From the NCBI GenBank assembly GCA_002069815.1, contig MWCB01000002.1, forward strand, positions 4,716 to 68,715: a stretch of 64,000 nucleotides of DNA, in the 5' to 3' direction. The DNA is from Tenericutes bacterium ADurb.Bin239. GTDB taxonomy: Bacteria; Bacillota_I; Bacilli_A; RFN20; CAG-826. The notes below the pieces were generated by a model. The model was not told where the DNA came from. It saw nothing but the letters and a program-made list of their open reading frames with translations, and did no database searches. Positions 1-64,000 of this stretch are shown here, one piece after another (the stretch's first letter is position 1; every line of letters starts with the position of its first letter). The position numbers and the translations under genes were made by a program.

Positions 1-461
1 ATTATATGATTTCTAATAATTATGATTTTTCTAGTACAGATTATGGAATAATTAATGAAGCTGGCGAAAAATTGGGTAAATATATTACTGCTCCTAAAAA
101 AATAACACATAAAAAATTTCGTAAGATTAGTTGGGTAGGTTGTTTAACAGTAATGTATAAAAGAAGCATTTTTCCAGACCTTTCTATTCCTGATAGCATT
201 AAAAAAAGGAATGATTATGCCTTATGGTTAAAATTATCAGAAAAAGCGAATTGTTACCATATGAAAGAAATTACTGCCTGTTATCGAAAGAGAGGTGGTT
301 CAATTTCCTCTGGAAGCAAAATAAAGTTATTTAAGTATCATATTGCATTATTTGAAAAACTGTATGGATACAATAATTTTAGAGCATTTTTAATGGCATC
401 AAGGAATACGATTTATTATTTTTGGAAAGTTTTTGCATACACAAAGAAAGAAAAAGCGTAA
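1..461 (+). CDS. glycosyltransferase family 2, C-terminal part (5' end outside window)
   Basis: The ORF is open to the window edge. Its C-terminal region (KRNDYALWLKLSEKANCYHMKEITACYRKRGGSIS) looks GT2 TagX/EpsJ-like, and it sits in a polysaccharide locus. Confidence 0.5.
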   Translation, partial: YMISNNYDFSSTDYGIINEAGEKLGKYITAPKKITHKKFRKISWVGCLTVMYKRSIFPDLSIPDSIKKRNDYALWLKLSEKANCYHMKEITACYRKRGGSISSGSKIKLFKYHIALFEKLYGYNNFRAFLMASRNTIYYFWKVFAYTKKEKA

Positions 462-484
462 TAGAAAGAAGAGTTATTTGATTT

Positions 485-1399
485 ATGGCAAGTTTAACAA
501 GATGGAAAATTTGGTTTAAGATGATGATTGGCAAAAGTGAACTCCATGTTAATCAACCATTAGGTAAATTTATCTCAGTTGATGAAATAAAAGGTTATTA
601 TAACGATTTTACTAATAAAGTCTTATTTGATAAAAAAACTGAAAAAATCGTTGATTATATTCCTCTTTTCACCAATGATGATGGCAAAAAAGTGGTTTTT
701 CCTATCACAGTGATCCAATATGCTCTGGGTTGTTATGAATTATTTTTAGAAACCAATGATGATGTTTATCTTAAAAAAATGATTCATTGTTCCGAATATG
801 TCTTATCTTTAATAAACGCGGATGGTTCTATTTCTTGTATGTATTTTTTCAAAGATATTTCTAACCCATATTCAGCTATGTGTCAGGGTGAATGTGTTTC
901 GTTGCTTGCCAGAGCTTATTTAGAAACGAATGATAAAAGATTTTTTGACGGTGCGCTAAAAGCCTTTAATTTCTTAATTAATGAAGATCATAATCAAGCT
1001 GTTGTCAAAACATTTAGAAATTTAAAATATTGTCTTTATGAATTTCCCGACAAAACGATAGTCTTAAACGGCTATATTTATGCTCTTTTCGGAGTTTATG
1101 ATGCATATTTACTTTTTAAAAATCCTGAAATTAAAAAAATCTTTGATATTTCATCTGCTTCTTTACTCAGTATTATAGATGATTTTGATTATAACAAATG
1201 GTCCTTCTATGATCTTGCTGGAAATGTTTCTAGTAAATTTTATCATAAATTACACGTAGTATTATTACCAGCTTTAAATCTAATTTGTAATAATAAATTT
1301 AAATATTGGGAAACTCGATGGTATGAAGGCTTAAAAGACAAGCGATTATCAAGAAAAATGTTTTGGAAAAAAGTAAAACAAAAATTAATAAGAAAGTAA
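485..1399 (+). CDS. hypothetical protein of polysaccharide locus (possibly alpha/alpha-barrel, C5-epimerase-like; unverified)
   Basis: A 304-aa ORF lying between the GT2 and GT4 genes on the same strand. I recognise no diagnostic motif. Confidence 0.35.
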   Translation: MASLTRWKIWFKMMIGKSELHVNQPLGKFISVDEIKGYYNDFTNKVLFDKKTEKIVDYIPLFTNDDGKKVVFPITVIQYALGCYELFLETNDDVYLKKMIHCSEYVLSLINADGSISCMYFFKDISNPYSAMCQGECVSLLARAYLETNDKRFFDGALKAFNFLINEDHNQAVVKTFRNLKYCLYEFPDKTIVLNGYIYALFGVYDAYLLFKNPEIKKIFDISSASLLSIIDDFDYNKWSFYDLAGNVSSKFYHKLHVVLLPALNLICNNKFKYWETRWYEGLKDKRLSRKMFWKKVKQKLIRK

Positions 1400-1680
1400 A
1401 ACAAATTCAAATACTTTATTTAATAAGACAATTTTATTAACTATCCTGTCAGCAATTTAACAGAATGTTTTGTAAATAATTACAAATGTTATTATAATGT
1501 GTTGAGAAAAAACAATGAAAGCACTGTATAGAGGAAAGTATATTGTTATTAAATGGATGTGTTCTTTTTTAATTTGTTTAGTATAAATAAATCCTTGAAT
1601 TATAAAACAGTGTTATTTTTCTGACCATAACTGTAGTCGATGTTTCGAGAAAACATAGACATAAAGGAGAGATTATTATA

Positions 1681-2772
1681 ATGAATATATGTTTTTGTAG
1701 TAGTGCAATGATAGCTGGTGGCGCAGAAAAAGTAATCGCCTCATTAGCAAACTATTTTGTAAAATTAGGGCATAAAGTAACTATTTTAATGGTTGCTGGC
1801 ACAAAAAAAGAATCATTTTATACACTTTCAGAAGATATAAATTTAATAGCACTATGCGAGGGAAAAAAGAAGGCATCTAGACCAATAAAACGAGTCATAC
1901 TTTTAAGGAAAGCCCTAAAATCATTAAATCCCGACATTGCAATTTCTTTCCTGTATCACGCTAGTATTTATAGTTATTTTGCTTTATTAGGAACAAGAAT
2001 TCCTCTTTTAGTGTCGGAACGAAATAATCCAAAAAAAGTTCCAAGTAATTTTCTTATAAGATTATTGAGAAATTATGTATTTAAAAATGCTAGTGGTATT
2101 GTTTTTCAGTTGGATGAAGCCAAACAATATTTTAATGGAAAATATCGGAGAGGTGAAGTTATTAGTAATCCTGTTATTTTAAATTACCACCCAGTAGATT
2201 CTTTAATTAGTAGAAAAAAGAAAATTATTTACGTTGGAAGTGACAAAAAAGAAAAAAACAGAAAACTCCTATATGATGTTTTTTCAATTTTTTACAAAAA
2301 CAATCCCGATTATATACTTGAAGTATATGGTATTGATAGTTTTGACGCAGACAAGGAACATTTGAAAAAAAATGGTATTGTTGATTCAGTAAAATATTGT
2401 GGTTTTGTGGAAAATTGGCATGCACTAGCATTTGATGCAACAGCATTTATATTAACATCTGATTTTGAAGGAATGCCCAACGCGCTTTTGGAAGCACATA
2501 CACTCGGAATACCCTGCATATCGACAGATTGTCCTCCTGGCGGGCCGCGTGAAATATTAGAAAATGGTGATGGCGGAATTTTGGTGGGAGTTGGTGATGC
2601 AAAAAAAATGGCTATGGAACTTGAACGACTTGCTGCTGACATAAAATTACAAAGAAAATTTTCAAAAAAAGGTATGGATAATCGGACCAAATATAACGTT
2701 GAGGCAATTGGAGACAAATGGCTAGCACTTATTGAAGAAATAATAAAAAATAAAATTTCTACTAAAGGATAA
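1681..2772 (+). CDS. glycosyltransferase family 4 (GT-B, retaining)
   Basis: The C-terminal motif EGMPNALLEAHTLGIPCISTDCPPGGPREIL is the GT4 E-x7-E signature. An AGGAGA RBS lies just before the ATG at 1681. Confidence 0.8.
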   Translation: MNICFCSSAMIAGGAEKVIASLANYFVKLGHKVTILMVAGTKKESFYTLSEDINLIALCEGKKKASRPIKRVILLRKALKSLNPDIAISFLYHASIYSYFALLGTRIPLLVSERNNPKKVPSNFLIRLLRNYVFKNASGIVFQLDEAKQYFNGKYRRGEVISNPVILNYHPVDSLISRKKKIIYVGSDKKEKNRKLLYDVFSIFYKNNPDYILEVYGIDSFDADKEHLKKNGIVDSVKYCGFVENWHALAFDATAFILTSDFEGMPNALLEAHTLGIPCISTDCPPGGPREILENGDGGILVGVGDAKKMAMELERLAADIKLQRKFSKKGMDNRTKYNVEAIGDKWLALIEEIIKNKISTKG

Positions 2773-2792
2773 AATTAACTATTATATATTGA

Positions 2793-3755
2793 TTAATGAT
2801 TTAAATTGATAGTCATCTTTGAACCAATTAATTCATCAAAGTTTTTCGGGTGTTTAAATCTAAGATATCCTCCCCAGTGAAAAAAAGTGGTTTCTCCAAA
2901 ATATATATTGTTGTTTATGGTATATAAATCAACACGTAAGAAAGGAAAACCATTTGCAATTTTTTTACTAATTTCGATCATTTTTGAGATATTATGTGGC
3001 AATTCAGGAATATTTTCTGCTGGTGGTTCAACCTCCCAAATGTCTAGCGGTTCTAATTTTTCATTAAAAAAATTGATTCTTTCACTTTCAGCTTTATTTG
3101 AATTCACGTGGAAAACAATCAATTCTCCATAATTCATTAGAAATTTATAGTCACGTAAATCTGTTGTATCTAGATATTCTTCCACTAATATTCTGGGTTT
3201 GATTTCTTTGTAATTCCATTCTAATAATTGATAATAGTAATTTATTTTAAGCAATTCATTCAGTATTTTTTGCATTGTTTTAAATCTTATTTTTTTGTGC
3301 GTTCGATCTTTTAAATTTTCAATTTCGTATTTTTTATTAGATTTTTTGTGGATAAAAAAAATATAGCCCGAATTATGATTACATTTTATTATTGATTTAT
3401 TAGGGAGATTTTGTAATGAAATTTGTTTGGCGTTATCAAAAACAGCATATGTTTTCGGGAAGTTTATCTCATCCCCCAATAATTTTTTAATATAATCTTT
3501 GACCAGCACTTTATCAGACATTATTGTTGATTCAGATTTATGAAAATACAATTTTTGCCATAGTAAAATTTCTGAAAATCTAGTCGGATTATTCAAATTT
3601 GGTTTTCTTTTGTAATAGTCTTCATATTCTTTTACTAATAGTTTTGAAATATTAGAAGATTCTATTTTTTTTCGCCTTTTTTTATTAATTCTAACAAGCT
3701 TTTTAACAATAAATAAATGTGTCAAATCAAATTTTTTAAGTATTTTTTTAAACAT
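2793..3755 (-). CDS. TupA-like ATP-grasp family protein
   Basis: Contains KCNHNSGYIFFIHKK and FPFLRVDLYTINNNIYFGETTFFHWGG. These resemble the RVDLY...GKIYFGE.TF core of TupA-like ATP-grasp proteins found in teichuronic and capsule loci. Confidence 0.5.
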   Translation of the reverse strand: MFKKILKKFDLTHLFIVKKLVRINKKRRKKIESSNISKLLVKEYEDYYKRKPNLNNPTRFSEILLWQKLYFHKSESTIMSDKVLVKDYIKKLLGDEINFPKTYAVFDNAKQISLQNLPNKSIIKCNHNSGYIFFIHKKSNKKYEIENLKDRTHKKIRFKTMQKILNELLKINYYYQLLEWNYKEIKPRILVEEYLDTTDLRDYKFLMNYGELIVFHVNSNKAESERINFFNEKLEPLDIWEVEPPAENIPELPHNISKMIEISKKIANGFPFLRVDLYTINNNIYFGETTFFHWGGYLRFKHPKNFDELIGSKMTINLNH

Positions 3756-4067
3756 ATATTGTCTCCTGTTTTATTTTTGCATAAAATACCAAACAATGAG
3801 AATTAGTTTTGTTAGCGAACACAATAACATAAATAAAAGTCAGGCGCTCATCGTAACAAAGCAAACATATAGAACATTTAAAAAGTAATTATGAAGTTTG
3901 CAAATATAGTATACACCATAACGAAAATAAGGAGACTTCATAACTTTTTTTGGTGCTTCAAACACATTTTTGAACGATTTTTGCCTATTGAATACAACAA
4001 AATAGGCGATATTTTGTAAATGATTAATATTTTTATTATAATGGTTAGCGTGGAATAACTTGAAAGT

Positions 4068-5288
4068 ATGAGAATAACGTTTAAAAAAATTAATGTTGGG
4101 TTGTTTGGTACATACATTATGGTTATGTACTTGTTTGATTTAAATATTAATACACTGTGGATATCAAAAGTCGTTTTTTTAATGTTTGCAATCTCAACCT
4201 TGATTTCGTTGTTTATAGCAAAAAAAGTAACTCTCAATTTATTTTTTTGGTTATTTGGTTTATTTGTATTTTATTCAGCAATAAGTATTTTCTGGGCCGT
4301 TGAATCTAATTTAGCGTTGAAGATGACATTAACATTATTTCAGTTATTAATTCTTGGGTTTTGTGTTACCCAAACATTTGATAAAGAAAATATAGAAATT
4401 ATACCCCATTTCTTCGCTCTGGCGGGAGCGTTGCTTTTTTTATATTCGTTATATATCTATGGAATTAAAGATTTTTTTGTCAGTATAATCAACTCAAAAC
4501 GGCTAGGCGCACAAATTAGCCAAGAAAATATTTATGGTTTTCAATCGGCAATTTCAATTGTTGCAGCACTATATTTAATGTTTTTTAAAAAGAAATACAT
4601 TTATGTGTTGGTTTGCCTTGCTTTATTGTTCGTAATCGCCGCTAGCGGATCAAAGTCTGCCTTGTTGATTGTACCAATTGGTTTCATAATTGTTATATTG
4701 TTAAAATATGGCGTTAATAGGAAAGTAATATTATTTTTTATTCTTTTAATTGTTTTCAGTATCGCATTACTTAATACGCCAATTTTTAAAGGTGTAATTC
4801 ACAGAATACAAAAAATGTTAGAAGTTTTGTTGTACGGCAATACAGCCCAAGACGGTTCAACAACAAAAAGGTTAGAATTTATTATAGAAGGAATCGTTTT
4901 ATTTTTTAAAAAACCGCTTTTCGGTTATGGAGCTGATAACTTCAGAGTTATCATCGCTCCCATTTTAGGAGTTTCAACATATTCCCACAATAATTACATT
5001 GAATTACTTGTCAATGGTGGAATAATTGGTTTTCTATTATTTTATTTTTCATATTTTGTATTGATATTGGAAGCATTTTCTAAAAAATTAGATAAGTTTT
5101 TACTTATAATAATGATATTATTTTTGATTGCTGACATGGCAACTGTTTCGTTATATTCAAAAATATTCGTAATTTTTCTATCTTTAGGATTTTCCTCTCT
5201 TGAAGGAGCAAATAACGAAACAGTCGAAGTTAAAAAATATTCAACAAAATATAAAAAAAGCATGATTTCTACGCCAATACTAGGGTAG
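4068..5288 (+). CDS. wzy: O-antigen polymerase/ligase family membrane protein (Wzy-like)
   Basis: Roughly 10-12 predicted TM helices with a large periplasmic loop. The NYIELLVNGGIIGF region is Wzy_C-like. The gene sits next to a Wzx gene. Confidence 0.6.
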   Translation: MRITFKKINVGLFGTYIMVMYLFDLNINTLWISKVVFLMFAISTLISLFIAKKVTLNLFFWLFGLFVFYSAISIFWAVESNLALKMTLTLFQLLILGFCVTQTFDKENIEIIPHFFALAGALLFLYSLYIYGIKDFFVSIINSKRLGAQISQENIYGFQSAISIVAALYLMFFKKKYIYVLVCLALLFVIAASGSKSALLIVPIGFIIVILLKYGVNRKVILFFILLIVFSIALLNTPIFKGVIHRIQKMLEVLLYGNTAQDGSTTKRLEFIIEGIVLFFKKPLFGYGADNFRVIIAPILGVSTYSHNNYIELLVNGGIIGFLLFYFSYFVLILEAFSKKLDKFLLIIMILFLIADMATVSLYSKIFVIFLSLGFSSLEGANNETVEVKKYSTKYKKSMISTPILG

Positions 5289-5552
5289 TAGGAACTAAAG
5301 AAGTAATTGAATATTTTATTAACAGATAACGGTACCGCTTGATAAAATCATATATTAAAAAAGACAAGAAGAAAGAATAGAAAAATATATAGAATCATAA
5401 AGTGTTTTTAAAGTTCTCCCACTTTCAATAAATGAGCATTTAATAATAACGAAAAACATAAAGTTTATTGAATAGGTATTTTACCTTGTTGCTTTACCAC
5501 ATTCATGCGTAGTGATACAATTATGTTCGAATAATTAAAAGGTGATTTATAA

Positions 5553-6419
5553 ATGGCTAAAAATGACATTCTAAAATTAAACAAACAACAAAGTGATATT
5601 AAAAAGAAACTCAAAAAATTACAGAGTATTCAACTAGAAATATTGCAATATTTTGATACTGTTGCGAAGGAAAATGATATTACATATTATTTAGCTTTTG
5701 GCACGCTGCTCGGTGCAATTCGACACAAAGGCTTCATTCCTTGGGATACAGATATCGATGTTACACTGACTCGAGACGAATATGAAAAAATAATTAAAAT
5801 TTTGCGTGATAGGGAAGAAAATGAAAGTTTCTTCGTGAGATCTTCTGGTGAAAAAAATCATTTTTGTACTCACGCACTATTATATTGTAAAAACACTGAA
5901 CTTATAAACAACAATAACAAAAGAAAAAAAATACGGAGAGAAGTTTATATTGATTTATTTCCGCTTGATAGAATTCCCGATGATGATAAATTATGGAAAA
6001 AACATTTGCAAAGAGTTACCAAAATTGCAAAAGCTACAGATATAAAGAAACCAGTGTATCACAAGAAGGGAAGATTATATAAATTTCTTAAATATGCACG
6101 TTCATATTTGTACTTTTATATATCTATTGAAAAACTCTTTAAAAAATTTGATAAAGAGGTACAGCGATATAATGATCAAAAATCCAAGCGTTATGCGCAA
6201 TTAACGAGTCCATATAGACATGTGCCCCTAAATACTGAATATTTCGGCGAACCAAAATATGTTCAATTTGAAAATATTATGGCCCCCATACCACAAAACA
6301 CCAAATTAATTTTAGAAGCAAATTATGGCGATTTCATGAAACTTCCATCACTTGAAGAACAGGAAGAACAATTATCGAAATATTTCGAGGTATATGATTA
6401 TAGGGACACAAATGAATAA
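5553..6419 (+). CDS. licD: LicD-family phosphotransferase (phosphocholine/phosphonate transferase to glycan)
   Basis: YYLAFGTLLGAIRHKGFIPWDTDIDVTL matches the LicD/fukutin nucleotidyltransferase-fold motif, including its DxD. An AAAGGTGA RBS precedes the start. Confidence 0.7.
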   Translation: MAKNDILKLNKQQSDIKKKLKKLQSIQLEILQYFDTVAKENDITYYLAFGTLLGAIRHKGFIPWDTDIDVTLTRDEYEKIIKILRDREENESFFVRSSGEKNHFCTHALLYCKNTELINNNNKRKKIRREVYIDLFPLDRIPDDDKLWKKHLQRVTKIAKATDIKKPVYHKKGRLYKFLKYARSYLYFYISIEKLFKKFDKEVQRYNDQKSKRYAQLTSPYRHVPLNTEYFGEPKYVQFENIMAPIPQNTKLILEANYGDFMKLPSLEEQEEQLSKYFEVYDYRDTNE

Positions 6420-7938
6420 ACACTCCAAAAAGAAAGCCGTTATTATTTCATACATTGCTACTATTCTTAATTATGCAGCAATGTTTTTCGTTGTTCCTAT
6501 AACGATTAGAATGTTAGGAAAGCAAGAATTTGGCTTGTATAGTTTAGTTAATTCTGTTGTTGGCTACCTAGCTCTTCTGAGTTTGGGTCTTGGCAGTGCT
6601 TATATTCGCTTTTATTTTCGCGCAAAAACTGACAAGCACTCATATAAAGTTGAAAATCTAAACGGGATGTATTTTTTATCATATGTAATTATTGCTTTTG
6701 CGGTAATTATTTTGGGTGTTATTTTTATTATATTTTCCGAAAATATTTTTGGTCCTAAATTAACAATAGAAGAGCATCAAACCGCCAAGGTTCTATTAGC
6801 AATTTTAATATTTAATTTAGCAACCACGTTTCTCTTTTCTATTTTTTGGTCATATACACGAGCAATAGAACATTTTGTGACTTTGGAAATAGCAAATTTG
6901 CTTAAAGTTGTTTTAGGACCCGCAGTTACTATTCCCTTGCTTCTTTTGGGATTTGGCAGTGTAGGATTTGTTGCTGGTACAACCGCAATCACTACATTAA
7001 TTGAAATCTCTGTGATGATATATGCTATTAAAAAAGGGCGAATTACTTTCAAATTTAATTATTTCGACAAAGTTTTATTAAAAGAAATTGTCGTTTACTC
7101 ATTGTTTATTTTTGGTTTTCAATTATTAGATCAAATTAATAATGGTGTTGATAATTTAATACTCGGATGGACGGGAGGAACCGAAGTTGTTTCTATATAT
7201 GCAGTGGGAGCAACAATTGCATATGTTATTTTATCCTTACCAAATGGAATAAAAGGGGTTATAGTTCCAGAAATCAATAAAATTTCTTCTAACGATGAAA
7301 ATAAATTAGAAAAAATTAGTTTATTGCAAACTCGTTATGGAAGAATAATATTTATGATTTTAGCGTTAGTACTTTTAGGTTTTGTACTTTTAGGTTTACC
7401 ATTTCTTGATTTATGGGCTGGTGTTGGATTTAGTGATTCATATCTAATCGTAATTTTGTTGGTTTTAGCTAGGTTAATTAATTACTCATTGGTAGTTAGT
7501 TCCGAATTTATTAGAGCGGAGAATAGACACAAAACTAGACTTACCATCTATGCCATAACGATATTACTCAATGTAATAGTTTCTATTCCGCTGGCAATTT
7601 GGCTGGGACCAGTTGGTGCTGCTATAGGTACTGCTTTCACATACACTATTTATACAATATTTCTATATTTTTACTATATTCGTAAAATAGGGTTGAATTT
7701 AAACATCTTGTTGAAGCAACTTATAAAAATGGCAGTAATTTATGTTCTTGTATTTACACCATTTTATGTTGCAACCTTCTTTGTGCAAATGAAAAACATA
7801 ATGATTTTTTTAGCAATTGGTGGAGGATTTACTTCAATATTTTTAATAGTAAATTATTTATTTGTTATGAATGAATATGAACGCGGAATAATCAAAACTC
7901 TACTTAGAATAAAAAGGAAAACACACTCACAATCTTAA
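6412..7938 (+). CDS. wzx: polysaccharide flippase Wzx (MOP superfamily)
   Basis: About 12 TM segments with a Wzx-like N-terminus, MNKHSKKKAVIISYIATILNYAAMFFVVPI. I chose the ATG at 6412, which has an AGGGA RBS, over the track start at 6352. This start overlaps the licD stop. Confidence 0.7.
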   Translation: MNKHSKKKAVIISYIATILNYAAMFFVVPITIRMLGKQEFGLYSLVNSVVGYLALLSLGLGSAYIRFYFRAKTDKHSYKVENLNGMYFLSYVIIAFAVIILGVIFIIFSENIFGPKLTIEEHQTAKVLLAILIFNLATTFLFSIFWSYTRAIEHFVTLEIANLLKVVLGPAVTIPLLLLGFGSVGFVAGTTAITTLIEISVMIYAIKKGRITFKFNYFDKVLLKEIVVYSLFIFGFQLLDQINNGVDNLILGWTGGTEVVSIYAVGATIAYVILSLPNGIKGVIVPEINKISSNDENKLEKISLLQTRYGRIIFMILALVLLGFVLLGLPFLDLWAGVGFSDSYLIVILLVLARLINYSLVVSSEFIRAENRHKTRLTIYAITILLNVIVSIPLAIWLGPVGAAIGTAFTYTIYTIFLYFYYIRKIGLNLNILLKQLIKMAVIYVLVFTPFYVATFFVQMKNIMIFLAIGGGFTSIFLIVNYLFVMNEYERGIIKTLLRIKRKTHSQS

Positions 7939-8033
7939 TTTAGAAAAAAGAGTTGTTTTAAAAAGATTATATTTATTTAACATCAGAAAATAGCAATATG
8001 TAGAAAATTCCAGCAGATAAAAATTAACAGAAG

Positions 8034-9152
8034 TTATTTTCTCCATGTTTTAATATTAATGATCTGAGCGTAACTTTGAATAATTTTAACTACTTTAGTG
8101 GAAACATTTAAAGTTTGATAATCTTTATTAAATGTTATTTTTTCATTTTTTAAAGCTAACGCTAAATTAATTGATTGTATAATATTTTTTGTAGTAATTC
8201 CGCCGATAATGATACTTCCGAAATCTAGCGCTTCAGGTCTTTCAGTTGAAGTTCTAATGAGAATTCCAGGAAAATTAAGCATTGCGCTTTCCTCACTTAA
8301 AGTTCCAGAATCACTTAGCACACAAAACGATTCTTTTTGTAATTTATTATAGTCAAAAAAGCCTAATGGTTTCATTTGTTTTACAAGAGGATGGAATATG
8401 AAGTTTCGTTTTTCAATCCATTTTTTGCTACGCGGGTGCACCGAATAAATAACTGGTAGTTGATATTTTTCTGCGATGTCATTAATTGCAGTCATTAAGT
8501 TGTAGAAGTTATGTTCTAGGTCAATATTCTCTTCACGATGACATGAAACAAGGATATATTTACCTCTTTCTAATTTAAGTTCCGATAGTATTTTACTTTT
8601 TTCGATGTTTTCCGCATACATATGAATGACTTCAGCCATTGGAGAACCAGTTACGAAAATAGTTTTTGGATCAATACCTTCTTCAATAAGATAAAGGCGA
8701 CTATTTTCTGTGTAAGGCAAGTTAATATCAGCTATACTGTCTACAATTCGTCGATTAATCATTTCGCTAACATTCCAGTCCCAGCAACGATTGCCAGCTT
8801 CCATATGGAAAATAGGTACCTTTAATCTTTTTGCGGAGATAGCAGCTAAGGCACTGTTAGTATCGCCAAGAATTAAAACCGCATCAGGCTTTTCTTTAGC
8901 AATAACCTTGAATGACTTGGCAATAATATTACCCATTGTTTCCCCCAAATCTATATCTGCAACTTCTAGAAAATAATCTGGTTTTCTTATGCCTAAGTCA
9001 TTAAAAAAAATTTCATTTAGTTCATAATCATAGTTTTGGCCAGTATTAACCAAAATATGATTGAATACTTCGTCAGCCTTCTTAATAACAGCTGATAAAC
9101 GAATGATTTCAGGTCTTGTTCCTAAAATAGTCATTAATTTTAATTTTGACAT
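8034..9152 (-). CDS. fnlC: UDP-N-acetylglucosamine 2-epimerase (FnlC/CapG/WbjD type)
   Basis: The N-terminus MTILGTRPEIIRLSAVI is typical of non-hydrolysing UDP-GlcNAc 2-epimerases. It is the third gene of a CapE/CapF/CapG-like trio. Confidence 0.75.
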   Translation of the reverse strand: MSKLKLMTILGTRPEIIRLSAVIKKADEVFNHILVNTGQNYDYELNEIFFNDLGIRKPDYFLEVADIDLGETMGNIIAKSFKVIAKEKPDAVLILGDTNSALAAISAKRLKVPIFHMEAGNRCWDWNVSEMINRRIVDSIADINLPYTENSRLYLIEEGIDPKTIFVTGSPMAEVIHMYAENIEKSKILSELKLERGKYILVSCHREENIDLEHNFYNLMTAINDIAEKYQLPVIYSVHPRSKKWIEKRNFIFHPLVKQMKPLGFFDYNKLQKESFCVLSDSGTLSEESAMLNFPGILIRTSTERPEALDFGSIIIGGITTKNIIQSINLALALKNEKITFNKDYQTLNVSTKVVKIIQSYAQIINIKTWRK

Positions 9153-9155
9153 AAT

Positions 9156-10265
9156 CTATACCTCCTCATAAATTGTATCGGGATTATTTTTATCAAAAGG
9201 CTCATTACTCCATATAATCACAACCATATCAATTTCACCGATATTTTCAATGTTATGGGTATAGCCAGGCGGAATATCTAAAACTTGAAGTTTATCGCTA
9301 TTTACTTGATATTCAATCGTCTCATCAGTGTGCACCTTACGAAAACGAATAATTCCTTTTCCACATACAACCAGAAACTTTTCAATTTTGCTATGATGCC
9401 AATGGTTACCTTTTGTAACGCCAGGTTTAATAACGTTAATTGAAAGCTGGCCACAATCATTTGTCCTAAGAAATTCAGTAAAAGATCCGCGATTATCTAT
9501 TGTCATTTTTAAATCATATATAAGTTTTTCTTTTGGTAAATAACTTACATAATTAGAATATAATTTTTTTTGGAAGTCATCATCTAATTTAGGAATACTT
9601 AAGTTTTGTCTGCTATGTTTAAAGGAGTAGAGAAGATCTACAATATAACCAAGTTTTACTCTGTAAACAGGTGTGATTTGCCTAAACTTTTGGGATTTCG
9701 AGTCATTTTTATCCAATAAACCAATCAATGCATTAACAACGTCATCAATATAAACAAGCTGAATATCTTGGTTTGAATCATTAATAACAATTGGTAAATC
9801 ACGCGCGATGTTATACGAAAAAGTAGCAACAGCGCTATTGTAGTTAGGTTTTGCCCATTTGCCAAAAACATTATCAAGACGGAAAATGTATATTTTGTTT
9901 CCTGTTTCTTTTTCATAATCAAACATTAAATCTTCAGCAGCTTTTTTACTGATGCCATAAGGATTATTAATCGCAACTTTTGTGGAAGAAGAAATCATTA
10001 TTGGTGATTTGTTATTATGTTTTTTAAGGTTATTTAAAAGTACAGACGTAAAAACATAATTACCTTCCATAAATTCTTTTTCATCCTTTGGTCTATTAAC
10101 TCCCGCGAGATGAAAAACAAAGTCACACTCTTTGGTGAATTTATCTAAGTCTTCTAAAGAGGAATCTATGTCATACGAAAAAATAGTGTAGTTATTATTT
10201 TCTTTTAATCGTTCAATTAAATTCTGAGCAATAAAACCCTTGGAGCCAGTAACCAGTATTTTCAT
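9156..10265 (-). CDS. fnlB: UDP-2-acetamido-2,6-dideoxy-L-talose reductase/epimerase (FnlB/CapF type: SDR + C-terminal cupin)
   Basis: An N-terminal Rossmann motif MKILVTGSKGFIAQNL is followed by a C-terminal cupin-like half (HWHHSKIEKFLVVCGKG). It lies between the FnlA-like and FnlC-like genes. Confidence 0.7.
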   Translation of the reverse strand: MKILVTGSKGFIAQNLIERLKENNNYTIFSYDIDSSLEDLDKFTKECDFVFHLAGVNRPKDEKEFMEGNYVFTSVLLNNLKKHNNKSPIMISSSTKVAINNPYGISKKAAEDLMFDYEKETGNKIYIFRLDNVFGKWAKPNYNSAVATFSYNIARDLPIVINDSNQDIQLVYIDDVVNALIGLLDKNDSKSQKFRQITPVYRVKLGYIVDLLYSFKHSRQNLSIPKLDDDFQKKLYSNYVSYLPKEKLIYDLKMTIDNRGSFTEFLRTNDCGQLSINVIKPGVTKGNHWHHSKIEKFLVVCGKGIIRFRKVHTDETIEYQVNSDKLQVLDIPPGYTHNIENIGEIDMVVIIWSNEPFDKNNPDTIYEEV

Positions 10266-11260
10266 TATTTAAATATATCCAACTTCATTAATAATATTTT
10301 CATTTCTTTTACATTTAATCTTGTAGTATTGTGTGAATGATACGCATCCTTTATAAAATTTTGTTCAACGCCCTTTTCAATATATTTTTCATAGTTCAAA
10401 TTACGATTATCCGAAGGTATTTTATAAAAGTTTGGCAATTCAATAGCTTTCGCCATTTCCTCTTGTGTCACTAATACCTCGTAAAGTTTTTCACCATGCC
10501 TTGTTCCAATTAAAACGGGATTTTGCTTAACACTCTTTAATTCAAGTATTGCTCTTGCTAGAGTATCAATTGTGGCAGCGGGGGCTTTGTGCACGAATAA
10601 ATCTCCTTGTTTACCATGTTTAAAAGCATACAAAACAAGATCTACCGCATCATCAATTGTCATCATAAATCGTGTCATATTAGGATTAGTGATAGTAATA
10701 GGTTTTCCTGCTTTAATTTGATCGAGAAACAACGGTATTACAGAACCACGCGTTGCCATAACGTTACCATATCTTGTAAGGCATAAAATAGTATCAGTAG
10801 AACGAAGTTGTCTAGATCTAGCCACAACATTTTTTTCCATGAGAGCCTTACTCATTCCCATAGCATTAATTGGGTAGGCTGCTTTGTCAGTTGATAAGAA
10901 TATTGCCTTTTTAACACCATTTTTTACAGACGCAGTGATAACATTATCGCTTCCTAAGATGTTTGTTTTGACAGCTTCAAGCGGATAAAATTCACATGAG
11001 GGAACTTGTTTTAGTGCGGCAGCGTGAAAAACATAATCAACACCAATGAAAGCTCCTTCAATGGAGTTATAGTCACGAACATCACCAAGATAAAATTTTA
11101 GTTTGTTGTTATTGAATTTTTTTCTCATATCTTCCTGTTTTTTCTCATCGCGCGAAAGAATCCTAATTTCTTTAATGTCTGAGAGTAAGAAACGTTCAAC
11201 AACAGCATTTCCAAAAGAACCTGTTCCACCAGTTATTAAGAGTGTTTTATCTTTAAACAT
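10265..11260 (-). CDS. fnlA: UDP-GlcNAc 4,6-dehydratase/5-epimerase (FnlA/CapE type)
   Basis: LLITGGTGSFGNAV is the CapD/CapE-type extended-SDR motif and the protein is about 330 aa. Its start overlaps the fnlB stop. Confidence 0.8.
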   Translation of the reverse strand: MFKDKTLLITGGTGSFGNAVVERFLLSDIKEIRILSRDEKKQEDMRKKFNNNKLKFYLGDVRDYNSIEGAFIGVDYVFHAAALKQVPSCEFYPLEAVKTNILGSDNVITASVKNGVKKAIFLSTDKAAYPINAMGMSKALMEKNVVARSRQLRSTDTILCLTRYGNVMATRGSVIPLFLDQIKAGKPITITNPNMTRFMMTIDDAVDLVLYAFKHGKQGDLFVHKAPAATIDTLARAILELKSVKQNPVLIGTRHGEKLYEVLVTQEEMAKAIELPNFYKIPSDNRNLNYEKYIEKGVEQNFIKDAYHSHNTTRLNVKEMKILLMKLDIFK

Positions 11261-11479
11261 ATTATTTTTCCTTCCTTATTTTTCTAATGTAATGTTTATT
11301 TTACAAACAGAAATTATTTAAAACATATCAATATCATTTTAATTATACCTAAAACTGTGTAAATCTTCGTTAAATAATTAAAAATAAAAGATATTTAACT
11401 TTAATGGTTTAGAAACTGTTAAAAATTAACTATAATATTGATAGCGCATTATTTGTAACATTATGTAAGCGAGGTAATT

Positions 11480-12787
11480 ATGAATAAAAAAGTATATGTA
11501 GCAATTGGAGCAGACATTCTCCATCCAGGTCATATCAACATTATTAACGAAGGTGCAAAATACGGAAAAGTAATAATTGGTTTACTATCTGATGAGGCTA
11601 TAGCTTCTTACAAAAGACTACCAATTTATCCTTACGATTCTAGAAAAGCAGTTTTTGGCAGTCTTAAAAATGTTTATGAAATAGTAAGGCAAGACACCCT
11701 TGACTATACCGAAAATCTAAGAAAAATAAAACCTGATTATGTTGTACATGGTGATGATTGGCGCGAAGGTGTTCAACAATTAGTCAGAGAAAAAGTAATT
11801 GAAGTATTAAAAGAATGGGGCGGGGAACTTATTGAAGTTCCCTACACTCATGGTATTAGTGCCACTAGCGCTCATGCCCAAATCACTAGAGATTTGAGAG
11901 CACCAGATTATCGTCGCGGAACATTAAAACGAATGCTCCATTTAAAACCCTTTGTGTCAGTTATGGAAGCTTCTAATGGTCTATCTGGTCTTATTGTTGA
12001 AAATACAAGTGTTATTGATAAAGAAACGGGATTACCACGTTCTTTTGATGCAATGTGGATTTCTTCGCTTTGTGACTCAACCTTTAAAGGAAAACCAGAT
12101 ATTGAACTTGTGGACCTAACAAGTAGATTAGTCACTATCAACGAAATCATGGAAGTGACCACTAAACCGATTATTCTAGATGGCGACACAGGCGGTAAAG
12201 AGGAACACTTTGTGTTTAATGTTAGAACATTAGAAAGATTAGGAGTTTCCGCAATTATTATTGAAGACAAAACTGGTCTTAAAAAGAATTCACTATTTGG
12301 AACTGAAGTCGAACAAACTTTAGAAGATCCAGAGGTGTTTGCCCATAAGATTAGAGCCGGAAAACAAGCTTTAACCACTCGTGATTTTTTAATTTTTGCG
12401 CGTATTGAAAGTTTAATTGCCGGAAAAGACGTCGCGGATGCGATGATGCGCGCGAAAATTTACGTTGAAGCGGGAGCGGACGGAATTATGATTCACTCTA
12501 AAGATAAATCCGGAGAAGACATTTTTGAATTTATGCGACAATTCCGCAAATATAGTAAAGATATTCCAATTATTCTTGTCCCAACTTCTTACAATCAATT
12601 TACAGAAAAAGAATTAGCGGAAAAAGGAGCGAATATTATCATCCACGCTAATCATTTACTAAGAGCAGCCTACCCCGCAATGGTAAAGGCAGCCGAAACC
12701 ATCCTTGAAAATGGTCGCAGTAAAGAAGCGGATGAATTCTGTTTACCAATTAAAAAAGTATTAACACTTATTCCAGGTGGTAAATAA
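11480..12787 (+). CDS. pepM: bifunctional cytidylyltransferase (HxGH, TagD/Fom1-type) / phosphoenolpyruvate mutase PepM
   Basis: An N-terminal domain of about 110 aa carries [14 protein letters not shown], the HxGH cytidylyltransferase motif. The remainder is PepM-like ([13 protein letters not shown]...[10 protein letters not shown]). Confidence 0.85.
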
Positions 12788-13907
12788 AATGATTGATACA
12801 AAAGCGTTCTATGATTATTTATCAAGTAAAGACATTGACACATTTTTTGGAGTACCCGATTCTTTGCTTAAAGATATTTGTGCATATATCACACAAAATG
12901 CACCAAGTGAAAAACATATTATTACCGCTAATGAAGGTAATGCTGTTGCCCTTGCTTGTGGGAATTATTTAGCAACAGGAAAAATAGCAATGGTTTACTT
13001 ACAAAATAGTGGCTTAGGTAATATTGTTAATCCGCTTATTTCTCTAGCAGACGAAGATGTTTACAATATTCCAGTATTATTTATGGTGGGGTGGAGAGGT
13101 GAACCAGGAACACATGATGAGCCCCAACATAAAAAACAAGGAAAAATTACACTGAGTACTCTTGAAACACTCGGAGTAAAAACATTTATACTTGAAGAAA
13201 ATTATAAGCCAATTGTTGATGAAGCAGTTAAGTATATGAAAAAAACACTTAAACCAGCGGCCATCGTTGTTCGAAAAGGAACATTTAGTAAAGTTAAATT
13301 AGAACTCCCACTAGACTCTTTTTCAATGTCACGGGAAGAGGCCTTAAAAGCAATGATGAAACACATTGATGATAAAAGTGTCATAGTGAGTACAACTGGA
13401 AAAACAAGTCGCGAAGTATTTGAAATAAGAGTTAAAAATAATGATTCACACGAAAGAGACTTCTTGACTGTTGGATCAATGGGCCACACCGCATCAATTG
13501 CGCTTGGTATTGCTTTAGCCAGCAAAAAGCGTGTATTTTGCATTGATGGTGATGGTTCTATGCTCATGCATTTAGGTGGGTTAGGGGTTGCAGCAGTTAA
13601 CGCTCCTAAAAACTTTAGATATATTGTTATTAATAATGGAGCGCATGAATCAGTGGGTGGGCAACCCACAGTAGCGTTCTCGCTAAACTTTAAAAAGATT
13701 TTGGAAGGTCTAGGCTTTAGTAAAGTTTATGAAGTTAAGACATTAGAAGACATTGAGAAAGATTTTCCAAAGTTTAAGCGTAAAAATAAAGCAGCTTTAG
13801 TAGTGTATGTTAATCAAGGAAGCCGTGATGATTTAGGGCGTCCAACAACGACTCCAGCCCAAAATAAAGAGTCATTAATGAAGTTTTTAAGGAGAAGCCG
13901 TAAATAA
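12777..13907 (+). CDS. ppd: phosphonopyruvate decarboxylase (ThDP-dependent)
   Basis: [11 protein letters not shown] is the ThDP-binding motif and the 376 aa length fits Ppd. The gene overlaps pepM by 11 nt, indicating translational coupling. Confidence 0.8.
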
Positions 13908-13908
13908 A

Positions 13909-15714
13909 ATGAAAGCATTCATATTTAATAGTGGTATAGGATCCCGCTTAGGCGACTTAACAAAAGACAAACCCAAAGCGCTGGTTGAATTAAAAAACGG
14001 AGAAACTATTTTAGGACGACAACTTCGTATCCTGCGAAGTGTAGGAATTAAGCATATTGTCATTTCGACAGGGTATAAAGCAGAAATGATTAAAGATTAT
14101 TGTAGAAAAGAGTTTCCAGAATTAGATTTTACTTTTGTGCATAATCCAAAGTTTGACACTACCAATAGTATTTACACAATGTTCTTAGCGGAAAATACAT
14201 TTCAAGATCATTTTCTTATAATGCATGGCGATCTAGTATTTGATGAAAAAATAGTTGAAAAACTTTTAGTAGAAAAACATCGTGATTTAGCATGCATCAA
14301 TACTAATATTCCAAAACCTCTTAAAGATTTTAAAGGAAGAGTTAGGAATGGTAAACTCCATCGGATTTCGGTTGATATTTTTGGGGAAAATGATTATGCT
14401 TTGCAACCGTTATATAAGTTGAGTTTTGCCGCGATTAGCCAATGGATGCTTCAAATCAAGGATTTAGTTCGCGCAAATGTTGTTAATGTTTATGCCGAAA
14501 ATGCTTTTAATAATGCATTACCACTTCTAGATGTACGCGTCGTTGATTATAAAGATAATTTTATTGAAGAAATTGATACATTAGATGATTATGATAGAGT
14601 AAGCGATGCTGTAAGATTATTTGATTACGCAAATCAAAAAGTTTATAACGGAGATTACTTAGTTAGATTGGATGAAGTATTTAAAAAACATGATTTTAAG
14701 AGACCATTTATTGTATATAACGCTGCTGCTTATAAAAGCCCAGAGTATCCTAAGTTTATTAAAAGATATGAAACAATAATGTTTGATGATTATTCTCCTA
14801 ATCCAAAGTATGAAGAAATAATGCCTGGAATTAAACTGTTTAAAGAAAATAAATGCGATGTTATTGTTGCTATTGGTGGTGGTTCAACGTTAGACGTAGC
14901 AAAAGCAATAAAGTTATTTTCTAAACTAAATCCAAACATTGATTTTTTAAAACAAACACCAGTGTATGTTAATACTCCGCTTATTGCTATTCCCACAACA
15001 GCAGGAACTGGTAGCGAAACAACGCGATACGCTGTAATCTACGCAAGTGGTGAAAAACAATCGTTAACACATGATTGTATTTTTCCAGATATCACGATAA
15101 TTGATCCTACTTTTCTTCGCGGCTTGCCTGAATATCACCGGAGATCATCATTGCTTGACGCACTTTGTCAAGCAATTGAAAGTTATTGGTCAAAAGGCGC
15201 AACCAAACAGACCCGTGAATTTAGTGCGAGAGCGATTCACTTATTTAGGTATACTTATAAACACTATTTAGAAGGTCATCCGTTTGTGGACGATAGAATT
15301 ATGAAAATTGCCTACTTAGCAGGTCAGGCAATTAACATTACCGCTACAACAGCACCACATGCAATGAGTTATAAACTGACCTCCTTAACTGGTATTGCCC
15401 ATGGTCACGCTGTTAGTGTTACACTTCCTTACACCTATAAATATATGTTTGACAATATGGAAGTGGAAAAAGATAAAAATTTGGCTCAAACATTTGCCAA
15501 TCTTGCGAAAATTTTTGAAACTGATGAAACAAAACTATTTGAATTATTAAGAACTATCTTTGATGAATTTGAATTGGAAAAACCAAAGGTTACCGAAAAA
15601 CAACTTATGGAATTGATTAATGATGTGAATACAGAAAGGTTGCAGAATAATCCCGTTTTTCTCGATAAAGAAGCAATTTCAGAAATATATAGGAGCTCAC
15701 TCACAGTAGTGTAA
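13909..15714 (+). CDS. fusion: LicC-like nucleotidyltransferase (N) + iron-containing alcohol dehydrogenase (C), putative phosphonoacetaldehyde reductase/phosphonate cytidylyltransferase
   Basis: The N-terminus MKAFIFNSGIGSRLGDLTKDKPKALVEL has the NTP_transferase G-x-G-x-R...K pattern seen in LicC. The C-terminal 340 aa carry GGGSTLDVAKAI and conserved His residues typical of Fe-ADHs. The start lies 2 nt after the ppd stop. Confidence 0.75.
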   Translation: MKAFIFNSGIGSRLGDLTKDKPKALVELKNGETILGRQLRILRSVGIKHIVISTGYKAEMIKDYCRKEFPELDFTFVHNPKFDTTNSIYTMFLAENTFQDHFLIMHGDLVFDEKIVEKLLVEKHRDLACINTNIPKPLKDFKGRVRNGKLHRISVDIFGENDYALQPLYKLSFAAISQWMLQIKDLVRANVVNVYAENAFNNALPLLDVRVVDYKDNFIEEIDTLDDYDRVSDAVRLFDYANQKVYNGDYLVRLDEVFKKHDFKRPFIVYNAAAYKSPEYPKFIKRYETIMFDDYSPNPKYEEIMPGIKLFKENKCDVIVAIGGGSTLDVAKAIKLFSKLNPNIDFLKQTPVYVNTPLIAIPTTAGTGSETTRYAVIYASGEKQSLTHDCIFPDITIIDPTFLRGLPEYHRRSSLLDALCQAIESYWSKGATKQTREFSARAIHLFRYTYKHYLEGHPFVDDRIMKIAYLAGQAINITATTAPHAMSYKLTSLTGIAHGHAVSVTLPYTYKYMFDNMEVEKDKNLAQTFANLAKIFETDETKLFELLRTIFDEFELEKPKVTEKQLMELINDVNTERLQNNPVFLDKEAISEIYRSSLTVV

Positions 15715-15773
15715 ATAGCAAAGAATGATAACGTATGTTAAAATGACAGCGCGATCTGTGGATTCAATGAATT

Positions 15774-16562
15774 ATGTATAGACCTATTAAAAGAACAATG
15801 GACTTTGTATTATCGCTACTAGCAATCATAATGCTGAGCCCTATTTTTGTTGTTATTTCCATTTTAGTAAGAATAAATCTTGGAGCCCCTGTTCTTTTTA
15901 AACAAAAGCGAGCGGGAAGATATAATAAAATATTTACCTTATACAAATTTAGATCAATGCGAACTGTATATGACGAAAACGGAGAATTGTTGCCTGATGA
16001 ACAAAGATTAACGAAGCTAGGTCTTTTTTTACGCAAAACAAGTCTTGATGAATTGCCCCAACTATTTAATATTTTGTTTGGTCATATGACAATAATAGGG
16101 CCACGCCCAAGAGTTATTTTTGAGACAATGTTAATGAAAGACACAAAATATGTGTACAGGATGGCCATTAAACCAGGATTGAGTAGTTGGTCGGTGATTC
16201 ATGGAAGAAACAATATGAGAATTGATCAAGCTTTGGCTTATGATTTTGAGCATGTGGTTAAATTTTCATTTTGGTTAGATTTAAAAATATTTTTTAAGAC
16301 GATAGGGATTGTTTTGAAAAGGACAGGTATTAACACCGATGGTTATGTGACCACTAAGCCTATCAGTGAATTTTTGATTGAAAATAATTTAAAGACACCT
16401 GCTGAAATTACAGAAATAAAAAAAGAGTCATTTGATGTTGAGGCATCAAATTTAAAATATATACCGATGAATATATCTAAAGAAGAATTTAAAGCAAAAC
16501 GTCGTGAAATCCAAAAAAATCGCAAATCATATACTCCTAGCAAAATTGTAACTTGGGATTAA
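15774..16562 (+). CDS. initiating phosphoglycosyltransferase (small Bac_transf / PglC-WbaP C-domain type sugar transferase)
   Basis: MDFVLSLLAIIMLSPIFVVISILVRINLGAPVLFKQKRAGRYNKIFTLYKFRSMR is the hallmark N-terminal hairpin plus the K-F-R-(S/T)-M motif of bacterial sugar transferases. Confidence 0.8.
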   Translation: MYRPIKRTMDFVLSLLAIIMLSPIFVVISILVRINLGAPVLFKQKRAGRYNKIFTLYKFRSMRTVYDENGELLPDEQRLTKLGLFLRKTSLDELPQLFNILFGHMTIIGPRPRVIFETMLMKDTKYVYRMAIKPGLSSWSVIHGRNNMRIDQALAYDFEHVVKFSFWLDLKIFFKTIGIVLKRTGINTDGYVTTKPISEFLIENNLKTPAEITEIKKESFDVEASNLKYIPMNISKEEFKAKRREIQKNRKSYTPSKIVTWD

Positions 16563-16676
16563 ATGATGTATTTAAATTTTATTTTTATAAAAAATAAAGA
16601 AAACGCTAATGCTTATAGTATTCTTTTACTTTATAGTATAATGGTTGTGAATCCAAATTTTTAAGGAGGATTTCTT

Positions 16677-17216
16677 ATGGCAGAAAAATTAAGAGACTAC
16701 TTCGTAATCTTAGTGCTAGATGATATTACTTCACTTAAAGTAAGAACTTTAAAATTAACCGACAAAGATTTTAAAGTACCATATCGCAATTTCTATCCAC
16801 ATATTAACCTAGGCCGTTTTTTAGAAGCCGAAAAAAGCGTCGTGGTTAAAGCAATGAAGAAAGTATCAAAATTATTAAATTCTTTTGAAATAGATATTAA
16901 CAATGTTGAAATGTTAACTGAATACCTTATGGTTTTAACTTTCGCTGATAACGAAAAATTAAAATTTGTCCATCGCAAACTACATGATTTAGTGCCATAT
17001 AAATCCGACGAGTGGACTAATCCTGACTCAGGAAAATATGTCCCACATATTTCAATTTATTACAATCCAGGCGAAGATGTGCGTGAGATGCATAAACACT
17101 ACTTAAATATTTTCAAGCCTTTCAAGGGTAGAGTTGTCGCTATTGAACTTAGTGAATATGATGGCCAAAGCTTCCGTGTATCTCATCGATACGAATTGAA
17201 AAAGAGATTATTTTAA
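16677..17216 (+). CDS. hypothetical protein, possible 2H phosphoesterase (LigT-like) superfamily
   Basis: Two H-x-(S/T/N)-x patterns, HINL and HISI, are separated by about 85 aa. That resembles the 2H-fold spacing, although the first motif is non-canonical. Confidence 0.3.
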   Translation: MAEKLRDYFVILVLDDITSLKVRTLKLTDKDFKVPYRNFYPHINLGRFLEAEKSVVVKAMKKVSKLLNSFEIDINNVEMLTEYLMVLTFADNEKLKFVHRKLHDLVPYKSDEWTNPDSGKYVPHISIYYNPGEDVREMHKHYLNIFKPFKGRVVAIELSEYDGQSFRVSHRYELKKRLF

Positions 17217-17566
17217 TGATTAGTGATGATGTCATTAAAAAAGTAATAAAATTTCGAGATGACCGCGACTGGCGGCAATTTCATAATGGCAAAGATTTAG
17301 CAATTTCCCTTAATCTCGAAGCAAGTGAACTTCTAGAAATTTTTCAATGGTCGGGCGCTGATTTATCAGTTCCTGAGAAAATTGAAGCGATGAAAGAAGA
17401 ACTCGCTGACATCATGATGTACACTATTCTTTTTGCGGATAGATACAATATTGATCTAAATGAAGCCCTAGAAAAGAAGTTAGAAAAGAATAACAATAAG
17501 TATCCTGTAAGCGCTGCTAAGGGCAAAAAAGATAAATATACTGAACTTAAAGATGTCAAAAAATAA
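17216..17566 (+). CDS. MazG-like nucleotide pyrophosphohydrolase (YpjD-like, all-alpha NTP-PPase)
   Basis: EASELLEIFQW and EELADIMMY match the paired EExxE/D motifs of MazG domains. The protein is 116 aa and its start overlaps the previous stop (TAATG). Confidence 0.6.
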   Translation: MISDDVIKKVIKFRDDRDWRQFHNGKDLAISLNLEASELLEIFQWSGADLSVPEKIEAMKEELADIMMYTILFADRYNIDLNEALEKKLEKNNNKYPVSAAKGKKDKYTELKDVKK

Positions 17567-17792
17567 AACACTTTTTAAAATATTAGCAATCTTACTTCTC
17601 ATCATAGGCATCGTTTTAATTGTGTTTGGTTTTATTGATATTGTTAAAGTGACTACATTTAACAAAAATCTATTACCAGGCGAAGAACCAAGAGCGGCAA
17701 ACTTACTTTATCCCTTATTAGCAACCCCCTGTATGTTTGGCGGTGTGTTTCTCTTCGCGTTAGGTTTTGGAAAGAGTAAACAGCATGTCTAA
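17553..17792 (+). CDS. small membrane protein (two TM helices)
   Basis: A 79-aa ORF with two hydrophobic helices whose ends overlap both neighbouring genes. It has no homology anchor. Confidence 0.35.
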   Translation: MSKNKTLFKILAILLLIIGIVLIVFGFIDIVKVTTFNKNLLPGEEPRAANLLYPLLATPCMFGGVFLFALGFGKSKQHV

Positions 17793-18690
17793 ACCGCATA
17801 AAAGAAAACAAGCAAAATCTAAAATATATAGAGTAAGTGAAAATAGCGAACTTCTTACGTTTCTTTTAACAATTCCTGGATATTCGCGAAATAATATTAA
17901 AAGTTTACTTTCTCGTAAACAAGTTTTAGTCAACGATGTTCCTATTAGTCAATTTAATTTTGGTGTTTATAAAGGCGATGAAATCAAGATTACACCCTAC
18001 ATGAATAAAAAGATGACCGCGACTAAAGGAAGTCGCTTAAAAGTAATATATGAAGATGATGAAATAATCGTTATTGATAAACCAAGTGGCTTACTTACAA
18101 TTGCCAGTGATAAAGAAAAAAGACATACGGCTTATCGTCTTGTTAATGAACATGTTCAATCAAGTAATAAGAATGCTAGAGTCTTTATTGTTCATCGCTT
18201 AGACCAAGATACCAGTGGGGTAGTAATGTTTGCTAAAAGTCATGAATTAGCAAACGCTTTTCAACAAGATTGGAATAATATCGTGGCAAAACGCGGCTAT
18301 TATGCCATTATTAAAGGATCACCCGCCGAAGAAAAAGGGATAATTAAATCGTTCTTGTACAAATCAAAATCAAATGAAATGTATAGTGGTCATCGAACTA
18401 AAACAGGCAAATTTGCAGAAACCCATTACAAAGTAATTAAAAAAGGTGAAACATACTCTTTAGTGGACATCAATATATTAACTGGTCGCAAAAATCAAAT
18501 TAGAGTTCACTTAAAAGATTTAGGATTTCCGCTTGTAGGTGATAACAAATATGGTGGCGAAAAATCGCCAATTCAAAGACTCTGTCTCCATGCCTACGAA
18601 CTTAATGTAATGCACCCGTTCACGAAAAAAATACTTGTCTTTAAAGCAAAAACACCAAAAGAATTCGAAATATTATTAAAAAGCGTGTAA
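17767..18690 (+). CDS. RluA-family 23S rRNA pseudouridine synthase with N-terminal S4 domain
   Basis: HRLDQDTSGVVMFAKS is the RluA catalytic-Asp motif. S4-like residues precede it. The start could instead be 17785. Confidence 0.8.
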   Translation: MERVNSMSKPHKRKQAKSKIYRVSENSELLTFLLTIPGYSRNNIKSLLSRKQVLVNDVPISQFNFGVYKGDEIKITPYMNKKMTATKGSRLKVIYEDDEIIVIDKPSGLLTIASDKEKRHTAYRLVNEHVQSSNKNARVFIVHRLDQDTSGVVMFAKSHELANAFQQDWNNIVAKRGYYAIIKGSPAEEKGIIKSFLYKSKSNEMYSGHRTKTGKFAETHYKVIKKGETYSLVDINILTGRKNQIRVHLKDLGFPLVGDNKYGGEKSPIQRLCLHAYELNVMHPFTKKILVFKAKTPKEFEILLKSV

Positions 18691-18734
18691 AATAACATAG
18701 AATGTTATAATGATTAAGCGGGCGAGGTATTTGT

Positions 18735-20069
18735 ATGAAAAAAAAAGCAAGACAAGATGGCGTGGCACTTATCACATTATGGAAAATGTTTCTTAAAAAC
18801 GTATTCTCCGTTTTTTATTTTATGATTGTGGGTTTAATACTAGCAGTTATATATACACAATTTTTAGTGAAACCATCGTTTGTAGCAACTGGTAATATTG
18901 AAAATGTTGGAGCAGTAAACACGGCCTTAATGCAAACTATGCCAATGATTGCGAAGGAGCAACAAACTCTTGAAAAAGTAGTGGAAAAAATGAATGTCCC
19001 AGTTGTAGAACAAGCAAAAAAAATTGAAGAAATTAACACAAAATTAGTTGTTAATAATTATTCCGCGACAACATTAAAAGTTACTATTTCATACAAAAGC
19101 ACCGCAAAAAACGAAGCTGAACTTGTTGTCAATTGCGTAATAGAAGTCTCGATTGAACGTTTTATTGAACGAAATCCGGCATTGGAAGATAAGGTTAAAA
19201 AGCAAAGTAATCCAATTGTAGCGCGTCCAACTGGTTTATCGAATAGAGCAATATATATAGGATTTATTGGATTAGGTGTAGTATTTGGTGCTGTAGTTGG
19301 TATTGCGGGTGATTTAATTAATCGACATATTTTGTTTGCCGAAGATTTAAAAGAGTATGGTGTTCCTTGTAACGTAATTAATTTAAATCAAAAAAAGGGT
19401 GATGTTATTCCCCCACTTGAAACAGAGGAATTTTTAAAAGGAACTATAGTTTTACAAGATCAACTAGAGGGAGTGATTAGAGACAAAAAAGCAAGGGTAA
19501 TTGGAGTAGCTAATTTGGGGTATGATACTTACGAAGTTTTAAGTGCAGTACTGGCGGAGAATCTATCAAAAGTTGGACTTAAAACTTTAGTTATAGATTT
19601 AGATTTAGAACATCCAAGAATACATGCTTTCTATAATGTTGACACCGCGATAAATATAACCAACATTCTAAATGACGAAGTTATTAAACCCCTTAAAATC
19701 AAAAATAATTTAGAAGTGTTACCCACTACCACATATGCTTATCCCGCTCATTTTTTGAAAGATGAAAGATTACATAAATTAATTAGAGAAAATGCACTTA
19801 AATATGATTATGTGTTTGTTAATATTCCAATCGTGGATTATTATGCTCCTATCTTATTTAATTTTGATTTAATTGATATGTTGCTTATCAACACTTCTTT
19901 TGAAGGCACGAAGATGAAAAAATTAGATGCGTATATTGAAAACCTCGAAATAGAACATCGCAGTAAATTATTCCTTAATGGTATCGATAGTCGCGCTAAA
20001 CGGGATTTTACAAAAATTAAAGAAAAGATAAAAGCTTTATTCAAACGCAAAAATAAAAAGGACGAGTAA
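18735..20069 (+). CDS. fused polysaccharide co-polymerase (Wzz/CpsC-like, 2 TM) + degenerate CpsD/BY-kinase-like ATPase domain
   Basis: An N-terminal TM segment followed by PSFVATGNIEN and a second TM (IGFIGLGVVFGAVVGIAG) resembles CpsC. The C-terminus aligns by eye to CpsD: Walker A' LVIDLDLEHP is kept, but the P-loop GKS/T is replaced by GYDTYEV and there is no C-terminal Tyr cluster. Confidence 0.5.
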   Translation: MKKKARQDGVALITLWKMFLKNVFSVFYFMIVGLILAVIYTQFLVKPSFVATGNIENVGAVNTALMQTMPMIAKEQQTLEKVVEKMNVPVVEQAKKIEEINTKLVVNNYSATTLKVTISYKSTAKNEAELVVNCVIEVSIERFIERNPALEDKVKKQSNPIVARPTGLSNRAIYIGFIGLGVVFGAVVGIAGDLINRHILFAEDLKEYGVPCNVINLNQKKGDVIPPLETEEFLKGTIVLQDQLEGVIRDKKARVIGVANLGYDTYEVLSAVLAENLSKVGLKTLVIDLDLEHPRIHAFYNVDTAINITNILNDEVIKPLKIKNNLEVLPTTTYAYPAHFLKDERLHKLIRENALKYDYVFVNIPIVDYYAPILFNFDLIDMLLINTSFEGTKMKKLDAYIENLEIEHRSKLFLNGIDSRAKRDFTKIKEKIKALFKRKNKKDE

Positions 20070-20099
20070 GCTCATCCTCTTCTTAGTAATTTATTAATT

Positions 20100-21242
20100 T
20101 TATTGATACTTTTTTAATATTTCTACTGCTGTTTTTAATGTGTCCATGGGAACACATAAGCTGAGTCTTACATATTTATCGAACTTTTCACCAAAAGCGA
20201 TACCTGGTACCACGAGTAAATTATGTTCTTCTAATAATTTATTAGCGAACTCTGTACTTGTTGACTTTGTTTCACTAATATTCATAAAGTAATAGAAAGC
20301 ACCATCAGGTAAGGTGCCACTGAATAGTGGTAATTTATTAATTTCTTCATGTAAGAATAAAGCTCTTTCTTTTAATTCATTGTTATATGGAATTAGAAAC
20401 ATTGGTTTATTAGTTAAGGCGGCAACTGCTCCTTTTTGAATAAAAGTTGCGGTATTTGTGTGAATGCTTTGGTTAACTAGGTTCATTTTATGCACTAACG
20501 CTTTATTACTTAGCGCATAACCTAATCGAAAGCCAGTCATGGCATAAGTTTTACTAAAGCCATTAACGACAACGAGTTGATCTTTAATAAGCGGGAATTC
20601 GCCAAAAGAATGGAAGGCTTTCCCACTGAAGTTAAGTTTGTCATAAATTTCATCACTTAGTAAATAAATCTTATTTTGGAATACTAAATTAACAATTTTC
20701 ATTGTTTCTTGGAATGATAAGATTTGACCAGTGGGGTTATTTGGATAATTAACAATTAATAATTTTGTTTTCTTTGTAATCTTTTCTTTTAATTTTTCAA
20801 TTGGAAAAGTAAAGTCTTTATTAAGCGCTAGTTTAATAATCTTAGCTTTTGGTTCCGCGAGTTTAATCATTGCGGGATAACTAACGTAATACGGCGCGAT
20901 AATAATAACTTCGTCGCCTGGTTCAAGAATACTCGCTAGCGCTGCGTGAATCGCCGCTTTTGCGCCTGGAAAAATAATAACTTCATCTGCAGTGTAATGT
21001 TTATTTTCTTTAGCGATTAAAGTTCTTAATTCATATAAACCTTGCGGCGTGGAATACTTTGTATAACCTTCATCAAGTGCTTTCTTCGTTGCGTCAATTA
21101 TATATTCAGGGGTGGCAAAGTCAGGTTCACCGACGGCAAGCGAAATAATCTTCTCACCTTCCGCTTCTTTTTGTCTTGCTTTTTCACCGAGTAAAAGGGT
21201 CGGACTTTCTTTTATTTCCGGACTAAATAACATAAATAACAC
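20100..21242 (-). CDS. class I/II pyridoxal-phosphate aminotransferase (aspartate/aromatic aminotransferase-like)
   Basis: NYPNNPTGQ and SKTYAMTGFRLGY (the PLP-binding lysine) are the class-I aminotransferase motifs. Confidence 0.8.
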   Translation of the reverse strand: MLFMLFSPEIKESPTLLLGEKARQKEAEGEKIISLAVGEPDFATPEYIIDATKKALDEGYTKYSTPQGLYELRTLIAKENKHYTADEVIIFPGAKAAIHAALASILEPGDEVIIIAPYYVSYPAMIKLAEPKAKIIKLALNKDFTFPIEKLKEKITKKTKLLIVNYPNNPTGQILSFQETMKIVNLVFQNKIYLLSDEIYDKLNFSGKAFHSFGEFPLIKDQLVVVNGFSKTYAMTGFRLGYALSNKALVHKMNLVNQSIHTNTATFIQKGAVAALTNKPMFLIPYNNELKERALFLHEEINKLPLFSGTLPDGAFYYFMNISETKSTSTEFANKLLEEHNLLVVPGIAFGEKFDKYVRLSLCVPMDTLKTAVEILKKYQ

Positions 21243-21338
21243 CTCTTTTCTCTACAATTTTACCATATTTCACTCATTTTTAGATAAAAAATGACATTAT
21301 ATGGTAAATTATTAAATATAGGAAGAGGGGATTAATTA

Positions 21339-23045
21339 ATGAAGACATTTCACTTTAATGATGACTATGCGCTTATTTGTTTTGACGATATAAATGTTAA
21401 TGATCCTTTCTTAATTCTTAACTCTAAAAGTTTTGAAAAAGTGTTTCGAAGTTATCATCGCACTTTAAAAGATGAACAAAGTGTTTTACTTATGCCGCTT
21501 ATCAAATTAACGGCGACTGATTTATTAGAATTTTATAAACTTCTTTTTAAGTATGAACTTAGTACAGTTTTAAGACGGATGCCAAAAGTGACCAAGGAAC
21601 ACGTCTTACCCATATATGAATTAACGGAAAACTTCTATGACTATTGGCGAAAATTTGAAAGATTTGGCTTACTTAATGCTTATAAGGAAGATACATCTCG
21701 CACGAAAGTTGATGATTTACTAAAGGTAAGTAACGACTTCAACCATCAAATTATTACAATATACCGAACCATTAGTCAAAAACTTTTAGGGGAACACTTC
21801 CACGTCTATCGGCAATTACCCGCGGGGATTAGTGCGAATATGCTCTATACTTATCACACTTTTGATAAACGTTTGAAAGAGTATAAGCTTTTGAATAATA
21901 TTCCAGTGGCAACAAAGATAGTTATTCATCCACCCTTTATTATTAATTCAAAGAGTAATGTAAGACGCGGCACTTTTACACCCTTAACTTATTCTTATAA
22001 TCCAATCAATCACCTTAAGATTAATAAAAGTAGTTTTATTGCTTTTCCATTATGGGTGGGACCACTTCTAGCGTATGTTTATATTCATATTGATTTCTTA
22101 CATCACGGGATTGCGCTATCTAATCTTTTTGAAATCGCTGATTATCAAAAGATAAAAGATCAAAAACCAAACTTAATATATATCTATGGTGTTGAAGATA
22201 CTTTGTATGATTCGAAGTTTTATCATGATAATAAAAACGATATCTATTTAGGATTTGTGTGTAAGAGTGAAGAAAATGATTACTTTGGTTATCTTAAAAA
22301 GATGTTACTTACCCTTCATAACTTATATATGATTAATCACGATAGTTTGCCACTGCATGGAGCGATGGTTGAAATTACCCTTCGCACAAATGCTAAGAAA
22401 AGAGTTGTGATTGTCGGTGATAGCGGAGCGGGGAAAAGCGAAACACTAGAAGCTCTCCGTCAAATTGCAAGTGATGATATTAAAGATATCAAAGTTGTCT
22501 TTGATGATATGGGTACCCTTAGTATTAATGAAAACAAAGAAATTGTCGCTAGCGGGACGGAAATCGGCGCATTTGTAAGACTTGACGACTTAGAACAAGG
22601 TTTTGCTTATGAAGTGATGGACCGCGCCTTATTTTTAAATCCTTCCCAAGTTAACGCCCGCGTTGTTATTCCCCTAAGTAGATACTCCTTTGTGATTGAA
22701 AAGCATCCAGTTGATCTTTTCTTATACGCTAATAATTATGAAAATAAAGATGGTATTAAAGTATTTGATAAATATGATGATGCGCTCGCCGTCTTTAAAA
22801 AAGGAATGCGGAGAGCTAAGGGGACCACCGCTGAAGTTGGGATGACTCAATCTTACTTTGCTAACCCATTTGGGCCAATGCAATATCGCGCTAAGACGGA
22901 TCGATTATTAAATAAATTCTTTAAAGCTCTGAGTGATAATAAAGTGGTGTTAGGGGAGTTATACACAAAACTAGCGCTCCATGATGAGGAAGTTAGAGGA
23001 CCGGCTAATGCGGCCCTCGCGCTTCTAAAATTATTGCAAGGTTAA
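21339..23045 (+). CDS. hypothetical protein with C-terminal HPr kinase/phosphorylase-like P-loop domain
   Basis: LHGAMVEITLRTNAKKRVVIVGDSGAGKSETLEAL resembles the HprK core (HGVLVDV...GVLITGDSGIGKSETALEL). The N-terminal 350 aa match nothing I recognise. Confidence 0.45.
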   Translation: MKTFHFNDDYALICFDDINVNDPFLILNSKSFEKVFRSYHRTLKDEQSVLLMPLIKLTATDLLEFYKLLFKYELSTVLRRMPKVTKEHVLPIYELTENFYDYWRKFERFGLLNAYKEDTSRTKVDDLLKVSNDFNHQIITIYRTISQKLLGEHFHVYRQLPAGISANMLYTYHTFDKRLKEYKLLNNIPVATKIVIHPPFIINSKSNVRRGTFTPLTYSYNPINHLKINKSSFIAFPLWVGPLLAYVYIHIDFLHHGIALSNLFEIADYQKIKDQKPNLIYIYGVEDTLYDSKFYHDNKNDIYLGFVCKSEENDYFGYLKKMLLTLHNLYMINHDSLPLHGAMVEITLRTNAKKRVVIVGDSGAGKSETLEALRQIASDDIKDIKVVFDDMGTLSINENKEIVASGTEIGAFVRLDDLEQGFAYEVMDRALFLNPSQVNARVVIPLSRYSFVIEKHPVDLFLYANNYENKDGIKVFDKYDDALAVFKKGMRRAKGTTAEVGMTQSYFANPFGPMQYRAKTDRLLNKFFKALSDNKVVLGELYTKLALHDEEVRGPANAALALLKLLQG

Positions 23046-23047
23046 AC

Positions 23048-24328
23048 ATGAAAAAAGTTTATAAATATCTAGAAGAGTTTAAAAATGAACCACATTATTT
23101 AGCAAGTGTTAATGCTTTTCTTAGTGGCATCAAAGAAGAAAACATTAGTGAAGACAAGTTATTAGTGTTAATAACGCCGAACCATATTATTGAATTTGAT
23201 GTGGAGTGGACGGATGACTTAGGTAAAAAACATACCGAAAAAGGATGGCGTGTCCAACATAGCAATAAACTTGGTGTCTATAAGGGCGGGATTCGTTTTA
23301 GTAATACAGTTACGCTTGATATTTTAAAAGCACTAGCGTTTGAACAAACATTAAAAAATAGTTTAACTGGACTACCACTTGGGGGCGCGAAAGGCGGTTC
23401 CACCTTTGATCCAACACATAAGAGTGAAAACGAAATCAAACGTTTTATTAAAGCATTTATGGAAAAGTTGAGTCCTATTCTTGGTAGTAATGTTGATGTA
23501 CCCGCTGGTGATTTAGGGGTCGGCCAAAAAGAAGTAACACTCATGCAAAAGGAATATGAACGAGTATTAAATACGAAAGATATAACTTTCACGAGTAAAC
23601 TCATCAATTACGGTGGTAGTTATTTACGTAGCGAGGCGACTGGATATGGTTTATGTTACATGGTAAATGAAGCCCTTAAAAGTCGCTTTGGGACGACAAT
23701 AAAGGATAAAACGCTAATTGTATCAGGAAGTGGTAATGTCGGTCTCCACGCCGCTTTTAAAGCGAGAGAATTAGGCGCTAAAGTTATTGGTGTTAGTGAT
23801 ATAAGCGGAACGATTTATGATGATCAAGGGATTGATTTAACATTCATTAAAGCGCTTAAAGCTAATAGAGAGTCATTTGCGAACTATTTAGTAAAACACA
23901 AACACGCTAAATATAGTCCTTACCCCAAAGCCCTTTGGGAAATAAAGGCTGACATCGTGTTACCATGCGCGACACAAGATGAAATAAACACAGAAGATAT
24001 CGCAAAAATTGTAAGTAATAAACCACTTCTTATCGCCGAAGGTAGTAATCTTGGTTTAACGTTAAAAGCAGTTGAATACTTAGTAAAAAAAGAAATTTTA
24101 TTTATCCCTGGGAAAGCCGCTAATAGTGGGGGAGTAGCAGTAAGTTACTTTGAAATGCTACAAAATAAAGAAGGTGTTTCTTGGAGCGAAAGTGAAGTTG
24201 ACACTAGACTAAAAGATGTTATGAAAAATGTTTTTCGTCGTATCAATGAATATGCTTTAAAACATAATTACCCCTATGACTTAAAAAGAGCAGCGGATAT
24301 CGTAGCGCTTTTAACTTTGTTAAAATAA
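23048..24328 (+). CDS. glutamate dehydrogenase (Glu/Leu/Phe/Val dehydrogenase family)
   Basis: LPLGGAKGGSTFDP is the catalytic-Lys GGxKGG motif and GSGNVG is the dinucleotide-binding motif. The start lies 2 nt after the upstream stop. Confidence 0.85.
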   Translation: MKKVYKYLEEFKNEPHYLASVNAFLSGIKEENISEDKLLVLITPNHIIEFDVEWTDDLGKKHTEKGWRVQHSNKLGVYKGGIRFSNTVTLDILKALAFEQTLKNSLTGLPLGGAKGGSTFDPTHKSENEIKRFIKAFMEKLSPILGSNVDVPAGDLGVGQKEVTLMQKEYERVLNTKDITFTSKLINYGGSYLRSEATGYGLCYMVNEALKSRFGTTIKDKTLIVSGSGNVGLHAAFKARELGAKVIGVSDISGTIYDDQGIDLTFIKALKANRESFANYLVKHKHAKYSPYPKALWEIKADIVLPCATQDEINTEDIAKIVSNKPLLIAEGSNLGLTLKAVEYLVKKEILFIPGKAANSGGVAVSYFEMLQNKEGVSWSESEVDTRLKDVMKNVFRRINEYALKHNYPYDLKRAADIVALLTLLK

Positions 24329-24348
24329 ATTAAAAATATAAAGAAAAA

Positions 24349-24372
24349 CTAGGAGAGGGTCCTAGCTTTTTT
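24349..24372. terminator. bidirectional intrinsic terminator between convergent gdh and lipoprotein genes
   Basis: CTAGGA-GAGGG-TCCTAG hairpin with an A-run on its 5' side and T6 on its 3' side. Confidence 0.65.
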
Positions 24373-24408
24373 GGGAGAAAGGTTATTTTTCTTTTTTATT
24401 TAATTTGA

Positions 24409-25893
24409 TTAAGCCTTAGTTACCCAAGCGGGTAAGTAAGATGTATAACCACGAAAGGTAAATACTTTTGTATCATGGAACTTTGTATTTTCTTCACCAG
24501 TAACTTTGTTTTCAAAGTCTTGAAGGTCTTCGTTCCACACGGGAGTTCCACCTGTTTTAGTTAAATCGTAATAGCCCTTAACGGGGGTACTACCTTCCAT
24601 TACTAAGTCATTAGCGCCCCCATTAGTGGAGAATTTCATAGTTCCATTAGCCGCATTCCAGAAAACATTTAAGTTTAAAGAAATGCGTGGAATTTTATAA
24701 ATCCGTTCTACCGCGGCGGCGGCGGGGTGACCTTTTGTACCATCTAAGTTATAAGTATCATCAGGATTTGGTGGTCCAGGATTTTTATTATAGGCACCCG
24801 CTCTACTAGCGGCAATTGCCACCATATATGGATTTAAGGTATCCATCAAGGCTTGGCTATTACTGCCATGACTGCCGTGGTGACTAGCTTTATATAAGCT
24901 AACCTGTGGCAACGTTTCATTCCGTAATAAACTAGTTTCGCTCCCAGTTGTTAAATCACCCGCCGTAAAAAATTTAAAGTCTTGATAACAGAAAAGTAAA
25001 GCAAGGCTATTAGCGTTACCACTGCTTGTATCACTATATGCGCCAGTATTTAAGACATCCACATAAAATTCACTCGTAAAGTAATAACGGTTTGTTGCTC
25101 CATTTACTTTATTGATCGAATCAAGCGCAGTGTAATAAACGGCACCATCATTTTGTTGACGATTACGAATGAGTTGTTTGTAAGCACTACTTTCACCACC
25201 AGCGCGTCCATAATCTAAGAAACTAGTAATATGCTCAATATCGCGAACGATATACGGAATACCCTGAGTATGATCAGCGTCACCATGACTAGCAATAACC
25301 ATATCAAGCCGGCCATCTTCCACCTTTTCATTAAGGAAGTCACGATTCATTTCGCCATCACACTGCCACCCCGCATCAATTAAGATTTCAATATTGCCTT
25401 TTTTAATTAAGAGCGAGTCAGCGTAAATTTTATAAGTTTCTAGGAAGTATACTTCAAGAGGACCATCGCCTTCATATCCTTTATAGAAAGGATCATCAGC
25501 GCTTGTCCCCGTACCAACTCCAGTTTGTTCTGCTACCTGATTAACAGTTAAGAATAAACTAGCTTTAACATCAGGATAATTAAGCGCGTGGACATTAACC
25601 ATTGTTTGACCAGCGGCGACACCAGTGACAACACCGGTTTCACTGATAGTGGCCAAAGCAGTGTCCGTAACACTCCACACGACATCTTGCGCTGCGTCTT
25701 TTGGTAATACTTCGGCTTGTAGTGAAATAGTATCATTTACGTACGTAGTAACATCAAAAACTTGAGTGTTATCTTTTAAAATTTTAACACTTAAAGGTGT
25801 GGGGGGCACACTTACTACCTCCGAAGAGGAGCGCCTAGTGCAACCACTAAGCGCTAAGAGTACTAATAAACCAAAGGTGGCTAATCTTTTCAT
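24409..25893 (-). CDS. lipoprotein: Big_2 (Ig-like) domain + ComEC-C-terminal-type metallo-beta-lactamase hydrolase (putative extracellular nuclease/hydrolase)
   Basis: The lipobox LLALSGCTRRSSSE and a Big_2-like repeat (WSVTDTALATISETGVVTG) are present. The MBL motifs VIASHGDADHTQG and YKASHHGSHGSNSQ resemble the ComEC lactamase domain. Confidence 0.6.
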   Translation of the reverse strand: MKRLATFGLLVLLALSGCTRRSSSEVVSVPPTPLSVKILKDNTQVFDVTTYVNDTISLQAEVLPKDAAQDVVWSVTDTALATISETGVVTGVAAGQTMVNVHALNYPDVKASLFLTVNQVAEQTGVGTGTSADDPFYKGYEGDGPLEVYFLETYKIYADSLLIKKGNIEILIDAGWQCDGEMNRDFLNEKVEDGRLDMVIASHGDADHTQGIPYIVRDIEHITSFLDYGRAGGESSAYKQLIRNRQQNDGAVYYTALDSINKVNGATNRYYFTSEFYVDVLNTGAYSDTSSGNANSLALLFCYQDFKFFTAGDLTTGSETSLLRNETLPQVSLYKASHHGSHGSNSQALMDTLNPYMVAIAASRAGAYNKNPGPPNPDDTYNLDGTKGHPAAAAVERIYKIPRISLNLNVFWNAANGTMKFSTNGGANDLVMEGSTPVKGYYDLTKTGGTPVWNEDLQDFENKVTGEENTKFHDTKVFTFRGYTSYLPAWVTKA

Positions 25894-25897
25894 ATTA

Positions 25898-28024
25898 TTA
25901 AGCCTCGTTGATTAATTTAAGGTTATCAATATTAATACGATTACCAGTCCCAGCTTTAACACAAAGTGCAACACGAACATTGCTGCTAGTGTCAAGACGG
26001 ACGCGGTATTTTTGTAATTCAAAGTTATTAATAGTAAATTCGCGTTCGATTTTAATCCAAGTTGCTCCATCATCAGTGGACACTTCAAACATGAGAACGG
26101 TGCCCTTTGCGTTAGTTCCGTAAATGGCACAATCAAATTCAATCATGTTAAATTCAAGATCGTTTTCTTGTAATTCAATGCGACCAGCGTTATCTTGAGC
26201 AGCGTTAGTTTGGGTACGCATTGCATAAGTACCAGTACGCTTATCTCTTTTGTCACCACCGATTAAAGTGTTTCTAAGGTACCATTGCTTTTGAGTAGGA
26301 TGACCGAGAGTAACCATATCATCGTTATGTGTATATGTTGGTTTAGTGAGACTATTACCATAACCATTAGCTGAATCAGCATCCTCTAAGTCAAAGGTAT
26401 GTAAAATTTCAAGAATGCTTTCATCAGTTCCAAAAACAGTAACGAGGAAGGTTCTAGTTGTTTGTCCGGCCCCTTTCTTAACGGTAGCGGTTAAAGTAAC
26501 ATCTTCCATAATGTCGGGGTGCGTGACTGCGCCAGTACTAGCGTTAATAATAGCACTATCTGAAGCCCATTCAACCGTCACACCCTCGTAATTTTCTAAA
26601 GTTGTTGGTAGGTTGAGAGTCGTCACTGTCGTTGGCACACAGTCAAGTACCTCTAAAGTGGCCGCGGCAATTTGAGCGGCTTGTTGTTCCGTCATTACCG
26701 CCGCCCCAAAATCAGTTGAACGAACAATTTTGAGTTGGTTGGCTGGTTTACCATAACCAAATGCACACATAACCCCAACGACATCAATCGCCGAACCAGG
26801 AGCGGTGGCTTGGAATTTTGCATTAATTGCCGCAAATTCATCAACAGTCATTAACGTTGGGTCAACGCGGAGAGTAAATTCTTGATCACCAACCATTATT
26901 TTGACGTTGTAGGCTTTAGTATAGCTTGTTGGTAAAACACTGATAACCCCCGCTTTTATTTCAACGAATGAAGCTTGGTGGGTAGCCATATCATCTAAGC
27001 TTAAGAGATTTTTATCACTAACATCAACGATATTATAGGTTAGGGCTGGAGTATGTGGCACGAAGTATTCAACATCCACTAATTCACGAGTACCGAAATA
27101 GTTTTTGAAATAACCACCAACGGTATATGATTCACCAACGGTAACAGGAAATGCATTATTATCTTGTTTATAGATATAATATCCTTCCGCGCCATTTTGG
27201 ATAAAGTATTCAACCGTGCCTTCAGCGCTAACTGGCGCTGCATAAGTTACAACGCCACGGATTTTAAACGGAGTGCCGTTTTCCGTAGCAGTTGAAACAA
27301 AATCACTATGGAGACTATAATCCATATTTTCCCAGTTTTGGCCAACTGCATCTTCGACAACTTCAAGGCTAAAGACTTTTTTAACCGTGCCTTTAACTGC
27401 ACTTGTGGCAGTAATATCAACAGGGCCAACCGCGATACCGCTAACTAGGCCCGTATTATCAACTTCAGCTTTACTCGTATCAGAACTAGACCAGAGTACT
27501 TCTTGGCTAGCTTCAACTGGTAAAACAGTAGCGTTAAGTTTTAGCGTCCCGCCCACACTCACGATCGTTAAATCATCCACTGAATTAATAAGAATTTCAG
27601 TTGGATCGGGAGTAACGATAACTTTAGGAGTAATCGCTAGTGATACTTGGGCTGAGAGATCGACATTAACCGTTGAGGTTGCGATAATAAAGACATTTCC
27701 TTCCCCTATCCCAGTTACTTCACCACTGTCGGTAATAGTCGCTTTAGTTGTGTCACTAGTTGCCCAAGTGACACTTTGCGGGGCGCCTTCAGGTTTAACA
27801 GTAGCACTAAAAAGGGCTGACTCATCAACAGCCAAACTGCTTGGGCCACTAATAGTGATACTAGTTGGTGCAATTGGGCCTCCGCTACTGGTTGTTGTAA
27901 CAACCGATCCTTCGCTACTGCTTGTTTTACAGCCGCTTAGGAGTAAAGCTACAAGCGGAATTAATAATAATCTTCTTCGTTTCATAAACATCTCCTTTCT
28001 TATATATGTAAAAAACGAAAACAT
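25898..28024 (-). CDS. lipoprotein with three Big_2 repeats, OB-fold-like and lamin-tail-like C-terminal regions (putative surface nucleic-acid/ligand binding protein)
   Basis: The lipobox LLLSGCKTSSSEG is followed by three copies of W(A/S)(T/S)SDT(S/T)KA...GxVTG. The central and C-terminal domains are assigned by eye only. Confidence 0.5.
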   Translation of the reverse strand: MFSFFTYIRKEMFMKRRRLLLIPLVALLLSGCKTSSSEGSVVTTTSSGGPIAPTSITISGPSSLAVDESALFSATVKPEGAPQSVTWATSDTTKATITDSGEVTGIGEGNVFIIATSTVNVDLSAQVSLAITPKVIVTPDPTEILINSVDDLTIVSVGGTLKLNATVLPVEASQEVLWSSSDTSKAEVDNTGLVSGIAVGPVDITATSAVKGTVKKVFSLEVVEDAVGQNWENMDYSLHSDFVSTATENGTPFKIRGVVTYAAPVSAEGTVEYFIQNGAEGYYIYKQDNNAFPVTVGESYTVGGYFKNYFGTRELVDVEYFVPHTPALTYNIVDVSDKNLLSLDDMATHQASFVEIKAGVISVLPTSYTKAYNVKIMVGDQEFTLRVDPTLMTVDEFAAINAKFQATAPGSAIDVVGVMCAFGYGKPANQLKIVRSTDFGAAVMTEQQAAQIAAATLEVLDCVPTTVTTLNLPTTLENYEGVTVEWASDSAIINASTGAVTHPDIMEDVTLTATVKKGAGQTTRTFLVTVFGTDESILEILHTFDLEDADSANGYGNSLTKPTYTHNDDMVTLGHPTQKQWYLRNTLIGGDKRDKRTGTYAMRTQTNAAQDNAGRIELQENDLEFNMIEFDCAIYGTNAKGTVLMFEVSTDDGATWIKIEREFTINNFELQKYRVRLDTSSNVRVALCVKAGTGNRINIDNLKLINEA

Positions 28025-28434
28025 TTTTAGTTTTTCTAGTACGTTTGATTATCGTTTAGCAACCACCCCCTTTTTAAGTTACTGAAAGTGACCTAAAATA
28101 TTTATATTCGCTACAGTTGTAGGGAATAGGGGGCTAAAAAGTCTCTTGGAAAAGCTTTTTAGGATCACTTTAATAATAATTAAAAATATGACAATTGTCA
28201 AATAATACAGGTGAAATTTTCTTCCAGAAAATTGGTTATATTATGGTCATATGTGTGTATTGTGTAGACTTGTAAAAAAGTAATGTTACAGTAATTCAAT
28301 GTTTATTTTATTGTATGTCTACAATTAGGGCAACAGGACGTGCAATTACATTATTAGTTATTAGTGAATAATGTAGAAGAATAGTCATTTTATGTTATAC
28401 TTACAAAGTAAAAAAAGAGAAAAGGTGTAAATAC

Positions 28435-29949
28435 GTGAAGTTCTTACGATATTTAAAAGAAGTATTTATCTCAAGTTTACCCCTGCTTGCCGTTATTGTT
28501 TTAGTGGGCGGAATTATCTTTCCTGTTCAAACGAAAACTGAAATACTCCAACTAACGGTTGGTTATGTTGGGGTTGTTATTGGGCAAGCCATCTTTTTAT
28601 TTGGTTTAGATTACAGTGTTTTACCAATTGGGAACTTAATTGGAAGTTCAATTGTCAAATTAAATAAATTAGCGTTTGTGTTAATGTTTGCGTTCTTATT
28701 TAGTTTACTTGCAAGTGTTGCAGAACCAGGCATTACTGTACTAGCCGCGCAAGTAGGGGGCATTCATCCACGTATTAATAGTACACTTTTCATTTGGGTT
28801 ACAAGTTTTGGGATGGGGATTCTTACGGCTTTAGCGGTATATCGCTTAATTAAAGGGATTAGCATGAAAAAAATATTCTTCTTCTTTTACTTAGCGGTTA
28901 TCATCATCATTTTCTTTGTTCCTGCGCAATTCCAAGCGCTTGGTTTTGACGCAAGTGGGGCGGCTACTGGGGCAATCAGTGTTCCTTTTATTCTTGCTTT
29001 AGGTGTTGGAGTTTCGCACACCGTTAGTCGCAATAAATCAACGGAAGATAGTTTTGGAATTGTTGGTATTGCAGCGATTGGACCGATTATTACAGTTTAT
29101 GTCTATGGATTGATTGTTGGTAATAGTGATGTGTTAAACGTATACACTCCTGGTGAAAATAGTAATTTATTAGCTGTTATGTTAAATAACTTATTACCAG
29201 TGGCCCTTGCGGTATTCCCGCTTGTTGTTATCTTTCTAATTTTCCAAGCTTTCTTTATTAAATTACCGAGAAATAAACTTGGTCAAATTATTGTGGCATC
29301 GGTTGTCGTCTTTATTGGTTTATTTATTTTTATTGCGGCGACTGACTATGGCTTAGCGTTTGCGGGTAAGTATATTGGCGAACAATTTATGCTTAGTGAA
29401 AAATTATGGTGGATCTTATTGCCCCTAGCGTTTGTGCTGGGGTTTGCCATTACTTTAAGTGAACCAAGCGTTGTCGTCTTCTGTGAACAAGTTGATGAAT
29501 TAACGAGTGGTAGTATTTCTAAAAACACCATCAAAATGGCTCTTGGTATAAGTGTAGGATTAGCTACCTTCTTCGCCGTTATTAAAACGGTGTTTGATAT
29601 TAATATCTTGTGGTTTATTGTTCCTTTTTACGTAATTACCATTGGTTTAATTTATTTTACGCCCACTTTATTTGTCGGTTTGGCTTTTGACGGCGGGACC
29701 GTTAGCGCAGGCGCTATCACTAGTGCTTTTTTAACTCCAGTGACGCTTGGCGCTAGTCAAGCTTTAGGGCATACCAACATCTTAACTTCAGGATTAGGTA
29801 TTTTAGCCTTTATCAGTGTGATGCCGCGGATTGTGGTTCAAGTGCTTGGTATAATTTATGATTACCGCTTAAAGAAAGCGACACCACCAGTGTATGAAGA
29901 TATTAGTTACGACGCTACTAAACAAGAGGAGGCTAAAGATGACGCATAA
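28435..29949 (+). CDS. DUF1538-family membrane protein (internally duplicated, ~12 TM)
   Basis: A 504-aa polytopic protein whose two halves share the pattern GL(D/T)Y...P.G..IG. The assignment to DUF1538 is from memory of the family. Confidence 0.5.
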   Translation: MKFLRYLKEVFISSLPLLAVIVLVGGIIFPVQTKTEILQLTVGYVGVVIGQAIFLFGLDYSVLPIGNLIGSSIVKLNKLAFVLMFAFLFSLLASVAEPGITVLAAQVGGIHPRINSTLFIWVTSFGMGILTALAVYRLIKGISMKKIFFFFYLAVIIIIFFVPAQFQALGFDASGAATGAISVPFILALGVGVSHTVSRNKSTEDSFGIVGIAAIGPIITVYVYGLIVGNSDVLNVYTPGENSNLLAVMLNNLLPVALAVFPLVVIFLIFQAFFIKLPRNKLGQIIVASVVVFIGLFIFIAATDYGLAFAGKYIGEQFMLSEKLWWILLPLAFVLGFAITLSEPSVVVFCEQVDELTSGSISKNTIKMALGISVGLATFFAVIKTVFDINILWFIVPFYVITIGLIYFTPTLFVGLAFDGGTVSAGAITSAFLTPVTLGASQALGHTNILTSGLGILAFISVMPRIVVQVLGIIYDYRLKKATPPVYEDISYDATKQEEAKDDA

Positions 29950-30247
29950 AGAAGAATGGGTAGTGATGGTTATTATTGCCCGTCGGAAACATAAATCCGA
30001 ATTAGTAAAGATGCTCTACGACCATGAAGCAGCGATGGTGCATCAAACCTACGCAAAAGGGACAGCCAAAGCTAGTTTTTTAAAGTCATTAGGCTTCACT
30101 TTAGAGCAAAATAAACTCTTTTTACTTGGGTTTGTTAAAACCAATCAAGTTCCAGCAATCTTTAGTGTATTAGAACACAAATATCAATTTAAACAACCAA
30201 ACTCTGGGTTTGCCTTCACATTCCCACTGGAAAAGATTAGTTACTAG
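29939..30247 (+). CDS. PII-like (GlnB-fold) regulatory protein, paralogue 1
   Basis: About 102 aa (MTHKEEWVVMVIIARRKHKSELVKML...) with a PII-like alternating pattern. I chose the ATG at 29939, which has a GAGGAGG RBS and overlaps the DUF1538 stop, over the track start. Confidence 0.5.
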   Translation: MTHKEEWVVMVIIARRKHKSELVKMLYDHEAAMVHQTYAKGTAKASFLKSLGFTLEQNKLFLLGFVKTNQVPAIFSVLEHKYQFKQPNSGFAFTFPLEKISY

Positions 30248-30259
30248 GAGGACACTTTT

Positions 30260-30565
30260 ATGGCTGAAAATATGAAAGCATTATTTGTTATAGTAAACGC
30301 TGGCTTTAGCGAACAAATCGTTGAAGTTGCCCAGAAGCATGGCGCGCGTGGTGCTACTGTTATCCCTGCTCGTGGGACTGGTAAAAAGTTTGTCAAAGTT
30401 CTTGGTATTCAATACGAACCAGAACGCGAAATCTTATTAAGCGTAGTCGAAGATGAAATTGCTCATAAGATTGCCGCGGATGTCAAAGAAAACTATGGCA
30501 AAGCAACCCCGACAAACGGGTTATGTTTTATTTTGCCAGTTTCCGATTATTTATTTAAAGATTAG
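30260..30565 (+). CDS. PII-like (GlnB-fold) regulatory protein, paralogue 2
   Basis: ALFVIVNAGFSEQIVEVAQKHGARGATVIPARGTGKK...ILLSVVEDEIAHKIAADV aligns by eye to the GlnB beta-alpha-beta core and T-loop region. An AGGAGG RBS precedes it. Confidence 0.55.
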   Translation: MAENMKALFVIVNAGFSEQIVEVAQKHGARGATVIPARGTGKKFVKVLGIQYEPEREILLSVVEDEIAHKIAADVKENYGKATPTNGLCFILPVSDYLFKD

Positions 30566-30619
30566 TAAAAGCAAGTTTGCTAACTATTAAGTCAAAACTT
30601 ATTCTATAATGGTAATACT

Positions 30620-33600
30620 ATGGGAAACTTTATTCGTAAATACATTGATACTGCACTCCTAGTTTTAAATGTCTTGGTCTTTGTTTTATTTACGCTCGTT
30701 TATCCTTTTGTTACTTTTGAACACACCTTTCTTAACGCCTTCTACTTTATCCTACTTAGTGCCCCCCTTATTACTTTCTTAGTACTGAGATTTTTAAAGT
30801 TTGACCCGAAGAGTGAAGCAAGTGTCTTTTATTATAGACGGGGTTTTAATTTACTTGCTTTTGTAAATAACTACTTGTTTATTATGACTGCAAAAAGTGT
30901 TTTTGCTTTAACTAAAGGAACACGCGGCCCTCTTTTTATTATTTATGTAATTTTCTTTTGCTTAATGTGGGCCATTAACGTTTTCCAAATTATTTTAGAA
31001 CTTGGCTATTTAGATAAATGGTTACCAGTTCGTGAATACGCAGTTGATGAAGCACAAGAAGAAACCAAAGCCCTTGCCCGCGAAGCTCAATTTAAACGGT
31101 TTGAAGAAAAAGCAGCGACCCGCTATTTCTTTATCGGGGTAGTGGCGTTTCTTGCCATTATTTTCTTTATTTACCCGCTTGCTACTGAATATTTTACTAT
31201 TCCTTTGGGCGGTGACTTCACCCAGCAACAAATACCTTTCTATACGAATGGCTATGATGACTGGTGGCATTTTATTAAGACTGGCGAATTTCCGCTGTGG
31301 GACAGCAATACCTTTTTAGGTGTTAATAACATTGGATCCAATAGTTTCTATTATTCAATGAACCCCTTCTTTTTACCCATCCTTATTTTCCCTCGGGAAT
31401 TAATACCACAAGGGATTAGTATTTTAATGATTGGGAAGTTTGTATTAGCGGCTGTCACAATGCGGTTATACTTAAAATACATGGGAATTGCCGAGAAAGA
31501 AGCAAGGTTCTTCGCCATTGTCTATGCCTTTAGCGGATGGAACGCTTATTATTTATGGTTTAACCACTTTATGGAAGTAGCGGTTATTTTCCCCTTTATT
31601 TTCCTTGGCATTGAAAAGTTGATTAAGGAAAAGAAAATGTTAACGTTGATTTTATCCTTAGGACTTATGGGGTTCGCTAACTTCTTCTTTTTAATGACGG
31701 TTGGGGTCTTAGGAGTTTTATACGCCGGCTTTCGATATTTCCAAAAATTACCAAAAGTTGAACCGAGCGTTATTGGTTTAGGAATTGTTGCTTTTGCGTT
31801 AGGAATGCTTTTAAGTAGTGTTGTTCTATTCCCAAGTTTAGTAATTGCGCTTGGAAGTGATCGGGCCACGGATGCGACTTATTTAGAAAAACTTTTGAAT
31901 TTATTTAAAAATGTAAGTTCATTAAGTCTCAAAGAACAAAGACGACAAATTTGGCATTTAATTACGAAATGGGAGCCTTATACTGCAGAAGGAACGCCGC
32001 CTAGTACACAATATTCCCATAAAAAGTTTTATCCGCTTATTTCTTATTATTTCCCTGTTTTAAGTAACAGAAGCGTTGCGCTACTTAATACTTCAAATTA
32101 TGACAATACAATTTCAAGTTTGTTCTCCTTTAGTCCAGTAATTATATTACTAATTCCGTCTTTATTTATTTCCGCTAAAAAGAAAAAAGTAAGTCATTTT
32201 ATCGCCCTTGCTTTCTTCTTGTTTGCTCTTTTTACTCCGTTTTTTTATCATGCTTTCCACGGATTTACGAAAGATTATGGGCGGTGGCAATTAATTGTTA
32301 CCTTTAGTCTTATTACTTATGTAGCAATGTCCTTACCAGCCATTAAAGATGAAAAACCATATCTTCTCGATATAAGTATTATCTTTAACTTAATTATGAT
32401 GGGGATTACCGCTAAAATAGCGTTCTCTTACGAGAATAAGAGTGGTTTTAGTTATATGTATCAACGCGAATACGTTATTTACTATCAAGCGCTAATGCTT
32501 TTTGTTGCTTATTTAGTACTTCGTTTAGGACGGAAGAGCCGCAATGAATATTATTTCCGTAATGCTTTTGTCTTCATTGAAATAGCGGTTATGGGCACGA
32601 TTACGATGATTGGACACGGCTTTATTAGTTATGAGAATAGCGTGTCAGGCGGATATAAAAATTATCGAGATGACTTAACGACAATTCGTGAAATACAAGC
32701 TTTAGATGGTACGTATTATCGCATTTTTAACTCACGAGCGTATCGCGGCAATGATAACTTACCAATGCGTGAAAATTATAATGGTTTGTCCACTTTCCAT
32801 AGTTTATATAACTTTGAATTAATGCCGTTTAATAATTGGTCAAAAATTAACTACAACAGTAAGGGTTGGAGTTTAGGCGTTTTTGAAAAGCGAAGCATGC
32901 TTAATGACTTCTTACAAATTAAATACTATATGCTTAATGACACAAATCATGTCTTACATTGGAATAATGCCGAACCAAGTGTTGCCCCTTATAAAAACAT
33001 CCCTAACACTTATGAATTTATGCCTGAATTAAGTAGTGATAATCGTTTTGTTTATAAAATGAAAGAAAGTTTTACCCTTGGTTTTGGGGTGGACGCGGTT
33101 ATAAGTTATGAAAGTAGATTAAGTGATGGAACATATTTAGATTTAATCGCTAAAGATCGTGTGTTTTCGCCAATTCAGAATGAAGAGTTATATTTAACAA
33201 GCGCACTCTTAAACTACGAGGACTATAATGAAGTAATACGTACTTATGGCGGTTTAACAAGCGAAGAAATTAATACCTTTCCTCATCAACATTACACACA
33301 TTTAAGTGTGAATAATGGCAAATTGAAAGCGAAGGTGTATGAATTTAATGGTCCGCGTTATCCTTATGAAGCGCAAACGAGAACCTTAGGTGAAATAATT
33401 TTGCCAACACCAACCTGGGTAGCGGAAAACGGCACTGAACTCGTACCAGCCTTAATGCCAGCCGAATTAAATGGCAGTAAACACGTTATCGAATATACGA
33501 AAAGGGACGGCACTAATTTTGTGGATGATGTTAATTTATTAGGTGAACAAATTGGTGGCGAACTTATTTTGCATTTACCGCTTTCCTACTACAACAGCAG

Positions 33601-34192
33601 TACCCTTTACTATAATTTCCGTTATCGTGTGTTCTTATATGATGAAAATTATGAATTAATTACTTTTGATGATCACCATACGTTACCAAGTTCATGGACC
33701 GACTGGAAAGCATTACGTAGTTTCCATTCGCCTAAAGCTGTTTCTAAAATTACGCTCGTGCCAATTGGCAGTCGAGTTACTCCGCCGCGGACTCATGAAT
33801 TATTCATGTATTCACAAGCGACACTTGATACTATTCGCCAAACGTCAATTGATAATTCTTTAACTGATGTTAAAGTTACAACGAATAAAGCAACCTTTAA
33901 AACAAACTTTCCCACTCGTAAGTTTGTCATCACAACGATTCCTTACGACAAGGGATGGAGTGTTGTAAATGAAAACAAAATAAAAATACCCGTCTATCGG
34001 GTCCAAGGCGGGTTTGTTGGTTTTGTAAGTAATAGTGGCGAAATGAGTTACACAATGTCCTTCCGACCACAATATTTCAATATGGGCTTAATGCTTACAT
34101 TTAGTGCTGGATTAGTAACGTTATTACTTGAGTTAAACGTCTACTTCTTTAAAAAATATAAAAAGACCAAAAAAGAAAACGCTACCGTTTAA
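30620..34192 (+). CDS. YfhO-family membrane protein (glycosyl/teichoic-acid-glycosylation associated), unusually long (1190 aa)
   Basis: GGDFTQQQIPFYTNGYDDWWHFIKTGEFPLWDSNTFLGVNNIGSNSFYYSMNPFFLPILIF is the characteristic YfhO N-terminal region. A large C-terminal extracytoplasmic domain follows the TM block. Confidence 0.7.
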   Translation: MGNFIRKYIDTALLVLNVLVFVLFTLVYPFVTFEHTFLNAFYFILLSAPLITFLVLRFLKFDPKSEASVFYYRRGFNLLAFVNNYLFIMTAKSVFALTKGTRGPLFIIYVIFFCLMWAINVFQIILELGYLDKWLPVREYAVDEAQEETKALAREAQFKRFEEKAATRYFFIGVVAFLAIIFFIYPLATEYFTIPLGGDFTQQQIPFYTNGYDDWWHFIKTGEFPLWDSNTFLGVNNIGSNSFYYSMNPFFLPILIFPRELIPQGISILMIGKFVLAAVTMRLYLKYMGIAEKEARFFAIVYAFSGWNAYYLWFNHFMEVAVIFPFIFLGIEKLIKEKKMLTLILSLGLMGFANFFFLMTVGVLGVLYAGFRYFQKLPKVEPSVIGLGIVAFALGMLLSSVVLFPSLVIALGSDRATDATYLEKLLNLFKNVSSLSLKEQRRQIWHLITKWEPYTAEGTPPSTQYSHKKFYPLISYYFPVLSNRSVALLNTSNYDNTISSLFSFSPVIILLIPSLFISAKKKKVSHFIALAFFLFALFTPFFYHAFHGFTKDYGRWQLIVTFSLITYVAMSLPAIKDEKPYLLDISIIFNLIMMGITAKIAFSYENKSGFSYMYQREYVIYYQALMLFVAYLVLRLGRKSRNEYYFRNAFVFIEIAVMGTITMIGHGFISYENSVSGGYKNYRDDLTTIREIQALDGTYYRIFNSRAYRGNDNLPMRENYNGLSTFHSLYNFELMPFNNWSKINYNSKGWSLGVFEKRSMLNDFLQIKYYMLNDTNHVLHWNNAEPSVAPYKNIPNTYEFMPELSSDNRFVYKMKESFTLGFGVDAVISYESRLSDGTYLDLIAKDRVFSPIQNEELYLTSALLNYEDYNEVIRTYGGLTSEEINTFPHQHYTHLSVNNGKLKAKVYEFNGPRYPYEAQTRTLGEIILPTPTWVAENGTELVPALMPAELNGSKHVIEYTKRDGTNFVDDVNLLGEQIGGELILHLPLSYYNSSTLYYNFRYRVFLYDENYELITFDDHHTLPSSWTDWKALRSFHSPKAVSKITLVPIGSRVTPPRTHELFMYSQATLDTIRQTSIDNSLTDVKVTTNKATFKTNFPTRKFVITTIPYDKGWSVVNENKIKIPVYRVQGGFVGFVSNSGEMSYTMSFRPQYFNMGLMLTFSAGLVTLLLELNVYFFKKYKKTKKENATV

Positions 34193-35024
34193 GATAAGCG
34201 TTGTATAAAACATTTTTGGAAACATTATAGAGCAAGGCAACAACACTAGTTGCCTTTTTAACACTCATATTTTCCTTAGTAATTAAGAGTTCAACCTTAT
34301 CAAGTAATTCTTCTAAATCACTATTTTTCTCACCAGTATTGCCTTCAATAACTAAAACAATTTCTCCTTTTAAATCAAGGAGCGGATTATCATTAAACTT
34401 AGCTAAAGTTGTATAGATATATTCCTCGTGTAGTTTACTTAATTCACGGGCAATTACAAGCTTTCTGTCGGCAAAAACGCTGTAAATCGTTGATATTGTC
34501 TTTATAACACGATGCGGAGCTTCATAGATTATTAGTGTGTCCTTATAATTTTTATAGCGTTCTAAAGTATTAATAACTTCTTTATTGTTGCCTTTTAAAA
34601 ATCCAATGAAAGTAAAGGTGCCAGCATTAAGCCCGCTGCCAATAAGTGCAGGCAAAAGGGCGCTTGGTCCGTTTACAACACTGACATTAAAATTATTCTC
34701 AATCAGTGTTTTTACAAGGGGGTGACCAGGGTCACTAATAAGGGGGTAGCCTGCATCACTAATAAAGGCGCCAGTCTCGCCCTCTTTTAATTTGTTAATG
34801 ATTAAATCTAATCTGTTTTGCTCGTTAAATTTGTGAACACTAACAAGTTGTTTTTTAATACCAAAATGATTTAAAAGAACACTACTTGTTCGCGTGTCTT
34901 CCGCACATATAAAATCAACACTTTGAAGCACTTTAATCGCTCGCGGCGAAAACTCTTCTAAATTACCAATGGGAGTGGCCACTAAATAAAAGGGAGTACC
35001 ACTAAACGATTTATTTCTTTTCAT
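34182..35024 (-). CDS. rsmI: 16S rRNA (cytidine1402-2'-O)-methyltransferase RsmI
   Basis: FYLVATPIGNLEEFSPRAIKVL is the tetrapyrrole-methylase-like RsmI N-terminus. Its 3' end overlaps the YfhO stop convergently. Confidence 0.85.
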   Translation of the reverse strand: MKRNKSFSGTPFYLVATPIGNLEEFSPRAIKVLQSVDFICAEDTRTSSVLLNHFGIKKQLVSVHKFNEQNRLDLIINKLKEGETGAFISDAGYPLISDPGHPLVKTLIENNFNVSVVNGPSALLPALIGSGLNAGTFTFIGFLKGNNKEVINTLERYKNYKDTLIIYEAPHRVIKTISTIYSVFADRKLVIARELSKLHEEYIYTTLAKFNDNPLLDLKGEIVLVIEGNTGEKNSDLEELLDKVELLITKENMSVKKATSVVALLYNVSKNVLYNAYLKR

Positions 35025-35844
35025 ATTTAACTTTATAATCCCTTTTTAATTCATCTAAGGGCAAAATCACAAAGCCGCCTTCATAATCAAGGCGCACGGT
35101 TCTATTTACGACATTAAAAGATGTTAGTTGATAAAGAGTGTCACTCCGCGTAAAAGTTGAACCAATATTTGGGAAGTCTTTTTTCGATTCTGTGTAATAA
35201 TCATCTTCATATTTTAAACAACAAAGTAATTTGCCACAGTGGCCACTTAACTTAGGAATATTGAGTGGTAGCATTTGGTTTTTAGCTCTGTTGATCGAAA
35301 TGCCATCAAATTCTTGCAGGAAAGTGTGACAACAAAGCGGGAACCCACATTGACCTAATCCCCCCACAAGTTTGGCGCGATCCCTACTTCCAATTTGGCG
35401 AAGTTCAACCCGTGTTTTTAAGTGTGAACCAAGGATTTTAACGAGTTCGCGAAAGTCAACTCGTTCTTCAGCGGCATAAGTAATATGAATTTTGGTGCGA
35501 TCAAAAGTATATTCAGACGTTAGTAGCGTCATTTTAAGATCAAGGCGTTCCACTTGTGTTTGACAAAAAGCCATGGCTAGCGCGGCATCTTTTATATTAT
35601 CTTCATGTTGGCGAAGTTCGTGCTCATTAGCGCGTCTAATAATATCTTTTAATTCCAAAGAACTACTATATTTGTCAATGCTTTGCGGCGGGGCCACTAC
35701 TTTAGCAACCGCTACGCCTTGACTGCTTTCGACTAATACATGATCACCCACTTCTAAAGTATTATCTTCAGTTCCAAAACAGTAAGATTTACCACCTTCG
35801 TTGTAAGTAATGCTTATAAAGTAACGTTCATTATTTTCAGTCAT
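35011..35844 (-). CDS. ricT: PSP1-domain protein YaaT/RicT
   Basis: The Cys cluster CGFPLCCH...CGKLLCCLKYE matches the PSP1 C-terminal domain. It sits in the conserved position after holB. Confidence 0.8.
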   Translation of the reverse strand: MTENNERYFISITYNEGGKSYCFGTEDNTLEVGDHVLVESSQGVAVAKVVAPPQSIDKYSSSLELKDIIRRANEHELRQHEDNIKDAALAMAFCQTQVERLDLKMTLLTSEYTFDRTKIHITYAAEERVDFRELVKILGSHLKTRVELRQIGSRDRAKLVGGLGQCGFPLCCHTFLQEFDGISINRAKNQMLPLNIPKLSGHCGKLLCCLKYEDDYYTESKKDFPNIGSTFTRSDTLYQLTSFNVVNRTVRLDYEGGFVILPLDELKRDYKVKYEKK

Positions 35845-36823
35845 TAGATGTTTCCTTTATCATTGAGATTAATAATTCATCGACGAGTAAGCCAGTATTG
35901 ACATAATCATCAACTTTCTTACTTATTTCATAAGTAGTAACAATAAGCGGCAGTGGATTAATAATAGTCTTTGCAAGCTTTACCACAAGGGTATCATAAC
36001 TTTTAAAAAGCCGCTCATGACCTATACTATAGTTTACAACATCTTTAAAGAAAAGCGCAAAGTAGGTGAAAACGCGCTTAATTAAAAAGCGATCACGAAG
36101 CGGAGTTATTAATTCGTGAGCTTTTAAGTATCCTTTGCGTGGATCTTCGCTAAACGCTTCTAAAGTGGCGATTACCGCAGTTTTATACTCTGGATAACGC
36201 TCAGACTTTGCTTCTTCCTCAATTAAACTAGGAATATTGTAAAAAGGAACTAACATTTCAATGTCTTCTTGGGTGATATCAAGTGATTCACAAAGTTTTA
36301 ATAAAATATCGCGCTTTATAAGTTGTAATGAAATAATTTGGCTTCGGCTTTTGATAGTGGGAATAACGTTGTGCAAGTTATTCGTAGTTAAAAAGGCATA
36401 TACTTTACCCGCGGGCTCTTCTAAAAACTTTAAAAGGGCGTTAGTAGCCTCAATTGTCATATTTTCAACGTTATGTGTGACATAAATTAAAACACCTTTA
36501 TGCTCAACGCTTGTCATGTTAAAAGCTTTTTCAAGCGCTAGCACACTTTCTTTTTTAATGCTTGACTCAGCGCCATCAAAAAAGAAAAAGTCAGTGTAAT
36601 TACCTTCTTCGAAGCGATGACATGATAAACATTTGTCGCATGCAAAAGGATTAGGATTATCACAAACTAAACTTTTGGCTAAGTAAAAAGCAACTTCTTT
36701 TAAAGGAGTGCCCGGTTCACCATCAAGTAAATAAGCGTGACTTAAATTGTTGTTTTTTAAAGCATTTCCAAATGTTTGGAAAAGAATAGGTTGAAAATCT
36801 TGTAAGTAACTATAAATGGTCAT
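35837..36823 (-). CDS. holB: DNA polymerase III delta' subunit
   Basis: AAA+-like HAYLLDGEPGTPL and a C4 Zn motif CDKCLSCHRF. It lies in the position conserved for holB after tmk. Confidence 0.8.
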   Translation of the reverse strand: MTIYSYLQDFQPILFQTFGNALKNNNLSHAYLLDGEPGTPLKEVAFYLAKSLVCDNPNPFACDKCLSCHRFEEGNYTDFFFFDGAESSIKKESVLALEKAFNMTSVEHKGVLIYVTHNVENMTIEATNALLKFLEEPAGKVYAFLTTNNLHNVIPTIKSRSQIISLQLIKRDILLKLCESLDITQEDIEMLVPFYNIPSLIEEEAKSERYPEYKTAVIATLEAFSEDPRKGYLKAHELITPLRDRFLIKRVFTYFALFFKDVVNYSIGHERLFKSYDTLVVKLAKTIINPLPLIVTTYEISKKVDDYVNTGLLVDELLISMIKETSND

Positions 36824-37443
36824 TTCTGGGGGAGATATTCTAAAATAACTTTTAGTGTATCTTCATAAACTTTCTCAAAACTTTGACTCGCGTCAATTAT
36901 ACGATAACGATTTTTATATTTTTTACTTAACTCTAAGTAGGCATTTCGGACTTTAATATAGAAATTACGTTCTTCTAAATCTAACCGATTAACTTCCCGA
37001 TGTTTATTAGCTTTAATTCGTTCAAAACCAATCTTTGGCTCTAAATCAAACAAAAGCGTTAAATTTGGAAATGTATCTTCAACTGCAAATAGATTAATCC
37101 CTAAGACAGTATCAACACCTAAACCACGTGCGGCACCTTGATAGGCGAGCGAAGAGTCTAAATAACGATCACAAATAACAACTTTTCCAGCTTTTAAAGC
37201 GGGCCGAATTTTTTCCACAACGTGCTGACGACGACCTGCTGCAATTAAAAGAGCTTCAGCGCGGGCATCTAGGGCTGTGTTTTTCTTATCTAAAGTAACA
37301 TCACGAATTTGTTCGGCGATGGGAGTGCCACCGGGTTCGCGAGTGTAAACAATGTCATAACCTTTTTCAATAAGTGTTTTTACAATTTGATTAGCGATAC
37401 TTGTTTTACCGCTTCCTTCTGGGCCTTCAAAAGTAATAAACAT
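36820..37443 (-). CDS. tmk: thymidylate kinase
   Basis: MFITFEGPEGSGKTS is the P-loop and DRYLDSSLAYQG is the DRY motif. Confidence 0.9.
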   Translation of the reverse strand: MFITFEGPEGSGKTSIANQIVKTLIEKGYDIVYTREPGGTPIAEQIRDVTLDKKNTALDARAEALLIAAGRRQHVVEKIRPALKAGKVVICDRYLDSSLAYQGAARGLGVDTVLGINLFAVEDTFPNLTLLFDLEPKIGFERIKANKHREVNRLDLEERNFYIKVRNAYLELSKKYKNRYRIIDASQSFEKVYEDTLKVILEYLPQK

Positions 37444-37452
37444 AATACCCTC

Positions 37453-38052
37453 CTATTTAAGATCTTTGCGTCCCTCTAATGCCTTAAATAATGTCATAGC
37501 ATCAGCGTAATCAACTTGTCCGCCCATTGGCAAGCCATAGGCTAAACGTGTAATTTTAATTGGTAATCCCGCTAGTTTTTTGCTAACAAACAAAGCAGTC
37601 AACTCGCCTTCCACTGTTGGGTTGGTGGCTAAAATAATTTCTTCGACTTTATCACGAACAATTCGCTTTTCTAGTTCCGAAATTGCTAGTAATTCAATCC
37701 CTTTGTTAGATGAAGGGCTAATCACCCCACCTAATATATGAAAGCGCCCATGATAATCTTCTAATTTGCTAAATCCAAGAACGTCTTTTGGATAGCTAAC
37801 AACAATTAAAACACTGTTGTTTCTTTTTGGATCTAGACAAAATGAACACAGTTCATTCTCCGTATAAAGCCCACAGTTTTTGCATAAATGAACTTTCTCA
37901 CGGAGTTCGCTAATAGATGTGCCAAACTCTTTTAAAGTTTTGTCATCAAAAGTTAATAGCGCTTGTGCCATACGTTCTGCGCTCTTTTGACCAACACTCG
38001 GCAGGCGTTTTAAGTGTTCAATTAATGCATTTAATGTGGGTAAATTATCCAT
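37453..38052 (-). CDS. recR: recombination protein RecR
   Basis: A C4 zinc finger CKNCGLYTENELCSFC and a Toprim region. Confidence 0.9.
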   Translation of the reverse strand: MDNLPTLNALIEHLKRLPSVGQKSAERMAQALLTFDDKTLKEFGTSISELREKVHLCKNCGLYTENELCSFCLDPKRNNSVLIVVSYPKDVLGFSKLEDYHGRFHILGGVISPSSNKGIELLAISELEKRIVRDKVEEIILATNPTVEGELTALFVSKKLAGLPIKITRLAYGLPMGGQVDYADAMTLFKALEGRKDLK

Positions 38053-38363
38053 TAAAATAATCCTGATGCACTTCCTGTAATTGCTTCGTTAATGGCGGCT
38101 TCCTCAGCATTAATTTGTTCTATACACTCATTTGTTGCCATGATAATAAGCATTTCCACCATCTCTTTATTATCTTTATCAAAAAGATCTTCATTAATCG
38201 TAACTTCGATAACTTCCTTGCTTCCTAACATTGCTACAGTTACACCACCACTTTTGGTGACGCTAAATTCTTTTGCGCGTAACTCCTCTTGTGCTTTTTG
38301 CATTTCACGCTTCATTTTTTGTGCTTGTTGCATTAATTTTTGCATACTACTCGACATAATCAA
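38052..38363 (-). CDS. ybaB: nucleoid-associated protein YbaB/EbfC
   Basis: About 103 aa with a conserved MQKLMQQAQKMKREMQKAQEEL N-terminus, lying between dnaX and recR. Confidence 0.85.
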   Translation of the reverse strand: MIMSSSMQKLMQQAQKMKREMQKAQEELRAKEFSVTKSGGVTVAMLGSKEVIEVTINEDLFDKDNKEMVEMLIIMATNECIEQINAEEAAINEAITGSASGLF

Positions 38364-40149
38364 ACTTCCCTTCTAATTCTTTGGTTACATTTTTTACACG
38401 CGGTAATTTTTGGATTTGGTTCATTGAACGATATTTTCGGGCAAAACCAACAGCTTGGCCGTGAGTAAGACCATAAACAGGAATACGCCTTCCAATCAAT
38501 TTTTCCATAATATCTTGCATTATTTTTTGGTTTTCTAAAATATTGACGTACCTAGCATATTGATCAAAGTTAAATTCAATTAATATAATTTCGTGCGAAA
38601 GAGCATATGGTGCACCATTATACAAAACATTTGCGTGTTCGCCAATTTCGGTGTCCATACACATTAGCGCAAGATCATCCCATCTCTCATTTCTTAGAGT
38701 TAACTTCTCATCGCGGTCAGCTAAGGTGAGTATTTTAATAACAGTTTCCTCATCTAACTCAATTGCTTGTCCTTCTTTTATAAGTGGATTAGAATATTCA
38801 ACCTTTTTAGGCACAGGGATGGAGGTTTCTTCTTTTTGTTTTGGTTGTTTGAGTTCAATTTTGGTTTCAAATTCCGGCACATCAGCGGTCTTTTTATCTG
38901 TTTGCGTCATAAAAGGCGGTAATTCAGGCTCATCACTTGCTTGCTCAGGCTTAGATTTTGACACAGTGGACGCAATTTCTTGTTTTTTCGACACAGCGGC
39001 GGCACTTTTTAATGGTTGCGATGGTGTCGTTACTACCTTTTCTATTCCTTTTTCTTCATTAAGTAAAGTAATAATTCGTAGTAAAGTAATTTCGAATATG
39101 TTTTTAATATCACTAGCAAAGCGATAATCAGCTTGTGCTTTTAACAAACTTTCAATCATTATGTTAAGGTCGGTAACAGCAAATAATTCGATTATTTCTA
39201 TTACTTCTGATTCTCGCAAATGGTTTAATAATTCTATATTTTTAGTTCGATAATAGACAAGTGCATCTTTTAACAAATTTAGTAAGTCCATTGTTAATCG
39301 GCGAACATCAATACCTTTGTCGATTAAGTTATTCAAAATTGTAAAAACTTCTTCAACATTACTAGCAGCGATTGCTTTGAGTAAATCAATTTGTTCGAGT
39401 TTACTCGTCAATGCAAACAAAGCGAGAACGTCATCCAATCTCAGATGTTGATGGGCATATGCTAAAACTTGATCTAACATACTTAAGGCATCGCGAACAC
39501 CTCCATCTGCTAGCGAAATAAGCAAATTCAGCGCCTCTTCCTCAAAAGGAATCGCCTCAGTCTTCAAAATTGTTTTTAGACGGTTACTAATATCACGATC
39601 GCTTACCTTTGAAAAATTATAACGCTGACAACGACTTAAAATCGTTGGAATTACTTTATGTGGTTCAGTTGTTGCAAGTATGAAAATAACATTCGATGGC
39701 GGTTCTTCAAGTGTTTTGAGCAGCGCATTAAAAGCGCTTTGAGTCATCATATGGACTTCGTCAATGATATAAACTTTATAACGTCCACGTATAGGAGCAT
39801 AGTTTATATTTTCAATAAGTTGGCGAACGTCTTCAACGCCATTGTTACTAGCAGCGTCTATTTCATAGACGTCTGGATGGGTTCCATCATTAATGCCTTT
39901 ACAATTAATACAACAATTGCATTGTTGCCCAACACCCTCATCACAGTTTAATGCTTTGGCAAATAATTTAGCCATCGTAGTTTTTCCGGTGCCTCGCGGG
40001 CCGCTGAAAAGATAAGCATGCGCCATTTTGTTTTGATTTAAGGCATTTTGCAAAGTGCGGACAATCGCTTTTTGTCCAGCTACTTCGCCAAAAGTTAGCG
40101 GTCGGTATGTTCTATATAGTGCTTTATAACTCATGTAGTAATTATACAA
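38347..40149 (-). CDS. dnaX: DNA polymerase III subunits gamma/tau
   Basis: YLFSGPRGTGKTT is the Walker A motif, CDEGVGQQCNCCINC the Zn module and TTEPHKVIPTILSRCQ sensor 2. Confidence 0.9.
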   Translation of the reverse strand: MYNYYMSYKALYRTYRPLTFGEVAGQKAIVRTLQNALNQNKMAHAYLFSGPRGTGKTTMAKLFAKALNCDEGVGQQCNCCINCKGINDGTHPDVYEIDAASNNGVEDVRQLIENINYAPIRGRYKVYIIDEVHMMTQSAFNALLKTLEEPPSNVIFILATTEPHKVIPTILSRCQRYNFSKVSDRDISNRLKTILKTEAIPFEEEALNLLISLADGGVRDALSMLDQVLAYAHQHLRLDDVLALFALTSKLEQIDLLKAIAASNVEEVFTILNNLIDKGIDVRRLTMDLLNLLKDALVYYRTKNIELLNHLRESEVIEIIELFAVTDLNIMIESLLKAQADYRFASDIKNIFEITLLRIITLLNEEKGIEKVVTTPSQPLKSAAAVSKKQEIASTVSKSKPEQASDEPELPPFMTQTDKKTADVPEFETKIELKQPKQKEETSIPVPKKVEYSNPLIKEGQAIELDEETVIKILTLADRDEKLTLRNERWDDLALMCMDTEIGEHANVLYNGAPYALSHEIILIEFNFDQYARYVNILENQKIMQDIMEKLIGRRIPVYGLTHGQAVGFARKYRSMNQIQKLPRVKNVTKELEGKFDYVE

Positions 40150-40392
40150 TAATTAACATCACTTTGTAGGAATAAGAAAACAAATCTTAAATTGTTTTGA
40201 TGATACAAAGGACCTTAGCTTTTCTTAAATAACGGGACTAATTTAGTTATATCGGTAATTTACCGAATTTAGATGGGAGATTAACATCTTAATTATTACC
40301 ATAAAAACACAAAAATTAATAATAAATGATTTACATTTTTATCGAGAAAGCATAATTGTTTTATTTAAGTTCATTGGCTTATATAATTAACG

Positions 40393-41370
40393 TTGAAAAG
40401 GGGGTATTATTATATGTTTAATTTACAATTAAGTTCAAATAAACAAGCTATTAATTATGATGAATTATATGATTTTATCGCCCTTGGTTTAGGGCCAGCG
40501 GGGCTGAATGCAGGTTTATATGCTGAAAGAAAGGGTCTTAAAACTCTAGTTGTTGGACAAAGCTTAGGGGGTCAATTAGGTAACACGGCGGAAGTTGAAA
40601 ATTATTTAGGTTTTCCGCATATTAACGCTCAAAAACTAATTGCTGAATTTAAAAATCATATTGATGAGTTGGGAGTAACACTTTTAACTAATGTCATAAT
40701 TACGAAAATTGAAAAAAATGATAGCACATTTATTATTTCTTTAAATAATGGCAAAAAGTTGCATGCAAAAACTGTGCTTTATGCTTTAGGGGGTAATCCC
40801 CGAAAATTGGGAGTACCAGGTGAAGATAGATTAGCAGGAAAAGGCGTTTCTTACTGTGTTACGTGTGATGGCCCATTTTACAAAGGCAAAGATGTTGTTG
40901 TTGCTGGAGGAGGTAATAGCGCAATTGATGCTGCTAGAGATCTAGCGCGAATTGCTAATAGCGTAACCGTTATCCAACGCAGTGTGCTTCGAGCGGATAA
41001 GAAAAGTGTCGATAAACTATTAAACCAACCTAATGTTAAAGTTTTATTACAAACCCAAATAATTGAGATTCTCGGCAAAGAAAGGGTCACAGGTGTGCGA
41101 GTTTTTGATAAATCAGCCACAGCGGAAAGAGTTTTTAAGACAGATGGACTCTTTATTGAGATTGGGAATACTCCTAATACCTCACTTTTAGAAAACCTTG
41201 TTGATTTAAATGAAAGTGGAGAAGTCATAGTCAACGATAAACAACAAACAAGTTTAGGCGGATTATTTGCCGCTGGCGATATAACTGCAAATAGTCATCG
41301 TCAGATTATTATTGCCGCGGCTGAAGGCGCTAAAGCAGCGCTTGAAGCAGCTAATTATATAAATAACTAA
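40393..41370 (+). CDS. thioredoxin-reductase-like FAD/NAD(P)H pyridine-nucleotide disulfide oxidoreductase
   Basis: GLGPAGLNAG is the FAD motif, CVTCDG the redox-active CxxC and VAGGGNSA the NAD(P)H motif. The start may instead be the Met at 40414. Confidence 0.75.
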   Translation: MKRGYYYMFNLQLSSNKQAINYDELYDFIALGLGPAGLNAGLYAERKGLKTLVVGQSLGGQLGNTAEVENYLGFPHINAQKLIAEFKNHIDELGVTLLTNVIITKIEKNDSTFIISLNNGKKLHAKTVLYALGGNPRKLGVPGEDRLAGKGVSYCVTCDGPFYKGKDVVVAGGGNSAIDAARDLARIANSVTVIQRSVLRADKKSVDKLLNQPNVKVLLQTQIIEILGKERVTGVRVFDKSATAERVFKTDGLFIEIGNTPNTSLLENLVDLNESGEVIVNDKQQTSLGGLFAAGDITANSHRQIIIAAAEGAKAALEAANYINN

Positions 41371-41386
41371 CAAAGGAGATAAAATT

Positions 41387-42028
41387 ATGGAAAAATTATT
41401 TAATGAAGAAGTGGCAAGCCAAATTAAACAAGTGCTTGATCAAATGAAAAATCCCATTACACTTAAATTATTTATAAAAGGGTCGTGCCCTACTTGTTTA
41501 GAAACAAAACAAGTTTTAGAAGAAACAAAGGCGTTGAGTGATAAAATTACCTTAGTAATACACGACTTAAATAGTGGTGGTGAAGAAGCAAAAAAATATG
41601 ATATTACGATAACTCCGACTTTCGTTATCCTTGATGATAAAGGTGAATATCATGGGGTAAAGTTTAGTGGATTCCCAGGGGGATACGAAATTAACTCCTT
41701 TATTAGTGCACTTTTAGAAATGTCAGGACATCGCCCAAATTTCTCCCAAGAAATCATTAAACGTGTTTCGAATATTAATAAACCTGTTGATATCAAAGTA
41801 TTTGTAACTTTAGGTTGTCCGCACTGTCCAGGAGCAGTCGAAACTGCGCATCGGTTAGCGATGCTTAATAAAAATATCACAGGAGTAATGATTGAGGCCA
41901 CAACTTTTGGTAAATTATCACAAAAATATCACGTTTCAAGTGTTCCAAAGATTGTATTTAATGATAAACGCGAAATTCTTGGTAACCAACCAATAGAAGT
42001 ATTTTTAAATGAAATCGAAAAACTATAG
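41387..42028 (+). CDS. glutaredoxin-like protein disulfide oxidoreductase with two thioredoxin-fold CxxC motifs (PDO/AhpF-N-terminal-domain-like)
   Basis: Two CxxC motifs, GSCPTCLE and LGCPHCPG, are spaced about 110 aa apart. The gene follows the TrxR-like gene with a 16-nt gap. Confidence 0.55.
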   Translation: MEKLFNEEVASQIKQVLDQMKNPITLKLFIKGSCPTCLETKQVLEETKALSDKITLVIHDLNSGGEEAKKYDITITPTFVILDDKGEYHGVKFSGFPGGYEINSFISALLEMSGHRPNFSQEIIKRVSNINKPVDIKVFVTLGCPHCPGAVETAHRLAMLNKNITGVMIEATTFGKLSQKYHVSSVPKIVFNDKREILGNQPIEVFLNEIEKL

Positions 42029-42045
42029 ATTTAACTAAAATTAAC

Positions 42046-42077
42046 AGGCTCCAATCAAATATTAGGGGCCTTTTCTT
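42046..42077 (+). terminator. rho-independent terminator after PDO-like gene
   Basis: AGGCTCC - 12-nt loop - GGGGCCT followed by TTTCTT. Confidence 0.5.
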
Positions 42078-42145
42078 ATGTTTATAAGAAGAAATGATGA
42101 AAAACAGGTAAAATTATAATATAATACGACCGCAAGGATAAATAT

Positions 42146-43219
42146 ATGGAAGATGTATTAAGAAATCGATTAGAAATTACAAAGAAACGTTTAGCTGAAA
42201 TTGATGAGGAGTTGCTCAAACCCGATATCACAAACGATCTTGATTATTTTCGTAATATTTCCGTTGAACGTTCACAAATAGAAGAAGTTGTCCAAAAATA
42301 CAACGAGTATTTAAAGGCCGAACAAGCTTTTGAAGAGGCCTTAATTTTGATGAACGATAAAGATGATGAAATTGCTGATTTTGCAAAAGAAGAACATAAA
42401 ACTTTATCACAGCGACTTCCCGAATTGATTGATGAAATTAGAGTTCTTTTAATTCCAAAGGATCCATATGATGATAAAAACATTGTTGTTGAAATTAGGG
42501 GTGCTGTTGGCGGGGATGAAGCTAACATTTTTGCCGGCGACTTATTTAGAATGTATGTCAAATATGCTGAAAGACAGGGATGGCAAATGCAAGTTCTTGA
42601 TGAAAATAGTAGTGCTGCAGGTGGTTTTTCTCAAATTTCATTTATGATTAAAGGAAAAGGTGTTTATTCAAAACTCAAATATGAAAGTGGTGGACATCGG
42701 GTCCAACGCGTTCCACGTACAGAAGCAAGTGGCAGAATTCATACTTCAGTTGCTACTGTTTTGGTTATGCCAGAAGCTGAAGAAGTTGATGTTGATATTC
42801 GTTCTGAAGATTTAGAAATTGATACTTTTAGATCACAAGGCGCTGGTGGCCAAAATGTTAACAAAGTTGAATCTGCTGTTCGTATTACACATAAACCAAC
42901 TGGCATCAGCGTTGCTTGTCAAGTGGAAAAAAGTCAAATTCAAAACCGCGAAATTGCGATGCGCCTTTTACGCGCTCGTATTTTAGCGGCTAAAGTTGCT
43001 GAACAAGAAGAAAAACTAGGCGCGGAACGGAAACTTAAAATTGGTACTGGCGAACGTAGTGAAAAGATTAGAACTTATAACTACCCGCAAAACAGAGTCA
43101 CTGATCATCGGATTGGTTTTAGTACCTTAAAATTAGACTTAGTTCTTGAAGGAAACTTAGAAGAAATCATTGAAGCACTTGTTCATTTTGACGAACAACA
43201 AAAAATGGTAAATAGTTAA
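42146..43219 (+). CDS. prfA: peptide chain release factor 1
   Basis: GAGGQNVNK is the GGQ motif. It is full length in a single frame and is followed by prmC. Confidence 0.85.
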
Positions 43220-44049
43220 TGTTAACTTTATATACATTAGAACAAAAAACATTAAAATCGTATAATTTTCTCGACAAAAACGATATAAAATTAGCGTTAA
43301 TGCATGCTTATGATATTAAATCATACACTGATTATGTTTTAAAATTACATTTTCCTATCAAAGAAAGAAAAGAGTTTTCAAATATTTTAAAAAGGTTAAT
43401 TAACGGGGAACCAATTCAATATATTTTAGGTGAATCTTATTTCTATGATCGTTATTTCAAAGTTAATAAAAATGTTCTTATTCCTCGAATTGAAACGGAG
43501 GAATTAGTCGATCTTGTTCTTAAGGATATTGATAAAAAGAGCGGAAATTTACTCGATTTAGGAACTGGCAGTGGTGCTATTGCTATTACTATAAAATCTC
43601 ACTCTAAGTTAAATGTTTACGCCAGTGATATAAGTAAAAAAGCTCTCAAGATAGCAATGGAAAATGATAATAACAAGCAAGTTAACTTTGTTCACGGTGA
43701 TTTACTTTTACCGTTTATAAAAAAACGAATTAAATTAGATTACATCGTAGCTAATCTTCCATACATTAATCCTAACGAAGTAGTTGAATCTAAGGTTAAG
43801 GATTATGAACCAACGAAAGCTTTATTTAACACGCAACTTAATATCTTTAAACGACTATTTAAGCAAGTAAATAGACTAGACATTCCTGCAACTGGTTTAT
43901 CAATTTATTTAGAAGTTGGGACTATGCAGGGTAAGGAAATAAGCACAATAGCGTATAAATACCTAGGTGAAAATGTTAAAATTAATGTGTTGAATGATAT
44001 GCATGGTAAGGAAAGATTTGTAGTCATAAAAGATATATATGGAAACTAA
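43219..44049 (+). CDS. prmC: release factor glutamine N5-methyltransferase PrmC (HemK)
   Basis: LDLGTGSGAIA is the SAM motif and VANLPY an NPPY-type motif. Its start overlaps the prfA stop. Confidence 0.85.
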   Translation: MLTLYTLEQKTLKSYNFLDKNDIKLALMHAYDIKSYTDYVLKLHFPIKERKEFSNILKRLINGEPIQYILGESYFYDRYFKVNKNVLIPRIETEELVDLVLKDIDKKSGNLLDLGTGSGAIAITIKSHSKLNVYASDISKKALKIAMENDNNKQVNFVHGDLLLPFIKKRIKLDYIVANLPYINPNEVVESKVKDYEPTKALFNTQLNIFKRLFKQVNRLDIPATGLSIYLEVGTMQGKEISTIAYKYLGENVKINVLNDMHGKERFVVIKDIYGN

Positions 44050-44653
44050 GATTTTTAAACCTAACGAAATTCATTTACTGGCAGATCTTGCAAAAGAAGG
44101 TGCTATTATTGCTTTTCCCACCGAAACAGTTTATGGTCTCGGGGTTGTTTACGATAATGAAGAAGCGTTCAACAATTTAGTGAAAGTAAAAGATCGCAAA
44201 ATCGATAAACCCTTTACCCTAATGCTTGATTATACACGCGATATTGGAAATTATGCGATTTTAAATAACAAAATTACAAATTTAATTGATGTATTTATGC
44301 CAGGCGAACTAACACTAATAATTGAAGCAAAACCAAATTTACCAAAACATGTAACACTAGGTTCAAAATATATTGGAATTAGAGTGAGCGCTAATTATCA
44401 AGTAGCTAATCTTCTTAATTTAGTGGGGAAACCACTTCTTGTTCCGAGTGCAAATAAACGCGATGAGAAGCCAGCCTTAACTTGTGATGAGGTTTATGAA
44501 AATTTCAAAGGCGAGATTGCTGGCATCTTAGAAGGTAAGACAACTTCCCATATTCCGTCAACAATCATCAAGGTGAGTGATAAAATAGAATTAATAAGAG
44601 AAGGAAGTATTCCTTTTAATTTAATCCAAGAAGTATGGGAGGAAGAAGTATGA
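44039..44653 (+). CDS. tsaC: L-threonylcarbamoyladenylate synthase TsaC (YrdC/YwlC family)
   Basis: IIAFPTETVYGLG is the YrdC signature. It sits in the ywlC position between prmC and rpiB. Confidence 0.8.
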   Translation: METKIFKPNEIHLLADLAKEGAIIAFPTETVYGLGVVYDNEEAFNNLVKVKDRKIDKPFTLMLDYTRDIGNYAILNNKITNLIDVFMPGELTLIIEAKPNLPKHVTLGSKYIGIRVSANYQVANLLNLVGKPLLVPSANKRDEKPALTCDEVYENFKGEIAGILEGKTTSHIPSTIIKVSDKIELIREGSIPFNLIQEVWEEEV

Positions 44654-45093
44654 AAGTAGCAATCGGTTGTGATCATGGTGGTTTTGAACATAAAGAAGCA
44701 GTTAAAAAACACCTTGAAAGCAAGAAAATAAAAGTAATTGATGTTGGAACGGATAGCAACGAAAGTGTTGATTATCCAATATTTGGTATTGCCGTCGCAG
44801 AAAAAGTAAGAGATAAAAAAGCTGATTTTGGTATTGTTATTTGTACATCTGGCGAAGGTATTACCATTGCGGCTAATAAAGTTAAAGGTATTCGTGCTGG
44901 TATTGGTTATAATGACGATGTTTCGCGACTTATTCGCGAACATAACAATGCGAACATAATTGGCTTTGGTGGAAGTCAAATGAAAGTAGAAGATGTGCTT
45001 CGCCGAGTTGATATCTTTCTTAACACAAAGTTTGATGGTGGAGAACGTCACCAACGTAGAGTTAAATTAATTAGTGATTACGAAAATAAGTAA
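44650..45093 (+). CDS. rpiB: ribose-5-phosphate isomerase B (RpiB/LacAB family)
   Basis: MKVAIGCDHGGFEHKEAVKKHLE and GICTSGEGI are RpiB motifs. Confidence 0.85.
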   Translation: MKVAIGCDHGGFEHKEAVKKHLESKKIKVIDVGTDSNESVDYPIFGIAVAEKVRDKKADFGIVICTSGEGITIAANKVKGIRAGIGYNDDVSRLIREHNNANIIGFGGSQMKVEDVLRRVDIFLNTKFDGGERHQRRVKLISDYENK

Positions 45094-45133
45094 TACTCGT
45101 TAAATAATTAGTCTTGCTCGCTTACTTATTATT

Positions 45134-46303
45134 GTGCAAGACTTTTTTATTTGCCCTTCGTGTGGTAACGATGATTTAAATAAAACAGGAATTAGAGACG
45201 GTAAATTATATTGTCGTGCATGTTTACCATTTCAAGGTCAAAATGCACCAATTATTAAACATTTCCCACTTAATTTACCAATCACGCTCAATTATGAATT
45301 AACCGCCGAACAAACGCGAATTGCCGAAGAAATAAATAAAAACTACGTAAATAAAACAAACTCTTTAGTATACGCTGTATGCGGTGCGGGTAAAACAGAA
45401 CTGGTTTATTTAGCAATGCAAACGGCGCTCGCTAAAGGTCATCAAATTGGTTTTACAGTACCGAGGCGTGAAGTTGTAATTGAACTTGCCATGCGTATTA
45501 AATCAACTTTTCCTGCCGCTAAAGTTATTAGTGTTTTTGGTGATCACCATGATGTTTTAACAGGGAATATCATTGTATTAACCACCCACCAATTATTTCG
45601 TTATAAAAATTATTTTGATTTATTAATTTTCGATGAGATTGATGCTTTTCCTTATGTTGGTGACTTAGTACTTGAAGCTTTCTTTAAACGAAGCGTTAAA
45701 GGCGTGTACGTTCTACTTAGCGCCACTCCTAGTCAAAAATTATTAACGGAGTTTCCTAAACAAGGGAAAGTGTTAACATTATTTACTAGATTTCATAATA
45801 ATAAAATCCCTGAACCTAAAGTTAGCAGGGGATTTCTCCTTTTTAACTTCGTGTTATTACTCAAGCATCTATCTTTATTCATTAAAAGCAAGAAACCAGT
45901 GTTAATATTTGTTCCTACGATTAGACTGGCCAATTTTATTTATAAACTTCTAAAACTTGATTATAAGAATGGCAATGTTGTTCATTCCAAAATTAAAGAT
46001 AACTCAAAGATTATTGATGATTTTAAGAAAGGTAAATATGTCTATCTAGTGACGACAACAGTGTTAGAAAGAGGGGTGACAATTAAAGGTTTACAAGTAA
46101 TAATTTATAACGCAGATCATCCAGTGTATGATGCCGCTAGTTTAGTACAAATATCAGGACGAGTTGGGCGGAAAAAGGAGGAAAGTGATGGCGAAGTTAT
46201 TTTCATCGTTACCAGAGAAAATAAAGCGATTAAAGACGCAATCAGTGATATTAAAGCCAAAAACGAATATTTGCAAAGTATGCTTCAAAAGTATTCATCC
46301 TAA
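45134..46303 (+). CDS. comFA: competence helicase ComFA-like (DEAD-box superfamily 2, N-terminal zinc finger)
   Basis: Zn finger CPSCG...CRAC, Walker A AVCGAGKTE and a DEID box (LIFDEID). The only in-frame start ahead of these motifs is a GTG at 45134 with no clear RBS. Confidence 0.7.
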   Translation: MQDFFICPSCGNDDLNKTGIRDGKLYCRACLPFQGQNAPIIKHFPLNLPITLNYELTAEQTRIAEEINKNYVNKTNSLVYAVCGAGKTELVYLAMQTALAKGHQIGFTVPRREVVIELAMRIKSTFPAAKVISVFGDHHDVLTGNIIVLTTHQLFRYKNYFDLLIFDEIDAFPYVGDLVLEAFFKRSVKGVYVLLSATPSQKLLTEFPKQGKVLTLFTRFHNNKIPEPKVSRGFLLFNFVLLLKHLSLFIKSKKPVLIFVPTIRLANFIYKLLKLDYKNGNVVHSKIKDNSKIIDDFKKGKYVYLVTTTVLERGVTIKGLQVIIYNADHPVYDAASLVQISGRVGRKKEESDGEVIFIVTRENKAIKDAISDIKAKNEYLQSMLQKYSS

Positions 46304-46868
46304 CTTTAACGACTTATTGCTTGATACTCATGTGTGTCAAAAATGTTTTACTGATTTAGATGCCAAATTTGATGTTTCAAAAATTGACGGGATAACGTAT
46401 ATTAGTCTTTTTAATTATGATGAACACTTTAAAACATTACTTTTTCACTTGAAAGGTTTAAAAGATATTGTATTAGCCCCGCTTTTTATCGAAAGATTTG
46501 TGTTTTACTTGCGGCTAAGATTTATTAATTATTATTTAGTGCCCGCGCCATCAACCAAAGAAAGCGACGAAGAACGTGGCTTCAATCATGTCATTGAAAT
46601 ATTTAAACCGTTAAAAAAACATTTTTTACTAATTATTTTCAAAAAAGCAAATTTTAAGCAAAGTGAATTAAATTACGCAAGTAGGCAAAAAGTAAAAGAC
46701 AATTTAGTTGTTGTGGATGGGCATAAAGTAAAAGATAAAAATATCTTAATTGTGGATGATATTAAAACAACGGGCGCAACAATCAGAGCCATAATTGATT
46801 TATTAATACCATATAAACCACGAAAAATAGTGGTCTTGACCTTAGCGAAAACAACCTTAAGCGAGTAA
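46188..46868 (+). CDS. comFC: competence protein ComFC (zinc finger + phosphoribosyltransferase domain)
   Basis: Zn finger CKVCF...CQKCF and the PRTase motif ILIVDDIKTTGATI. The ATG at 46188 has a strong AAGGAGG RBS and overlaps the comFA 3' end by about 116 nt. Confidence 0.7.
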   Translation: MAKLFSSLPEKIKRLKTQSVILKPKTNICKVCFKSIHPNFNDLLLDTHVCQKCFTDLDAKFDVSKIDGITYISLFNYDEHFKTLLFHLKGLKDIVLAPLFIERFVFYLRLRFINYYLVPAPSTKESDEERGFNHVIEIFKPLKKHFLLIIFKKANFKQSELNYASRQKVKDNLVVVDGHKVKDKNILIVDDIKTTGATIRAIIDLLIPYKPRKIVVLTLAKTTLSE

Positions 46869-46924
46869 CTATCATATTTTTGTAGAAAATATGGTAAACT
46901 TTTATAGGTACATGATAAAAAGGA

Positions 46925-49339
46925 GTGTATATGAGTCTTATTGAAAAAATATTCCGCTTTGAACAAAGGCGCTTAAAGAAACTAGAAAAAATAACCAAAA
47001 AAGTTTTAGCTTATGAAGATAAGATGGCCGCTTTAACTGATGAAGAACTACAGGCGAAAACACCAGAATTTAGAGAAAGACTCGCTAAGGGGGAAACATT
47101 AGATGATTTATTGCCAGAAGCTTACGCCACTGCGCGGGAAGCTGCACGTCGTACTTTAGGGCAATTTCCTTATCCCGTCCAAGTTACAGGGGCCATTGTT
47201 TTACATCAAGGCGATGTAGCTGAGATGAGAACTGGGGAAGGAAAAACGTTAACGGCCACAATGGCTGTTTATCTTAACGCATTAGAAGGTAAAGGTGTTC
47301 ATGTTGTTACCGTTAACGAATATCTCGCTGCTCGTGACGCCGATTGGATGGGCCAAATTTATCGTTTCCTCGGTTTAACCGTTGGTGTTAACTTACGTGA
47401 GAAAACAGCACGCGAGAAACGCGAAGAATTTTTATGTGATATTACATATACCACCAATAGTGAAGTAGGCTTTGACTATCTTCGTGACAATATGGCAAGT
47501 ACGGTTGAAGGCCGAGTTTTACGTGGTTTAGAATATGCGGTTATTGACGAAGCTGACTCTATTTTAATTGACGAATCAAGAACGCCGCTTATTATTTCGG
47601 GTGGTTCTAAAGTACAAGCTTCAAGTTATAACGTTGCCGATCGGTTTGTGAAAACACTGCGAAAAGACAAGCATTTTGTCGTTGATATTAAGACCAAAAC
47701 TGCAAACTTAACTGATGAAGGTAATAAACTAGCCGAAAGAATGTTCGGCGTTAATAACATTTATGATCCTCAATATAGTGATTTAGTGCATCGAATTCAT
47801 AATGCTTTAAAGGCAAACTATGTGATGACGCGTGATATTGAATATATGGTGGACGCTAATCGTGAAATTCAACTTATTGACCAATTTACTGGTCGGATGA
47901 TGCCAGGTCGTGAATATAGCGATGGTTTACATCAAGCCATTCAAGCTAAAGAAAACGTCACGATTAAAGAAGAAACAGTGACAATGGCAACGATTACTTA
48001 CCAAAATTTCTTCCGGTTATACACAAAATTAAGTGGGATGACTGGTACTGCCAAAACGGAAGAAGAAGAATTCCGTAAGATTTATAATATGCGTGTTATT
48101 TGTATTCCAACGAATAGACCCGTTATTCGCGAAGACGCAGTGGACCGAGTATACGCGCGTAAAGAAGATAAACTTAATGCCCTTGTTGATGAAGTTAAAG
48201 AACGGCATGGTAAAGGGCAACCAATTCTTATTGGGACTAGCAGTGTTGAATCAAGTGAAGAAGTTAGTGAATTATTAACGCAACATGGTTTACGACATGA
48301 AGTTCTTAACGCTAAAAACCATGCTCGTGAAGCGGATATTGTGGCTTTAGCAGGTAATAAAGGGCAAATTACGATTGCCACTAACATGGCTGGTCGGGGG
48401 ACCGACATTAAAATTAATGATGAAGTTAAAGCCCTTGGTGGTCTGGCGGTTTTAGGTACTGAACGACACGAAGCGCGCCGGATTGATAATCAATTACGCG
48501 GACGGAGCGGACGGCAAGGCGATCCTGGTTTCTCTAGATTCTATGTTTCTTTTGATGACTTACTAATGCGCCGGTTCGCTAGTGATATGATGCTTAATCT
48601 TGTTGAAAAAATGGGATCAGAAGCCCTTGAAAACAAGATGTTTACAAATGCTATCACTGGTGCGCAAAAACGAATTGAAGGACAAAACTTTGATACGCGG
48701 AAGAGTTTGTTAGAATATGATGATGTTTTAGCCAAACAAAGAGCCATTGTTTATAAAAAGCGTGACAGCATTCTCTATGCTGGTGACATTAAAGACTTAG
48801 TGCAAGAACAATTTACACTAGGCGCCCACTACTTAGCGAGAAAAGCTATTCCACTGACAAGTAAAGATCAATTAGTGGACGGTGTGATGCTTAAACAAGT
48901 GATGGAACCAAACTACTTACCCGAAGGATCGATTAATCCTTCCGCCTACGATGAATCACCAGCGGATGAAATTGGTGAAGACTTAATGCTTTTAATGTAT
49001 CGTCGTTATCAACTTCGGCGCCGTGATTGGGGTGAAGAACTTGCTGATCGGGTTGAACGCGAAATTACTCTACGTGCGATTGACCGCAACTGGACGCGGC
49101 ACATTGACACAATGGCGCATTTACGTGAAGGTATTCACTTGCGCAGTTATGCGAATATGAACCCGCTTCAAGACTATGTTAACGAAGGATATAAACTTTT
49201 TGGTGAAGCGATGGATGTTATCGCTGTTGAAACAATTTTAAACTTACTCAATGCCAAAATTAATGTAGCACCAACCGTTGAAGAAGGTGAAGAAGAAGGC
49301 AGTGAAGAAAATAAAGAAAAGGAAGACAAAAATAAATAA
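46925..49339 (+). CDS. secA: preprotein translocase ATPase SecA
   Basis: MRTGEGKTL is the Walker A motif. It has a DEAD-like motor and an 804 aa acidic C-terminus. Confidence 0.95.
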   Translation: MYMSLIEKIFRFEQRRLKKLEKITKKVLAYEDKMAALTDEELQAKTPEFRERLAKGETLDDLLPEAYATAREAARRTLGQFPYPVQVTGAIVLHQGDVAEMRTGEGKTLTATMAVYLNALEGKGVHVVTVNEYLAARDADWMGQIYRFLGLTVGVNLREKTAREKREEFLCDITYTTNSEVGFDYLRDNMASTVEGRVLRGLEYAVIDEADSILIDESRTPLIISGGSKVQASSYNVADRFVKTLRKDKHFVVDIKTKTANLTDEGNKLAERMFGVNNIYDPQYSDLVHRIHNALKANYVMTRDIEYMVDANREIQLIDQFTGRMMPGREYSDGLHQAIQAKENVTIKEETVTMATITYQNFFRLYTKLSGMTGTAKTEEEEFRKIYNMRVICIPTNRPVIREDAVDRVYARKEDKLNALVDEVKERHGKGQPILIGTSSVESSEEVSELLTQHGLRHEVLNAKNHAREADIVALAGNKGQITIATNMAGRGTDIKINDEVKALGGLAVLGTERHEARRIDNQLRGRSGRQGDPGFSRFYVSFDDLLMRRFASDMMLNLVEKMGSEALENKMFTNAITGAQKRIEGQNFDTRKSLLEYDDVLAKQRAIVYKKRDSILYAGDIKDLVQEQFTLGAHYLARKAIPLTSKDQLVDGVMLKQVMEPNYLPEGSINPSAYDESPADEIGEDLMLLMYRRYQLRRRDWGEELADRVEREITLRAIDRNWTRHIDTMAHLREGIHLRSYANMNPLQDYVNEGYKLFGEAMDVIAVETILNLLNAKINVAPTVEEGEEEGSEENKEKEDKNK

Positions 49340-50455
49340 TGGAGCAAGGGTATGTCATAAGGAAAGCTAATGAATTAAAGAAATTACTGGGCAAACTCAG
49401 TGACTCTCTTTGATGTTGCTGCTTTACAAAAGACAATTAAAACTTTAAGTATTGAGACAAATAATCCTTCCTTTTGGAATGATCAAAATAAAGCTAAAAA
49501 TATTATTAAAAAATTAAACGCGGCGAAAGAGAAAATACGAATTTTTTCGTTAGTGGAAAATACGGTTAATAACGCTTTTGAACTATTAAAATATGAGGCA
49601 ATTTTAAACGATATCCATGCTTTGACTGATTTGGGAGTTGAGATATATAATGCGCAAAAAGAAGGTGAAGTACTCGTTAATCTATTATTATTCAGTGGAG
49701 AATATGATGAAAATGACGCAACGATAAGCATTCACGCTGGAGCAGGTGGCACCGAGTCCCATGATTGGGCCGATATGCTCTATCACATGTACGCGCGCTT
49801 TTGTGAAAGAAATGGATTTGCGCTTAAAGTAGTGGATTATCAAGCTGGTAACGAGGCTGGTATTAAAAGCGTTACACTTATTATTGAGGGTCCGCATGCT
49901 TATGGGCATTTGCGTAGTGAAAAAGGAGTACATCGTTTAGTGCGTATATCTCCTTTTGACGCTAACAAACGACGGCACACCTCATTTGCCAGTGTTAATG
50001 TTGTACCCATCTTTGATGAAACCGATGATATTGTTATTAATGATAGTGACTTGCGTGTTGATACATATAGAAGTGGTGGCGCTGGTGGTCAAAATGTTAA
50101 TAAAGTTGAAACTGCTGTCCGGATTACGCACCTACCGACTGGTATTGTCGTCGCCTGTCAAATGGAACGCAGTCAATTAATGAATCGTGAAATTGCCATG
50201 CGTATGCTTAAGAGTGAATTATATCAGTTAGAACTTGAACGCCAAAAGGCTAAAGTAAGCGCCATTGAAGGCGAAAAGAAGATGATTGAATGGGGCAGCC
50301 AAATTAGATCGTATACGTTTGCTCCTTATACTTTAATTAAAGACCATCGCACTAATTATGAAGTCGGTGATATTGCTAGAGTAATGGACGGCGATTTATT
50401 AGAATTTATGTATAAATACCTCGAAATGGAGGCCAAGGAAAGTGAAGAAAAGTAA
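49339..50455 (+). CDS. prfB: peptide chain release factor 2, with programmed +1 ribosomal frameshift at CUU UGA
   Basis: Frame 0 runs ATG 49339 through CTT(49408-10)-TGA(49411-13) and encodes [24 protein letters not shown]. The +1 frame then continues from GAT at 49412 as DVAALQKT..., with the motifs SPF-like region and GGQ (GAGGQNVNK). Confidence 0.85.
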
Positions 50456-51410
50456 AATTCAATTATTTAAAGAAGATTGGCGAGTAATCGTTAAAAACTA
50501 CACTTTAATTGTAGCTGGTTCCATCCTTTTAGCAGTTGGAACGGGGGTATTCTTATTACCCGCTGTCCTTAATACGGGGGGATTAAGCGGAATTGGTATT
50601 ATTGGCGAAGGACTATTTAGTTTTGATCCTGATTTAGTTGTCCTCGTTATGACTTGGGTTTTCTTTTTAATTAGTTTATTATTCTTAGGATGGCGTTTTA
50701 CGATTAAGTCACTTGTTAGTTCTTTTGTTTATCCCTTAGCTCTCATTTTACTTATGCGTTTACCAGCAATCGCGACGGAGACCACTAAACTATTTGGGGA
50801 AGGCGCGGATATGGCCACAAAACTTATCGCTGGTGTTTTTGGCGGTGTTTTTAATGGTGTCGGTGTTGCCTTAACTTTTAGAGGGGGCGGTTCTACAGGC
50901 GGAGTCGACATCCTTGTTGTTATTTTAAACAAGTATTTGCGACTAAGTTATTCAATTATGTCATTTGTAATTGATGGCTTAATTATCGTAATTGGTCTAG
51001 TCGTATTAAAAAACGTTTTACTATCATTAGTGGGGATTATGAGTGCATTCGTCTTTGCGATTACTCTTGAATTTGTCTTTGTAGGTAAGAGCCACGCAAT
51101 GACAGCGTCCATTATTAGTCGTACCCACAGCGAAGATATTAATACTTTTATTCAAAATGAAATTGGCCAAGGAACAACGCTTGTTTCAGTTATGGGTGGA
51201 TATCAAAAAGATGAATACACCATGGTAGTAGTTCATTTTGACCGCAGTAATTACGCTAGACTAATTAATGGGGTTGCCAAAATTGATAAAAATGCATTCG
51301 TGAGTATTGAACAATCAACGGTTGTCCTAGGCGGAAAATTTGAAAGTTTAAAACCAGTCAAAGAAGGACTAGTCAATATTAAAAAGAAAGATGAAAAAGA
51401 TAAAACATAA
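50442..51410 (+). CDS. YitT-family membrane protein (DUF161 + DUF2179)
   Basis: Five or six TM helices ([33 protein letters not shown]) followed by a soluble C-terminal domain. Confidence 0.65.
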
Positions 51411-53376
51411 ATTTGTTTTAGAAACAACGTTTACTCCTACGGGAGATCAACCAACCGCGATTAAAGAATTAGTCGATGGAATTAAACGTGGCGAGAAACA
51501 TCAAGTTCTTCTAGGCGCGACCGGCACCGGAAAAACTTTTACGATTGCTAATGTAATTGAAGGTATCCAAAAACCAACACTTGTTTTAGTGCATAATAAA
51601 ACACTTGCTGGACAACTATATGCCGAATTTAAAGCTTTGTTTCCGAATAATCGCGTTGAATACTTTGTTTCTAATTTTGATTTTTATCAACCCGAGGCGT
51701 ATGTACCTTCGCGCGATATGTATATTGAAAAAGAAGCAGTGCAAAACGCGGAAATTGAAATGTTACGCTCGGCCGCAATTAATAGTTTACTTGAACGAAA
51801 CGATACGATTATTGTTGCTAGTGTAGCGGCGATCTACGGTTTAAGTGACCCTGAAGAGTATAGTAAACTGGCTTTTAATATCGTTGAAGGCGAAGTTATT
51901 AATCGTCGCAACTTTTTAATTAAACTCGTAGATGCTCAATATACACGTAATGATTATGAGTTGCGCGCTGGTACTTTTAGAGTGCGTGGGGATGTTATTG
52001 AAATAATGCTACCAATTAGTGAAGATTATTTAATTCAAGTTGATACGTTTGATGATGTGATTGAGAAAATTCGCGAAATTGATGTTTTAACTGGTGAAGT
52101 GCGGAAGACTTTTAATACTTATCCTATTTTCCCAGCGTATGCTTATGCATCAAGCCGCGAACGCATTAATACCATTATTCCGAAAATCTTAAGTGATTTA
52201 GCCTCACGCCTAAGCTATTTTGTTGATCAAGGTAAACTCCTTGAAGCTGAACGGCTCGAATTTAGAACAAGACAAGATGTTGATTCACTTCAAGAATTTG
52301 GTATATGTCCTGGGATTGAAAACTACGCTCGGTATATCGACGGACGCAAAGAAGGCGAAAAACCTTTTACGTTAATGGACTATTTTCCAAAGAATTATTT
52401 ATTAGTAATCGATGAAAGTCACGTAACCCTACCTCAAGTAAGAGGGATGTTTAATGGCGACCGTAGTCGTAAACAAAACTTAGTGGATTACGGGTTTCGT
52501 TTACCAAGTGCTTTAGATAATAGACCGCTGCAATTTAACGAATTTGAAAATATGATTAATCAGGTAATTTATACAAGTGCTACGCCTGGAGATTATGAAT
52601 TAGATAAGACTGGCGGTGTAGTTGTCGAACAACTTATTCGCCCAACTGGACTTATTGACCCCGCAGTCATGATTAAACCAAGTGTGGGGCAAATTGATGA
52701 CTTGATGAGCGAATTAAATGAAGTAATTGAACGTGGCGAAAGAGCAATGGTTGTTACTTTAACAATTAAAATGGCGGAAGATCTTACGCACTATTTAAAG
52801 GAACATGGCTTTAAAGTTGTGTATTTGCATAACGAAACAAAAACATTAGAACGTAGTCAAATAATCTATGAATTGCGTAAAGGAAAGCATGATGTCCTAG
52901 TTGGTATTAATTTACTTAGAGAAGGACTTGATATTCCTGAAGTATCACTCGTGGCAATTATTGATGCGGATAAAGAAGGTTTTTTACGGAGTGAAAGGTC
53001 ACTTATCCAAGTCATGGGCCGCGCTAGTCGGAATGTAAACGGAAAAGTTGTAATGTATGCCGCTAGTGTGACAGGCTCAATGGAAAGAGCTATTGCTGAA
53101 ACAAAAAGACGAAGAAACTTACAAATCGCGTATAACAAGAAGCATGGTATTATTCCTAAAACAATTATTAAGCCGCTTGGTGAACCATTACATAACTTCG
53201 GTACTGAACGGGAATTAGAACGAATTAATAAAGGATTAATGACGCGTAAACAACTTGAAAAATATATTCGTGAAATCCGCGGAAAGATGAATGCCGCGGC
53301 CAAAGCCTTTGAATTTGAAAAAGCAATCGAATATCGCGAAATACTCTTTGAATTAGAGGGAAACATAAGAAAATAG
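51391..53376 (+). CDS. uvrB: excinuclease ABC subunit B
   Basis: GATGTGKTF is the Walker A motif. A beta-hairpin region, helicase motifs and a C-terminal UVR domain (EFEKAIEYREIL) are present. Confidence 0.95.
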   Translation: MKKIKHKFVLETTFTPTGDQPTAIKELVDGIKRGEKHQVLLGATGTGKTFTIANVIEGIQKPTLVLVHNKTLAGQLYAEFKALFPNNRVEYFVSNFDFYQPEAYVPSRDMYIEKEAVQNAEIEMLRSAAINSLLERNDTIIVASVAAIYGLSDPEEYSKLAFNIVEGEVINRRNFLIKLVDAQYTRNDYELRAGTFRVRGDVIEIMLPISEDYLIQVDTFDDVIEKIREIDVLTGEVRKTFNTYPIFPAYAYASSRERINTIIPKILSDLASRLSYFVDQGKLLEAERLEFRTRQDVDSLQEFGICPGIENYARYIDGRKEGEKPFTLMDYFPKNYLLVIDESHVTLPQVRGMFNGDRSRKQNLVDYGFRLPSALDNRPLQFNEFENMINQVIYTSATPGDYELDKTGGVVVEQLIRPTGLIDPAVMIKPSVGQIDDLMSELNEVIERGERAMVVTLTIKMAEDLTHYLKEHGFKVVYLHNETKTLERSQIIYELRKGKHDVLVGINLLREGLDIPEVSLVAIIDADKEGFLRSERSLIQVMGRASRNVNGKVVMYAASVTGSMERAIAETKRRRNLQIAYNKKHGIIPKTIIKPLGEPLHNFGTERELERINKGLMTRKQLEKYIREIRGKMNAAAKAFEFEKAIEYREILFELEGNIRK

Positions 53377-53456
53377 CAAAAGTTAACTAAAACATACAAT
53401 GTTTTCTTGAAATAATTTATAAATAGTGTATATTAATAAAGAACTGGAGGAAGATC

Positions 53457-53684
53457 ATGGGAGCATTAGATATTATCTTCATTATCGTATCAATCTTATT
53501 AATCATCATCTCACTTATGCAAGGTGGGAAAAGTGAAGGAGCATCGGGCGCTATTACTGGTAGCGGTCTTAATATTTTTGTGAAAACCAAAGAAAGAGGT
53601 AGTGAAAAAGTAATTTCCTATATTACTTATGGCCTCGCTATTCTTTTCTTCCTTCTCGCCGTGCTTGTTAAAGCGCTTGGCTAA
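53457..53684 (+). CDS. secG: preprotein translocase subunit SecG
   Basis: The 75-aa ORF begins MGALDIIFIIVSILLIIISLMQGGKSEGASG, the typical SecG N-terminus, and has two TM segments. Confidence 0.75.
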   Translation: MGALDIIFIIVSILLIIISLMQGGKSEGASGAITGSGLNIFVKTKERGSEKVISYITYGLAILFFLLAVLVKALG

Positions 53685-53706
53685 AAAATAAAAACACTTA
53701 AAATTA

Positions 53707-53730
53707 ATACCCGCGAGGGTATTTTTTTTG
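53707..53730 (+). terminator. rho-independent terminator after secG
   Basis: ATACCC-GCGA-GGGTAT hairpin followed by T8. Confidence 0.7.
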
Positions 53731-53784
53731 TATCTGTCGGACATGATTCTTAACTCATGCTATAATTTATTTTAAGAGGTGTAT

Positions 53785-54582
53785 ATGGATATTAAAACTT
53801 ATGTTTTAAAACGTAAACAATATTTAAAAGATAAAATAACTAGAGATGGCGGAACTCCAAGTTTAGCAATTATTCAAGTAAATGATGATTTTGCTAGCAA
53901 CAAATATATTGCCGGCAAAATTAATGACGCTAAAGAAGTGGGGATTAACGCTACGCTTATTAAACTTCCTGAAACAACGGCAATGGAAGTAGTGCTTAGA
54001 AAGATTAAAAAACTTAATAAAGATCCACATATAAACGGTATTATTGTTCAACTCCCTCTCCCTAAACACATTGATGAAAATATCATTAAAGAAGCAATTA
54101 GTCCAGCGAAAGATGTTGATGGTTTTCATCCGCTTTCACGTTTTAAAGCCTGCACGCCTTTGGGAATCGTTAATTATTTAAAAGATGAAGGTATTAAAAT
54201 AAGCGGAAAGAACGTTGTTATCATCGGCCGGAGTAATATTGTTGGAAAACCCGCTGCCCTTCTCTTTTTAGCAGAAGATGGTAATGTTACTGTTTTACAT
54301 TCACGGACCAAAGCCGAAGACTTAAAAAGATATGTCGCTAATGCTGATATTATCGTTGTGGCGGTTGGGCGGAAACACTTCATTAATGATGAGCATACGC
54401 TTAAAAAAAGTGCCGTCTTAGTAGACGTTGGTATTAATCGTAATGATGATGGCAGTCTAACTGGGGATATTAAACCTGGCCGTGGTGTCTTTTTACAAAC
54501 ACCAGTACCAGGTGGTGTAGGACTTTTGACAAGATTAACTTTATTAGAAAATGTAATGGAGGCATATTTACATGGAATTTAA
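53785..54582 (+). CDS. folD: bifunctional methylenetetrahydrofolate dehydrogenase/cyclohydrolase FolD
   Basis: KYIAGK..., GIIVQLPLP and VVIIGRSNIVGKP are FolD motifs. I chose the ATG at 53785, which has an AAGAGGTG RBS. Confidence 0.9.
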   Translation: MDIKTYVLKRKQYLKDKITRDGGTPSLAIIQVNDDFASNKYIAGKINDAKEVGINATLIKLPETTAMEVVLRKIKKLNKDPHINGIIVQLPLPKHIDENIIKEAISPAKDVDGFHPLSRFKACTPLGIVNYLKDEGIKISGKNVVIIGRSNIVGKPAALLFLAEDGNVTVLHSRTKAEDLKRYVANADIIVVAVGRKHFINDEHTLKKSAVLVDVGINRNDDGSLTGDIKPGRGVFLQTPVPGGVGLLTRLTLLENVMEAYLHGI

Positions 54583-55168
54583 AATTGAAAACGCAGTCGT
54601 GTACGGCTTAGAAAGAGCCGTCAAAGCAAGTGGTAACCCCATGCGTACAGAAATTGAAAAAGGACCACTACATGAAAAAGATATAAAACGGGCGATCGTG
54701 TTAGGAACGACCAAAGGAGGCGAAGGCCATGACAACTATCTAAAAGGGATTTTAGTGCATGTTGATGTTACCGCACCTTTCTACTGGTGGAAAGAAGCAC
54801 AACGCTATCACTGGTTTGACTTTATTAGTAGTCAATCGACGATGCACATGCTTTTAAAGTTTAAGATTGATGAACGTTGTGTGCCTGAAACAGATCAAAG
54901 AGTATTCCCAATTTTAGAAGAACTAGTAAGTGACTATAATGCGATTGCTGATGAAGATAAAGACGCTAAAGTTAAAGCTTGGCGCAAAATTGTTGCCACC
55001 CTTCCAAGTGGCTTTTGTCTAGCGGCGACCATGACCACTAATTATCAACAATTAAAAACGATGTATTTCCAACGGCGAAATCATAAATTAAAAGAGTGGC
55101 ATGTCTTTTGCGACTGGTGTTTAACTTTACCCCATTTTAAAGAATTCATAATTAAAGAAGGAAAATAA
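54572..55168 (+). CDS. hypothetical protein
   Basis: A 198-aa ORF overlapping the folD stop by 11 nt. I recognise no motif in it. Confidence 0.35.
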   Translation: MEFKIENAVVYGLERAVKASGNPMRTEIEKGPLHEKDIKRAIVLGTTKGGEGHDNYLKGILVHVDVTAPFYWWKEAQRYHWFDFISSQSTMHMLLKFKIDERCVPETDQRVFPILEELVSDYNAIADEDKDAKVKAWRKIVATLPSGFCLAATMTTNYQQLKTMYFQRRNHKLKEWHVFCDWCLTLPHFKEFIIKEGK

Positions 55169-55174
55169 TTATTT

Positions 55175-56401
55175 ATGAAGAAAAGCGATCTTAAGAAATA
55201 TGCGCGTCTTATTGTACGAAAAGGCGCTAATGTTCAAAAAGGGCAAGATGTCTTTATCACCGCGGAATTAGAACAACGCGAATTTGTGTTAATGTTAATT
55301 GAAGAATGTTATCGCGTTAAAGCAAATAAGGTTACCGTTGACTGGATTGATGACGATATTACGAAACTTGATTATAAGTATCGTTCAGTTAAATCGTTAT
55401 CATCGATGGAAAAATGGCAAATTGAAAAACTACAATACTATGTTGATAAATTACCAGTAAGAATTTATATTACTTCTGAAGATCCTGATGGCGAAAAAGG
55501 AATTGACCAAGAAAAACGGGCCAAGGCGCTGCAAGCTCGTTTTCAAATTTTAAAACCGTTTCGCGATCAAATGGAAAATAAATATCAATGGACGATTGCC
55601 GCGGCAGCGGGTACTAAATGGGCGAAGAAGTTATTTCCTAATTTACGACCAAAAGCGGCCCGTGATAAATTATGGGACGCTATTTTAACAACAAGCCGGG
55701 CTTATGGTGATCTACTTGCAAACTGGGATGCCCACAATCATCGTTTGAGTGAACAAGCACGCAAACTTAATGAATTAGGGCTTGTTTCGCTTCATTACAC
55801 TAGCAAAAACGGCACAAATTTGACGGTTGGGCTTATTCCTACCTGTCGCTTTTTAGCGGGTGGTGAACATACTTTAAATAGTAATATATTTCATAATCCA
55901 AATATTCCCACCGAAGAATGCTTCACGACTCCAAAACGTGGCGAAGCCGATGGCAAAGTTGTGGCAACAATGCCCTTAAGTTATCAAGGAGAATTAATTG
56001 ATGGCTTCTGGTTTGAGTTTAAAGATGGTAAAGTTGTGAACTTTGGCGCTAAACAAAATGAAGACTTATTACGACAAATGTTAGATATGGACGAAGGCGC
56101 TCGTTATATGGGCGAAGTTGCGCTTGTTCCTAAAGAATCACCCATTAATCAATTAGGCATCTTATTTTATTCAACTTTATTTGATGAAAATGCATCATGT
56201 CATATTGCCCTAGGAATGGGGTATAGCAATACTATTAAAGATTATGACAAATATACACTAGATGAACTGCGTGAAATGGGTGTTAATAGTTCAATGATTC
56301 ATGTTGACTTTATGATTGGCACAGATGATATGAAAATTGTTGGCACTACTCACAACGGGGAAAAAATAACAATCTTTAAAGAAGGGACTTGGGCGATTTA
56401 A
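55175..56401 (+). CDS. aminopeptidase, M29 (AmpS/aminopeptidase T) family
   Basis: About 408 aa beginning MKKSDLKKYARLIVRKGANVQKGQDVFI, with a C-terminal Glu/His-rich metal-binding region. Family membership is judged by eye. Confidence 0.65.
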   Translation: MKKSDLKKYARLIVRKGANVQKGQDVFITAELEQREFVLMLIEECYRVKANKVTVDWIDDDITKLDYKYRSVKSLSSMEKWQIEKLQYYVDKLPVRIYITSEDPDGEKGIDQEKRAKALQARFQILKPFRDQMENKYQWTIAAAAGTKWAKKLFPNLRPKAARDKLWDAILTTSRAYGDLLANWDAHNHRLSEQARKLNELGLVSLHYTSKNGTNLTVGLIPTCRFLAGGEHTLNSNIFHNPNIPTEECFTTPKRGEADGKVVATMPLSYQGELIDGFWFEFKDGKVVNFGAKQNEDLLRQMLDMDEGARYMGEVALVPKESPINQLGILFYSTLFDENASCHIALGMGYSNTIKDYDKYTLDELREMGVNSSMIHVDFMIGTDDMKIVGTTHNGEKITIFKEGTWAI

Positions 56402-57735
56402 TGAGCAAAAAGAAGAAATTTAGACCATTACGTTTTATTTTAGGAACAATATTTATCCTTTTAGGAGTTGTAGTTTTAGTGTTAGGAAGTTATGTTGGTT
56501 ATATTAGCCTTACCTATTATCGGATTGGCGACATTCATCTCCAAGTTTTAAATAATCAAACAACAAAGATTGCCGCAGGTGATATAGGCATAAAAGAATT
56601 TAAGATCACAACATACAATGTTGGTTTTGGCGCTTATGACCGTGATTATAGTTTCTTTATGGATGTGAGTGAATTTAAACAAGAATATATCGAATCGCAA
56701 GGAAATAAAGATAATACTGGTGATAGAGCTCACGGCGCAAGTAAAGCACAAGTAATTACTAATATTACAGGTGCATATGACACGATCGTTAATTTAGGTG
56801 ATTTAGACTTTATGCTTTATCAAGAAGTAGATACGAAATCAACTCGTTCCTATAAAATTGACCAATATTCAATTGGCAATGAAAAACACGTTGATTATGG
56901 AAAGTTTATTGGTCTTAACTACCATTCAGCTTACTTAGCCTACCCTTTCCATGAACCAATTGGTCAATCAAATTCTGGTATCACTACTTATTCCAAATAT
57001 AAAATTGATAGCGCTGAACGTCGTGAATTTAAAATTACCGATAGTTTCTTCGGCAAATTTTTTGATTTAGATCGCTGTTTTACCATCAGTGAAATACCAA
57101 TTGATGGTTCCGCGAAGAAGTTATATATCTTTAACGTCCATATGAGTGCCTATGATGCGGCAGGGATAATTCGTAAAGTTCAATTAGAACAACTTAAAGC
57201 GGCAATTACAGTTGCTAGAGATTATGATGGGAACAATAACTATGTTGTGGTAGGTGGGGACTTTAATCATGACTTGGTCATTGATAACCCACTTGTAAAC
57301 GACGCATATAAAGATAATATTTTCAACAAACAAGAAACCGCTATTCTTACTACTGATTGGTATAACTATTTAAGACTTGATCCAAGTAAGCATGGAACAA
57401 GAGCGGTTAACCTTATCAGCGGGATGGAAGAAGATTATGTTTATGACTTTAAAGATATGCATCTTACGAGCCACGGACCAGTAAATATTGGGACGTGTCG
57501 CGATGCCTCGATTCCTTTTGTGGATAAAAATAATAATGGCATCGTGGATAATGCGATGGTTAGTATTGATGGTTTTCTTGTAAGTGATAACATCAGCGTT
57601 ACAGAAATTAAAACTATTGGCAGTGGCGCTGGGCTCCAAACCGAAACATTACCCGCGAGTGATCCGCGATACGGCTTAGGGTTTGTCTATAGCGATCATA
57701 ATCCAGTGTTTATGAGTTTTAAATTATTAGTTTAA
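56401..57735 (+). CDS. membrane-anchored endonuclease/exonuclease/phosphatase (EEP) family protein
   Basis: An N-terminal TM segment precedes the EEP motifs KITTYNVGFG, GGDFNHD and SDHNPVFMSF. Its ATG overlaps the ampS stop. Confidence 0.65.
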   Translation: MSKKKKFRPLRFILGTIFILLGVVVLVLGSYVGYISLTYYRIGDIHLQVLNNQTTKIAAGDIGIKEFKITTYNVGFGAYDRDYSFFMDVSEFKQEYIESQGNKDNTGDRAHGASKAQVITNITGAYDTIVNLGDLDFMLYQEVDTKSTRSYKIDQYSIGNEKHVDYGKFIGLNYHSAYLAYPFHEPIGQSNSGITTYSKYKIDSAERREFKITDSFFGKFFDLDRCFTISEIPIDGSAKKLYIFNVHMSAYDAAGIIRKVQLEQLKAAITVARDYDGNNNYVVVGGDFNHDLVIDNPLVNDAYKDNIFNKQETAILTTDWYNYLRLDPSKHGTRAVNLISGMEEDYVYDFKDMHLTSHGPVNIGTCRDASIPFVDKNNNGIVDNAMVSIDGFLVSDNISVTEIKTIGSGAGLQTETLPASDPRYGLGFVYSDHNPVFMSFKLLV

Positions 57736-58040
57736 TCAACTATTTCTATATTTAAAAGATTGGTGAAAGAAACGGTTAAATCGTTAAACATTAAGCGTTT
57801 ATATAAAACATCAATCTTTTTTATTTTAGCTTGATGTGCTTTAATAAAACCGCGGTTATAATAGTAAATTAACACGGTTTCGCCGGAATATTCCGTCAAA
57901 ATGCGGTTAATATCATTAACTTGATCTTCGCTTAGTTCAGGCTTTTCTACTTTCTTTTTTTGCTCGTGCATTTTTGCTAAAAAGAGGGCCTGTTCTTTCA
58001 AACTAGCGTAAGGTAAAAATTTTTTCATACCGCGACTCAT
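57732..58040 (-). CDS. YolD-like protein (accessory gene of Y-family polymerase cassettes)
   Basis: A 102-aa ORF lying immediately 3' of the Y-family polymerase gene with a 4-nt overlap. The assignment rests on size, position and its partner. Confidence 0.45.
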   Translation of the reverse strand: MSRGMKKFLPYASLKEQALFLAKMHEQKKKVEKPELSEDQVNDINRILTEYSGETVLIYYYNRGFIKAHQAKIKKIDVLYKRLMFNDLTVSFTNLLNIEIVD

Positions 58041-59293
58041 TTATTATGGCCTCCAATTTGTGTGGTGCGTCGTAAATAAGTACTGGCTTTAGTAAGCGCG
58101 TTCGCCCGCATTATTTTATCTTTACCAAAGCGTTCGTGTAAGTCATCAATCGTTTCCCAAAGTTTTTGCTCTTTCGTATTTTGCGTAACATAATCTTCAA
58201 TTAAACTAAGTTGTTCATAGGGGTCATTAGTGAGCCCGCTGACGCTAAGATGCAGCGCTCTTACACTAGTGCCATCAAGCGGAAAACGTTTGTAGACTTC
58301 CATAAATGCTCTATATAATTCGGTATTTCCGCTTGTTGGTAAAAGAAGCGACATTGATTTACTAAAAGAAGTACTTTCGGGTTTACTTGTTAAGATATGA
58401 AGCGCGACTTTCTTCGCTTTTAAATTATTCTTACGCATACGCATACAAAGTTCATCAGTCATTTCACGAATTAGCACAGGAACTTCACCCCCTGTATAAT
58501 CGCGCATTAAAACCTGTCCACTTGTTAAAGATTTATCAAGCGGAATATAAGTTTCACTTAAATCAGTATTATCAATACCGTGAGCGTGTTCCCAAAGTTG
58601 TTCACCCATAATGCCAAATTCTTCTTTCATTTTAGTTTTGGGATATTTAGCGATATCACCCATTGAGAATAAACCTAATTTATTAAGTCTTTTTTCATAT
58701 CGTTTGCCAATACCCCATATTTTATGAAGAGGTTTAACATGCCATAATTTATTTTGGACATCTTCCATGGTCCACCGTGCATAAAAACGCGGATCTTTTT
58801 TAGCTTCTAAGTCAAGTACACATTTAGAAAGAAACATGTTGGGAGCAATTCCAACGGTAACATATAATTTAAAGTGGTCATAAATTTCTTTAATGATAAA
58901 TTCAATAAGTGCTTCAGGCGTCTTTTTATATAATTCTAAATATGGCGTTAAATGCACAAATGTTTCGTCAATGGAATAAGGATACCAATCTTCTTTAGCA
59001 AAATAATTAAGAAGTAGAGCATTAAATTCAGTTGAACGCTGAATGTATAGTTCCATTCGTGGCTTAGCAAAAATATAATTAATACCTTTAGGCAGGTCAA
59101 ATTTACGCATAACATTATTCAACCCTTTTGCTTTTAAGTAGGGAGTAACCGCCATGATAATAGTACCGTCACCACGGCGTTCGTCACACACCACTAAAGG
59201 GGTGGTAAAAGGATCTAAACCTCTTTCCGCACATTCGACACCCGCGTAGAAACTTTTTAAATCAATAACCGCGTATACCTTTTCCATTACCAT
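58037..59293 (-). CDS. Y-family DNA polymerase (DinB/UvrX/YqjW-like translesion polymerase)
   Basis: The N-terminus VYAVIDLKSFYAGVECAERGLDP corresponds to the D-x-D...F(Y/F)ASVE catalytic region. The little-finger region carries KIWGIGKRYEKRLNKLG. Confidence 0.8.
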   Translation of the reverse strand: MVMEKVYAVIDLKSFYAGVECAERGLDPFTTPLVVCDERRGDGTIIMAVTPYLKAKGLNNVMRKFDLPKGINYIFAKPRMELYIQRSTEFNALLLNYFAKEDWYPYSIDETFVHLTPYLELYKKTPEALIEFIIKEIYDHFKLYVTVGIAPNMFLSKCVLDLEAKKDPRFYARWTMEDVQNKLWHVKPLHKIWGIGKRYEKRLNKLGLFSMGDIAKYPKTKMKEEFGIMGEQLWEHAHGIDNTDLSETYIPLDKSLTSGQVLMRDYTGGEVPVLIREMTDELCMRMRKNNLKAKKVALHILTSKPESTSFSKSMSLLLPTSGNTELYRAFMEVYKRFPLDGTSVRALHLSVSGLTNDPYEQLSLIEDYVTQNTKEQKLWETIDDLHERFGKDKIMRANALTKASTYLRRTTQIGGHNK

Positions 59294-59391
59294 AATTATA
59301 CTAGACCTAGTCTTTTATTTCGTAGAAATAACATAAACAAAAGATGTAAATGCGCTAAGTAGTGTAAAATAAAAGAGACGGAGGAAATATT

Positions 59392-60537
59392 ATGGAAATT
59401 GCAGTATATATTTTATTAGGTCTTAGTGTTATTTTAATTGTGCTTTTAGCAATAGTACTCGTTATGTTATTAAAAAAGAAAGAGCAAACTGCTCCTAGAG
59501 TAGTAGTGGATCAAAGTGAAACATTAACGCAAATTAATTTTGTCCAAGAATCACTCGCGCAATTAAAAGTTGAAATGGAAAAAGCATTCGTGGAACGTTT
59601 TATGGCTCAAACTAAATCATTAAATGAAAGTGACGCTAAATTCTTACAAACGATGCGTGATGAATTTGACAAAAAACTTTCAGCGTTAAATAAGGATGTG
59701 CAAGAAAAACTAAAACTTGATGCGGAAAAAGGGGAAAAAACATTTGAAGATTTAGGAAAAAGAATGCAAGCCATTGTTGAGGCGAATAAAGAAGTCGTTT
59801 CTTTAGGCGAGGATGTTAAAAAACTAAGTGATGTCATCAGCGGCGGCGGAGCGCGGAAAGGTCAATTTGGCGAATTTTTACTTGAAAATATATTAGATGA
59901 AGTATTTGCGAGTACCACTAATATGTTTGTTACCCAACAAAGCATTGGCAATGTTCGTCCCGATGCCATTATTTATTTACCACGTAAAGAAGCAAATATG
60001 TTATGTATAGATGCAAAATTTACGTATGATAATTACGCTAAAATATATGACGAAAACCATAATGTTGTGGCAAATGCTAAAAAAGACTTTAAAAACGATG
60101 TAAAAGCACGAATTAACGAAGTTAAAGATAAATATATCATTCCTGGTAAAACAATTGAATATGCCCTTTGTTTCTTCCCTAGTGATGAAATTTATCAATT
60201 TATTAATACTGATAAAGATTTCGTGGATATTGTCCGTTACGCGAGACGCCATAATGTTGTACTTGTTTCGCCTGCTACCCTTCAACCGACGCTCCACACT
60301 TTAAAATCACTAATGATTGAGTATCGTCGTAGTCAAAAACTCGCTGAAGTTAATAAAATGATTACCGAACTAGCGATTGAATTTGATCGTCTAGCAGAAC
60401 GGTACGAAAGCTTCATGAAGACATATGATGCGCTTCGTCCCAAACGTGATCAACTCGATATTACCGTGAACAAACTCGTTAATAAATTTGAACGAATTAA
60501 AGATGATAGTGAAGAGGATATAGAAGAAGACTTATAG
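59392..60537 (+). CDS. rmuC: DNA recombination protein RmuC
   Basis: An N-terminal TM segment, a long coiled coil and a C-terminal RmuC region (RPDAIIYLPRKEANMLCIDAKF). Confidence 0.7.
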   Translation: MEIAVYILLGLSVILIVLLAIVLVMLLKKKEQTAPRVVVDQSETLTQINFVQESLAQLKVEMEKAFVERFMAQTKSLNESDAKFLQTMRDEFDKKLSALNKDVQEKLKLDAEKGEKTFEDLGKRMQAIVEANKEVVSLGEDVKKLSDVISGGGARKGQFGEFLLENILDEVFASTTNMFVTQQSIGNVRPDAIIYLPRKEANMLCIDAKFTYDNYAKIYDENHNVVANAKKDFKNDVKARINEVKDKYIIPGKTIEYALCFFPSDEIYQFINTDKDFVDIVRYARRHNVVLVSPATLQPTLHTLKSLMIEYRRSQKLAEVNKMITELAIEFDRLAERYESFMKTYDALRPKRDQLDITVNKLVNKFERIKDDSEEDIEEDL

Positions 60538-60582
60538 TTCTTGCAAATATTTGCCATTTTGATAAACTTTTACTATGGCTTT

Positions 60583-60658
60583 GGGGCCGTAGCTCATCTG
60601 GGAGAGCGCATCGTTCGCAACGATGAGGTAGCGAGTTCGATCCTCGTCGGCTCCACCA
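60583..60658 (+). tRNA. tRNA-Ala (anticodon CGC)
   Basis: A cloverleaf folded by hand: acceptor stem GGGGCCG/CGGCTCC with the G3:U70 Ala identity pair, D arm GCTC/GAGC, anticodon stem CATCG/CGATG with loop TTCGCAA, T arm GCGAG-TTCGATC-CTCGT and an encoded CCA. Confidence 0.8.
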
Positions 60659-60670
60659 AAAACAAAATTA

Positions 60671-60700
60671 AGCTCGATACATGAAACATCGAGCTTTTTA
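60671..60700 (+). terminator. rho-independent terminator after tRNA-Ala
   Basis: AGCTCGAT - 9-nt loop - ATCGAGCT followed by TTTTT. Confidence 0.7.
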
Positions 60701-60710
60701 ATTGCAAGAC

Positions 60711-60738
60711 GAAAAAAGGACCATGTTTTTCATGGCCC
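60711..60738 (-). terminator. rho-independent terminator of the minus-strand lipoprotein gene
   Basis: On the minus strand, GGGCCATG - AAAAA - CATGGTCC followed by TTTTTTC. It lies 37 nt past the stop at 60775. Confidence 0.55.
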
Positions 60739-60774
60739 CATCTTTAATAGATCCTTTTAATATTATTTGATTTA

Positions 60775-61812
60775 TTATTGGAGAACGTAACTTACGCTTA
60801 CTTCACCAGTTTCTTCATTAGTGGTAACGACTTTTTCATAAATATATTCATTACCTTGAACTTTAATTTTGATGAAGGTACGGTCACCGACAGTTTCGTA
60901 TTCAACTTCGTACTTAACGCCATCAATCTTAACTTCAAGTTCTAATTTATTATCTTCATTTTCAAGTTCGAGTTTGAAGTTTTTCGCGACTTCGCCATCT
61001 TTAACGACCATGTAGTGGAATTCTTCTTCGTATTCATAATCAGGAGTACCGGGGGTGCCTTCAATTTCGATTTCTTGTTTAATGTTAATGAAGTTATCAT
61101 CATCTTTCCAAAGCATGAAGCGTAATTTGGTTTCCGTTTCGTCATCATCAACTTCGCTAGTTGTTTTGGACATGAAGCGATATTCTTCGTCTCCGACTAT
61201 TGCGATACCACGAATGCGGTAGTGTTTATCTTTTTCGCGATCACGATTACGGTTGCGGTCACGGTCACGATCACGATCACCATTGTTATCGTCATCATCG
61301 TCACCGTTGCAATTTGTGCCGTTGTTACAGACTGTATCATCATCTTCATCTTTTGTGCCATGACGCGCAGCGACTGAGATTTCTTCGCTTGGTACGACTT
61401 CATCGTCATCATCATCAAATACGTCAGCGGATGTTTCTAAGTTGTAGTAGAGAGCGTATTCAATGCGGCTATCATCACCAATGTTGAAGGAGATGGTATC
61501 AACGTAGGCGTACCCTTCTAAATCACTATCACCATGTTCAATATGGAAGTCGACCCCATTATTGAATAAGATATCTAAGGTTGCAACTGGGATATCTGGT
61601 TCTGCAACGCCACTTGCAGCTAGTGCCCTTTTTAAAGTTTGCATCTCAGGTGTAGTTTCAAATCCACCAACTAGGGTAAGCGCAGTTGTGGCTTCAAAGG
61701 CCATGGTTTGGCTTTTAATTACGGCTGTAACTTCGGCCTGTGGTTTAGTACAGCCGCTAAGCGCGAGTGTTGCTCCCAGCGCAAGTGTCATTAGTGTAAA
61801 CGTTTTTTTCAT
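60775..61812 (-). CDS. lipoprotein with acidic low-complexity (D/N)R repeat and C-terminal beta-rich E/K/Y repeats
   Basis: The lipobox LALSGCTKP, DDDDDNNGDRDRDRDRNRNRDREKDK and C-terminal repeats such as KLELEVKIDGVKYEVEYE. Confidence 0.5.
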   Translation of the reverse strand: MKKTFTLMTLALGATLALSGCTKPQAEVTAVIKSQTMAFEATTALTLVGGFETTPEMQTLKRALAASGVAEPDIPVATLDILFNNGVDFHIEHGDSDLEGYAYVDTISFNIGDDSRIEYALYYNLETSADVFDDDDDEVVPSEEISVAARHGTKDEDDDTVCNNGTNCNGDDDDDNNGDRDRDRDRNRNRDREKDKHYRIRGIAIVGDEEYRFMSKTTSEVDDDETETKLRFMLWKDDDNFINIKQEIEIEGTPGTPDYEYEEEFHYMVVKDGEVAKNFKLELENEDNKLELEVKIDGVKYEVEYETVGDRTFIKIKVQGNEYIYEKVVTTNEETGEVSVSYVLQ

Positions 61813-61902
61813 AATTTGTTCCTCCTTTTTCCGTTACATTATAAATACGATCAAGTTGTTTGATTTATTGGGAATTTTATTATTTTATTTAAAAATATTT
61901 TT

Positions 61903-62994
61903 TTATTCGTAAGAATAAGAATATTTTTTATTTTCAATTTCGTGGGCAATAATAATGATATATTCGTATTCAATCATGAATTTACCATTCCGTTTTGTGA
62001 TAACAAACTCATAATCAATATTGTTATATTTAGCTTTAACATCAACACAATGGCGCGGACCACCACCATGACCGCTTTCGTTATAACTTTCAATTTCAAC
62101 ATAATATTTTTCATCACCATCTAAATAAAGTTTATATTCAAAGGTTTGTTTACCATTATCATTTTCACTTTGAATTTCTAAATATGTATCTTCATCATAT
62201 TCAATTTTAATGCTGATGTCAGTTTCATTATCCGTAGTATCAATTTCAGTTTCACCTTCAAAATGGAAGTGCGTGTCATAAATAATAATTTCCCCATCAA
62301 GTTCCATTTCAGTTCCAGTGTCTTCTTCCTCAATTTCAATGTCTCCGATTATGCGTGTGTATTCATTAATAATATATTCACGCGCATATGTCCCGTATTT
62401 CCCCGCGAACGATCCTTGGTTTCGTGCATAGTTAAAGCCTTTATCAGCATTAAAGAAATCATCAACAAGTGGTAAGGTTTGATCAAGGGTTGCTTCTAGT
62501 TCAACTTTTTCTTCATCAGTAAGTGATGATGAAGAAGAACGAGCAAGGGGCTTAATTGCGCCCGAAGGAGTAATTGAACCCGCTGGTGCATAGTTAAGGG
62601 CGGAAGTCGACATAAAGACAAACTCACCTTCTTTACCATGGGGGATTTTAGTATTTTGTCGCGGCTCACTAGTAGGAGTGCTTGTGGTTGGCGATTCTGA
62701 TGATGACGTTGCTGAAGTTTCGGGATCTTGGCTCGTGCTTATAATCGGTGGTATAACTGTATCGCGCAAAAGATAAACAGTTAGACCAATAACAAGAGCC
62801 GCACTTAAAAATCCCAAACTATATTTAAAGAGGGAACGACTAAAGAAAGGAGTACGTTTTGGTTTAGCTTTAGTGCGTTGCCGTTCTTCATGCATTGCTA
62901 AAATCTGAGCAGCGGAAAGCTTGATTTCAGGCTTTTTAACATTATCCTGAATGATTTTTTTAATTTTGTCATCATTCATTTGGCGCATAATCAC
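61903..62994 (-). CDS. single-pass membrane protein, putative anti-sigma factor of the adjacent ECF sigma (large extracytoplasmic domain paralogous to downstream lipoprotein)
   Basis: A 55-aa cytoplasmic N-terminus, one TM segment (LGFLSAALVIGLTVYLL), and an S/T-rich linker leading into E/D/Y-rich beta repeats (EYKLYLDGDEKYYVEIESY). It overlaps the sigma gene 3' end by 23 nt. Confidence 0.45.
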   Translation of the reverse strand: MIMRQMNDDKIKKIIQDNVKKPEIKLSAAQILAMHEERQRTKAKPKRTPFFSRSLFKYSLGFLSAALVIGLTVYLLRDTVIPPIISTSQDPETSATSSSESPTTSTPTSEPRQNTKIPHGKEGEFVFMSTSALNYAPAGSITPSGAIKPLARSSSSSLTDEEKVELEATLDQTLPLVDDFFNADKGFNYARNQGSFAGKYGTYAREYIINEYTRIIGDIEIEEEDTGTEMELDGEIIIYDTHFHFEGETEIDTTDNETDISIKIEYDEDTYLEIQSENDNGKQTFEYKLYLDGDEKYYVEIESYNESGHGGGPRHCVDVKAKYNNIDYEFVITKRNGKFMIEYEYIIIIAHEIENKKYSYSYE

Positions 62995-63523
62995 TTAGTC
63001 CTTTCTGTAGTTTTTTAATAGCGTTACTATATGTCCATGTAATGGTGCCAAGTGGTTTATTTAAGTACTCAGCAATTTCACGGTGCGTTAATTCTCCTAA
63101 GATGTAGAGAACAACGACTTCGTATTCAGTTTCGTTTAGTATCTCTTGCATGCGCGCGAGCAAACGATCACTATCATCATACTCGTCGGTAGTACTAGCG
63201 CCTATATAGCTTTCTACTGCAAAGTCTTCAATATAGCTAACTCGATTTTCTTTTTTGAAGTAGTCATAGGCGAGATTACGAGCGGTCACGAGCAAGAAAC
63301 CAAGAGGATTCGTATTTGCTTTGATGCGTTTAAGATTGTCTAAAAATCGTAAATAAGTTTCGGCAAGAATATCTTCGGCTAACTCGTGATTTTTAGTAAG
63401 TGAGATTAGCGAATAATAGATTTGATATTTTGTGAGTTCATAAAACTCCGCAAAATTATCCATATTCCCGCGTTTTATTTCATTGAGTAGCGCAATAATA
63501 CGACGGACTTTATCGTCACTCAT
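62972..63523 (-). CDS. ECF-type sigma-70 family RNA polymerase sigma factor
   Basis: The region-2 residues AEDILAETYLRFLDNL and the region-4 HTH REIAEYLNKPLGTITWTYSNAIKKL identify an ECF sigma of 183 aa. Confidence 0.8.
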   Translation of the reverse strand: MSDDKVRRIIALLNEIKRGNMDNFAEFYELTKYQIYYSLISLTKNHELAEDILAETYLRFLDNLKRIKANTNPLGFLLVTARNLAYDYFKKENRVSYIEDFAVESYIGASTTDEYDDSDRLLARMQEILNETEYEVVVLYILGELTHREIAEYLNKPLGTITWTYSNAIKKLQKGLSDYAPNE

Positions 63524-63692
63524 TTTTGGCTCCTCACTATTAATACGATTTTATTCTTCATTTTATTGGTATTTTTTTGGTTTTTGTTTGTCAATGACTA
63601 TTATAACAAACTTAAGACTATGTCTTACAAAGTAACGCAGTTACTAAAATATCGTTTATTAATTTGTTAAAATACAAATAGGAGGTACCAAG

Positions 63693-64000
63693 ATGTTTAA
63701 AACAAAATTTAGACTAGATCCCAAAGTTTTAAATAAAGATAGTTTTTATACTTTGAATAATGGAGTGAAGATGCCAGTTATTGGTTTTGGTACTTGGCAA
63801 GTTAAAGATGGCGAAGAAACTTACGCAAGTGTAAAAGAGGCACTCCGTGTTGGTTATCGTCACATTGACACAGCGGAAGCTTATAAAAATGAAGAAAGTG
63901 TGGGACGCGCTCTTCGCGACAGCGGTCTTCCGCGCGCCGACATATTTGTGACCACAAAATTAAATAATCCACATACAACATACGAGGCCGCTAAGAACGC
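63693..64000 (+). CDS. aldo/keto reductase (3' end outside window)
   Basis: A GGAGG RBS precedes the ATG at 63693. GFGTWQ and [19 protein letters not shown] are AKR motifs. The ORF is open to the window end. Confidence 0.7.

Follow-up and report, generated by a model that had tools for sequence, protein, structure and literature searches.

A Fom1-like phosphonate cassette in a Bacilli polysaccharide locus, predicted to supply CMP-2-hydroxyethylphosphonate for glycan decoration

Several described systems combine parts of the machinery considered here. In the Pnt pathway of Treponema denticola, the fusion protein Tde1415 (PntC-AEPT, PDB 6PD1/6PD2) joins a LicC-like cytidylyltransferase to a class-V transaminase that forms the final phosphonate from phosphonoacetaldehyde (PMC6697681). 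This system further contains a PEP mutase (Ppm) fused to a second nucleotidyltransferase, a phosphonopyruvate decarboxylase (Ppd) and nearby LicD-like transferases or glycosyltransferases, and its presumed donor is a CMP-phosphonate. The early steps of the fosfomycin pathway in Streptomyces wedmorensis (Fom1-Fom2-FomC) rely on a cytidylyltransferase (CyTase)-Ppm fusion, a Ppd and a group-III alcohol dehydrogenase (ADH) producing 2-hydroxyethylphosphonate (HEP); the product of the Fom1 CyTase is CMP-HEP, whereas that of PntC is CMP-AEP, the 2-aminoethylphosphonate conjugate (PMC6697681). The group-III ADH fold is common to PhpC, FomC, DhpG, AglG and the degradative PhpC of Paraburkholderia fungorum (PMC13576164). 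In the Lic pathway of Streptococcus pneumoniae, a LicC-type enzyme activates the phosphocholine head group with CMP/CDP before LicD attaches this group to a glycan. Two actinomycetes have yielded HEP-glycans (work cited in PMC8942020 and PMC13576164); according to the same citations, the phosphonoglycans of Glycomyces sp. (2014) carry HEP on an extracellular polysaccharide and are associated with a PhpC-type neighbourhood. PhpC-type (HEP) neighbourhoods make up about 8.5% of the ppm neighbourhoods in a published inventory (PMC8942020).

We compared these systems to a cassette in a 64-kb window, our term for the whole stretch of DNA analysed, which is essentially identical to contig JBMNLK010000005.1 (GCA_050952665.1, 'MAG: Bacilli bacterium'). 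A sequence-only reading had proposed a three-gene phosphonate module; all three ORFs were found tightly packed on the plus strand at 11480-15714, and their domain families were confirmed by Pfam and TIGRFAM profiles (Table 1). With the start of gene 2 taken as the ATG given in the public annotation, the sequence at either junction is TAA-A-ATG, leaving a gap of 1 nt, and each junction is preceded by a GG-rich Shine-Dalgarno-like element. The ORF list offers an alternative GTG start for gene 2 at 12777, which would give an 11-nt overlap with gene 1. The intergenic region ahead of the cassette contains a promoter-like site (TTTAGA-17-TATAAT, 11408-11436), which is a match to consensus only, and no RNA family was found in this region with Rfam.

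Table 1. Features of the cassette and the surrounding locus, in window coordinates
Feature	Position	Strand	Details
TuaG-like GT2 fragment	6-461		part of glycan locus
Glucuronyl C5-epimerase-like protein	485-1399		part of glycan locus
GT4	1681-2772		part of glycan locus
TupA-like ATP-grasp	2793-3755	-	part of glycan locus
Wzy-type polymerase	4068-5288	+	PF04932
LicD-family transferase, candidate HEP-phosphonyl transferase	5553-6419	+	PF04991, 150 bits; motifs DTDID, DLFPLD
Wzx-type flippase	6394-7938	+	PF01943, PF13440; start per public annotation, other start 6352
Amino-sugar trio: FnlA-like, WbcJ/FnlB-like reductase, WecB-type 2-epimerase	8034-11260	-	for UDP-2-acetamido-2,6-dideoxy-L-hexose
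AT-rich divergent intergenic region	11261-11479	+	holds promoter-like site
Gene 1: Fom1-like HxGH cytidylyltransferase fused to PEP mutase	11480-12787	+	435 aa
Fom1-like HxGH cytidylyltransferase domain	11480-11899	+	gene 1 aa 1-140; PF01467, PDB 5X3D
PEP mutase domain	11924-12787	+	gene 1 aa 149-435; TIGR02320
Gene 2: phosphonopyruvate decarboxylase (Ppd)	12789-13907	+	372 aa from ATG
Gene 3: LicC/PntC-like nucleotidyltransferase fused to group-III ADH	13909-15714	+	601 aa
LicC/PntC-like nucleotidyltransferase (NT) domain	13909-14637	+	gene 3 aa 1-243; PF12804, PF00483
Predicted PhpC-type phosphonoacetaldehyde reductase domain	14644-15714	+	gene 3 aa 246-601; PF00465, PF25137
Small polyprenyl-phosphate glycosylphosphotransferase, repeat-unit initiating enzyme	15774-16562	+	PF02397, 188 bits

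The Ppm and Ppd of the cassette pass the curated equivalog cutoffs and contain the diagnostic motifs. Gene 1 matches CTP_transf_like (PF01467, aa 12-129) and PEP_mutase (PF13714, aa 151-409), scores 378 bits against TIGR02320 (cutoff 319.6) and carries the Ppm-specific 10-residue motif at aa 262-271; gene 2 reaches 451 bits against TIGR03297 (cutoff 312.5) and contains the thiamine-diphosphate motif GDG-x-NN. The N-terminal domain of gene 1 shares 60% identity over 131 residues with the solved Fom1 CyTase domain (PDB 5X3D, E 6e-52), in agreement with the earlier assignment, and it contains the CyTase motifs HPGH (aa 15-18) and GISAT (aa 125-129). The Fom1 architecture is thus present, but it had been put forward as a trait of fosfomycin producers, and in this respect the claim does not hold: Fom1-like fusions account for about 24% of all PEP mutases (PMC6697681), and one is found in an AEP-type cluster (L089). 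The identity to Fom1 therefore leaves the substrate of this domain unfixed.

The C-terminal part of gene 3 (Fe-ADH and ADH_Fe_C, aa 246-597) would convert phosphonoacetaldehyde into HEP. A neighbour-joining tree of 80 homologues places the window ADH in a clade of ADHs that are linked to Ppm/Ppd (L001-L006, L008, L011, L082-L087), the one further member (L007) being encoded directly after a bona fide PhnX (TIGR01422, 350 bits, cutoff 220). The sister clade includes an ADH (L010) adjoining PhnA (510 bits, cutoff 408) and a PhnY-like dehydrogenase. Throughout the clade, each ADH has as its neighbour a producer or consumer of phosphonoacetaldehyde (Ppd, PhnX or PhnY/PhnA), a linkage also seen for the known PhpC-type enzymes. 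Signature residues of the domain are K383, D417, Q421, T480, H484, Y488, H498 and R577, which include counterparts of the PhpC metal ligands and of Lys157, Thr256, Tyr264 and Arg349. Tyr264 and Arg349 were named as phosphonate-binding in a 2026 study (PMC13576164); their equivalents Y488 and R577 are shared by every phosphonate-linked ADH, with His and Asn taking their place in ordinary ADHs. Both the tree and this residue pair set the domain apart from ordinary alcohol and propanediol dehydrogenases, and the FomC/PhpC-type family assignment of the sequence-only reading stands. The proposed iron dependence probably does not, since Gln421 replaces the second metal ligand His found in most family members, as in the Zn-dependent sulfoacetaldehyde reductase (PMC13576164); we thus consider the domain to be probably Zn-dependent. 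Among PDB structures, sulfoacetaldehyde reductase 6JKO is its best relative in both sequence and fold; the reaction of this enzyme is the sulfonate analogue of phosphonoacetaldehyde reduction. Counting against the reductase assignment, the domain scores only 154 bits against NCBIfam TIGR03405, far under the cutoff of 424; the scores of stand-alone ADHs linked to PhnX or Ppm are just as low. The window ADH further differs from described PhpC-type enzymes in being fused to a nucleotidyltransferase.

This nucleotidyltransferase (NTP_transf_3/NTP_transferase, aa 1-128) is related to LicC (PDB 1JYK, E 4e-13) and to PntC-AEPT (6PD1), although identity to the latter is low (E 2e-10). It retains the catalytic motifs GIGSRx8PK, D108 and E221/D223. 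Both nucleotidyltransferase domains of the cassette keep their catalytic motifs, and thus neither looks degenerate; the presence of two apparently active cytidylyltransferases in one module speaks against the CMP-HEP reading. His106 stands in place of the amine-contacting Glu104 of Treponema PntC; among the 150 closest cluster representatives, 146 share this His. Ala196 replaces the choline-box Trp of LicC (position 191). The His106 clade also occurs without any ADH, in one case (L093) adjoining a CDP-alcohol-transferase-like gene, and so its substrate need not always be HEP.

We consider it likely that the three genes form a self-contained CMP-HEP module that decorates the polysaccharide of the surrounding Wzx/Wzy locus. 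Domain identities, catalytic motifs, conserved linkage and the lack of a nearby transaminase are computed results; from the sequence we infer all substrates and products, the LicD step and the acceptor sugar. The Ppm domain would convert PEP into phosphonopyruvate, which Ppd would decarboxylate to phosphonoacetaldehyde, thereby pulling the unfavourable mutase equilibrium. The ADH domain, probably using a Zn site, would then reduce phosphonoacetaldehyde with NAD(P)H to HEP, and the ADH-fused LicC/PntC-like domain, the mutase-fused Fom1-like domain or both may generate CMP-HEP from HEP and CTP. LicD would move the HEP-phosphonyl group from CMP-HEP onto a hydroxyl of an undecaprenyl-diphosphate-linked repeat unit initiated by the glycosylphosphotransferase, and the decorated unit may then be flipped by Wzx and polymerised by Wzy. 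Compared with the fosfomycin pathway, the cassette has an additional LicC-like nucleotidyltransferase and lies in a polysaccharide locus instead of an antibiotic cluster, and CMP-HEP would be a transfer donor rather than a transient handle. The logic is that of the Lic pathway, but the head group would be made de novo from PEP and contain a C-P bond; Pfam scanning of the locus genes gave neither a LicA-type choline kinase nor a LicB-type transporter domain.

The setting proposed earlier, a Wzy-dependent polysaccharide locus with a LicD, is borne out by Pfam and profile matches for LicD, Wzy, Wzx and sugar genes. The amino-sugar trio scores 531 bits with TIGR04130 and 425 bits with NF047837, both under cutoff, and 237 bits with TIGR00236, over cutoff. 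The glycan locus continues past the window start, its remaining part lying at 6-3755. A glycan target reached through LicD is supported by six proteins in which LicD is fused to NT-ADH (P0076, P0130, P0144, P0147, P0156, P0209), and by L082, L083 and L087, where the cassette directly adjoins LicD genes and, in L087, also an LCP ligase gene. In the window, 5 kb and three genes of the opposite strand separate LicD from the cassette, which counts against the link, and no LicD was found within 10 kb in two related loci (L085 and L088). It is conceivable, if unlikely, that CMP-HEP is made but delivered to another acceptor, such as a teichoic-acid-like polymer, a glycoprotein or a lipid. Related cassettes indeed differ in setting: that of L092 belongs to a flagellar locus and neighbours an EptA/LtaS-like sulfatase-family protein, that of L093 has a CDP-alcohol-transferase-like gene and a TagGH-like ABC exporter next to it, and that of L087 adjoins the LCP ligase gene together with three LicD genes. 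The window also encodes a 1190-aa YfhO protein. However, genes of a single Wzx/Wzy locus flank the window cassette on both sides, the gene for the initiating transferase starts 59 nt further on, and LicD, the sole candidate for the phosphonyl transfer, is encoded between wzy and wzx.

The reading of the phosphonate as HEP rather than AEP, CMP-activated and glycan-bound, is well supported by the ADH clade, the PhpC-type Tyr/Arg pair, the lack of a nearby transaminase, the recurring five domains and the LicD fusions. As had been claimed, there is no AEP transaminase in the 64-kb window, nor in any of 20 related cassette loci (tblastn with a genuine AEP transaminase, E <= 10). NT-ADH corresponds exactly to the characterised PntC-AEPT, in which a branch-point enzyme is fused to an activating enzyme (PMC6697681); as the fused enzyme is a PhpC-type reductase and not a class-V transaminase, HEP is the predicted product. 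Among surface phosphonates, AEP is the most frequent (56% of neighbourhoods, PMC8942020), and it could be the final decoration if a transaminase were encoded elsewhere, or if the PF00155 class I/II aminotransferase at 20100-21242, 4.4 kb downstream of the cassette, took this role and the ADH provided a side or salvage activity. We regard this as very improbable: besides the missing class-V enzyme, the ADH fusion and the loss of the amine-binding Glu, the aminotransferase has the opposite orientation, is separated from the cassette by RNA-ligase, MazG and pseudouridine-synthase genes, resembles aspartate aminotransferases and has no counterpart in the related loci. Equally remote is the idea that unlinked enzymes turn HEP into methylphosphonate, hydroxylated HEP or a phosphonopeptide (with the TupA-like ATP-grasp), possibly diffusible: several natural products do pass through HEP (PMC13576164, PMC8942020), and a comparable Ppm-Ppd-ADH combination from a gut methanogen has been interpreted as a possible antibiotic cluster (PMC10035134), but the ATP-grasp in the locus is of the teichuronopeptide type and not conserved beside the cassette, the compact cassette is kept as three genes in glycan loci, and a Pfam scan of window ORFs, which took in all those of 80 aa or more up to 8 kb away from the cassette except a few short ones nested in annotated genes, revealed no radical-SAM methyltransferase, cupin or HD dioxygenase, NRPS or FomD-type protein and, as noted before, no Fom3 (radical-SAM) or Fom4 (epoxidase).

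Gut and rumen metagenomes commonly contain the cassette, and the window genome belongs to a gut-type member of the Bacilli. To our knowledge, a sugar-bound HEP product has never been chemically demonstrated in Firmicutes, and the Glycomyces phosphonoglycans, as cited, come from Actinobacteria. The novelty implied earlier was overstated: HEP-type surface clusters have already been inventoried as a class (PMC8942020), actinomycetes have yielded HEP-glycans, Fom1-like fusions are frequent among PEP mutases and the cassette is widespread; the pathway type had already been predicted, and the window cassette is a solid example of it. The five-domain set recurs as CyT-Ppm, Ppd, NT-ADH (L001, L081-L088), as NT-CyT-Ppm, ADH, Ppd (L002, L003, L005, L008, L011) and as ADH, CyT-Ppm, Ppd, NT (L092), and one protein (P0242) is an NT-CyT-ADH fusion.

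Our analysis supports the sequence-only reading of the three-gene cassette as the source of a CMP-2-hydroxyethylphosphonate (CMP-HEP) donor for polysaccharide decoration. The support comes from the clade and residue signature of its alcohol dehydrogenase (ADH) domain, the lack of a local 2-aminoethylphosphonate (AEP) transaminase (AEPT), the fusion of a nucleotidyltransferase (NT) to the ADH, and fusions of both to LicD. The layout had been described correctly in every particular, as judged by Pfam and NCBIfam profiles and motifs. The cassette genes share one strand and are separated by 1-nt gaps (TAA-A-ATG, taking ATG 12789 as the start of gene 2). G+C content is low across the window (28-42%). 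A 645-kb contig from a 'Bacilli bacterium' MAG (GCA_050952665.1) contains practically the same sequence. No regulatory RNA turned up near the cassette in Rfam and tRNA scans.

Coordinates of the cassette, its surroundings and the loci from other genomes discussed in the text
Sequence	Position	Strand	Length (aa)	Feature
Window	485-1399			D-glucuronyl C5-epimerase C-terminal-like protein
Window	2793-3755	minus		TupA-like ATP-grasp protein
Window	5553-6419			licD (PF04991, 150 bits)
Window	11480-15714	plus		three-gene cassette
Window	11480-12787	plus	435	gene 1, N-terminal PF01467 cytidylyltransferase (CyT) and C-terminal PEP mutase (Ppm)
Window	12789-13907	plus		gene 2, phosphonopyruvate decarboxylase (Ppd)
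Window	13909-15714	plus	601	gene 3, N-terminal LicC-like NT and C-terminal group-III 'iron-containing' ADH
Window	15774-16562			small initiating glycosylphosphotransferase
Window	18735-20069		444	ORF with no Pfam match
Window	20100-21242	opposite to cassette		class I/II aminotransferase
Window	24409-28024	minus		two Big_2-domain proteins
Window	30620-34192		1190	YfhO-family membrane protein
L007 (Bacillota MAG)	5953-7995			PhnX and stand-alone PhpC-type ADH
L010 (Planctomicrobium)	6870-10996			PhnA, PhnY-like dehydrogenase and stand-alone PhpC-type ADH
L013 (Clostridia MAG)	1809-3908 and 8826-12010			NT-CyT-Ppm triple fusion, LicD, Wzy; Ppd beside an aldo/keto reductase
L090 (Endomicrobium)	10001-16336			PntC-like gene, AEPT-like remnant, CyT-Ppm
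L092	2292-8723			Fe-ADH / CyT-Ppm / Ppd / stand-alone NT
L093	3154-12169			TagGH-like ABC exporter / CyT-Ppm / Ppd / NT / CDP-alcohol-transferase-like protein

The Ppm domain of gene 1 passes the equivalog-level model TIGR02320 (378 bits, cutoff 319.6) and carries, at aa 262-271, the EDKxxxxxNS catalytic motif that sets Ppm apart from other isocitrate-lyase-family proteins (PMC6697681). Gene 2 passes the phosphonopyruvate decarboxylase model TIGR03297 (451 bits, cutoff 312.5), with the thiamine-diphosphate motif GDG...NN at aa 254-283. The assignment of the N-terminal domain of gene 1 to the Fom1 cytidylyltransferase type was confirmed by comparison with the solved Fom1 domain (PDB 5X3D; E 6e-52, 60% identity). 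The type is defined by HxGH and RTxGISTT-like motifs, here HPGH and GISAT, by N-terminal fusion to Ppm and by closeness to the solved domain, all of which we found. We dropped the 60% identity as proof of HEP specificity: a Fom1-like CyT domain is also present in the AEP-type locus L089, and similarity alone thus does not fix the substrate.

The NT domain of gene 3 belongs to the LicC/PntC type, which is recognized by a GXG(T/S)RX4-8PK signature together with metal-binding acidic residues. The signature is present as GIGSRx8PK (GIGSRLGDLTKDKPK, aa 9-23), and Asp108, Glu221 and Asp223 are kept in 146-147 of the 150 nearest representatives of 50%-identity clusters. Among solved structures, LicC (1JYK) and the 6PD1 PntC domain are closest to it. 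We compared the residues that contact the substrate amine, Glu104 and Glu196 for AEP in Tde-PntC and Asp105 and Asp192 for choline in LicC. In this alignment the acidic pair is incomplete in gene 3: the Glu196 position is retained as Glu197, and the Glu104 position is occupied by His106, which is a histidine in 146 of the same 150 representatives. The substitution points to an amine-free head group. Stand-alone NTs of the His106 clade with informative contigs likewise sit in Ppm-Ppd clusters.

We investigated whether the ADH domain is a phosphonoacetaldehyde reductase or an ordinary dehydrogenase. Its top NCBIfam match is the phosphonate-associated model TIGR03405 (Phn_Fe-ADH/PsrA), at 154 bits against a cutoff of 423.7. 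The shortfall is uninformative, because stand-alone ADHs linked to PhnX (L007) or to Ppm (L002) score only 141 and 134 bits; the model is too narrow to settle the matter. As profile libraries were indecisive, we used comparative evidence from 80 ADH homologues with their flanks, mostly distant, that had been found by generic Fe-ADH peptide patterns. Among these, the nearest homologues share 35-41% identity with the window ADH (41% being the maximum), and nearly all of them adjoin Ppm and Ppd. In a neighbour-joining tree, the window ADH clade contains Ppm/Ppd-linked ADHs exclusively, plus L007, whose ADH comes directly after a true phosphonoacetaldehyde hydrolase, PhnX (TIGR01422, 350 bits versus a cutoff of 220). 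The sister clade includes L010, where the ADH follows the phosphonoacetate hydrolase PhnA (510 bits versus 408) and a PhnY-like phosphonoacetaldehyde dehydrogenase, and the next branch outward holds two Streptomyces Ppm-Ppd-ADH loci. The whole window ADH clade, and L010, are therefore tied to enzymes that make or consume phosphonoacetaldehyde. The L007 and L010 ADH loci themselves are HEP-degrading clusters of the type reported in PMC13576164.

Active-site residues point the same way. A 2026 study named Lys157, Thr256, Tyr264 and Arg349 as HEP-binding in PhpC-type enzymes, with Tyr264 strictly conserved in PhpC and replaced by Phe in sulfoacetaldehyde reductases (PMC13576164). The window ADH has Lys383, Thr480, Tyr488 and Arg577 at the aligned positions, along with Asp417, Gln421, His484 and His498, so that the metal ligands are kept. 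Every Ppm-, PhnX- or PhnA-linked homologue has the Tyr and Arg, whereas most ordinary ADHs have His and Asn. By grouping and by signature, the window ADH thus sides with phosphonoacetaldehyde-linked enzymes rather than with ordinary dehydrogenases. Its best solved match is the sulfoacetaldehyde reductase 6JKO (E 7e-38), and its second metal ligand, Gln421, is that of the Zn-dependent sulfoacetaldehyde reductase. AlphaFold models gene 3 with confidence (pLDDT 93.6, pTM 0.90); sulfoacetaldehyde reductase is again the best fold match, beyond which the model adds little. Three gut ADHs in the comparison set (L016, L017 and L020, including Mediterraneibacter and Hespellia) have Phe at the Tyr264 position, the sulfoacetaldehyde reductase signature.

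An AEP-forming pathway would call for a transaminase. With an authentic AEPT from the Treponema-type AEP cluster L089 as query (tblastn, E <= 10), no class-V AEPT was matched in the 64-kb window or in 20 loci with the cassette or rearranged forms of it; the same query matched class-V aminotransferases in two Streptomyces loci. No window ORF scanned with Pfam is primarily a PF00266 (class-V aminotransferase) protein. For the window, these searches uphold the claim that the transaminase is absent. A protein search with an N-terminal Tde-PntC fragment, taken from a printed alignment, returned only short fragments and no full-length PntC-AEPT; the L089 AEPT came from the gene neighbourhood of one match. 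The class I/II aminotransferase at 20100-21242 was weighed as a possible unrecognized AEP or phosphonoalanine transaminase and rejected as a module member: it lies on the opposite strand behind RNA-ligase, MazG and pseudouridine-synthase genes, has an aspartate-aminotransferase-like profile and is absent beside related cassettes. Fosfomycin synthesis also finds no footing, as had been proposed from the absence of Fom3 and Fom4. Neither the B12 radical-SAM methyltransferase Fom3, nor the epoxidase Fom4/HppE, nor the hydrolase FomD occurs among the window ORFs scanned with Pfam, a set that leaves out eleven ORFs 150-300 aa long, none of them within 18 kb of the cassette. Gene 3 is the structural counterpart of the characterized PntC-AEPT fusion Tde1415: there the AEP-making transaminase is fused to the activating enzyme (PMC6697681), whereas in gene 3 a reductase takes the transaminase's place.

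The cassette was said to lie inside a Wzy-dependent polysaccharide locus with a LicD transferase, and Pfam bears this out. From the window start, beyond which the locus continues, the order is a GT2 fragment, the glucuronyl-C5-epimerase-like gene, GT4, the TupA-like gene, wzy, licD, wzx, an opposite-strand FnlA/WbcJ/WecB-like trio, the cassette and the initiating glycosylphosphotransferase. An initiating enzyme, a Wzx flippase, a Wzy polymerase and glycosyltransferases are thus all present; no chain-length regulator was securely identified in the locus. The ORF at 18735-20069, which weakly matches polysaccharide tyrosine autokinase models (TIGR01007, 36 bits), could be a divergent regulator of this type or unrelated to the locus. 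The C5-epimerase-like and TupA-like genes hint at an epimerized uronic acid and an amino-acid-substituted, teichuronopeptide-like polymer. Elsewhere, the window encodes two Big_2-domain proteins, one with a weak metallo-beta-lactamase match, in its highest-G+C stretch (0.39-0.42), and a 1190-aa YfhO-family membrane protein.

LicD has the DxD motif DTDID at aa 65-69, aligned with the catalytic region of FKRP. At least six cluster representatives join LicD to NT-ADH in a single protein, one of them, of 1228 aa, with two LicD copies, and licD genes directly precede or follow the cassette in L082, L083 and L087; two related loci are without LicD within 10 kb. The strongest evidence at hand for LicD as the candidate user of the cassette product lies in these fusions and adjacencies.

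L001 and metagenomic contigs, among them one from a human gut, share the CyT-Ppm / Ppd / NT-ADH order, and every contig with this order has glycan-assembly or LicD/LCP genes beside the cassette. Several MAGs, mostly from rumen or other ruminant gut, have an NT-CyT-Ppm triple fusion / ADH / Ppd; further arrangements are ADH / CyT-Ppm / Ppd / NT and an NT-CyT-ADH fusion. Human-gut and rumen metagenomes commonly contain close relatives of the cassette. Among the matches listed, the NT-ADH fusion family numbers at least 120 clusters at 90% identity; the NT domain has 166 representatives at E <= 1e-30. Odd His106-NT fusions include NT-ADH-LicD-LicD (P0144, 1228 aa), NT-CyT-ADH (P0242, 751 aa) and an NT joined to a rhomboid protease (P0135, 612 aa).

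From these data we infer the following route, the substrates and products of all steps included. The Ppm domain would convert PEP to phosphonopyruvate, Ppd would decarboxylate this to phosphonoacetaldehyde, and the ADH domain would reduce the aldehyde to HEP. One or both cytidylyltransferase domains would then form CMP-HEP, for which Fom1, making CMP-HEP, and PntC, making CMP-AEP, are precedents (PMC6697681). LicD would move the HEP-phosphonyl group onto a lipid-linked repeat unit, to be exported and polymerized by Wzx and Wzy. We place reduction before cytidylylation because the ADH retains residues that are predicted to hold a free phosphonate in place.

The presence of two cytidylyltransferases is a puzzle also posed by AEP clusters, which combine a nucleotidyltransferase fused to Ppm with a second, separate one (PMC6697681). 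Redundancy is unlikely, since both domains look catalytically intact by their motifs and no architecture has lost either of them. Some cassettes have two or three LicD-family enzymes next to them, and one protein has the architecture NT-ADH-LicD-LicD. After phosphonyl transfer, HEP still has a free hydroxyl. With this hydroxyl and several LicD copies, LicD enzymes could build phosphonate-ester-bridged structures. The combined reading, in which the cytidylyltransferases are non-redundant and HEP does not just cap the glycan but forms HEP oligomers or glycan-HEP-glycan bridges, strikes us as improbable. If true, teichoic-acid phosphodiester chemistry would have a C-P analogue, and the natural NT-ADH-LicD fusions would also mark LicD as the so far uncharacterized phosphonyl transferase of surface-phosphonate pathways.

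Most bacterial phosphonate genes are thought to serve cell-surface decoration. The cassette, read as a CMP-HEP donor system, is a well-supported further case of a predicted pathway class and not a new kind of system; current thinking is not overturned, because the class had already been predicted from genomes. Nucleotidyltransferase-Ppm fusions are the rule (PF01467 in 23.6%, PF12804 in 33%, both in about 3%; PMC6697681). PhpC-type, HEP-forming neighbourhoods, which include surface-associated examples from Campylobacter and Helicobacter, account for 8.5% of the ppm neighbourhoods of complete genomes, and their sole isolated products are a methylphosphonate conjugate and a Stackebrandtia HEP-exopolysaccharide (PMC8942020). 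The HEP-glycans isolated so far come from two actinomycetes only, as cited in PMC8942020 and PMC13576164. In agreement with the sequence-only reading, our full-text literature search found no chemically characterized HEP-glycan in Firmicutes; nor did it find a characterized CMP-phosphonate transferase, a description of the NT-ADH fusion, or any pathway step beyond the CMP-phosphonate donor. Compact and set in a readable polysaccharide locus, the cassette offers a clean, testable route to the transferase step and to gut-Firmicutes HEP-glycans, and the NT-ADH-LicD fusions make a direct assay from phosphonoacetaldehyde to HEP-glycan practical. If confirmed, gut Firmicutes would show hydrolysis-resistant C-P groups on their surface, with a bearing on phage and immune recognition; the presence of such groups could also help explain the widespread dedicated HEP-degrading pathways (PMC13576164).

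Several loci depart from these layouts. L013 has no Fe-ADH, and the aldo/keto reductase beside its Ppd may be a non-orthologous phosphonoacetaldehyde reductase. The HEP-type cassette of L092 lies between fliD/fliS/fliT and motA/motB and is preceded by a 682-aa sulfatase-family (EptA/LtaS-like) protein, which suggests a phosphonate modification tied to the flagellum and a different kind of transferase. L093, whose NT is of the His106 clade, is without an ADH and a class-V transaminase and has a DegT-type aminotransferase two genes on. L090 shows another uncharted phosphonate-cluster layout: behind a short PntC-like gene comes a remnant similar to the AEPT C-terminus, a methyltransferase and a DUF6564 protein are encoded further on, and the contig ends with CyT-Ppm.

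Follow-up and report, generated by a model that had tools for sequence, protein, structure and literature searches.

Why does a pathway that would make one phosphonate encode two unrelated domains for its activation? The question is raised by a three-gene operon in the capsule locus of an uncultured bacterium of the Bacilli, contained within a 64,000-nucleotide stretch of DNA, hereafter the window. All three genes are on the plus strand. The first (11480-12787) joins a CTP_transf_like domain, here called CyT, to a PEP mutase (PepM). The second (12777..13907) shares 11 nt with the end of pepM and encodes phosphonopyruvate decarboxylase, Ppd (TIGR03297, 451 bits against a cutoff of 312.5). The third (13909-15714, ATG start, 601 aa) follows after a gap of 1 nt, with AGGAGA as ribosome-binding site, and joins a LicC/PntC-type nucleotidyltransferase domain, NT3, to an Fe-dependent alcohol dehydrogenase (Fe-ADH). 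A promoter-like site (11408..11436, plus strand, TTTAGA-17-TATAAT, 10/12 matches, by consensus only) is situated in the divergent intergenic region between a fnlA-like gene and the pepM fusion; the region holds 35 such sites where 25 would be expected, which leaves this one weakly supported. The original prediction placed a fusion of a LicC/PntC-type nucleotidyltransferase and an Fe-ADH in the third gene, and this is confirmed: the ORF is present at the exact coordinates given, and Pfam and profile matches agree with the domain calls. Its companion claim, that the PepM fusion carries a TagD/Fom1-type domain of a different fold within a three-gene pathway, was borne out by matches to PF01467, 5x3d, TIGR02320 and TIGR03297. 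The presence of two nucleotidyltransferase domains of different folds in one three-gene cassette is a real feature of this DNA.

CyT comprises aa 1-140 of the PepM fusion (11480..11899, plus strand; PF01467, 1.3e-11) and shares 60% identity over 131 aa with the cytidylyltransferase domain of Fom1 (5x3d, 7e-52). The motifs H15-P-G-H18, Y44-K-R46 and H90-GDDW94 are all kept, as are 48 of the 52 positions that are at least 90% conserved. The signature motif, corresponding to RTEGISTT, reads Y122-THGISAT-129 in the window against YTPGISST in Fom1 and a near-invariant YTxGISST in relatives lacking NT3, i.e., it differs from Fom1 at one variable position and by one Ser-to-Ala change. This change affects position 128, where all 47 relatives (100%) that lack NT3 and show an ADH have Ser. 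Close relatives from the same clade (L081, L088, L166) have the canonical motif. The PEP mutase domain proper (aa 149-435; 11924..12787, plus strand) scores 378 bits against TIGR02320, above the cutoff of 319.55, and carries the EDKxxxxxNS motif as E262-DKTGLKKNS-271, invariant among the aligned relatives.

NT3 occupies aa 1-238 of the third gene product (13909..14622, plus strand), with Pfam matches to NTP_transf_3 (1.7e-11) and NTP_transferase (5.5e-10) on aa 1-128. Over the whole domain length, the NT3 family profile matched both LicC (1jyk, 1.6e-22, profile 2-234) and the PntC domain of Tde1415 (6pd1, 3.8e-22, profile 2-235). Membership in the LicC fold comes from this profile search, the Foldseek matches of the full-length model being all but swamped by Fe-ADHs. 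The signature GXG(T/S)RX4-8PK is present as G9-I-G11-S-R13...P22-K23; across a diverse set of 17 family members, G9, G11, R13 and K23 never change, and R13 and K23 align with R15 and K25 of Tde-PntC. The metal-binding acidic residues of LicC (D107, E216, D218) have counterparts in D108, E221 and D223, likewise invariant across the family. Among these, E221 and D223 align to E216 and D218 directly and D108 to Tde D106, while the equivalence of D108 and LicC D107 was obtained by transitivity through PMC6697681, the HMMER alignment to LicC being one residue off there. With the exception of the Ser-to-Ala change in the CyT signature, the core catalytic residues of both domains are hence kept in the window. 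The head-group pocket, in turn, matched neither that of the AEP-specific PntC nor that of the phosphocholine-specific LicC. Of the acidic pair (Tde E104/E196; LicC D105/D192), only Glu197 is kept, at the position of Glu196 and Asp192, and the place of Tde-PntC Glu104 and LicC Asp105 is taken by His106, which is invariant in the family. The choline aromatic box is not kept either, as LicC Trp191 corresponds to Ala196. NT3 appears PntC-like in its working and should not be classed as AEP- or choline-specific. With His in the place of one member of the acidic pair that binds the amine in PntC and LicC, a hydroxyl head group without charge would fit, and the NT3 clade sharing this change is a good candidate for a cytidylyltransferase specific for 2-hydroxyethylphosphonate (HEP).

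The Fe-ADH domain (aa 246-601; 14644..15714, plus strand) was assigned by PF00465 (Fe-ADH, 4e-39) and PF25137 (ADH_Fe_C, 2e-20), which together span aa 246-597. The fold, the GGGS motif (G323-GGS326) and the metal ligands D417, H484, H498 and H500 are present, the named residues being invariant in the family. An inactive enzyme was considered on account of Gln421 at the second metal-ligand position and rejected, as the active sulfoacetaldehyde reductase 6jko carries the same Gln. This reductase is also the nearest solved relative, both by sequence (2.3e-38) and by fold; the AF2 model has a pLDDT of 91.6, and its best Foldseek matches are Fe-ADHs with TM about 0.83. The domain falls below the curated phosphonate equivalog, the best NCBIfam model being Phn_Fe-ADH TIGR03405 with 154 bits against a cutoff of 423.7. 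Its predicted role as phosphonoacetaldehyde reductase comes from the place directly after Ppd and from the likeness to a reductase of the sulfonate analogue. A C-terminal class-V aminotransferase (AEPT) domain is absent from the fusion, the Fe-ADH standing in its place.

The surroundings of the operon are those of a Wzx/Wzy-type polysaccharide locus. A gene for a bacterial sugar transferase, an initiating phosphoglycosyl transferase (15774..16562, plus strand; PF02397, 1.4e-55), lies directly downstream, and the same gene follows the cassette in two relatives (L081 and L082). The remainder of the locus (1..11260; PF06662, PF00534, PF14305, PF04932, PF01943, PF02350, PF14667 with PF01370, PF02719) includes a C5-epimerase-like protein, GT4, a TupA-like ATP-grasp protein, Wzy and Wzx, as well as a trio of the UDP-L-FucNAc type on the minus strand. 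The whole locus has a single LicD-family phosphotransferase (5553..6419, plus strand; PF04991, 1.4e-43), predicted to attach a phosphonyl group, drawn from a CMP conjugate, to the glycan. The annotated ORFs of the locus include neither a choline kinase nor any further head-group gene. In relatives, LicD genes flank the cassette or are fused to it; beside some of these cassettes lie two or three LicD genes, or one for a TagF-like transferase.

Clusters in which a Ppm-fused nucleotidyltransferase is accompanied by a second one have already been reported, among them that of the PntC-AEPT fusion Tde1415, and the surveys note many two-nucleotidyltransferase clusters without giving an explanation (PMC6697681, PMC8942020). 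Together with the large size of the NT3-FeADH family, this weakens the premise of the original prediction that the duplication is an oddity. In a literature search reaching few subscription journals, we came across neither an explanation of the second nucleotidyltransferase nor a description of the NT3-FeADH fusion. Tde1415 from Treponema denticola (PDB 6PD1/6PD2; Rice et al., 2019, PMC6697681) is the characterised parallel. It likewise combines an N-terminal LicC-type (GxGxR...PK) cytidylyltransferase, measured as CTP:AEP cytidylyltransferase, with the last enzyme of the AEP pathway, which makes the final free phosphonate, and its cluster also has a Ppm-fused nucleotidyltransferase. However, the C-terminal partner in the window is an Fe-ADH, predicted to give HEP, and not an AEP transaminase, and the amine-binding Glu104 is replaced by the invariant His of the NT3 family. 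The fosfomycin enzymes Fom1/Fom2/FomC (Fom1 cytidylyltransferase domain, PDB 5X3D) share the predicted three-step chemistry and the [CyT-PepM][Ppd][Fe-ADH] set with the window, and Fom1 has the same HPGH and, except for one Ser-to-Ala, the same GISxT. The Fom1 domain converts HEP and CTP to CMP-HEP (PMC6697681, citing Cho et al., 2017). In the fosfomycin pathway, in contrast, this domain acts alone, with CMP-HEP passing to a radical-SAM methyltransferase and not to LicD; the window has a second, LicC-type domain and a polysaccharide-locus context. Triple-fusion Ppm proteins (PF12804 + PF01467 + Ppm) number 42, or 2.8% of Ppm proteins (Rice et al., 2019, PMC6697681). Both nucleotidyltransferase families occur in their cassettes too, alongside stand-alone Fe-ADH and Ppd, and their NT3 belongs to the same clade as that of the window (E 1e-37 to 1e-50), but it is attached to the mutase and not to the ADH, and their CyT signature motif is lost. 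Finally, the phosphocholine pathway of LicC (S. pneumoniae, PDB 1JYK) and LicD has the same order of cytidylyl activation on a LicC fold followed by LicD transfer to a glycan; its substrate is not a phosphonate, whereas here one would be made de novo from PEP.

Related cassettes were then compared. The NT3-FeADH architecture is far from rare, being shared by 120 of the 120 closest 90%-identity clusters, and CyT-PepM was kept in all 11 NT3-FeADH contexts examined. In the best 150 50%-identity representatives of the NT3 clade, the partners were mainly FeADH, CyT/PepM or LicD, with the odd fusions P0133 and P0238 in addition, and no NT3-aminotransferase fusion was seen. Several single ORFs combine NT3 with ADH and one or two LicD domains (L089, L090, P0132, P0149, P0150, P0157, P0216), which ties the NT3 product to the LicD donor. 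A contig scan with full-length alignment used a generic Fe-ADH peptide pattern that mostly picked unrelated alcohol dehydrogenases, its informative loci being L001, a fusion, and the triple fusions. Most HEP cassettes, in a metagenome sample of 80 mutase relatives, have CyT only. Judged within the sequence span of each locus, NT3 was missing from 47 of 57 related cassettes in which an Fe-ADH is visible, from 24/27 of those flanked on each side by at least 1.5 kb and from 14/15 with at least 3 kb. Most lineages therefore manage with one Fom1-type domain, and NT3 is an extra carried by a minority, its cassettes falling mainly into two clades. An obligate pairing of both nucleotidyltransferases, a Rosetta-stone idea suggested by the first contexts, was rejected, given that the mutase relatives from metagenomes mostly had CyT alone.

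Where NT3 is present, CyT is often altered. A non-canonical CyT signature was found in 20 of 27 NT3-bearing against 8 of 66 NT3-less cassettes (Fisher p = 1e-8, kinship ignored), and six of these eight are truncated loci in which NT3 status is not readable. In triple fusions the signature is destroyed (e.g., YGNDDRYK, YSTDPKYA), and it is damaged in several members of clade II, while HxGH, YKR and HGDDW are invariant even where the signature is gone. Distances tell the same. The CyT/PepM ratio was 0.92 in NT3-less cassettes against 1.48 and 1.34 in two NT3-bearing clades, with CyT/Ppd at 0.62 against 0.85 and 1.04, and CyT/FeADH at 0.49 against 0.67 and 0.64; control ratios among PepM, Ppd and ADH were alike in all groups. 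Where NT3 is present, CyT thus evolves faster by a factor of about 1.4-1.6 when scaled to the other three domains, and the per-sequence ratios separate the groups fully (U = 517 = 11 x 47 and 470 = 10 x 47, kinship ignored). A slow PepM in the clade of the window was considered as the cause of its high CyT/PepM ratio and rejected, since normalisation to Ppd and ADH points in the same direction. In absolute terms CyT is still the second most conserved domain of this clade, the mean p-distances being 0.24 for PepM, 0.36 for CyT, 0.42 for Ppd, 0.51 for NT3 and 0.54 for ADH. The faster evolution could reflect a change of function instead of relaxation. A relaxation specific to one domain together with frequent erosion of its signature in the presence of NT3 is what overlap in function would lead one to expect. 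Full redundancy predicts loss, yet CyT was never lost, so it probably keeps some role.

Building on the observed domain identities, catalytic residues, gene context, distribution of architectures and relaxation of CyT, we infer the enzymatic activities, the substrate of each nucleotidyltransferase and the main carrier of flux as follows. The operon would be a cassette for CMP-2-hydroxyethylphosphonate (CMP-HEP), which would serve as donor in the decoration of a capsule polysaccharide or exopolysaccharide. The mutase would convert PEP to phosphonopyruvate, Ppd would decarboxylate this to phosphonoacetaldehyde, and the Fe-ADH domain would reduce the aldehyde to HEP, which NT3 would activate with CTP to CMP-HEP and pyrophosphate; the single LicD would then move the phosphonyl group from CMP-HEP to a sugar hydroxyl. 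CyT is presumed to be the ancestral and usual HEP cytidylyltransferase of such cassettes and would most likely catalyse the same reaction as NT3, the latter being a later addition in a minority of lineages, after which CyT would have come under relaxed constraint. The two domains would accordingly provide overlapping, partly redundant routes to CMP-HEP, with NT3 probably the main one, and would not activate two head groups; we put the probability of this reading at about one half. It is plausible that the fusion channels newly formed HEP from the ADH into NT3, and the fusions of NT3, FeADH and LicD are in support. Coupling of this kind is known from the CDP-ribitol synthases TarI/TarJ and the fused Bcs1 of H. 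influenzae, in which an alcohol-phosphate reductase is coupled or fused to the cytidylyltransferase activating its product for a cell-wall polymer, although neither family is related to those of the window and these enzymes act on a phosphate instead of a phosphonate.

The original prediction leaned towards different substrates, with one domain for HEP and the other for a second head group or an intermediate. Phosphonoacetaldehyde, phosphonopyruvate, phosphocholine or glycerol phosphate would be examples, and both domains would then be essential. Retention of the catalytic residues in the window would agree with this, as would the well-conserved CyT in every NT3-FeADH context, the relatives with additional LicD or TagF-like transferases and an NT3 pocket unlike those of PntC and LicC. 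Independent jobs, however, should not leave CyT relaxed and its signature eroded where NT3 is found; most related cassettes run on CyT alone, the annotated ORFs of the locus offer one LicD and no head-group gene, and the fusion partners of NT3 include LicD and the ADH that would form HEP. Overlap is favoured over separate substrates by the usual sufficiency of CyT, its relaxation and erosion, and the single LicD, and we consider separate substrates unlikely. The idea that the two domains make different nucleotide conjugates of the same acceptor, CMP-HEP and another NMP-HEP for different transferases, finds some room in the difference of folds, in the relatives that pair the cassette with LicD plus TagF-like transferases and in a nucleotide specificity of NT3 and CyT that is not readable from sequence. 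It is very improbable, given that the Fom1 domain, LicC, Ari-PntC and Tde-PntC all prefer CTP with minor use of ATP (PMC6697681), that the window has a single LicD and that the relaxation of CyT argues for overlap.

CyT of the window might also be no catalyst, but a structural, oligomerisation or nucleotide-sensing module of the PEP mutase, with NT3 doing all activation. Such a loss of catalysis, foreseen as a possibility in the original prediction, does appear to have occurred in some relatives, i.e., the triple fusions, where the signature is destroyed and HxGH kept, and the damage in clade II, the Ser128-to-Ala change and the fact that the domain is never deleted point the same way. It is not assertable for the window, whose signature departs so little from that of the active Fom1, which keeps nearly all conserved positions and whose clade includes canonical members; for the window we regard it as quite unlikely. 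A further reading, rather doubtful in our view, is that CyT is non-redundant and under purifying selection in every NT3-bearing cassette, having taken on a second role freed by the arrival of NT3. Candidates for this role are sensing of CTP or CMP-HEP to gate the PEP mutase, or formation of a distinct nucleotide-phosphonate.

Phosphonate decoration of cell surfaces is widespread, and the window contains a well-preserved hydroxyethylphosphonate version of the two-nucleotidyltransferase puzzle. The comparative pattern, in which one activating domain mostly is enough and CyT relaxes after the arrival of the LicC-type domain without ever being lost, gives a specific hypothesis, namely functional overlap with displacement under way. 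If CyT has gained a second role, two unrelated nucleotidyltransferase folds would have come, step by step, to divide the labour within one pathway. Should NT3 be a HEP-specific cytidylyltransferase, it would lend itself to the synthesis of CMP-HEP and help to predict HEP-glycans from genomes.

The ORF at 13909-15714 (forward strand, 601 aa) comes third in a compact operon, where it follows a CTP_transf_like-PEP mutase fusion (11480-12787) and a phosphonopyruvate decarboxylase, Ppd (12777-13907; TIGR03297, 451 bits). The mutase is a true PEP mutase, PepM, according to TIGR02320 (378 bits) and the presence of a ten-residue motif. One operon junction is an 11-nt overlap, the other a 1-nt gap with an AGGAGA ribosome-binding site, and no terminator-like site was found on the coding strand inside the operon. 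Pfam placed NTP_transf_3 and NTP_transferase on residues 1-128 of the third gene product and Fe-ADH and ADH_Fe_C on residues 246-597; the original prediction of a nucleotidyltransferase (NT3) fused to an Fe-ADH was thus correct, with exact ORF coordinates. An NCBI protein labelled "MAG: Bacilli bacterium" was 99% identical to the fusion. According to Pfam, the region 1-20 kb is a Wzx/Wzy-type polysaccharide locus with a sole LicD phosphotransferase (5553-6419), Wzy, Wzx, GT4, a TupA-like ATP-grasp, a C5-epimerase-like protein, a UDP-L-FucNAc-type trio and an initiating sugar transferase. It is closed by a 444-aa ORF (18735-20069, forward) at the place expected for a chain-length regulator or tyrosine kinase, which had no Pfam hit with an E-value of 1e-3 or below. 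A 568-aa ORF (21339-23045, forward) gave just a weak P-loop match (GDSGAGKSE); its 561-aa counterpart in L081, the locus of a relative, has the same position beside a class I/II aminotransferase and no Pfam match. Two neighbouring large ORFs (24409-28024, reverse; 494 and 708 aa) encode products whose N-termini resemble signal peptides or those of lipoproteins, and their GC (0.39-0.42) exceeds that of the capsule locus (0.28-0.33). The sole Rfam match in the whole window was a single tRNA gene (60583-60655, forward).

NT3 showed the LicC/PntC-like fold claimed for it, as its best matches were LicC (1jyk, 1.6e-22) and the PntC domain of Tde1415 from T. denticola (6pd1, 3.8e-22), the family profile spanning the whole domain. 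The original prediction proposed aligning the catalytic residues of both nucleotidyltransferases, and in NT3 all were kept: G9, G11, R13, K23, D108, E221 and D223 were invariant in 17 members down to 35% identity, and align with R15, K25 and D106 of Tde-PntC and E216 and D218 of LicC. The head-group pocket differs from those of LicC and PntC. The invariant His106 sits at the position of the amine or ammonium ligand (Tde Glu104, LicC Asp105), and Ala196 is the counterpart of Trp191 in the LicC choline box, while the second acidic ligand is present as Glu197. NT3 was therefore placed outside the AEP-specific PntC group and LicC proper; one negative charge fewer in the pocket would fit an uncharged hydroxyl head group. 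The ADH domain has the GGGS motif and the conserved ligands, with Gln instead of the usual His at the second metal-ligand position (DALCQAIE, residues 417-424 of the fusion; domain 14644-15714). Its closest solved relative, both by sequence (6jko, 2.3e-38) and by fold of the predicted model (pLDDT 91.6), is a sulfoacetaldehyde reductase, which carries the same unusual Gln (DVLSQAIE) and uses the sulfonate analogue of the substrate predicted here, phosphonoacetaldehyde. The domain falls short of the curated score for the phosphonate Fe-ADH equivalog.

The cytidylyltransferase domain of the mutase fusion (CyT) was of Fom1 type, as predicted (60% identity over 131 aa to 5x3d, 7e-52). The HPGH motif is identical in both, and the C-terminal signature reads YTHGISAT against YTPGISST in Fom1. 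Apart from a single Ser-to-Ala change the window CyT thus appears close to canonical, so its inactivity cannot be asserted.

A sample of 80 metagenomic loci with the nearest relatives of the window CyT-PepM (56-91% identity) was sorted by probes from the window and the NT3 HMM. Among 57 loci with a visible Fe-ADH, NT3 was absent from the DNA covered in 47, stood alone in seven (ahead of the mutase, or behind Ppd or the ADH) and was fused to the Fe-ADH in three, two of them also fused to LicD; one locus without a visible ADH had NT3-CyT-PepM. Complete cassettes lacked NT3 in 24 of 27 cases with 1.5 kb or more on each side, and in 14 of 15 with 3 kb or more. The common form is therefore [CyT-PepM][Ppd][FeADH], the same set as in fosfomycin biosynthesis, with NT3 as an addition, and the NT3-less majority rules out the view that NT3 and CyT always co-occur. 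In databases the NT3-FeADH architecture is not unusual. All of the best 120 90%-identity clusters (42-99% identity) had it, and at least 167 50%-identity clusters matched NT3 at E of 1e-30 or better. The best 150 of these comprised 86 stand-alone NT3, about 55 NT3-FeADH, five NT3-FeADH-LicD or NT3-FeADH-LicD-LicD, a few NT3-CyT(-PepM), one NT3-CyT-FeADH and no aminotransferase fusion. CyT-PepM and Ppd lay directly upstream in 11/11 readable NT3-FeADH contexts, with LicD, TagF-like or Wzy/Wzx genes as neighbours. Single ORFs of 810 to 1508 aa join NT3 to Fe-ADH and to one LicD domain or two (L089:2492-4921; L090:9553-14079; proteins P0132, P0149, P0150, P0157, P0216 and P0076), so that one polypeptide covers three successive steps of decoration. 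Protein P0241 (751 aa) carries both nucleotidyltransferase folds on the reductase chain (NT3, CTP_transf_like, Fe-ADH), the CTP_transf_like match ending at profile position 102 of 133, and P0238 (899 aa) has two tandem NT3-relative domains followed by P-loop kinase-like and histidine phosphatase domains. A TagF-like CDP-glycerol glycerophosphotransferase family gene (PF04464) adjoins the cassette on the contig of P0048 and in L081 (4357-5580), the latter without a visible LicD; such neighbours hint at teichoic-acid-type transferases as further possible users of CMP-HEP.

The YTxGISST signature was almost frozen in NT3-less cassettes. It was altered in 20/27 NT3-bearing against 8/66 NT3-less cassettes (Fisher p = 1e-8, phylogeny ignored), six of the latter eight being truncated loci of uncertain NT3 status. 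In triple fusions (NT3-CyT-PepM) it was replaced outright, e.g., by YGNDDRYK, with HxGH retained; L002, L003, L005, L008, L011, L013 and L142 share a locally conserved Y-x-x-D-x-[KR]-Y-[KR] in its place, which suggests a new constraint rather than simple decay. A neighbour-joining tree of PepM domains resolved the NT3-bearing cassettes into two main clades and singletons, with several different CyT motif changes inside each clade. Relative rates from within-group pairwise distances gave CyT/PepM ratios of 0.92 without NT3 against 1.48 and 1.34 in the two clades, per-sequence values being completely separated (phylogeny ignored). The corresponding ratios were 0.62 against 0.85 and 1.04 for CyT/Ppd, and 0.49 against 0.67 and 0.64 for CyT/ADH. 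Ratios among PepM, Ppd and ADH were similar across all groups, so the acceleration, which is moderate, is specific to CyT. CyT remains the second most conserved domain in the clade of the window, and HxGH, YKR and HGDDW were invariant everywhere.

The original prediction preferred different substrates for the two domains. Gain of NT3 should then not loosen the constraint on CyT, yet loosening was observed, which argues against independent substrates. We favour instead that both domains make CMP-HEP, NT3 taking over much of the flux, because most lineages manage with CyT alone, just one LicD lies in the window, the NT3 clade is mainly confined to HEP-type partners (FeADH, CyT/PepM, LicD), and NT3-FeADH-LicD polypeptides unite the reducing, activating and transferring steps. 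That one domain is non-catalytic, another option raised originally, appears to hold in some relatives, the triple fusions with their replaced signature, but would be premature for the nearly canonical CyT of the window. CyT is never deleted, which argues that some function is retained, perhaps leftover catalytic activity or a part in the structure or regulation of the mutase.

All activities of the cassette being predicted ones, the system would work like the Lic and Pnt pathways (Rice et al., 2019, PMC6697681), with Tde1415 as the nearest characterised relative for fusion logic and Fom1/Fom2/FomC for chemistry. In that study, about 60% of Ppm proteins carried PF12804, PF01467 or both as fused domains, and the clusters of A. 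rimae, O. uli and T. denticola combined a Ppm-fused nucleotidyltransferase with a second one, such as Tde1415, in which PntC is joined to an AEP transaminase and which was shown to produce CMP-AEP (PMC6697681). The duplication, presented originally as an oddity, is thus already known, and the NT3-FeADH fusion is common in sequence databases. Our literature search found no description of the Fe-ADH fusion, and neither PMC6697681 nor PMC8942020 gives a reason for the duplication. New here is the evidence from comparison of relatives that the two domains overlap and that NT3 partly displaces CyT, so that the reason for having two nucleotidyltransferases can now be tested directly.

Follow-up and report, generated by a model that had tools for sequence, protein, structure and literature searches.

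The gene at positions 18735..20069 (+ strand) of the window, the 64,000-nucleotide stretch of DNA analysed here, is an intact open reading frame with an ATG start that encodes a fused polysaccharide co-polymerase/BY-pseudokinase of 444 amino acids. Its cytoplasmic half has the BY-kinase fold, has lost the catalytic Walker residues and the tyrosine tail, and is joined within the same ORF to the transmembrane and outer part of a PCP. We consider it probable that the product is a single-polypeptide PCP-2-type co-polymerase, whose dead domain acts as a phosphorylation-independent scaffold for the adjacent Wzx/Wzy locus. Phosphorylation cycling of BY-kinases is the textbook control of Wzx/Wzy capsule and EPS assembly, and to our knowledge it was 2025 before BY pseudokinases were recognised by experiment, and then in Gram-negative bacteria alone. 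While the kind of protein is already known, what is new here is a BY pseudokinase of a monoderm lineage, from uncultured low-GC bacteria; the same solution is seen in an uncultured Mycoplasmatota/Bacilli-type lineage that has no outer membrane to span. A literature search for a co-polymerase or tyrosine kinase in Mollicutes found nothing.

The N-terminal half has the topology of PCP-2 / MPA1 proteins, an outer domain held between two transmembrane (TM) helices, as judged from hydropathy and an AF2 model of the protein (pLDDT 80.8). A short basic N-terminus (residues 1-22, MKKKARQDG..., 18735..18800, +), presumed cytoplasmic from positive-inside topology, leads into TM helix 1 (residues 23-45, 18801..18869, +; Kyte-Doolittle peak 2.39, AF2 helix 12-44). 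The extracytoplasmic alpha/beta domain that follows (residues 46-170, 18870..19244, +; AF2 pLDDT 85-93) has about 125 residues, as short as in CpsC/CapA, and TM helix 2 (residues 171-193, 19245..19313, +; Kyte-Doolittle peak 2.34, AF2 helix 170-197) returns the chain to the cytoplasm. Pfam Wzz (PF02706) matches residues 12-55 of the protein with 15.8 bits against a cut-off of 25.5 (E 0.017), and reaches E<=0.01 in 18 of the 19 family members in the alignment (best 1.8e-5); TIGR01006 (CpsC family) matches weakly over residues 10-144. The TM/loop/TM architecture that an earlier note on this DNA had described as CpsC/Wzz-like was recovered by hydropathy and in the AF2 helices.

The same note had described the C-terminal half as CpsD-like, and similarity of CpsD/CapB/Wzc type was recovered both by profile and by fold. 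The cytoplasmic pseudokinase domain (residues 230-420, 19422..19994, +) is supported by TIGR01007, a PDB profile search and Foldseek. The top NCBIfam matches were BY-kinase models, TIGR01007 (E 6.5e-9) and EpsG (1.6e-7), both under their own cut-offs; the TIGR01007 match begins past the P-loop and reaches 35.6 bits, where the cut-off is 108. A family-profile search of the PDB returned BY-kinases only, namely CapAB (1.4e-6; TM about 0.72-0.74 for the kinase-fold domain against CapB), Wzc (1e-5), VpsO and Etk. In Foldseek the top match was full-length Wzc (7nib, 7nhr, 9exo; E 5e-18 to 1e-16), with both halves covered, so that the whole protein resembles a solved PCP-2a; the kinase domains 3la6, 2ved, 3cio and 6u1q were matched at TM 0.70-0.76 (target-normalised) and E 1e-7 to 5e-10, placing the cytoplasmic domain in the BY-kinase catalytic-domain fold. 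A MinD/ParA identity was also considered, a single-sequence PDB search having given a ParA-like PF-32 protein as its best match (E 0.0017). It was rejected, as the family profile, NCBIfam and Foldseek all favour BY-kinases; no MinD or ParA structure appeared at E<=0.01 in the family-profile PDB search, and the deviant Walker A motif KGGxxGK[ST] of MinD/ParA (SIMIBI ATPases) is absent from the 444-aa protein.

Alignments place a degenerate Walker A position at residues 254-272 (RVIGVANLGYDTYEVLSAV; 19494..19550, +). The aligned segment, GVANLGYDTYEV, is one residue under canonical length and reads NLGYDTYEV where GxxxxGK[ST] is expected, with Tyr266 as the counterpart of the P-loop Lys and Glu267 as that of Ser/Thr. 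A regular-expression search of the entire protein found neither GK[ST] nor [AG]x4GK, which rules out an intact Walker A motif elsewhere in it. The Walker A' remnant (residues 283-294, KTLVIDLDLEHP; 19581..19616, +), aligned to LIVDGDMRKP of CapB, keeps its DxD; the segment LVIDLDLEHP departs from hhhhDxDxR in that Arg is replaced by Glu292. The Walker B segment (residues 357-366, YDYVFVNIPI; 19803..19832, +), aligned to FVIIDTPP of CapB, reads YVFVNIP in place of hhhhDxxP, Asn363 standing for the Asp, a position occupied by N, K or S across the family. A Lys/Arg-rich C-terminal tail (19995..20066, +), with a helix predicted by AF2 at low pLDDT for residues 426-439, replaces the tyrosine cluster: the 26-residue tail from residue 419 carries 12 K/R and 4 D/E, its last 25 residues contain no Tyr, and those of all 19 homologues contain 0-1. 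The earlier note had listed the loss of the P-loop GK[ST], a Walker A' motif in LVIDLDLEHP, an apparent loss of the Walker B Asp and the lack of a C-terminal tyrosine cluster, and each was recovered here, the Walker A' motif without its Arg. Of the two results that the note had named as speaking against it, an intact Walker A motif elsewhere in the protein was not found, and similarity to CpsD/CapB/Wzc proteins was detectable. The ExxRxxR oligomerisation motif retains its Glu alone (EFLKGTI); it is uninformative because the Arg residues are missing from canonical low-GC relatives too, and it was dropped as evidence. Judged by its sequence, the domain is a pseudokinase, in which the residues that bind ATP-Mg (Lys/Ser of the P-loop, Asp of Walker B) have been replaced, together with the Arg of Walker A' and the tyrosine cluster that is the substrate, and both ATP binding and kinase activity would be absent.

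The family comprises 19 orthologues/homologues (48-100% identity), and because the identical motif degeneration is fixed in all of them it lies far above chance. The consensus at the Walker A position is VIGVxNLGYETYD, with N260 and G262 invariant, as are K283, D288, E292 and P294; residue 290 is D or N, and position 267 is D, E or N. Since the Walker A' DxD is kept and N260 and G262 do not vary, some ligand or metal binding could persist, and one may picture the domain as a ligand-dependent switch with non-canonical nucleotide or metal binding, for example of Mg2+ through the DxD and the conserved acidic position 267. The invariance of D288, E292, N260 and G262, together with the restricted choice at positions 290 and 267, is in keeping with such a switch, and reportedly it is Mg2+, not nucleotide, that induces the closed, oligomerisation-competent state of Wzc (PMC9800525). 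However, the loop is one residue shorter and has neither Lys nor Ser/Thr, and the P-loop sequence of more distant degenerate relatives is not conserved at all, so that conservation within the family may simply reflect overall similarity; we regard this explanation as distinctly improbable.

The motif replacements are fixed and under purifying selection. Against a 95%-identical orthologue, dN/dS is 0.22 for the whole gene, 0.20 for the C-terminal pseudokinase domain and 0.24 for the N-terminal domain, at a dS of about 0.1, pointing to selective maintenance of the dead domain as well. The loss of every catalytic motif and the position of the gene outside the glycan locus might suggest that a fused kinase, once active, has lost its function and is on its way to becoming a pseudogene. 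This scarcely credible reading was rejected and is effectively refuted, because the ORF is intact in every homologue down to 48% identity and dN/dS is about 0.2 in both halves; the confident AF2 model and the conserved synteny likewise argue against it.

Loss of the motifs is concerted in a wider set of 163 relatives. Where the P-loop K[ST] is missing (44 relatives), so is the Walker B Asp in 41 and the Tyr-rich tail in 42, whereas the 93 with GK[ST] keep the Asp in all but one case (92/93) and have at least three Tyr in the tail in 61. In a motif-masked NJ tree the gene falls within a clade of 31 clusters, 28 of which have no P-loop K[ST] at all; two of the remaining three bear only an incidental K[ST]. 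The tree suggests that motif loss was independent and arose among low-GC fused relatives.

The genomic setting is that of a PCP-2 / MPA1 protein associated with Wzx and Wzy. ORF annotation assigns positions 1..16562 of the window (no strand given) to a Wzx/Wzy-dependent glycan locus without any other PCP, which continues for about 6.5 kb upstream of the window and totals about 26 kb. It includes Wzy (4068-5288), LicD (5553-6419), Wzx (6352-7938), a Polysacc_synt_2 / Epimerase_2 / Polysacc_synt_C trio of sugar-nucleotide genes (8034-11260), phosphonate genes (11480-15714) and the initiating transferase (15774-16562). The 444-aa protein is the sole PCP-like gene product in or beside this locus, no second PCP being present in the 64-kb window or in the 10 kb upstream of it. 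Between the locus and the co-polymerase gene lie four translationally coupled genes (16677..18690, +; overlaps of 1 to 26 nt), which encode a 2H-phosphoesterase/LigT-like protein (16677-17216, +), a MazG-like protein (17216-17566, +), a 79-aa membrane ORF (17553-17792, +) and an RluA-family pseudouridine synthase (17767-18690, +). The earlier note had reported this four-gene unit and had called the co-polymerase gene detached from the polysaccharide locus. Four genes do intervene, but the term is overstated: 2.2 kb separate the gene from the initiating transferase upstream of it, both are on the same strand, terminator prediction gave none on the + strand from 11480 to 20069, and the arrangement is conserved at every orthologous locus read, with the four-gene order kept in five of them (L003, L004, L006, L007, L008).

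Being the fifth gene of a co-directional block after the LigT-like, MazG-like, TM and RluA-family genes, the gene might instead have no polysaccharide role: its product could work with the RNA-modification and nucleotide-housekeeping functions encoded upstream, or could be a positioning factor of MinD/ParA type that is anchored in the membrane. The ParA-like PF-32 match would fit this, as would the LigT-like gene that still adjoins the pseudokinase gene in the rearranged locus L011. Such a role is nevertheless very improbable, given a family profile that matches BY-kinases only, a Wzz/CpsC-like N-terminal half and the absence of the deviant Walker A known from MinD/ParA; moreover, relatives that lack the four-gene block are located within glycan loci. 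Among the distant degenerate relatives encoded directly in glycan loci, one (L010) adjoins Wzy and a GT4, another (L009) is flanked by LicD/IspD and TagF-like genes, and that of L011 sits behind a sugar-nucleotide gene trio of the same type as the one at 8034-11260.

The loci of canonical relatives (L014, L015) carry a CpsB_CapC gene alongside. By contrast, all eight pseudokinase loci that were read (L003, L004, L007, L008, L009, L011, L012 and the window) lack both a CpsB_CapC phosphatase gene and a separate kinase gene. No second kinase or phosphatase occurs among the roughly 50 window ORFs or in the 10 kb upstream, and the part of the glycan locus upstream of the window contains no CpsB, CpsC or CpsD. 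A 568-aa P-loop neighbour (21339-23045) was examined as a partner kinase and rejected, its weak P-loop similarity being PEPCK/ABC-like and in no way BY-kinase-like. These observations bear on the idea that the dead domain forms a pair with a separate, active BY-kinase whose gene (and that of a phosphatase) lies in another part of the genome, or that one of the two regulates the other. For Firmicutes, pairing of an inactive with an active BY-kinase has been suggested (PMC3795738), and the relationships proposed for CapB1/CapB2 and PtkB/PtkA would be analogues; BYKdb lists 39 orphan catalytic domains in Mycoplasmatota (PMC9800525), and the part of the genome inspected here amounts to about 74 kb. 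We nonetheless judge it unlikely, as there is no tyrosine cluster to be phosphorylated in trans, kinase and phosphatase genes are missing from all eight pseudokinase loci, and EcpK genetics argue against a dependence on active BYKs (PMC12004946).

The preferred reading, a co-polymerase with a built-in scaffold, has precedents. BY pseudokinases already known are EcpK, HfsB, GumC and the fused SMc01795 (PMC12004946), and a scaffold model has been put forward for EcpK/HfsB (PMC12004946) and GumC (PMC9800525). The earlier note's proposal of a scaffold that would not autophosphorylate, read from sequence, agrees with this published model (PMC12004946, PMC9800525). Fused PCP-2/BY-pseudokinases are known from Proteobacteria: GumC (Xanthomonas), SMc01795 (S. 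meliloti) and VV1_2305 (V. vulnificus) (PMC12004946, PMC9800525). Compared by their descriptions, they resemble the protein studied here in that one chain combines two TM helices with an outer PCP domain and, in the cytoplasm, a BY-kinase-like domain lacking catalytic motifs and/or the Tyr cluster, and they serve Wzx/Wzy pathways. They differ in being proteins of diderm Proteobacteria whose large, helical periplasmic domain extends to an OPX/Wza-type exporter, whereas the 444-aa protein comes from an uncultured Mycoplasmatota/Bacilli-type lineage and has a short CpsC/CapA-like outer domain. In EcpK/EpsV (Myxococcus xanthus) and HfsB/HfsA (Caulobacter) a stand-alone BY pseudokinase works with a PCP-2 partner (PMC12004946). 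Their descriptions again agree in a BYK fold without catalytic motifs or Tyr tail and in the proposed phosphorylation-independent scaffold, and the C-terminal helix of EcpK is Lys/Arg-rich as well; unlike the fused protein, however, these systems are bipartite and differ in lineage and envelope type, and EcpK has also lost Walker A', of which the DxD is kept here.

The nearest relatives found are canonical fused (P-type) BY-kinases of low-GC bacteria (e.g. P0030, P0034), which have the same size (about 440-470 aa) and layout (TM / short loop / TM / kinase fold) and are encoded in or beside CPS loci. They possess GEGK[ST], DxDxR, DxxP, a YYYY tail and an adjoining CpsB_CapC gene, all of which the query family has lost; kinase motifs, tyrosine tail and neighbouring phosphatase gene have gone together. 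The short outer domain between two TM helices is also found in the F-type CapA/CapB and CpsC/CpsD of Firmicutes, which in contrast consist of two separate proteins, are active (CapB2, CpsD) and have Tyr clusters and a cognate phosphatase.

The protein thus consists of an N-in membrane anchor, the CpsC/CapA-like outer domain, the second TM helix, the Wzc/CapB-fold domain and the basic C-terminal helix. In the mechanism that we propose, the dead domain would still oligomerise or dock under the membrane and, as a phosphorylation-independent scaffold, would organise the transmembrane and outer part, which in turn would cooperate with the Wzy and Wzx encoded by the neighbouring polysaccharide locus with its phosphonate genes; the basic helix may rest on the membrane. 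Both the oligomerisation and the partnership with this particular glycan locus are inferred. A broader and more speculative reading, which we consider rather unlikely, makes this protein the tip of a large unannotated clade of fused co-polymerase/pseudokinases that comprises no fewer than 31 clusters (50% identity) and belongs to monoderms that are wall-less or low in GC. This clade would have given up kinase activity together with the Tyr-cluster substrate and CpsB while keeping the Walker A' DxD, and the retained acidic pocket could be a Mg2+- or ligand-dependent oligomerisation switch in place of an inert scaffold. If so, control of Wzy polymerisation free of tyrosine phosphorylation would have evolved independently in monoderms. 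At 444 residues and naturally fused, the protein offers a compact model for the role of the BY-kinase fold once phosphorylation is removed, and the family draws attention to proteins that escape motif-based BY-kinase catalogues and Pfam cut-offs and now carry the label 'hypothetical protein' in the sources.

A point against the preferred reading is that the co-polymerase gene lies outside the glycan locus proper, behind four genes related to RNA or nucleotides, and that a promoter of its own may drive it. Rfam and tRNA scans near the gene returned nothing relevant. A candidate promoter, based on consensus matches (TTAAAA-16-TAGAAT; also an extended -10 element, TGTTATAAT, at 18704-18712), and a candidate RBS, GAGGT, lie at 18676..18729 (+). 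At the other end of the gene, a hairpin with a 12-bp stem (20055..20082, no strand assigned) overlaps the stop codon between convergent genes and is scored as a - strand terminator.

The PCP-pseudokinase gene (window 18735-20069, + strand) is an intact open reading frame with an ATG start, encoding 444 aa. RF1 and RF2 are both encoded in the window (42146-43219 and 49400-50455). RF1 matches OQA79289.1 of 'Tenericutes bacterium ADurb.Bin239', an unclassified Mycoplasmatota known from an anaerobic digester MAG, without a difference, and the presence of RF2 means that UGA is read as stop, under table 11. Hydropathy places TM segments at residues 23-45 and 171-193, and an AlphaFold2 model built from the family alignment (mean pLDDT 80.8) shows long helices spanning 12-44 and 170-197 that flank a compact alpha/beta domain, with a Rossmann-like domain after the second helix. 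No family matched at curated cut-offs, Pfam Wzz (E 0.017), CbiA and AAA_31 being sub-threshold; the best NCBIfam matches were BY-kinase models (TIGR01007, E 6.5e-9; EpsG, 1.6e-7), which start directly after the P-loop position. Searched against all PDB sequences, the family profile returned BY-kinases only (CapA/CapB, 1.4e-6; Wzc, 1e-5; VpsO; Etk). The first Foldseek match of the model was full-length E. coli Wzc (E 5e-18). Structures of the kinase domain alone came next, from Wzc, CapAB, Etk, BceF and VpsO; most have target-normalised TM scores of 0.70-0.76, with BceF lower at ~0.66. Because profile and fold searches return BY-kinases and full-length Wzc, both halves of the architecture claimed in the earlier note, a CpsC/Wzz-like N-terminal half and a C-terminal half of CpsD layout, are confirmed.

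Motif positions were taken from HMMER alignments to CapB and from 165 relatives aligned with MAFFT. At the Walker A position the sequence is GVANLGYDTYEV; compared with canonical kinases the loop is short by one residue, with Tyr266 at the position of the P-loop Lys and Glu267 at that of the Mg-binding Ser/Thr. The 444 aa contain no GK[ST] and no [AG]x4GK, so no intact Walker A lies elsewhere in the protein, and the P-loop loss noticed earlier stands. Walker B (YVFVNIP) has Asn363 in place of the catalytic Asp, and Tyr is absent from the last 25 residues, in line with the earlier note, which saw the Walker B Asp apparently lost and no C-terminal tyrosine cluster. The 26-residue tail from residue 419 instead holds 12 Lys/Arg and a predicted helix at 426-439. 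The protein thus combines a PCP-like membrane topology and a BY-kinase fold with a complete lack of catalytic signatures and of a phospho-acceptor tail; it shows none of the catalytic features that define BY-kinases and has those that define the phosphorylation-independent PCP-2 subfamily. From the residues at these positions we infer that the domain is probably unable to bind or hydrolyse ATP. Walker A' (LVIDLDLEHP) retains DxD, its Arg being replaced by an invariant Glu292, and residual metal or ligand binding through this DxD is conceivable, if quite unlikely.

When 5.8 billion proteins were searched by word index, 19 homologues emerged, with identities of 48-100%. Every one derives from a metagenome or a MAG, and the MAG labels carried by family members are Bacilli or Bacillales. 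The degenerate motifs are common to all 19 (consensus VIGVxNLGYETYD, IDLDLExP, YDYVFxNVP). Against a 95%-identical orthologue (dS ~0.1), dN/dS is 0.22 for the whole gene, 0.20 in the pseudokinase half and 0.24 in residues 1-200, so purifying selection maintains the dead domain. Simple decay of the gene is ruled out by the shared motifs and the dN/dS of ~0.2.

When 1.84 billion representatives were searched exhaustively with the profile, 4,794 matches reached E<=1e-3. Among 163 alignable sequences from the top matches, motif losses were tightly correlated: P-loop K[ST] is absent in 44, and in these the Walker B Asp is missing as well in 41 and the Tyr-rich tail in 42; GK[ST] is present in 93, of which 92 retain the Asp, and three or more tail Tyr occur in 61 of them. 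In a neighbour-joining tree with motif columns masked, the PCP-pseudokinase falls within a clade of 31 clusters, 28 of them without any P-loop K[ST]; in two of the other three the K[ST] is merely incidental. The same tree contains two more small degenerate clades. Its closest relatives of canonical type, fused proteins ~450-470 aa long, carry GEGK[ST], DxDxR, DxxP and YYYY tails, all of which the PCP-pseudokinase lacks.

The window starts inside a Wzx/Wzy-type glycan locus, which comprises GT4 glycosyltransferase and TupA-like ATP-grasp genes, Wzy (4068-5288), LicD (5553-6419), Wzx (6352-7938), a sugar-nucleotide trio of Polysacc_synt_2, Epimerase_2 and Polysacc_synt_C (8034-11260) and an initiating sugar transferase (15774-16562). 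Genes for a cytidylyltransferase-PEP mutase fusion, a phosphonopyruvate-decarboxylase-like TPP enzyme and an NTP-transferase/Fe-ADH fusion occupy 11480-15714; these phosphonate-biosynthesis genes, together with the LicD-family transferase, suggest a phosphonate-decorated surface glycan. Contigs sharing the first window genes show that the locus runs ~6.5 kb further upstream before unrelated genes follow, and this continuation contains no CpsB, CpsC or CpsD. The four-gene separation from the PCP gene that had been pointed out is real: translationally coupled genes of LigT-like and MazG-like type, for a membrane ORF of 79 aa and for a pseudouridine synthase of the RluA family intervene. Transferase, intervening genes and PCP gene all lie on the same strand, and prediction placed no intrinsic + strand terminator between 11480 and 20069. 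By consensus match, a promoter-like extended -10 (TGTTATAAT) and an RBS occupy the 44 nt that precede the PCP gene. A hairpin with a 12-bp stem (20055-20082) overlaps the PCP stop codon, between the PCP gene and the convergent aminotransferase gene, and scored as a terminator on the - strand only.

Orthologous loci L003, L004 and L007, across which PCP identity falls to 48%, preserve the order transferase, LigT, MazG, TM, RluA, PCP and aminotransferase (-), as does L008, the locus of the first relative beyond the 19 (P0020). More distant degenerate relatives sit directly within glycan loci (L009-L012): between LicD/IspD and TagF-like/GT genes in L009, beside Wzy_C and GT4 in L010, between CapD-like and Epimerase_2 genes in L012, and in L011 directly after the same sugar-nucleotide trio as in the window, with the LigT-like gene next. 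A role for the PCP-pseudokinase unrelated to glycans is, given these placements, very improbable. The 2H-phosphoesterase (2_5_RNA_ligase2) gene at window 16677-17216 still adjoins the PCP gene in the distant, rearranged L011 (10627-11166). A CpsB_CapC phosphatase gene lies downstream of the canonical P0030 and the variant P0033 and in none of the eight pseudokinase loci read; loss of the phosphatase thus seems to have accompanied that of kinase motifs and substrate tail. Association with Wzx/Wzy loci and lack of a neighbouring phosphatase are both observed. The ~50 window ORFs include no other PCP or BY-kinase and no PHP-type or LMW phosphatase. Dependence on an active kinase encoded elsewhere in the genome is conceivable but unlikely.

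The earlier reading, a pseudokinase co-polymerase that would serve as a scaffold, is upheld. The dead domain would act independently of phosphorylation, oligomerising or docking beneath the membrane and thereby organising the PCP part, which would cooperate with the Wzy and Wzx encoded in the neighbouring locus. This proposed function agrees with the scaffold model proposed for EcpK/EpsV and HfsB/HfsA (PMC12004946) and for GumC (PMC9800525), so that the principle is already published. BY pseudokinases, including the fused PCP-pseudokinases SMc01795, VV1_2305 and GumC, have been described, all Gram-negative (PMC12004946, PMC9800525); no counterpart from monoderms or Mollicutes turned up in full-text literature searches, and the BYKdb table in PMC9800525 enters no fused (P-type) BY-kinase for Mycoplasmatota. 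EcpK has a C-terminal Lys/Arg-rich helix with suggested membrane contact (PMC12004946), and the PCP-pseudokinase tail is likewise Lys/Arg-rich. The protein is best filed with the known phosphorylation-independent PCP-2 subfamily, its novelty being the lineage and a short CapA-like ectodomain.

Two genes downstream of the pseudokinase gene, a position kept in L003, L004, L007 and L008, a 568-aa protein (21339-23045, +) belongs to no Pfam family, carries a P-loop GDSGAGKSE and resembles PEP carboxykinase only weakly, over residues 313-420 (E 2.7e-5). Nearby, window 24409-28024 (-) and 30620-34192 (+) encode a pair of large surface proteins with Big_2 repeats, of which one also has a metallo-beta-lactamase-fold domain, and a membrane protein of the YfhO family (1190 aa). 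L003, L004 and L008 share the Big_2 pair, and L007 and L011 share YfhO. Among the wider relatives, ~16 clusters of fused ~460-aa PCP/BY-kinases (including P0033, P0036, P0037, P0043, P0051, P0053, P0054, P0070, P0084, P0107, P0132, P0137 and P0139) have a P-loop xELK[ST]T, with Leu/Phe for the Gly before Lys, and retain DxDxR, DTPP and the Tyr-rich tail. This P-loop may be a non-canonical yet active Walker A, and in L015 a CpsB_CapC phosphatase gene adjoins the gene of this type (601-2007).

Follow-up and report, generated by a model that had tools for sequence, protein, structure and literature searches.

A possible supplier of oxaloacetate for aspartate synthesis: a large, uncharacterised PEP carboxykinase-superfamily branch whose N-terminal domain is new

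The question raised by this locus is whether a gene that lies directly upstream of a glutamate dehydrogenase gene encodes a kinase-like regulator related to HprK/P, as the initial annotation proposed, or a metabolic enzyme. The gene, referred to here as PCKL, occupies positions 21339..23045 (+) of the 64-kb window (the whole stretch of DNA that was analysed), starts with an ATG and encodes a 568-aa protein that is divergent within the PEPCK/HprK superfamily. A homologue search recovers full-length homologues in the thousands, so PCKL is a genuine gene, and a strong Shine-Dalgarno-like sequence, GGAAGAGGGG, is predicted from the sequence at 21321..21330 (+), 8 nt 5' of the ATG. The stop codon of PCKL (TAA, 23043-23045) is followed by AC and then by the ATG of gdh at 23048, which leaves a gap of 2 nt. 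The product of gdh (23048..24328, +) carries the Pfam domains ELFV_dehydrog_N and ELFV_dehydrog, and its top NCBIfam match is the NADP-specific glutamate dehydrogenase (GDH) at 457 bits, below the cutoff of 536. No terminator-like site was found at the PCKL-gdh junction, while a terminator-like hairpin followed by a T-run is located 3' of gdh at 24349..24365 (+), and PCKL and gdh probably form one bicistronic unit. Divergent from PCKL is a class I aminotransferase gene (20100..21242, -), recognised by both Pfam and NCBIfam, for which the top NCBIfam match is aspartate aminotransferase, under its cutoff. The 96-bp intergenic region between the two genes (21243..21338) presumably contains the promoters of both; a strong sigma-70 consensus was not found in it. 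These coordinates and domain matches bear out the arrangement given in the initial annotation, in which PCKL ends 2 nt before gdh and is divergent from a class I aminotransferase.

The predicted fold of PCKL is that of a PEP carboxykinase (PEPCK). When an AlphaFold (AF2) model of the full-length protein (pLDDT 89.8) is compared with the PDB by Foldseek, the best 50 matches are all ATP- or GTP-PEPCKs (E 1e-15 to 1e-13, probability 1.0), with TM-scores of 0.40-0.50 across 350-596 columns. The GTP-PEPCKs among these matches (EC 4.1.1.32; rat, chicken and M. tuberculosis) have E-values of about 5e-14 and align over up to 596 columns with high rmsd, and at 9-12% identity they are no closer to PCKL than is ATP-PEPCK. 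Alignment of the family profile with E. coli PckA by hhalign delimits a PEPCK-like catalytic core, residues 258-568 (22110..23042, +). Residues 258-454 of PCKL fall on residues 146-346 of PckA with a probability of 77-83% and an E-value of 1e-5 to 2e-5, and at a looser setting (mact 0.05) the alignment reaches PCKL residue 568, opposite PckA residue 464, with a PckA span of up to 17-464, so that the alignments cover 181-381 columns. PCKL does not reach the cutoffs of the curated models, scoring 12.8 bits against the 26.5 required by PF01293 (PEPCK_ATP) and 23 bits against the 369 required by the NCBIfam PEPCK model NF006821. PEPCK_ATP is the most frequent weak Pfam match across the family (35 of 52 members), and searches of PDB sequences with the family profiles retrieved no PEPCK. 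The PDB sequence searches, by single sequence or profile HMM, matched generic P-loop proteins (ABC transporters and Rab GTPases, for example), which are uninformative. PCKL is a member of a large uncharacterised branch of the PEPCK superfamily that has a new N-terminal domain. The initial annotation had set membership of a known enzyme family such as PEPCK against its own proposal; within the superfamily PCKL does group with PEPCK, although without passing the curated PEPCK models.

Within the aligned region all of the catalytic residues of PckA are retained in PCKL and are invariant across 39 family members. The roles given here for catalytic and metal-binding residues follow E. coli PckA numbering and are those of published PckA structures. 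The sequence Y315-F-G-Y-L-K320-K321 (22281..22301, +) falls on Y207-G-G-E-M-K212-K213 of PckA and is invariant; Y207 is the tyrosine that contacts CO2 and substrate, and a lysine of the K212/K213 pair is at the Mn2+ site. This Tyr and Lys-Lys element is specific to PEPCK and is lacking in HprK. H340 (22356..22358, +) falls on PckA H232 and also on the conserved histidine of HprK, and D389-D390 (22503..22508, +) on PckA D268-D269, of which H232 and D269 are Mn2+ ligands. The P-loop G360-D-S-G-A-G-K-S-E368 (22416..22442, +) has the HprK/P pattern GDSGxGKSE where PckA has GLSGTGKTT; S362 and K366/S367 align with PckA S250 and K254/T255, the replacement of T255 by serine being conservative. R441, in an N-A-R sequence (22659..22661, +), corresponds to R333 in the N-T-R of PckA. 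The hhalign alignment also pairs three C-terminal PEPCK motifs that are kept (LYANNY/LTADAF, AKGTTAEVG/AKLAGTERG and YFANPFG/FSACFGA). The signature L-I-G-D-D-E-H-x-W, which we take to be the PROSITE-type pattern for ATP-dependent PEPCK, is absent, as PCKL has V-V-F-D-D-M-G-T-L and retains the two aspartates alone. Overall, PCKL resembles ATP-PEPCK (PckA, EC 4.1.1.49, PF01293) in fold, in length (568 versus 540 aa), in its catalytic residues and the sequence in which they follow one another, and in the C-terminal motifs, and differs from it in falling under all curated thresholds, with about 13% identity in structural alignments, and in the P-loop (GDSGAGKSE versus GLSGTGKTT), the aspartate motif (DDMG versus DDEHGW) and the N-terminal domain, which is unrelated.

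The N-terminal domain, residues 1-257 (21339..22109, +), is specific to the family and is composed of long helices and beta strands. Modelled separately (AF2, pLDDT 83.5), it has no structural relative in the PDB according to Foldseek (best E=0.2, TM<0.2). The initial annotation had described the N-terminal 340 aa as matching nothing, which is true of residues 1-257 with respect to the PDB, but residues 258-340 align with the PEPCK segment that bears the catalytic tyrosine and Lys-Lys pair. Residues 1-257 take the place of PckA 1-145, including R65, and the loose hhalign alignment gives no confident PCKL counterpart for PckA 1-145; its N-terminal stretch lacks confidence, and an equivalent of R65 was not found in PCKL. 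In PckA, R65 is a CO2/oxaloacetate-binding residue supplied by the N-terminal domain. Since PckA 1-145 is replaced by a domain unlike any known structure, half of the substrate pocket of PCKL is only putative, and the substrate may be a different one. Invariant residues within the N-terminal domain include R104, R108, R143, R158-Q-L-P-A-G163, N207, R209 and H250.

PCKL homologues comprise more than 5,783 protein clusters and occur in at least 589 species, and carriers include Acholeplasmatales, Izemoplasmatales, Anaeroplasma, gut Erysipelotrichales, Clostridium, Cetobacterium and free-living wall-less bacteria. Neither Pfam nor NCBIfam has a model for the family, and literature searches found no papers on it. 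The label 'phosphoenolpyruvate carboxykinase' that homologues carry in databases is automatic rather than experimental, and the JGI label 'EcfA2' and a Pfam ABC_tran match are P-loop artefacts. A search with the family profile yields only 671 representatives at E<1e-3, and these matches are unnamed; judging from that count, canonical PEPCKs presumably lie outside the profile matches. Of 52 family members, 16 match DUF4914 weakly (best E=0.003) and the PCKL of the window does not, suggesting from sequence comparison that DUF4914 may be another uncharacterised relative in the PEPCK/HprK superfamily; no literature on DUF4914 was found. A heliobacterial 'PEP carboxykinase-like protein' is described in the literature and could not be connected with the PCKL family.

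Gene contexts of the family, surveyed with 10-kb flanks at 80 loci from different species, are centred on aspartate. Aspartate-linked neighbours occur at 43 of the 80 loci in about ten arrangements, which include aminotransferases of the AspC/AspB type (14 loci), a BhcA-like class V aminotransferase (5 loci), asnA directly upstream of PCKL (2 loci), an operon of PCKL with thrC, thrB, hom, asd and the aspartate kinase gene ask (2 loci), and fhs-PCKL-purE-purK-purL or folD-purB arrangements (about 20 loci). The partner aminotransferases span class I, class V and branched-chain types, and in three giant proteins, each from a different 50% cluster, an Aminotran_1_2 domain is fused to the PCKL core. 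The divergent pairing of aminotransferase and PCKL is retained in all seven close relatives examined. Although gdh is found near PCKL at 10 loci, it is not adjacent in relatives at 87%, 84% and 67% identity, and it was rejected as the conserved partner of PCKL since it comes and goes while the aminotransferase/aspartate theme stays. The gdh neighbourhood that the initial annotation emphasised is thus patchy, but the broader neighbourhood is well conserved, and the placement of PCKL in amino-group metabolism rather than in a PTS context stands. Canonical pckA is not present in any PCKL locus retrieved.

It is proposed, with a probability of roughly 0.55, that PCKL represents a fourth lineage of nucleotide-dependent PEPCK which supplies oxaloacetate for aspartate. 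The C-terminal 310 residues would form a PEPCK-like active site, in which the P-loop binds Mg-nucleotide and a Lys/His/Asp site binds Mn2+, and this site is predicted from sequence and model to interconvert PEP + CO2 + NDP and oxaloacetate + NTP. The adjoining class I aminotransferase would convert oxaloacetate to aspartate with glutamate as the amino donor, and the glutamate would be regenerated by GDH, probably co-transcribed with PCKL, such that PEP + CO2 + NH4+ + NAD(P)H would yield aspartate with conservation of ATP. The gene neighbours suggest that wall-less and related bacteria use PCKL to make the oxaloacetate from which they build aspartate. The fold, the kept catalytic residues and the gene contexts centred on aspartate are shown by the analysis; which substrate and which nucleotide the enzyme uses, and in which direction flux runs, is inferred. 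Both PEP-carboxylating activity and transamination of aspartate have reportedly been found in Acholeplasma, a report that is not counted as evidence here. The points counted in favour of PEPCK are the fold of the top 50 matches, the PckA alignment, the retained residues, the weak Pfam matches, the gene context, the aminotransferase fusions and the lack of pckA nearby; those counted against it are the missed curated models, the exchanged N-terminal domain, the reduced signature, the HprK-type P-loop (GKSE), the loss of gdh adjacency in relatives and the automatic origin of the database name. The proposed direction is feasible, since in CO2-rich anaerobic settings PEPCK often works as a carboxylating enzyme (PEP-pyruvate-oxaloacetate review, PMC8100219).

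The reading of PCKL as an HprK/P-like Ser kinase/phosphorylase that regulates GDH, the aminotransferase or another protein draws on a near-identical P-loop block that PCKL shares with HprK/P (PF07475) within the superfamily, in which a conserved His strand comes before GxSGxGKSE and Asp-Asp after it, and on the position of gdh only 2 nt away. In BLASTP, HprK/P catalytic domains are 38-42% identical to PCKL, with the identity confined to residues 339-390, and HGAMVEI...VVIVGDSGAGKSETLEAL...FDD (in outline HG..V.I...VVI.GDSGAGKSET...DD) resembles 1ko7 and 1jb1 at this level over 48-56 residues. The likeness ends after about 56 columns, as hhalign aligns residues 339-406 alone with HprK (at default settings 47-56 columns out of about 160, E about 8e-6), and the alignment with PckA is longer by a factor of three to seven. 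The initial annotation was right about the P-loop block but had the HprK/P core followed over residues 345-520, where the similarity extends over 339-406 at most. Hpr_kinase_C (PF07475) matches five of 52 family members weakly (best E=7.7e-5), but does not match PCKL at E<=1, and HprK structures are absent from the best 50 PDB fold matches. HprK/P is a protein of about 310 aa with another N-terminal domain and the protein HPr as its substrate, and it has neither the Tyr/Lys-Lys element nor the extended C-terminal PEPCK region of PCKL, whereas that element and the C-terminal motifs are invariant in the PCKL family; PCKL departs from this two-domain architecture in its length and in residues 1-257, for which the PDB, full-length 1ko7 included, holds no match. 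No ptsH- or hprK-like genes were found in the window or in 81 related loci by searches with an HPr sequence as bait. Membership of thr and pur operons and fusion to an aminotransferase are the pattern of a pathway enzyme. A regulator of this kind is very improbable, and the fold, the longer PckA alignment and the PEPCK-specific residues speak against that part of the initial annotation.

It is possible, though with clearly lower probability than the PEPCK reading, that PCKL is an enzyme of PEPCK fold that catalyses a different phosphoryl-transfer reaction with unchanged metal and nucleotide chemistry, its N-terminal domain binding another carboxylate or 2-oxo acid from aspartate or amino-group metabolism, and that acts beside the aminotransferase. 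This possibility gains from an N-terminal domain that has its own invariant Arg and His residues in place of the R65-containing region, from the remoteness of the family from canonical PEPCK, from the several classes of partner aminotransferase and from the fusions, which suggest tight coupling. Against it, the alignable catalytic residues, including the CO2-contacting tyrosine and Lys-Lys, are as in PckA, the partners that recur point to aspartate, the amino acid corresponding to oxaloacetate, and no context points specifically to another substrate. The more specific form of the idea, in which PCKL is not a PEPCK and a new activity on the PEPCK core is coupled to the aminotransferase, and in some bacteria fused to it, with the N-terminal domain selecting another substrate of the aspartate family or another 2-oxo acid, is likewise tentative and slightly more doubtful; if true, it would constitute an unrecognised step toward amino-acid or purine precursors in Mycoplasmatota and Bacillota. 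A mainly catabolic function is unlikely. Here aspartate or glutamate would be deaminated through the aminotransferase and GDH, a classic transdeamination pair, and oxaloacetate would be converted to PEP or decarboxylated for fermentation. The same chemistry and the same three genes suit both directions, and PEPCK reactions are near equilibrium (PMC8100219), but the contexts in other lineages (the thr operon, asnA and the purine operon) are biosynthetic consumers of aspartate, and oxaloacetate supply is favoured for that reason. The catabolic proposal is a variant of the PEPCK reading and not a separate identity for the protein.

Three kinds of PEPCK, dependent on ATP, GTP or PPi, are recognised (PMC8100219). 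The PPi-dependent enzyme (EC 4.1.1.38) was recognised late, has no InterPro family and is evolutionarily unrelated to the ATP and GTP enzymes (PMC8100219), to which PCKL is clearly related. If the PEPCK reading is true, PCKL would be a fourth lineage, related to the ATP and GTP enzymes and set apart from them by its novel N-terminal domain and by a P-loop of the HprK type. Its sequence features are intermediate between PEPCK and HprK/P, and the family is informative about the descent of a metabolic enzyme and a protein kinase from one ancestor. If PCKL forms oxaloacetate, it would close the anaplerotic gap that metabolic reconstructions leave in organisms without a TCA cycle and would explain the source of aspartate for the synthesis of protein, threonine, asparagine and purines.

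The PCKL gene in the window is a 568-aa ORF (21339-23045, forward strand) that starts with ATG and is preceded by a strong ribosome-binding site (GGAAGAGGGG). Its TAA stop codon (23043-23045) is 2 bases from the next ATG (23048), which begins a gene identified by Pfam and NCBIfam scans as glutamate dehydrogenase (gdh). No terminator-like structure was found between the two genes, and one is located downstream of gdh at 24349-24365. A divergent class I aminotransferase gene lies upstream of PCKL (20100-21242, reverse strand), its best NCBIfam match, aspartate aminotransferase, being below the cutoff. The initial annotation had placed the ORF exactly with respect to both neighbors. PCKL is a real gene, with full-length homologues in the thousands.

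A search of 5.8 billion proteins returned more than 5,783 clusters of homologues, nearly all of them full-length proteins of 560-575 aa without a Pfam domain. Some homologues are named 'phosphoenolpyruvate carboxykinase' (NCBI) and some 'EcfA2' (JGI), both names being automatic. Entries from 'Tenericutes bacterium ADurb.Bin239' and a 'Bacilli bacterium' MAG share 99% identity with the window protein. When 1.84 billion representatives were searched exhaustively with the profile, only 671 reached E<1e-3 and, of these, 190 reached E<1e-30, and the family is therefore compact; given the small size of the set of 671, which comes from a library without names, canonical PEP carboxykinases (PEPCKs) presumably lie outside it. 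A genome scan found PCKL in at least 589 species, mostly of the Acholeplasmatales, Izemoplasmatales, Anaeroplasmataceae, Erysipelotrichales (Thomasclavelia, Eggerthia and Turicibacter), Clostridium, Peptoniphilaceae and Cetobacterium. About 100 invariant columns are spread over the whole length of PCKL in 39 aligned members (47-67% identity), as is typical of an enzyme.

The same tests were applied to both candidate families, HprK and PEPCK, using E. coli pck from the annotated genome as the PckA template and the catalytic domains 1ko7 and 1jb1 (PDB alignments) as templates for HPr kinase/phosphorylase (HprK/P). By BLASTP, identity to HprK/P reaches 38-42% but is confined to residues 339-390 of the window protein, compared with 25% to PckA across residues 260-380; the short stretch of high identity is why a reader of the raw sequence sees HprK. 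In hhalign comparisons with a 52-member profile, the two candidates are equal in significance but differ in alignment length, as HprK (probability 83-84%, E about 8e-6) aligns over 47-56 columns (339-406) and PckA (probability 82.7%, E 9.5e-6) over 181 columns (258-454 with PckA 146-346), or over 381 columns with looser settings (131-568 with PckA 17-464). PCKL stays below the cutoff of every Pfam and NCBIfam model, and its specific weak matches, leaving aside generic P-loop hits, are all to ATP-dependent PEPCK (PF01293, E=0.049; NF006821, E=2.7e-5, 23 bits versus a cutoff of 369). Hpr_kinase_C went unreported in the Pfam scan of the window protein even at E<=1. When the 52 members were scanned individually, PEPCK_ATP was the most frequent match (35 members, best E=1.7e-5) and Hpr_kinase_C was found in five. 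For an AlphaFold2 model built from the family alignment (pLDDT 89.8, pTM 0.89), all of the top 50 Foldseek matches in the PDB are PEPCKs (E 1e-15 to 1e-13, probability 1.0, TM 0.40-0.50, 350-596 columns, 9-15% identity), comprising the ATP-dependent enzymes of E. coli, Thermus, Anaerobiospirillum and Actinobacillus and the GTP-dependent enzymes of rat, chicken and M. tuberculosis; no HprK/P structure is among these 50. The fold, BLASTP, hhalign and Pfam comparisons indicate that PCKL belongs to the PEPCK/HprK superfamily, with a P-loop of the HprK type but an architecture and extended core like those of PEPCK. PCKL is not an HprK/P, since it fails on domain model, alignment extent and architecture. 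Nor does it fall within the curated ATP-PEPCK family: its scores are below the model thresholds, the N-terminal domain of PckA has no confident counterpart, and the PEPCK signature at the Asp-Asp pair is not retained. As far as sequence and fold can be read, its working is PEPCK-like.

In the alignment with PckA, for which the residue numbering was confirmed on the actual E. coli sequence, PCKL residues Y315, K320/K321, H340, S362, K366, S367, D389/D390 and R441 correspond to Y207, K212/K213, H232, S250, K254, T255, D268/D269 and R333, respectively, and all of these PCKL residues are invariant in the 39-sequence alignment. In published PckA structures, K213, H232 and D269 are ligands of the catalytic Mn2+, K254 and T255 bind Mg2+ together with the phosphates of the nucleotide, and Y207 is in contact with CO2 and substrate, R333 with the phosphoryl and enolate region. 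The element comprising the Tyr and Lys-Lys, which PCKL has, sits in a part of PEPCK that is absent from HprK/P. Downstream PEPCK motifs are also recognizable in the PCKL/PckA alignment (LYANNY/LTADAF, AKGTTAEVG/AKLAGTERG and YFANPFG/FSACFGA).

By hhalign, nothing in PCKL could be confidently matched to PckA residues 1-145, the part that contains R65 of the oxaloacetate/CO2 site. PCKL residues 1-257 modelled alone gave a pLDDT of 83.5, and Foldseek found no structural match for this model (best E=0.2, TM below 0.2). The initial annotation's statement that the N-terminus matches nothing holds for residues 1-257 but not for 258-340, where PCKL aligns with PckA. The N-terminal domain has invariant residues of its own (R104, R108, R143, R158-QLPAG, N207, R209 and H250), and the role of R65 could be taken over by any of these invariant arginines. 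Six homologues of 637-673 aa (P0225, P0230, P0231, P0235, P0260 and P0262) form a distant subfamily whose match to the family profile is broken into several stretches and lies mostly within residues ~20-350. The P-loop columns are gapped in six sequences of the 52-member alignment, suspected to be the same six; these relatives may lack a P-loop, or the alignment may simply be wrong there. The three that were scanned (P0225, P0230 and P0262) have no Pfam match. Weak matches to DUF4914 occur in 16 of the 52 members (best E=0.003), and this Pfam family, on which no literature was found, may be a further branch of the PEPCK/HprK superfamily.

All seven close relatives that were examined have PCKL and the aminotransferase as a divergent pair. 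Conservation of the gdh neighborhood, proposed in the initial annotation as a check, proved partial: gdh is directly 3' of PCKL in the window, in one 65% relative (3-nt gap) and in two 55% relatives, but not in the 87%, 84% and 67% relatives, the last of which has an ABC-F gene there. The aminotransferase is the tighter partner of PCKL, and the coupling to gdh is real but evolutionarily labile. For the 80 best-matching species, all neighboring ORFs were clustered without preselection and recurrent clusters were annotated. AspC/AspB-type class I aminotransferases are near PCKL at 14 loci and branched-chain aminotransferases at eight; a class V aminotransferase (best match aspartate-glyoxylate aminotransferase) is immediately adjacent at five, and gdh is within 6 kb at 10. 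Immediately upstream of PCKL are formate-THF ligase (20 loci, gaps of 7-28 nt) or asnA (two loci), while purE-purK-purL or folD-purB is downstream at 18 loci and a PCKL-thrC-thrB-hom-asd-aspartate kinase operon occurs at two. At least one aspartate-linked neighbor was found at 43 of the 80 loci, in roughly ten arrangements that span two phyla and several orders. What these neighbors share is aspartate, which the aminotransferase produces, asparagine synthetase A and aspartate kinase use, and purine synthesis consumes as one of its substrates. Because certain arrangements, fhs-PCKL-purE above all, are from a single clade, the locus counts are inflated relative to independent events, although the variety of arrangements is not. 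No canonical pckA was found in any of the DNA fetched around PCKL homologues.

Three proteins of 2,084-2,199 aa from separate 50% clusters (P0248, encoded at L082:8001-14255, P0241 and P0250) carry an Aminotran_1_2 domain (residues ~720-860; 27-36 bits versus a cutoff of 19.7) upstream of a PCKL-like core (~1400-1730), and their remaining ~1,500 residues are without annotation. The contig encoding P0248 is bacterial, with gdh about 8 kb away and genes for SLH and cohesin proteins. Gly replaces the first Asp of the Asp-Asp pair in P0248 (IIAGDM). At 11 loci (L004, L007-L010, L012, L014-L016, L019 and L022), a conserved 372-aa protein without an NCBIfam match is encoded upstream of PCKL, directly in seven and one gene away in four (e.g., L022:4771-5889). 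These loci are from Acholeplasmataceae, Mariniplasma and unclassified Tenericutes/Bacillota MAGs, and the gene often follows tig-lon-engB.

The other content of the 64-kb window is unrelated, and includes surface polysaccharide genes, a pseudouridine synthase, Big_2 lipoproteins and YfhO. A 601-aa fusion of a nucleotidyltransferase (NTP_transferase/NTP_transf_3) and an iron-containing alcohol dehydrogenase (13909-15714, forward strand) adjoins a Bac_transf sugar transferase, is kept in syntenic relatives (L083) and probably belongs to a surface glycopolymer pathway. Between the pseudouridine synthase and aminotransferase genes is a 444-aa ORF (18735-20069, forward strand) without a Pfam match, which is kept in two near relatives (L085, 446 aa; L086, 442 aa) and absent from the 67% relative (L083). 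Directly after gdh, two neighboring lipoprotein-like genes with Big_2 domains, one also with a metallo-beta-lactamase domain (24409-28024, reverse strand), lie in a stretch with a G+C content of 0.39-0.42 compared with ~0.32 upstream, and may be a laterally acquired surface-protein island. A DUF1538 membrane protein gene is followed by small ORFs of 117 and 101 aa (28435-30565, forward strand). In the syntenic relative L083 the ORF at the second position after DUF1538 carries a P-II annotation (PF00543), so the window may encode a P-II-like signalling protein ~6 kb from gdh.

It is proposed, with a probability of about 0.55, that PCKL is a PEPCK-type enzyme making oxaloacetate for aspartate. 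The fold, residues and gene context were observed in this analysis, and we infer the substrate, nucleotide and direction. The P-loop would bind Mg-nucleotide and K321, H340 and D390 would bind Mn2+, allowing the PEPCK reaction (PEP + CO2 + NDP -> oxaloacetate + NTP); the divergently transcribed aminotransferase would convert oxaloacetate to aspartate with glutamate as donor, and the co-transcribed GDH would regenerate glutamate from 2-oxoglutarate and ammonium. PEP-carboxylating activity was reportedly described in Acholeplasma by Manolukas et al. in 1988, a report not used as evidence here. For anaerobic habitats rich in CO2, there is good documentation of PEPCK working as a carboxylating enzyme (PMC8100219). 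PCKL might instead run in the catabolic direction, from aspartate/glutamate to PEP, a variant that leaves its identity unchanged. Less likely than the main reading is that the PEPCK core acts on another substrate, as suggested by the new N-terminal half of the pocket, the lost PEPCK signature around the Asp-Asp pair and the several classes of partner aminotransferases. The initial annotation had favored an HprK-related regulator, and an HprK-like protein kinase controlling GDH or the aminotransferase would have as its sole basis the roughly 50-residue P-loop block common to PCKL and HprK/P; the presence of PEPCK-specific residues, the fold ranking with PEPCKs on top and the pattern of operons and fusions make such a kinase very improbable.

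ATP-, GTP- and PPi-dependent enzymes are the only PEPCKs listed in a 2020 review of the PEP-pyruvate-oxaloacetate node (PMC8100219), and no literature on the PCKL family was found; PCKL is therefore taken to be a lineage of its own within the PEPCK/HprK superfamily, widespread but uncharacterised. If PCKL does supply oxaloacetate for aspartate, lineages without a TCA cycle could pass from glycolysis to aspartate by a complete route that conserves ATP.
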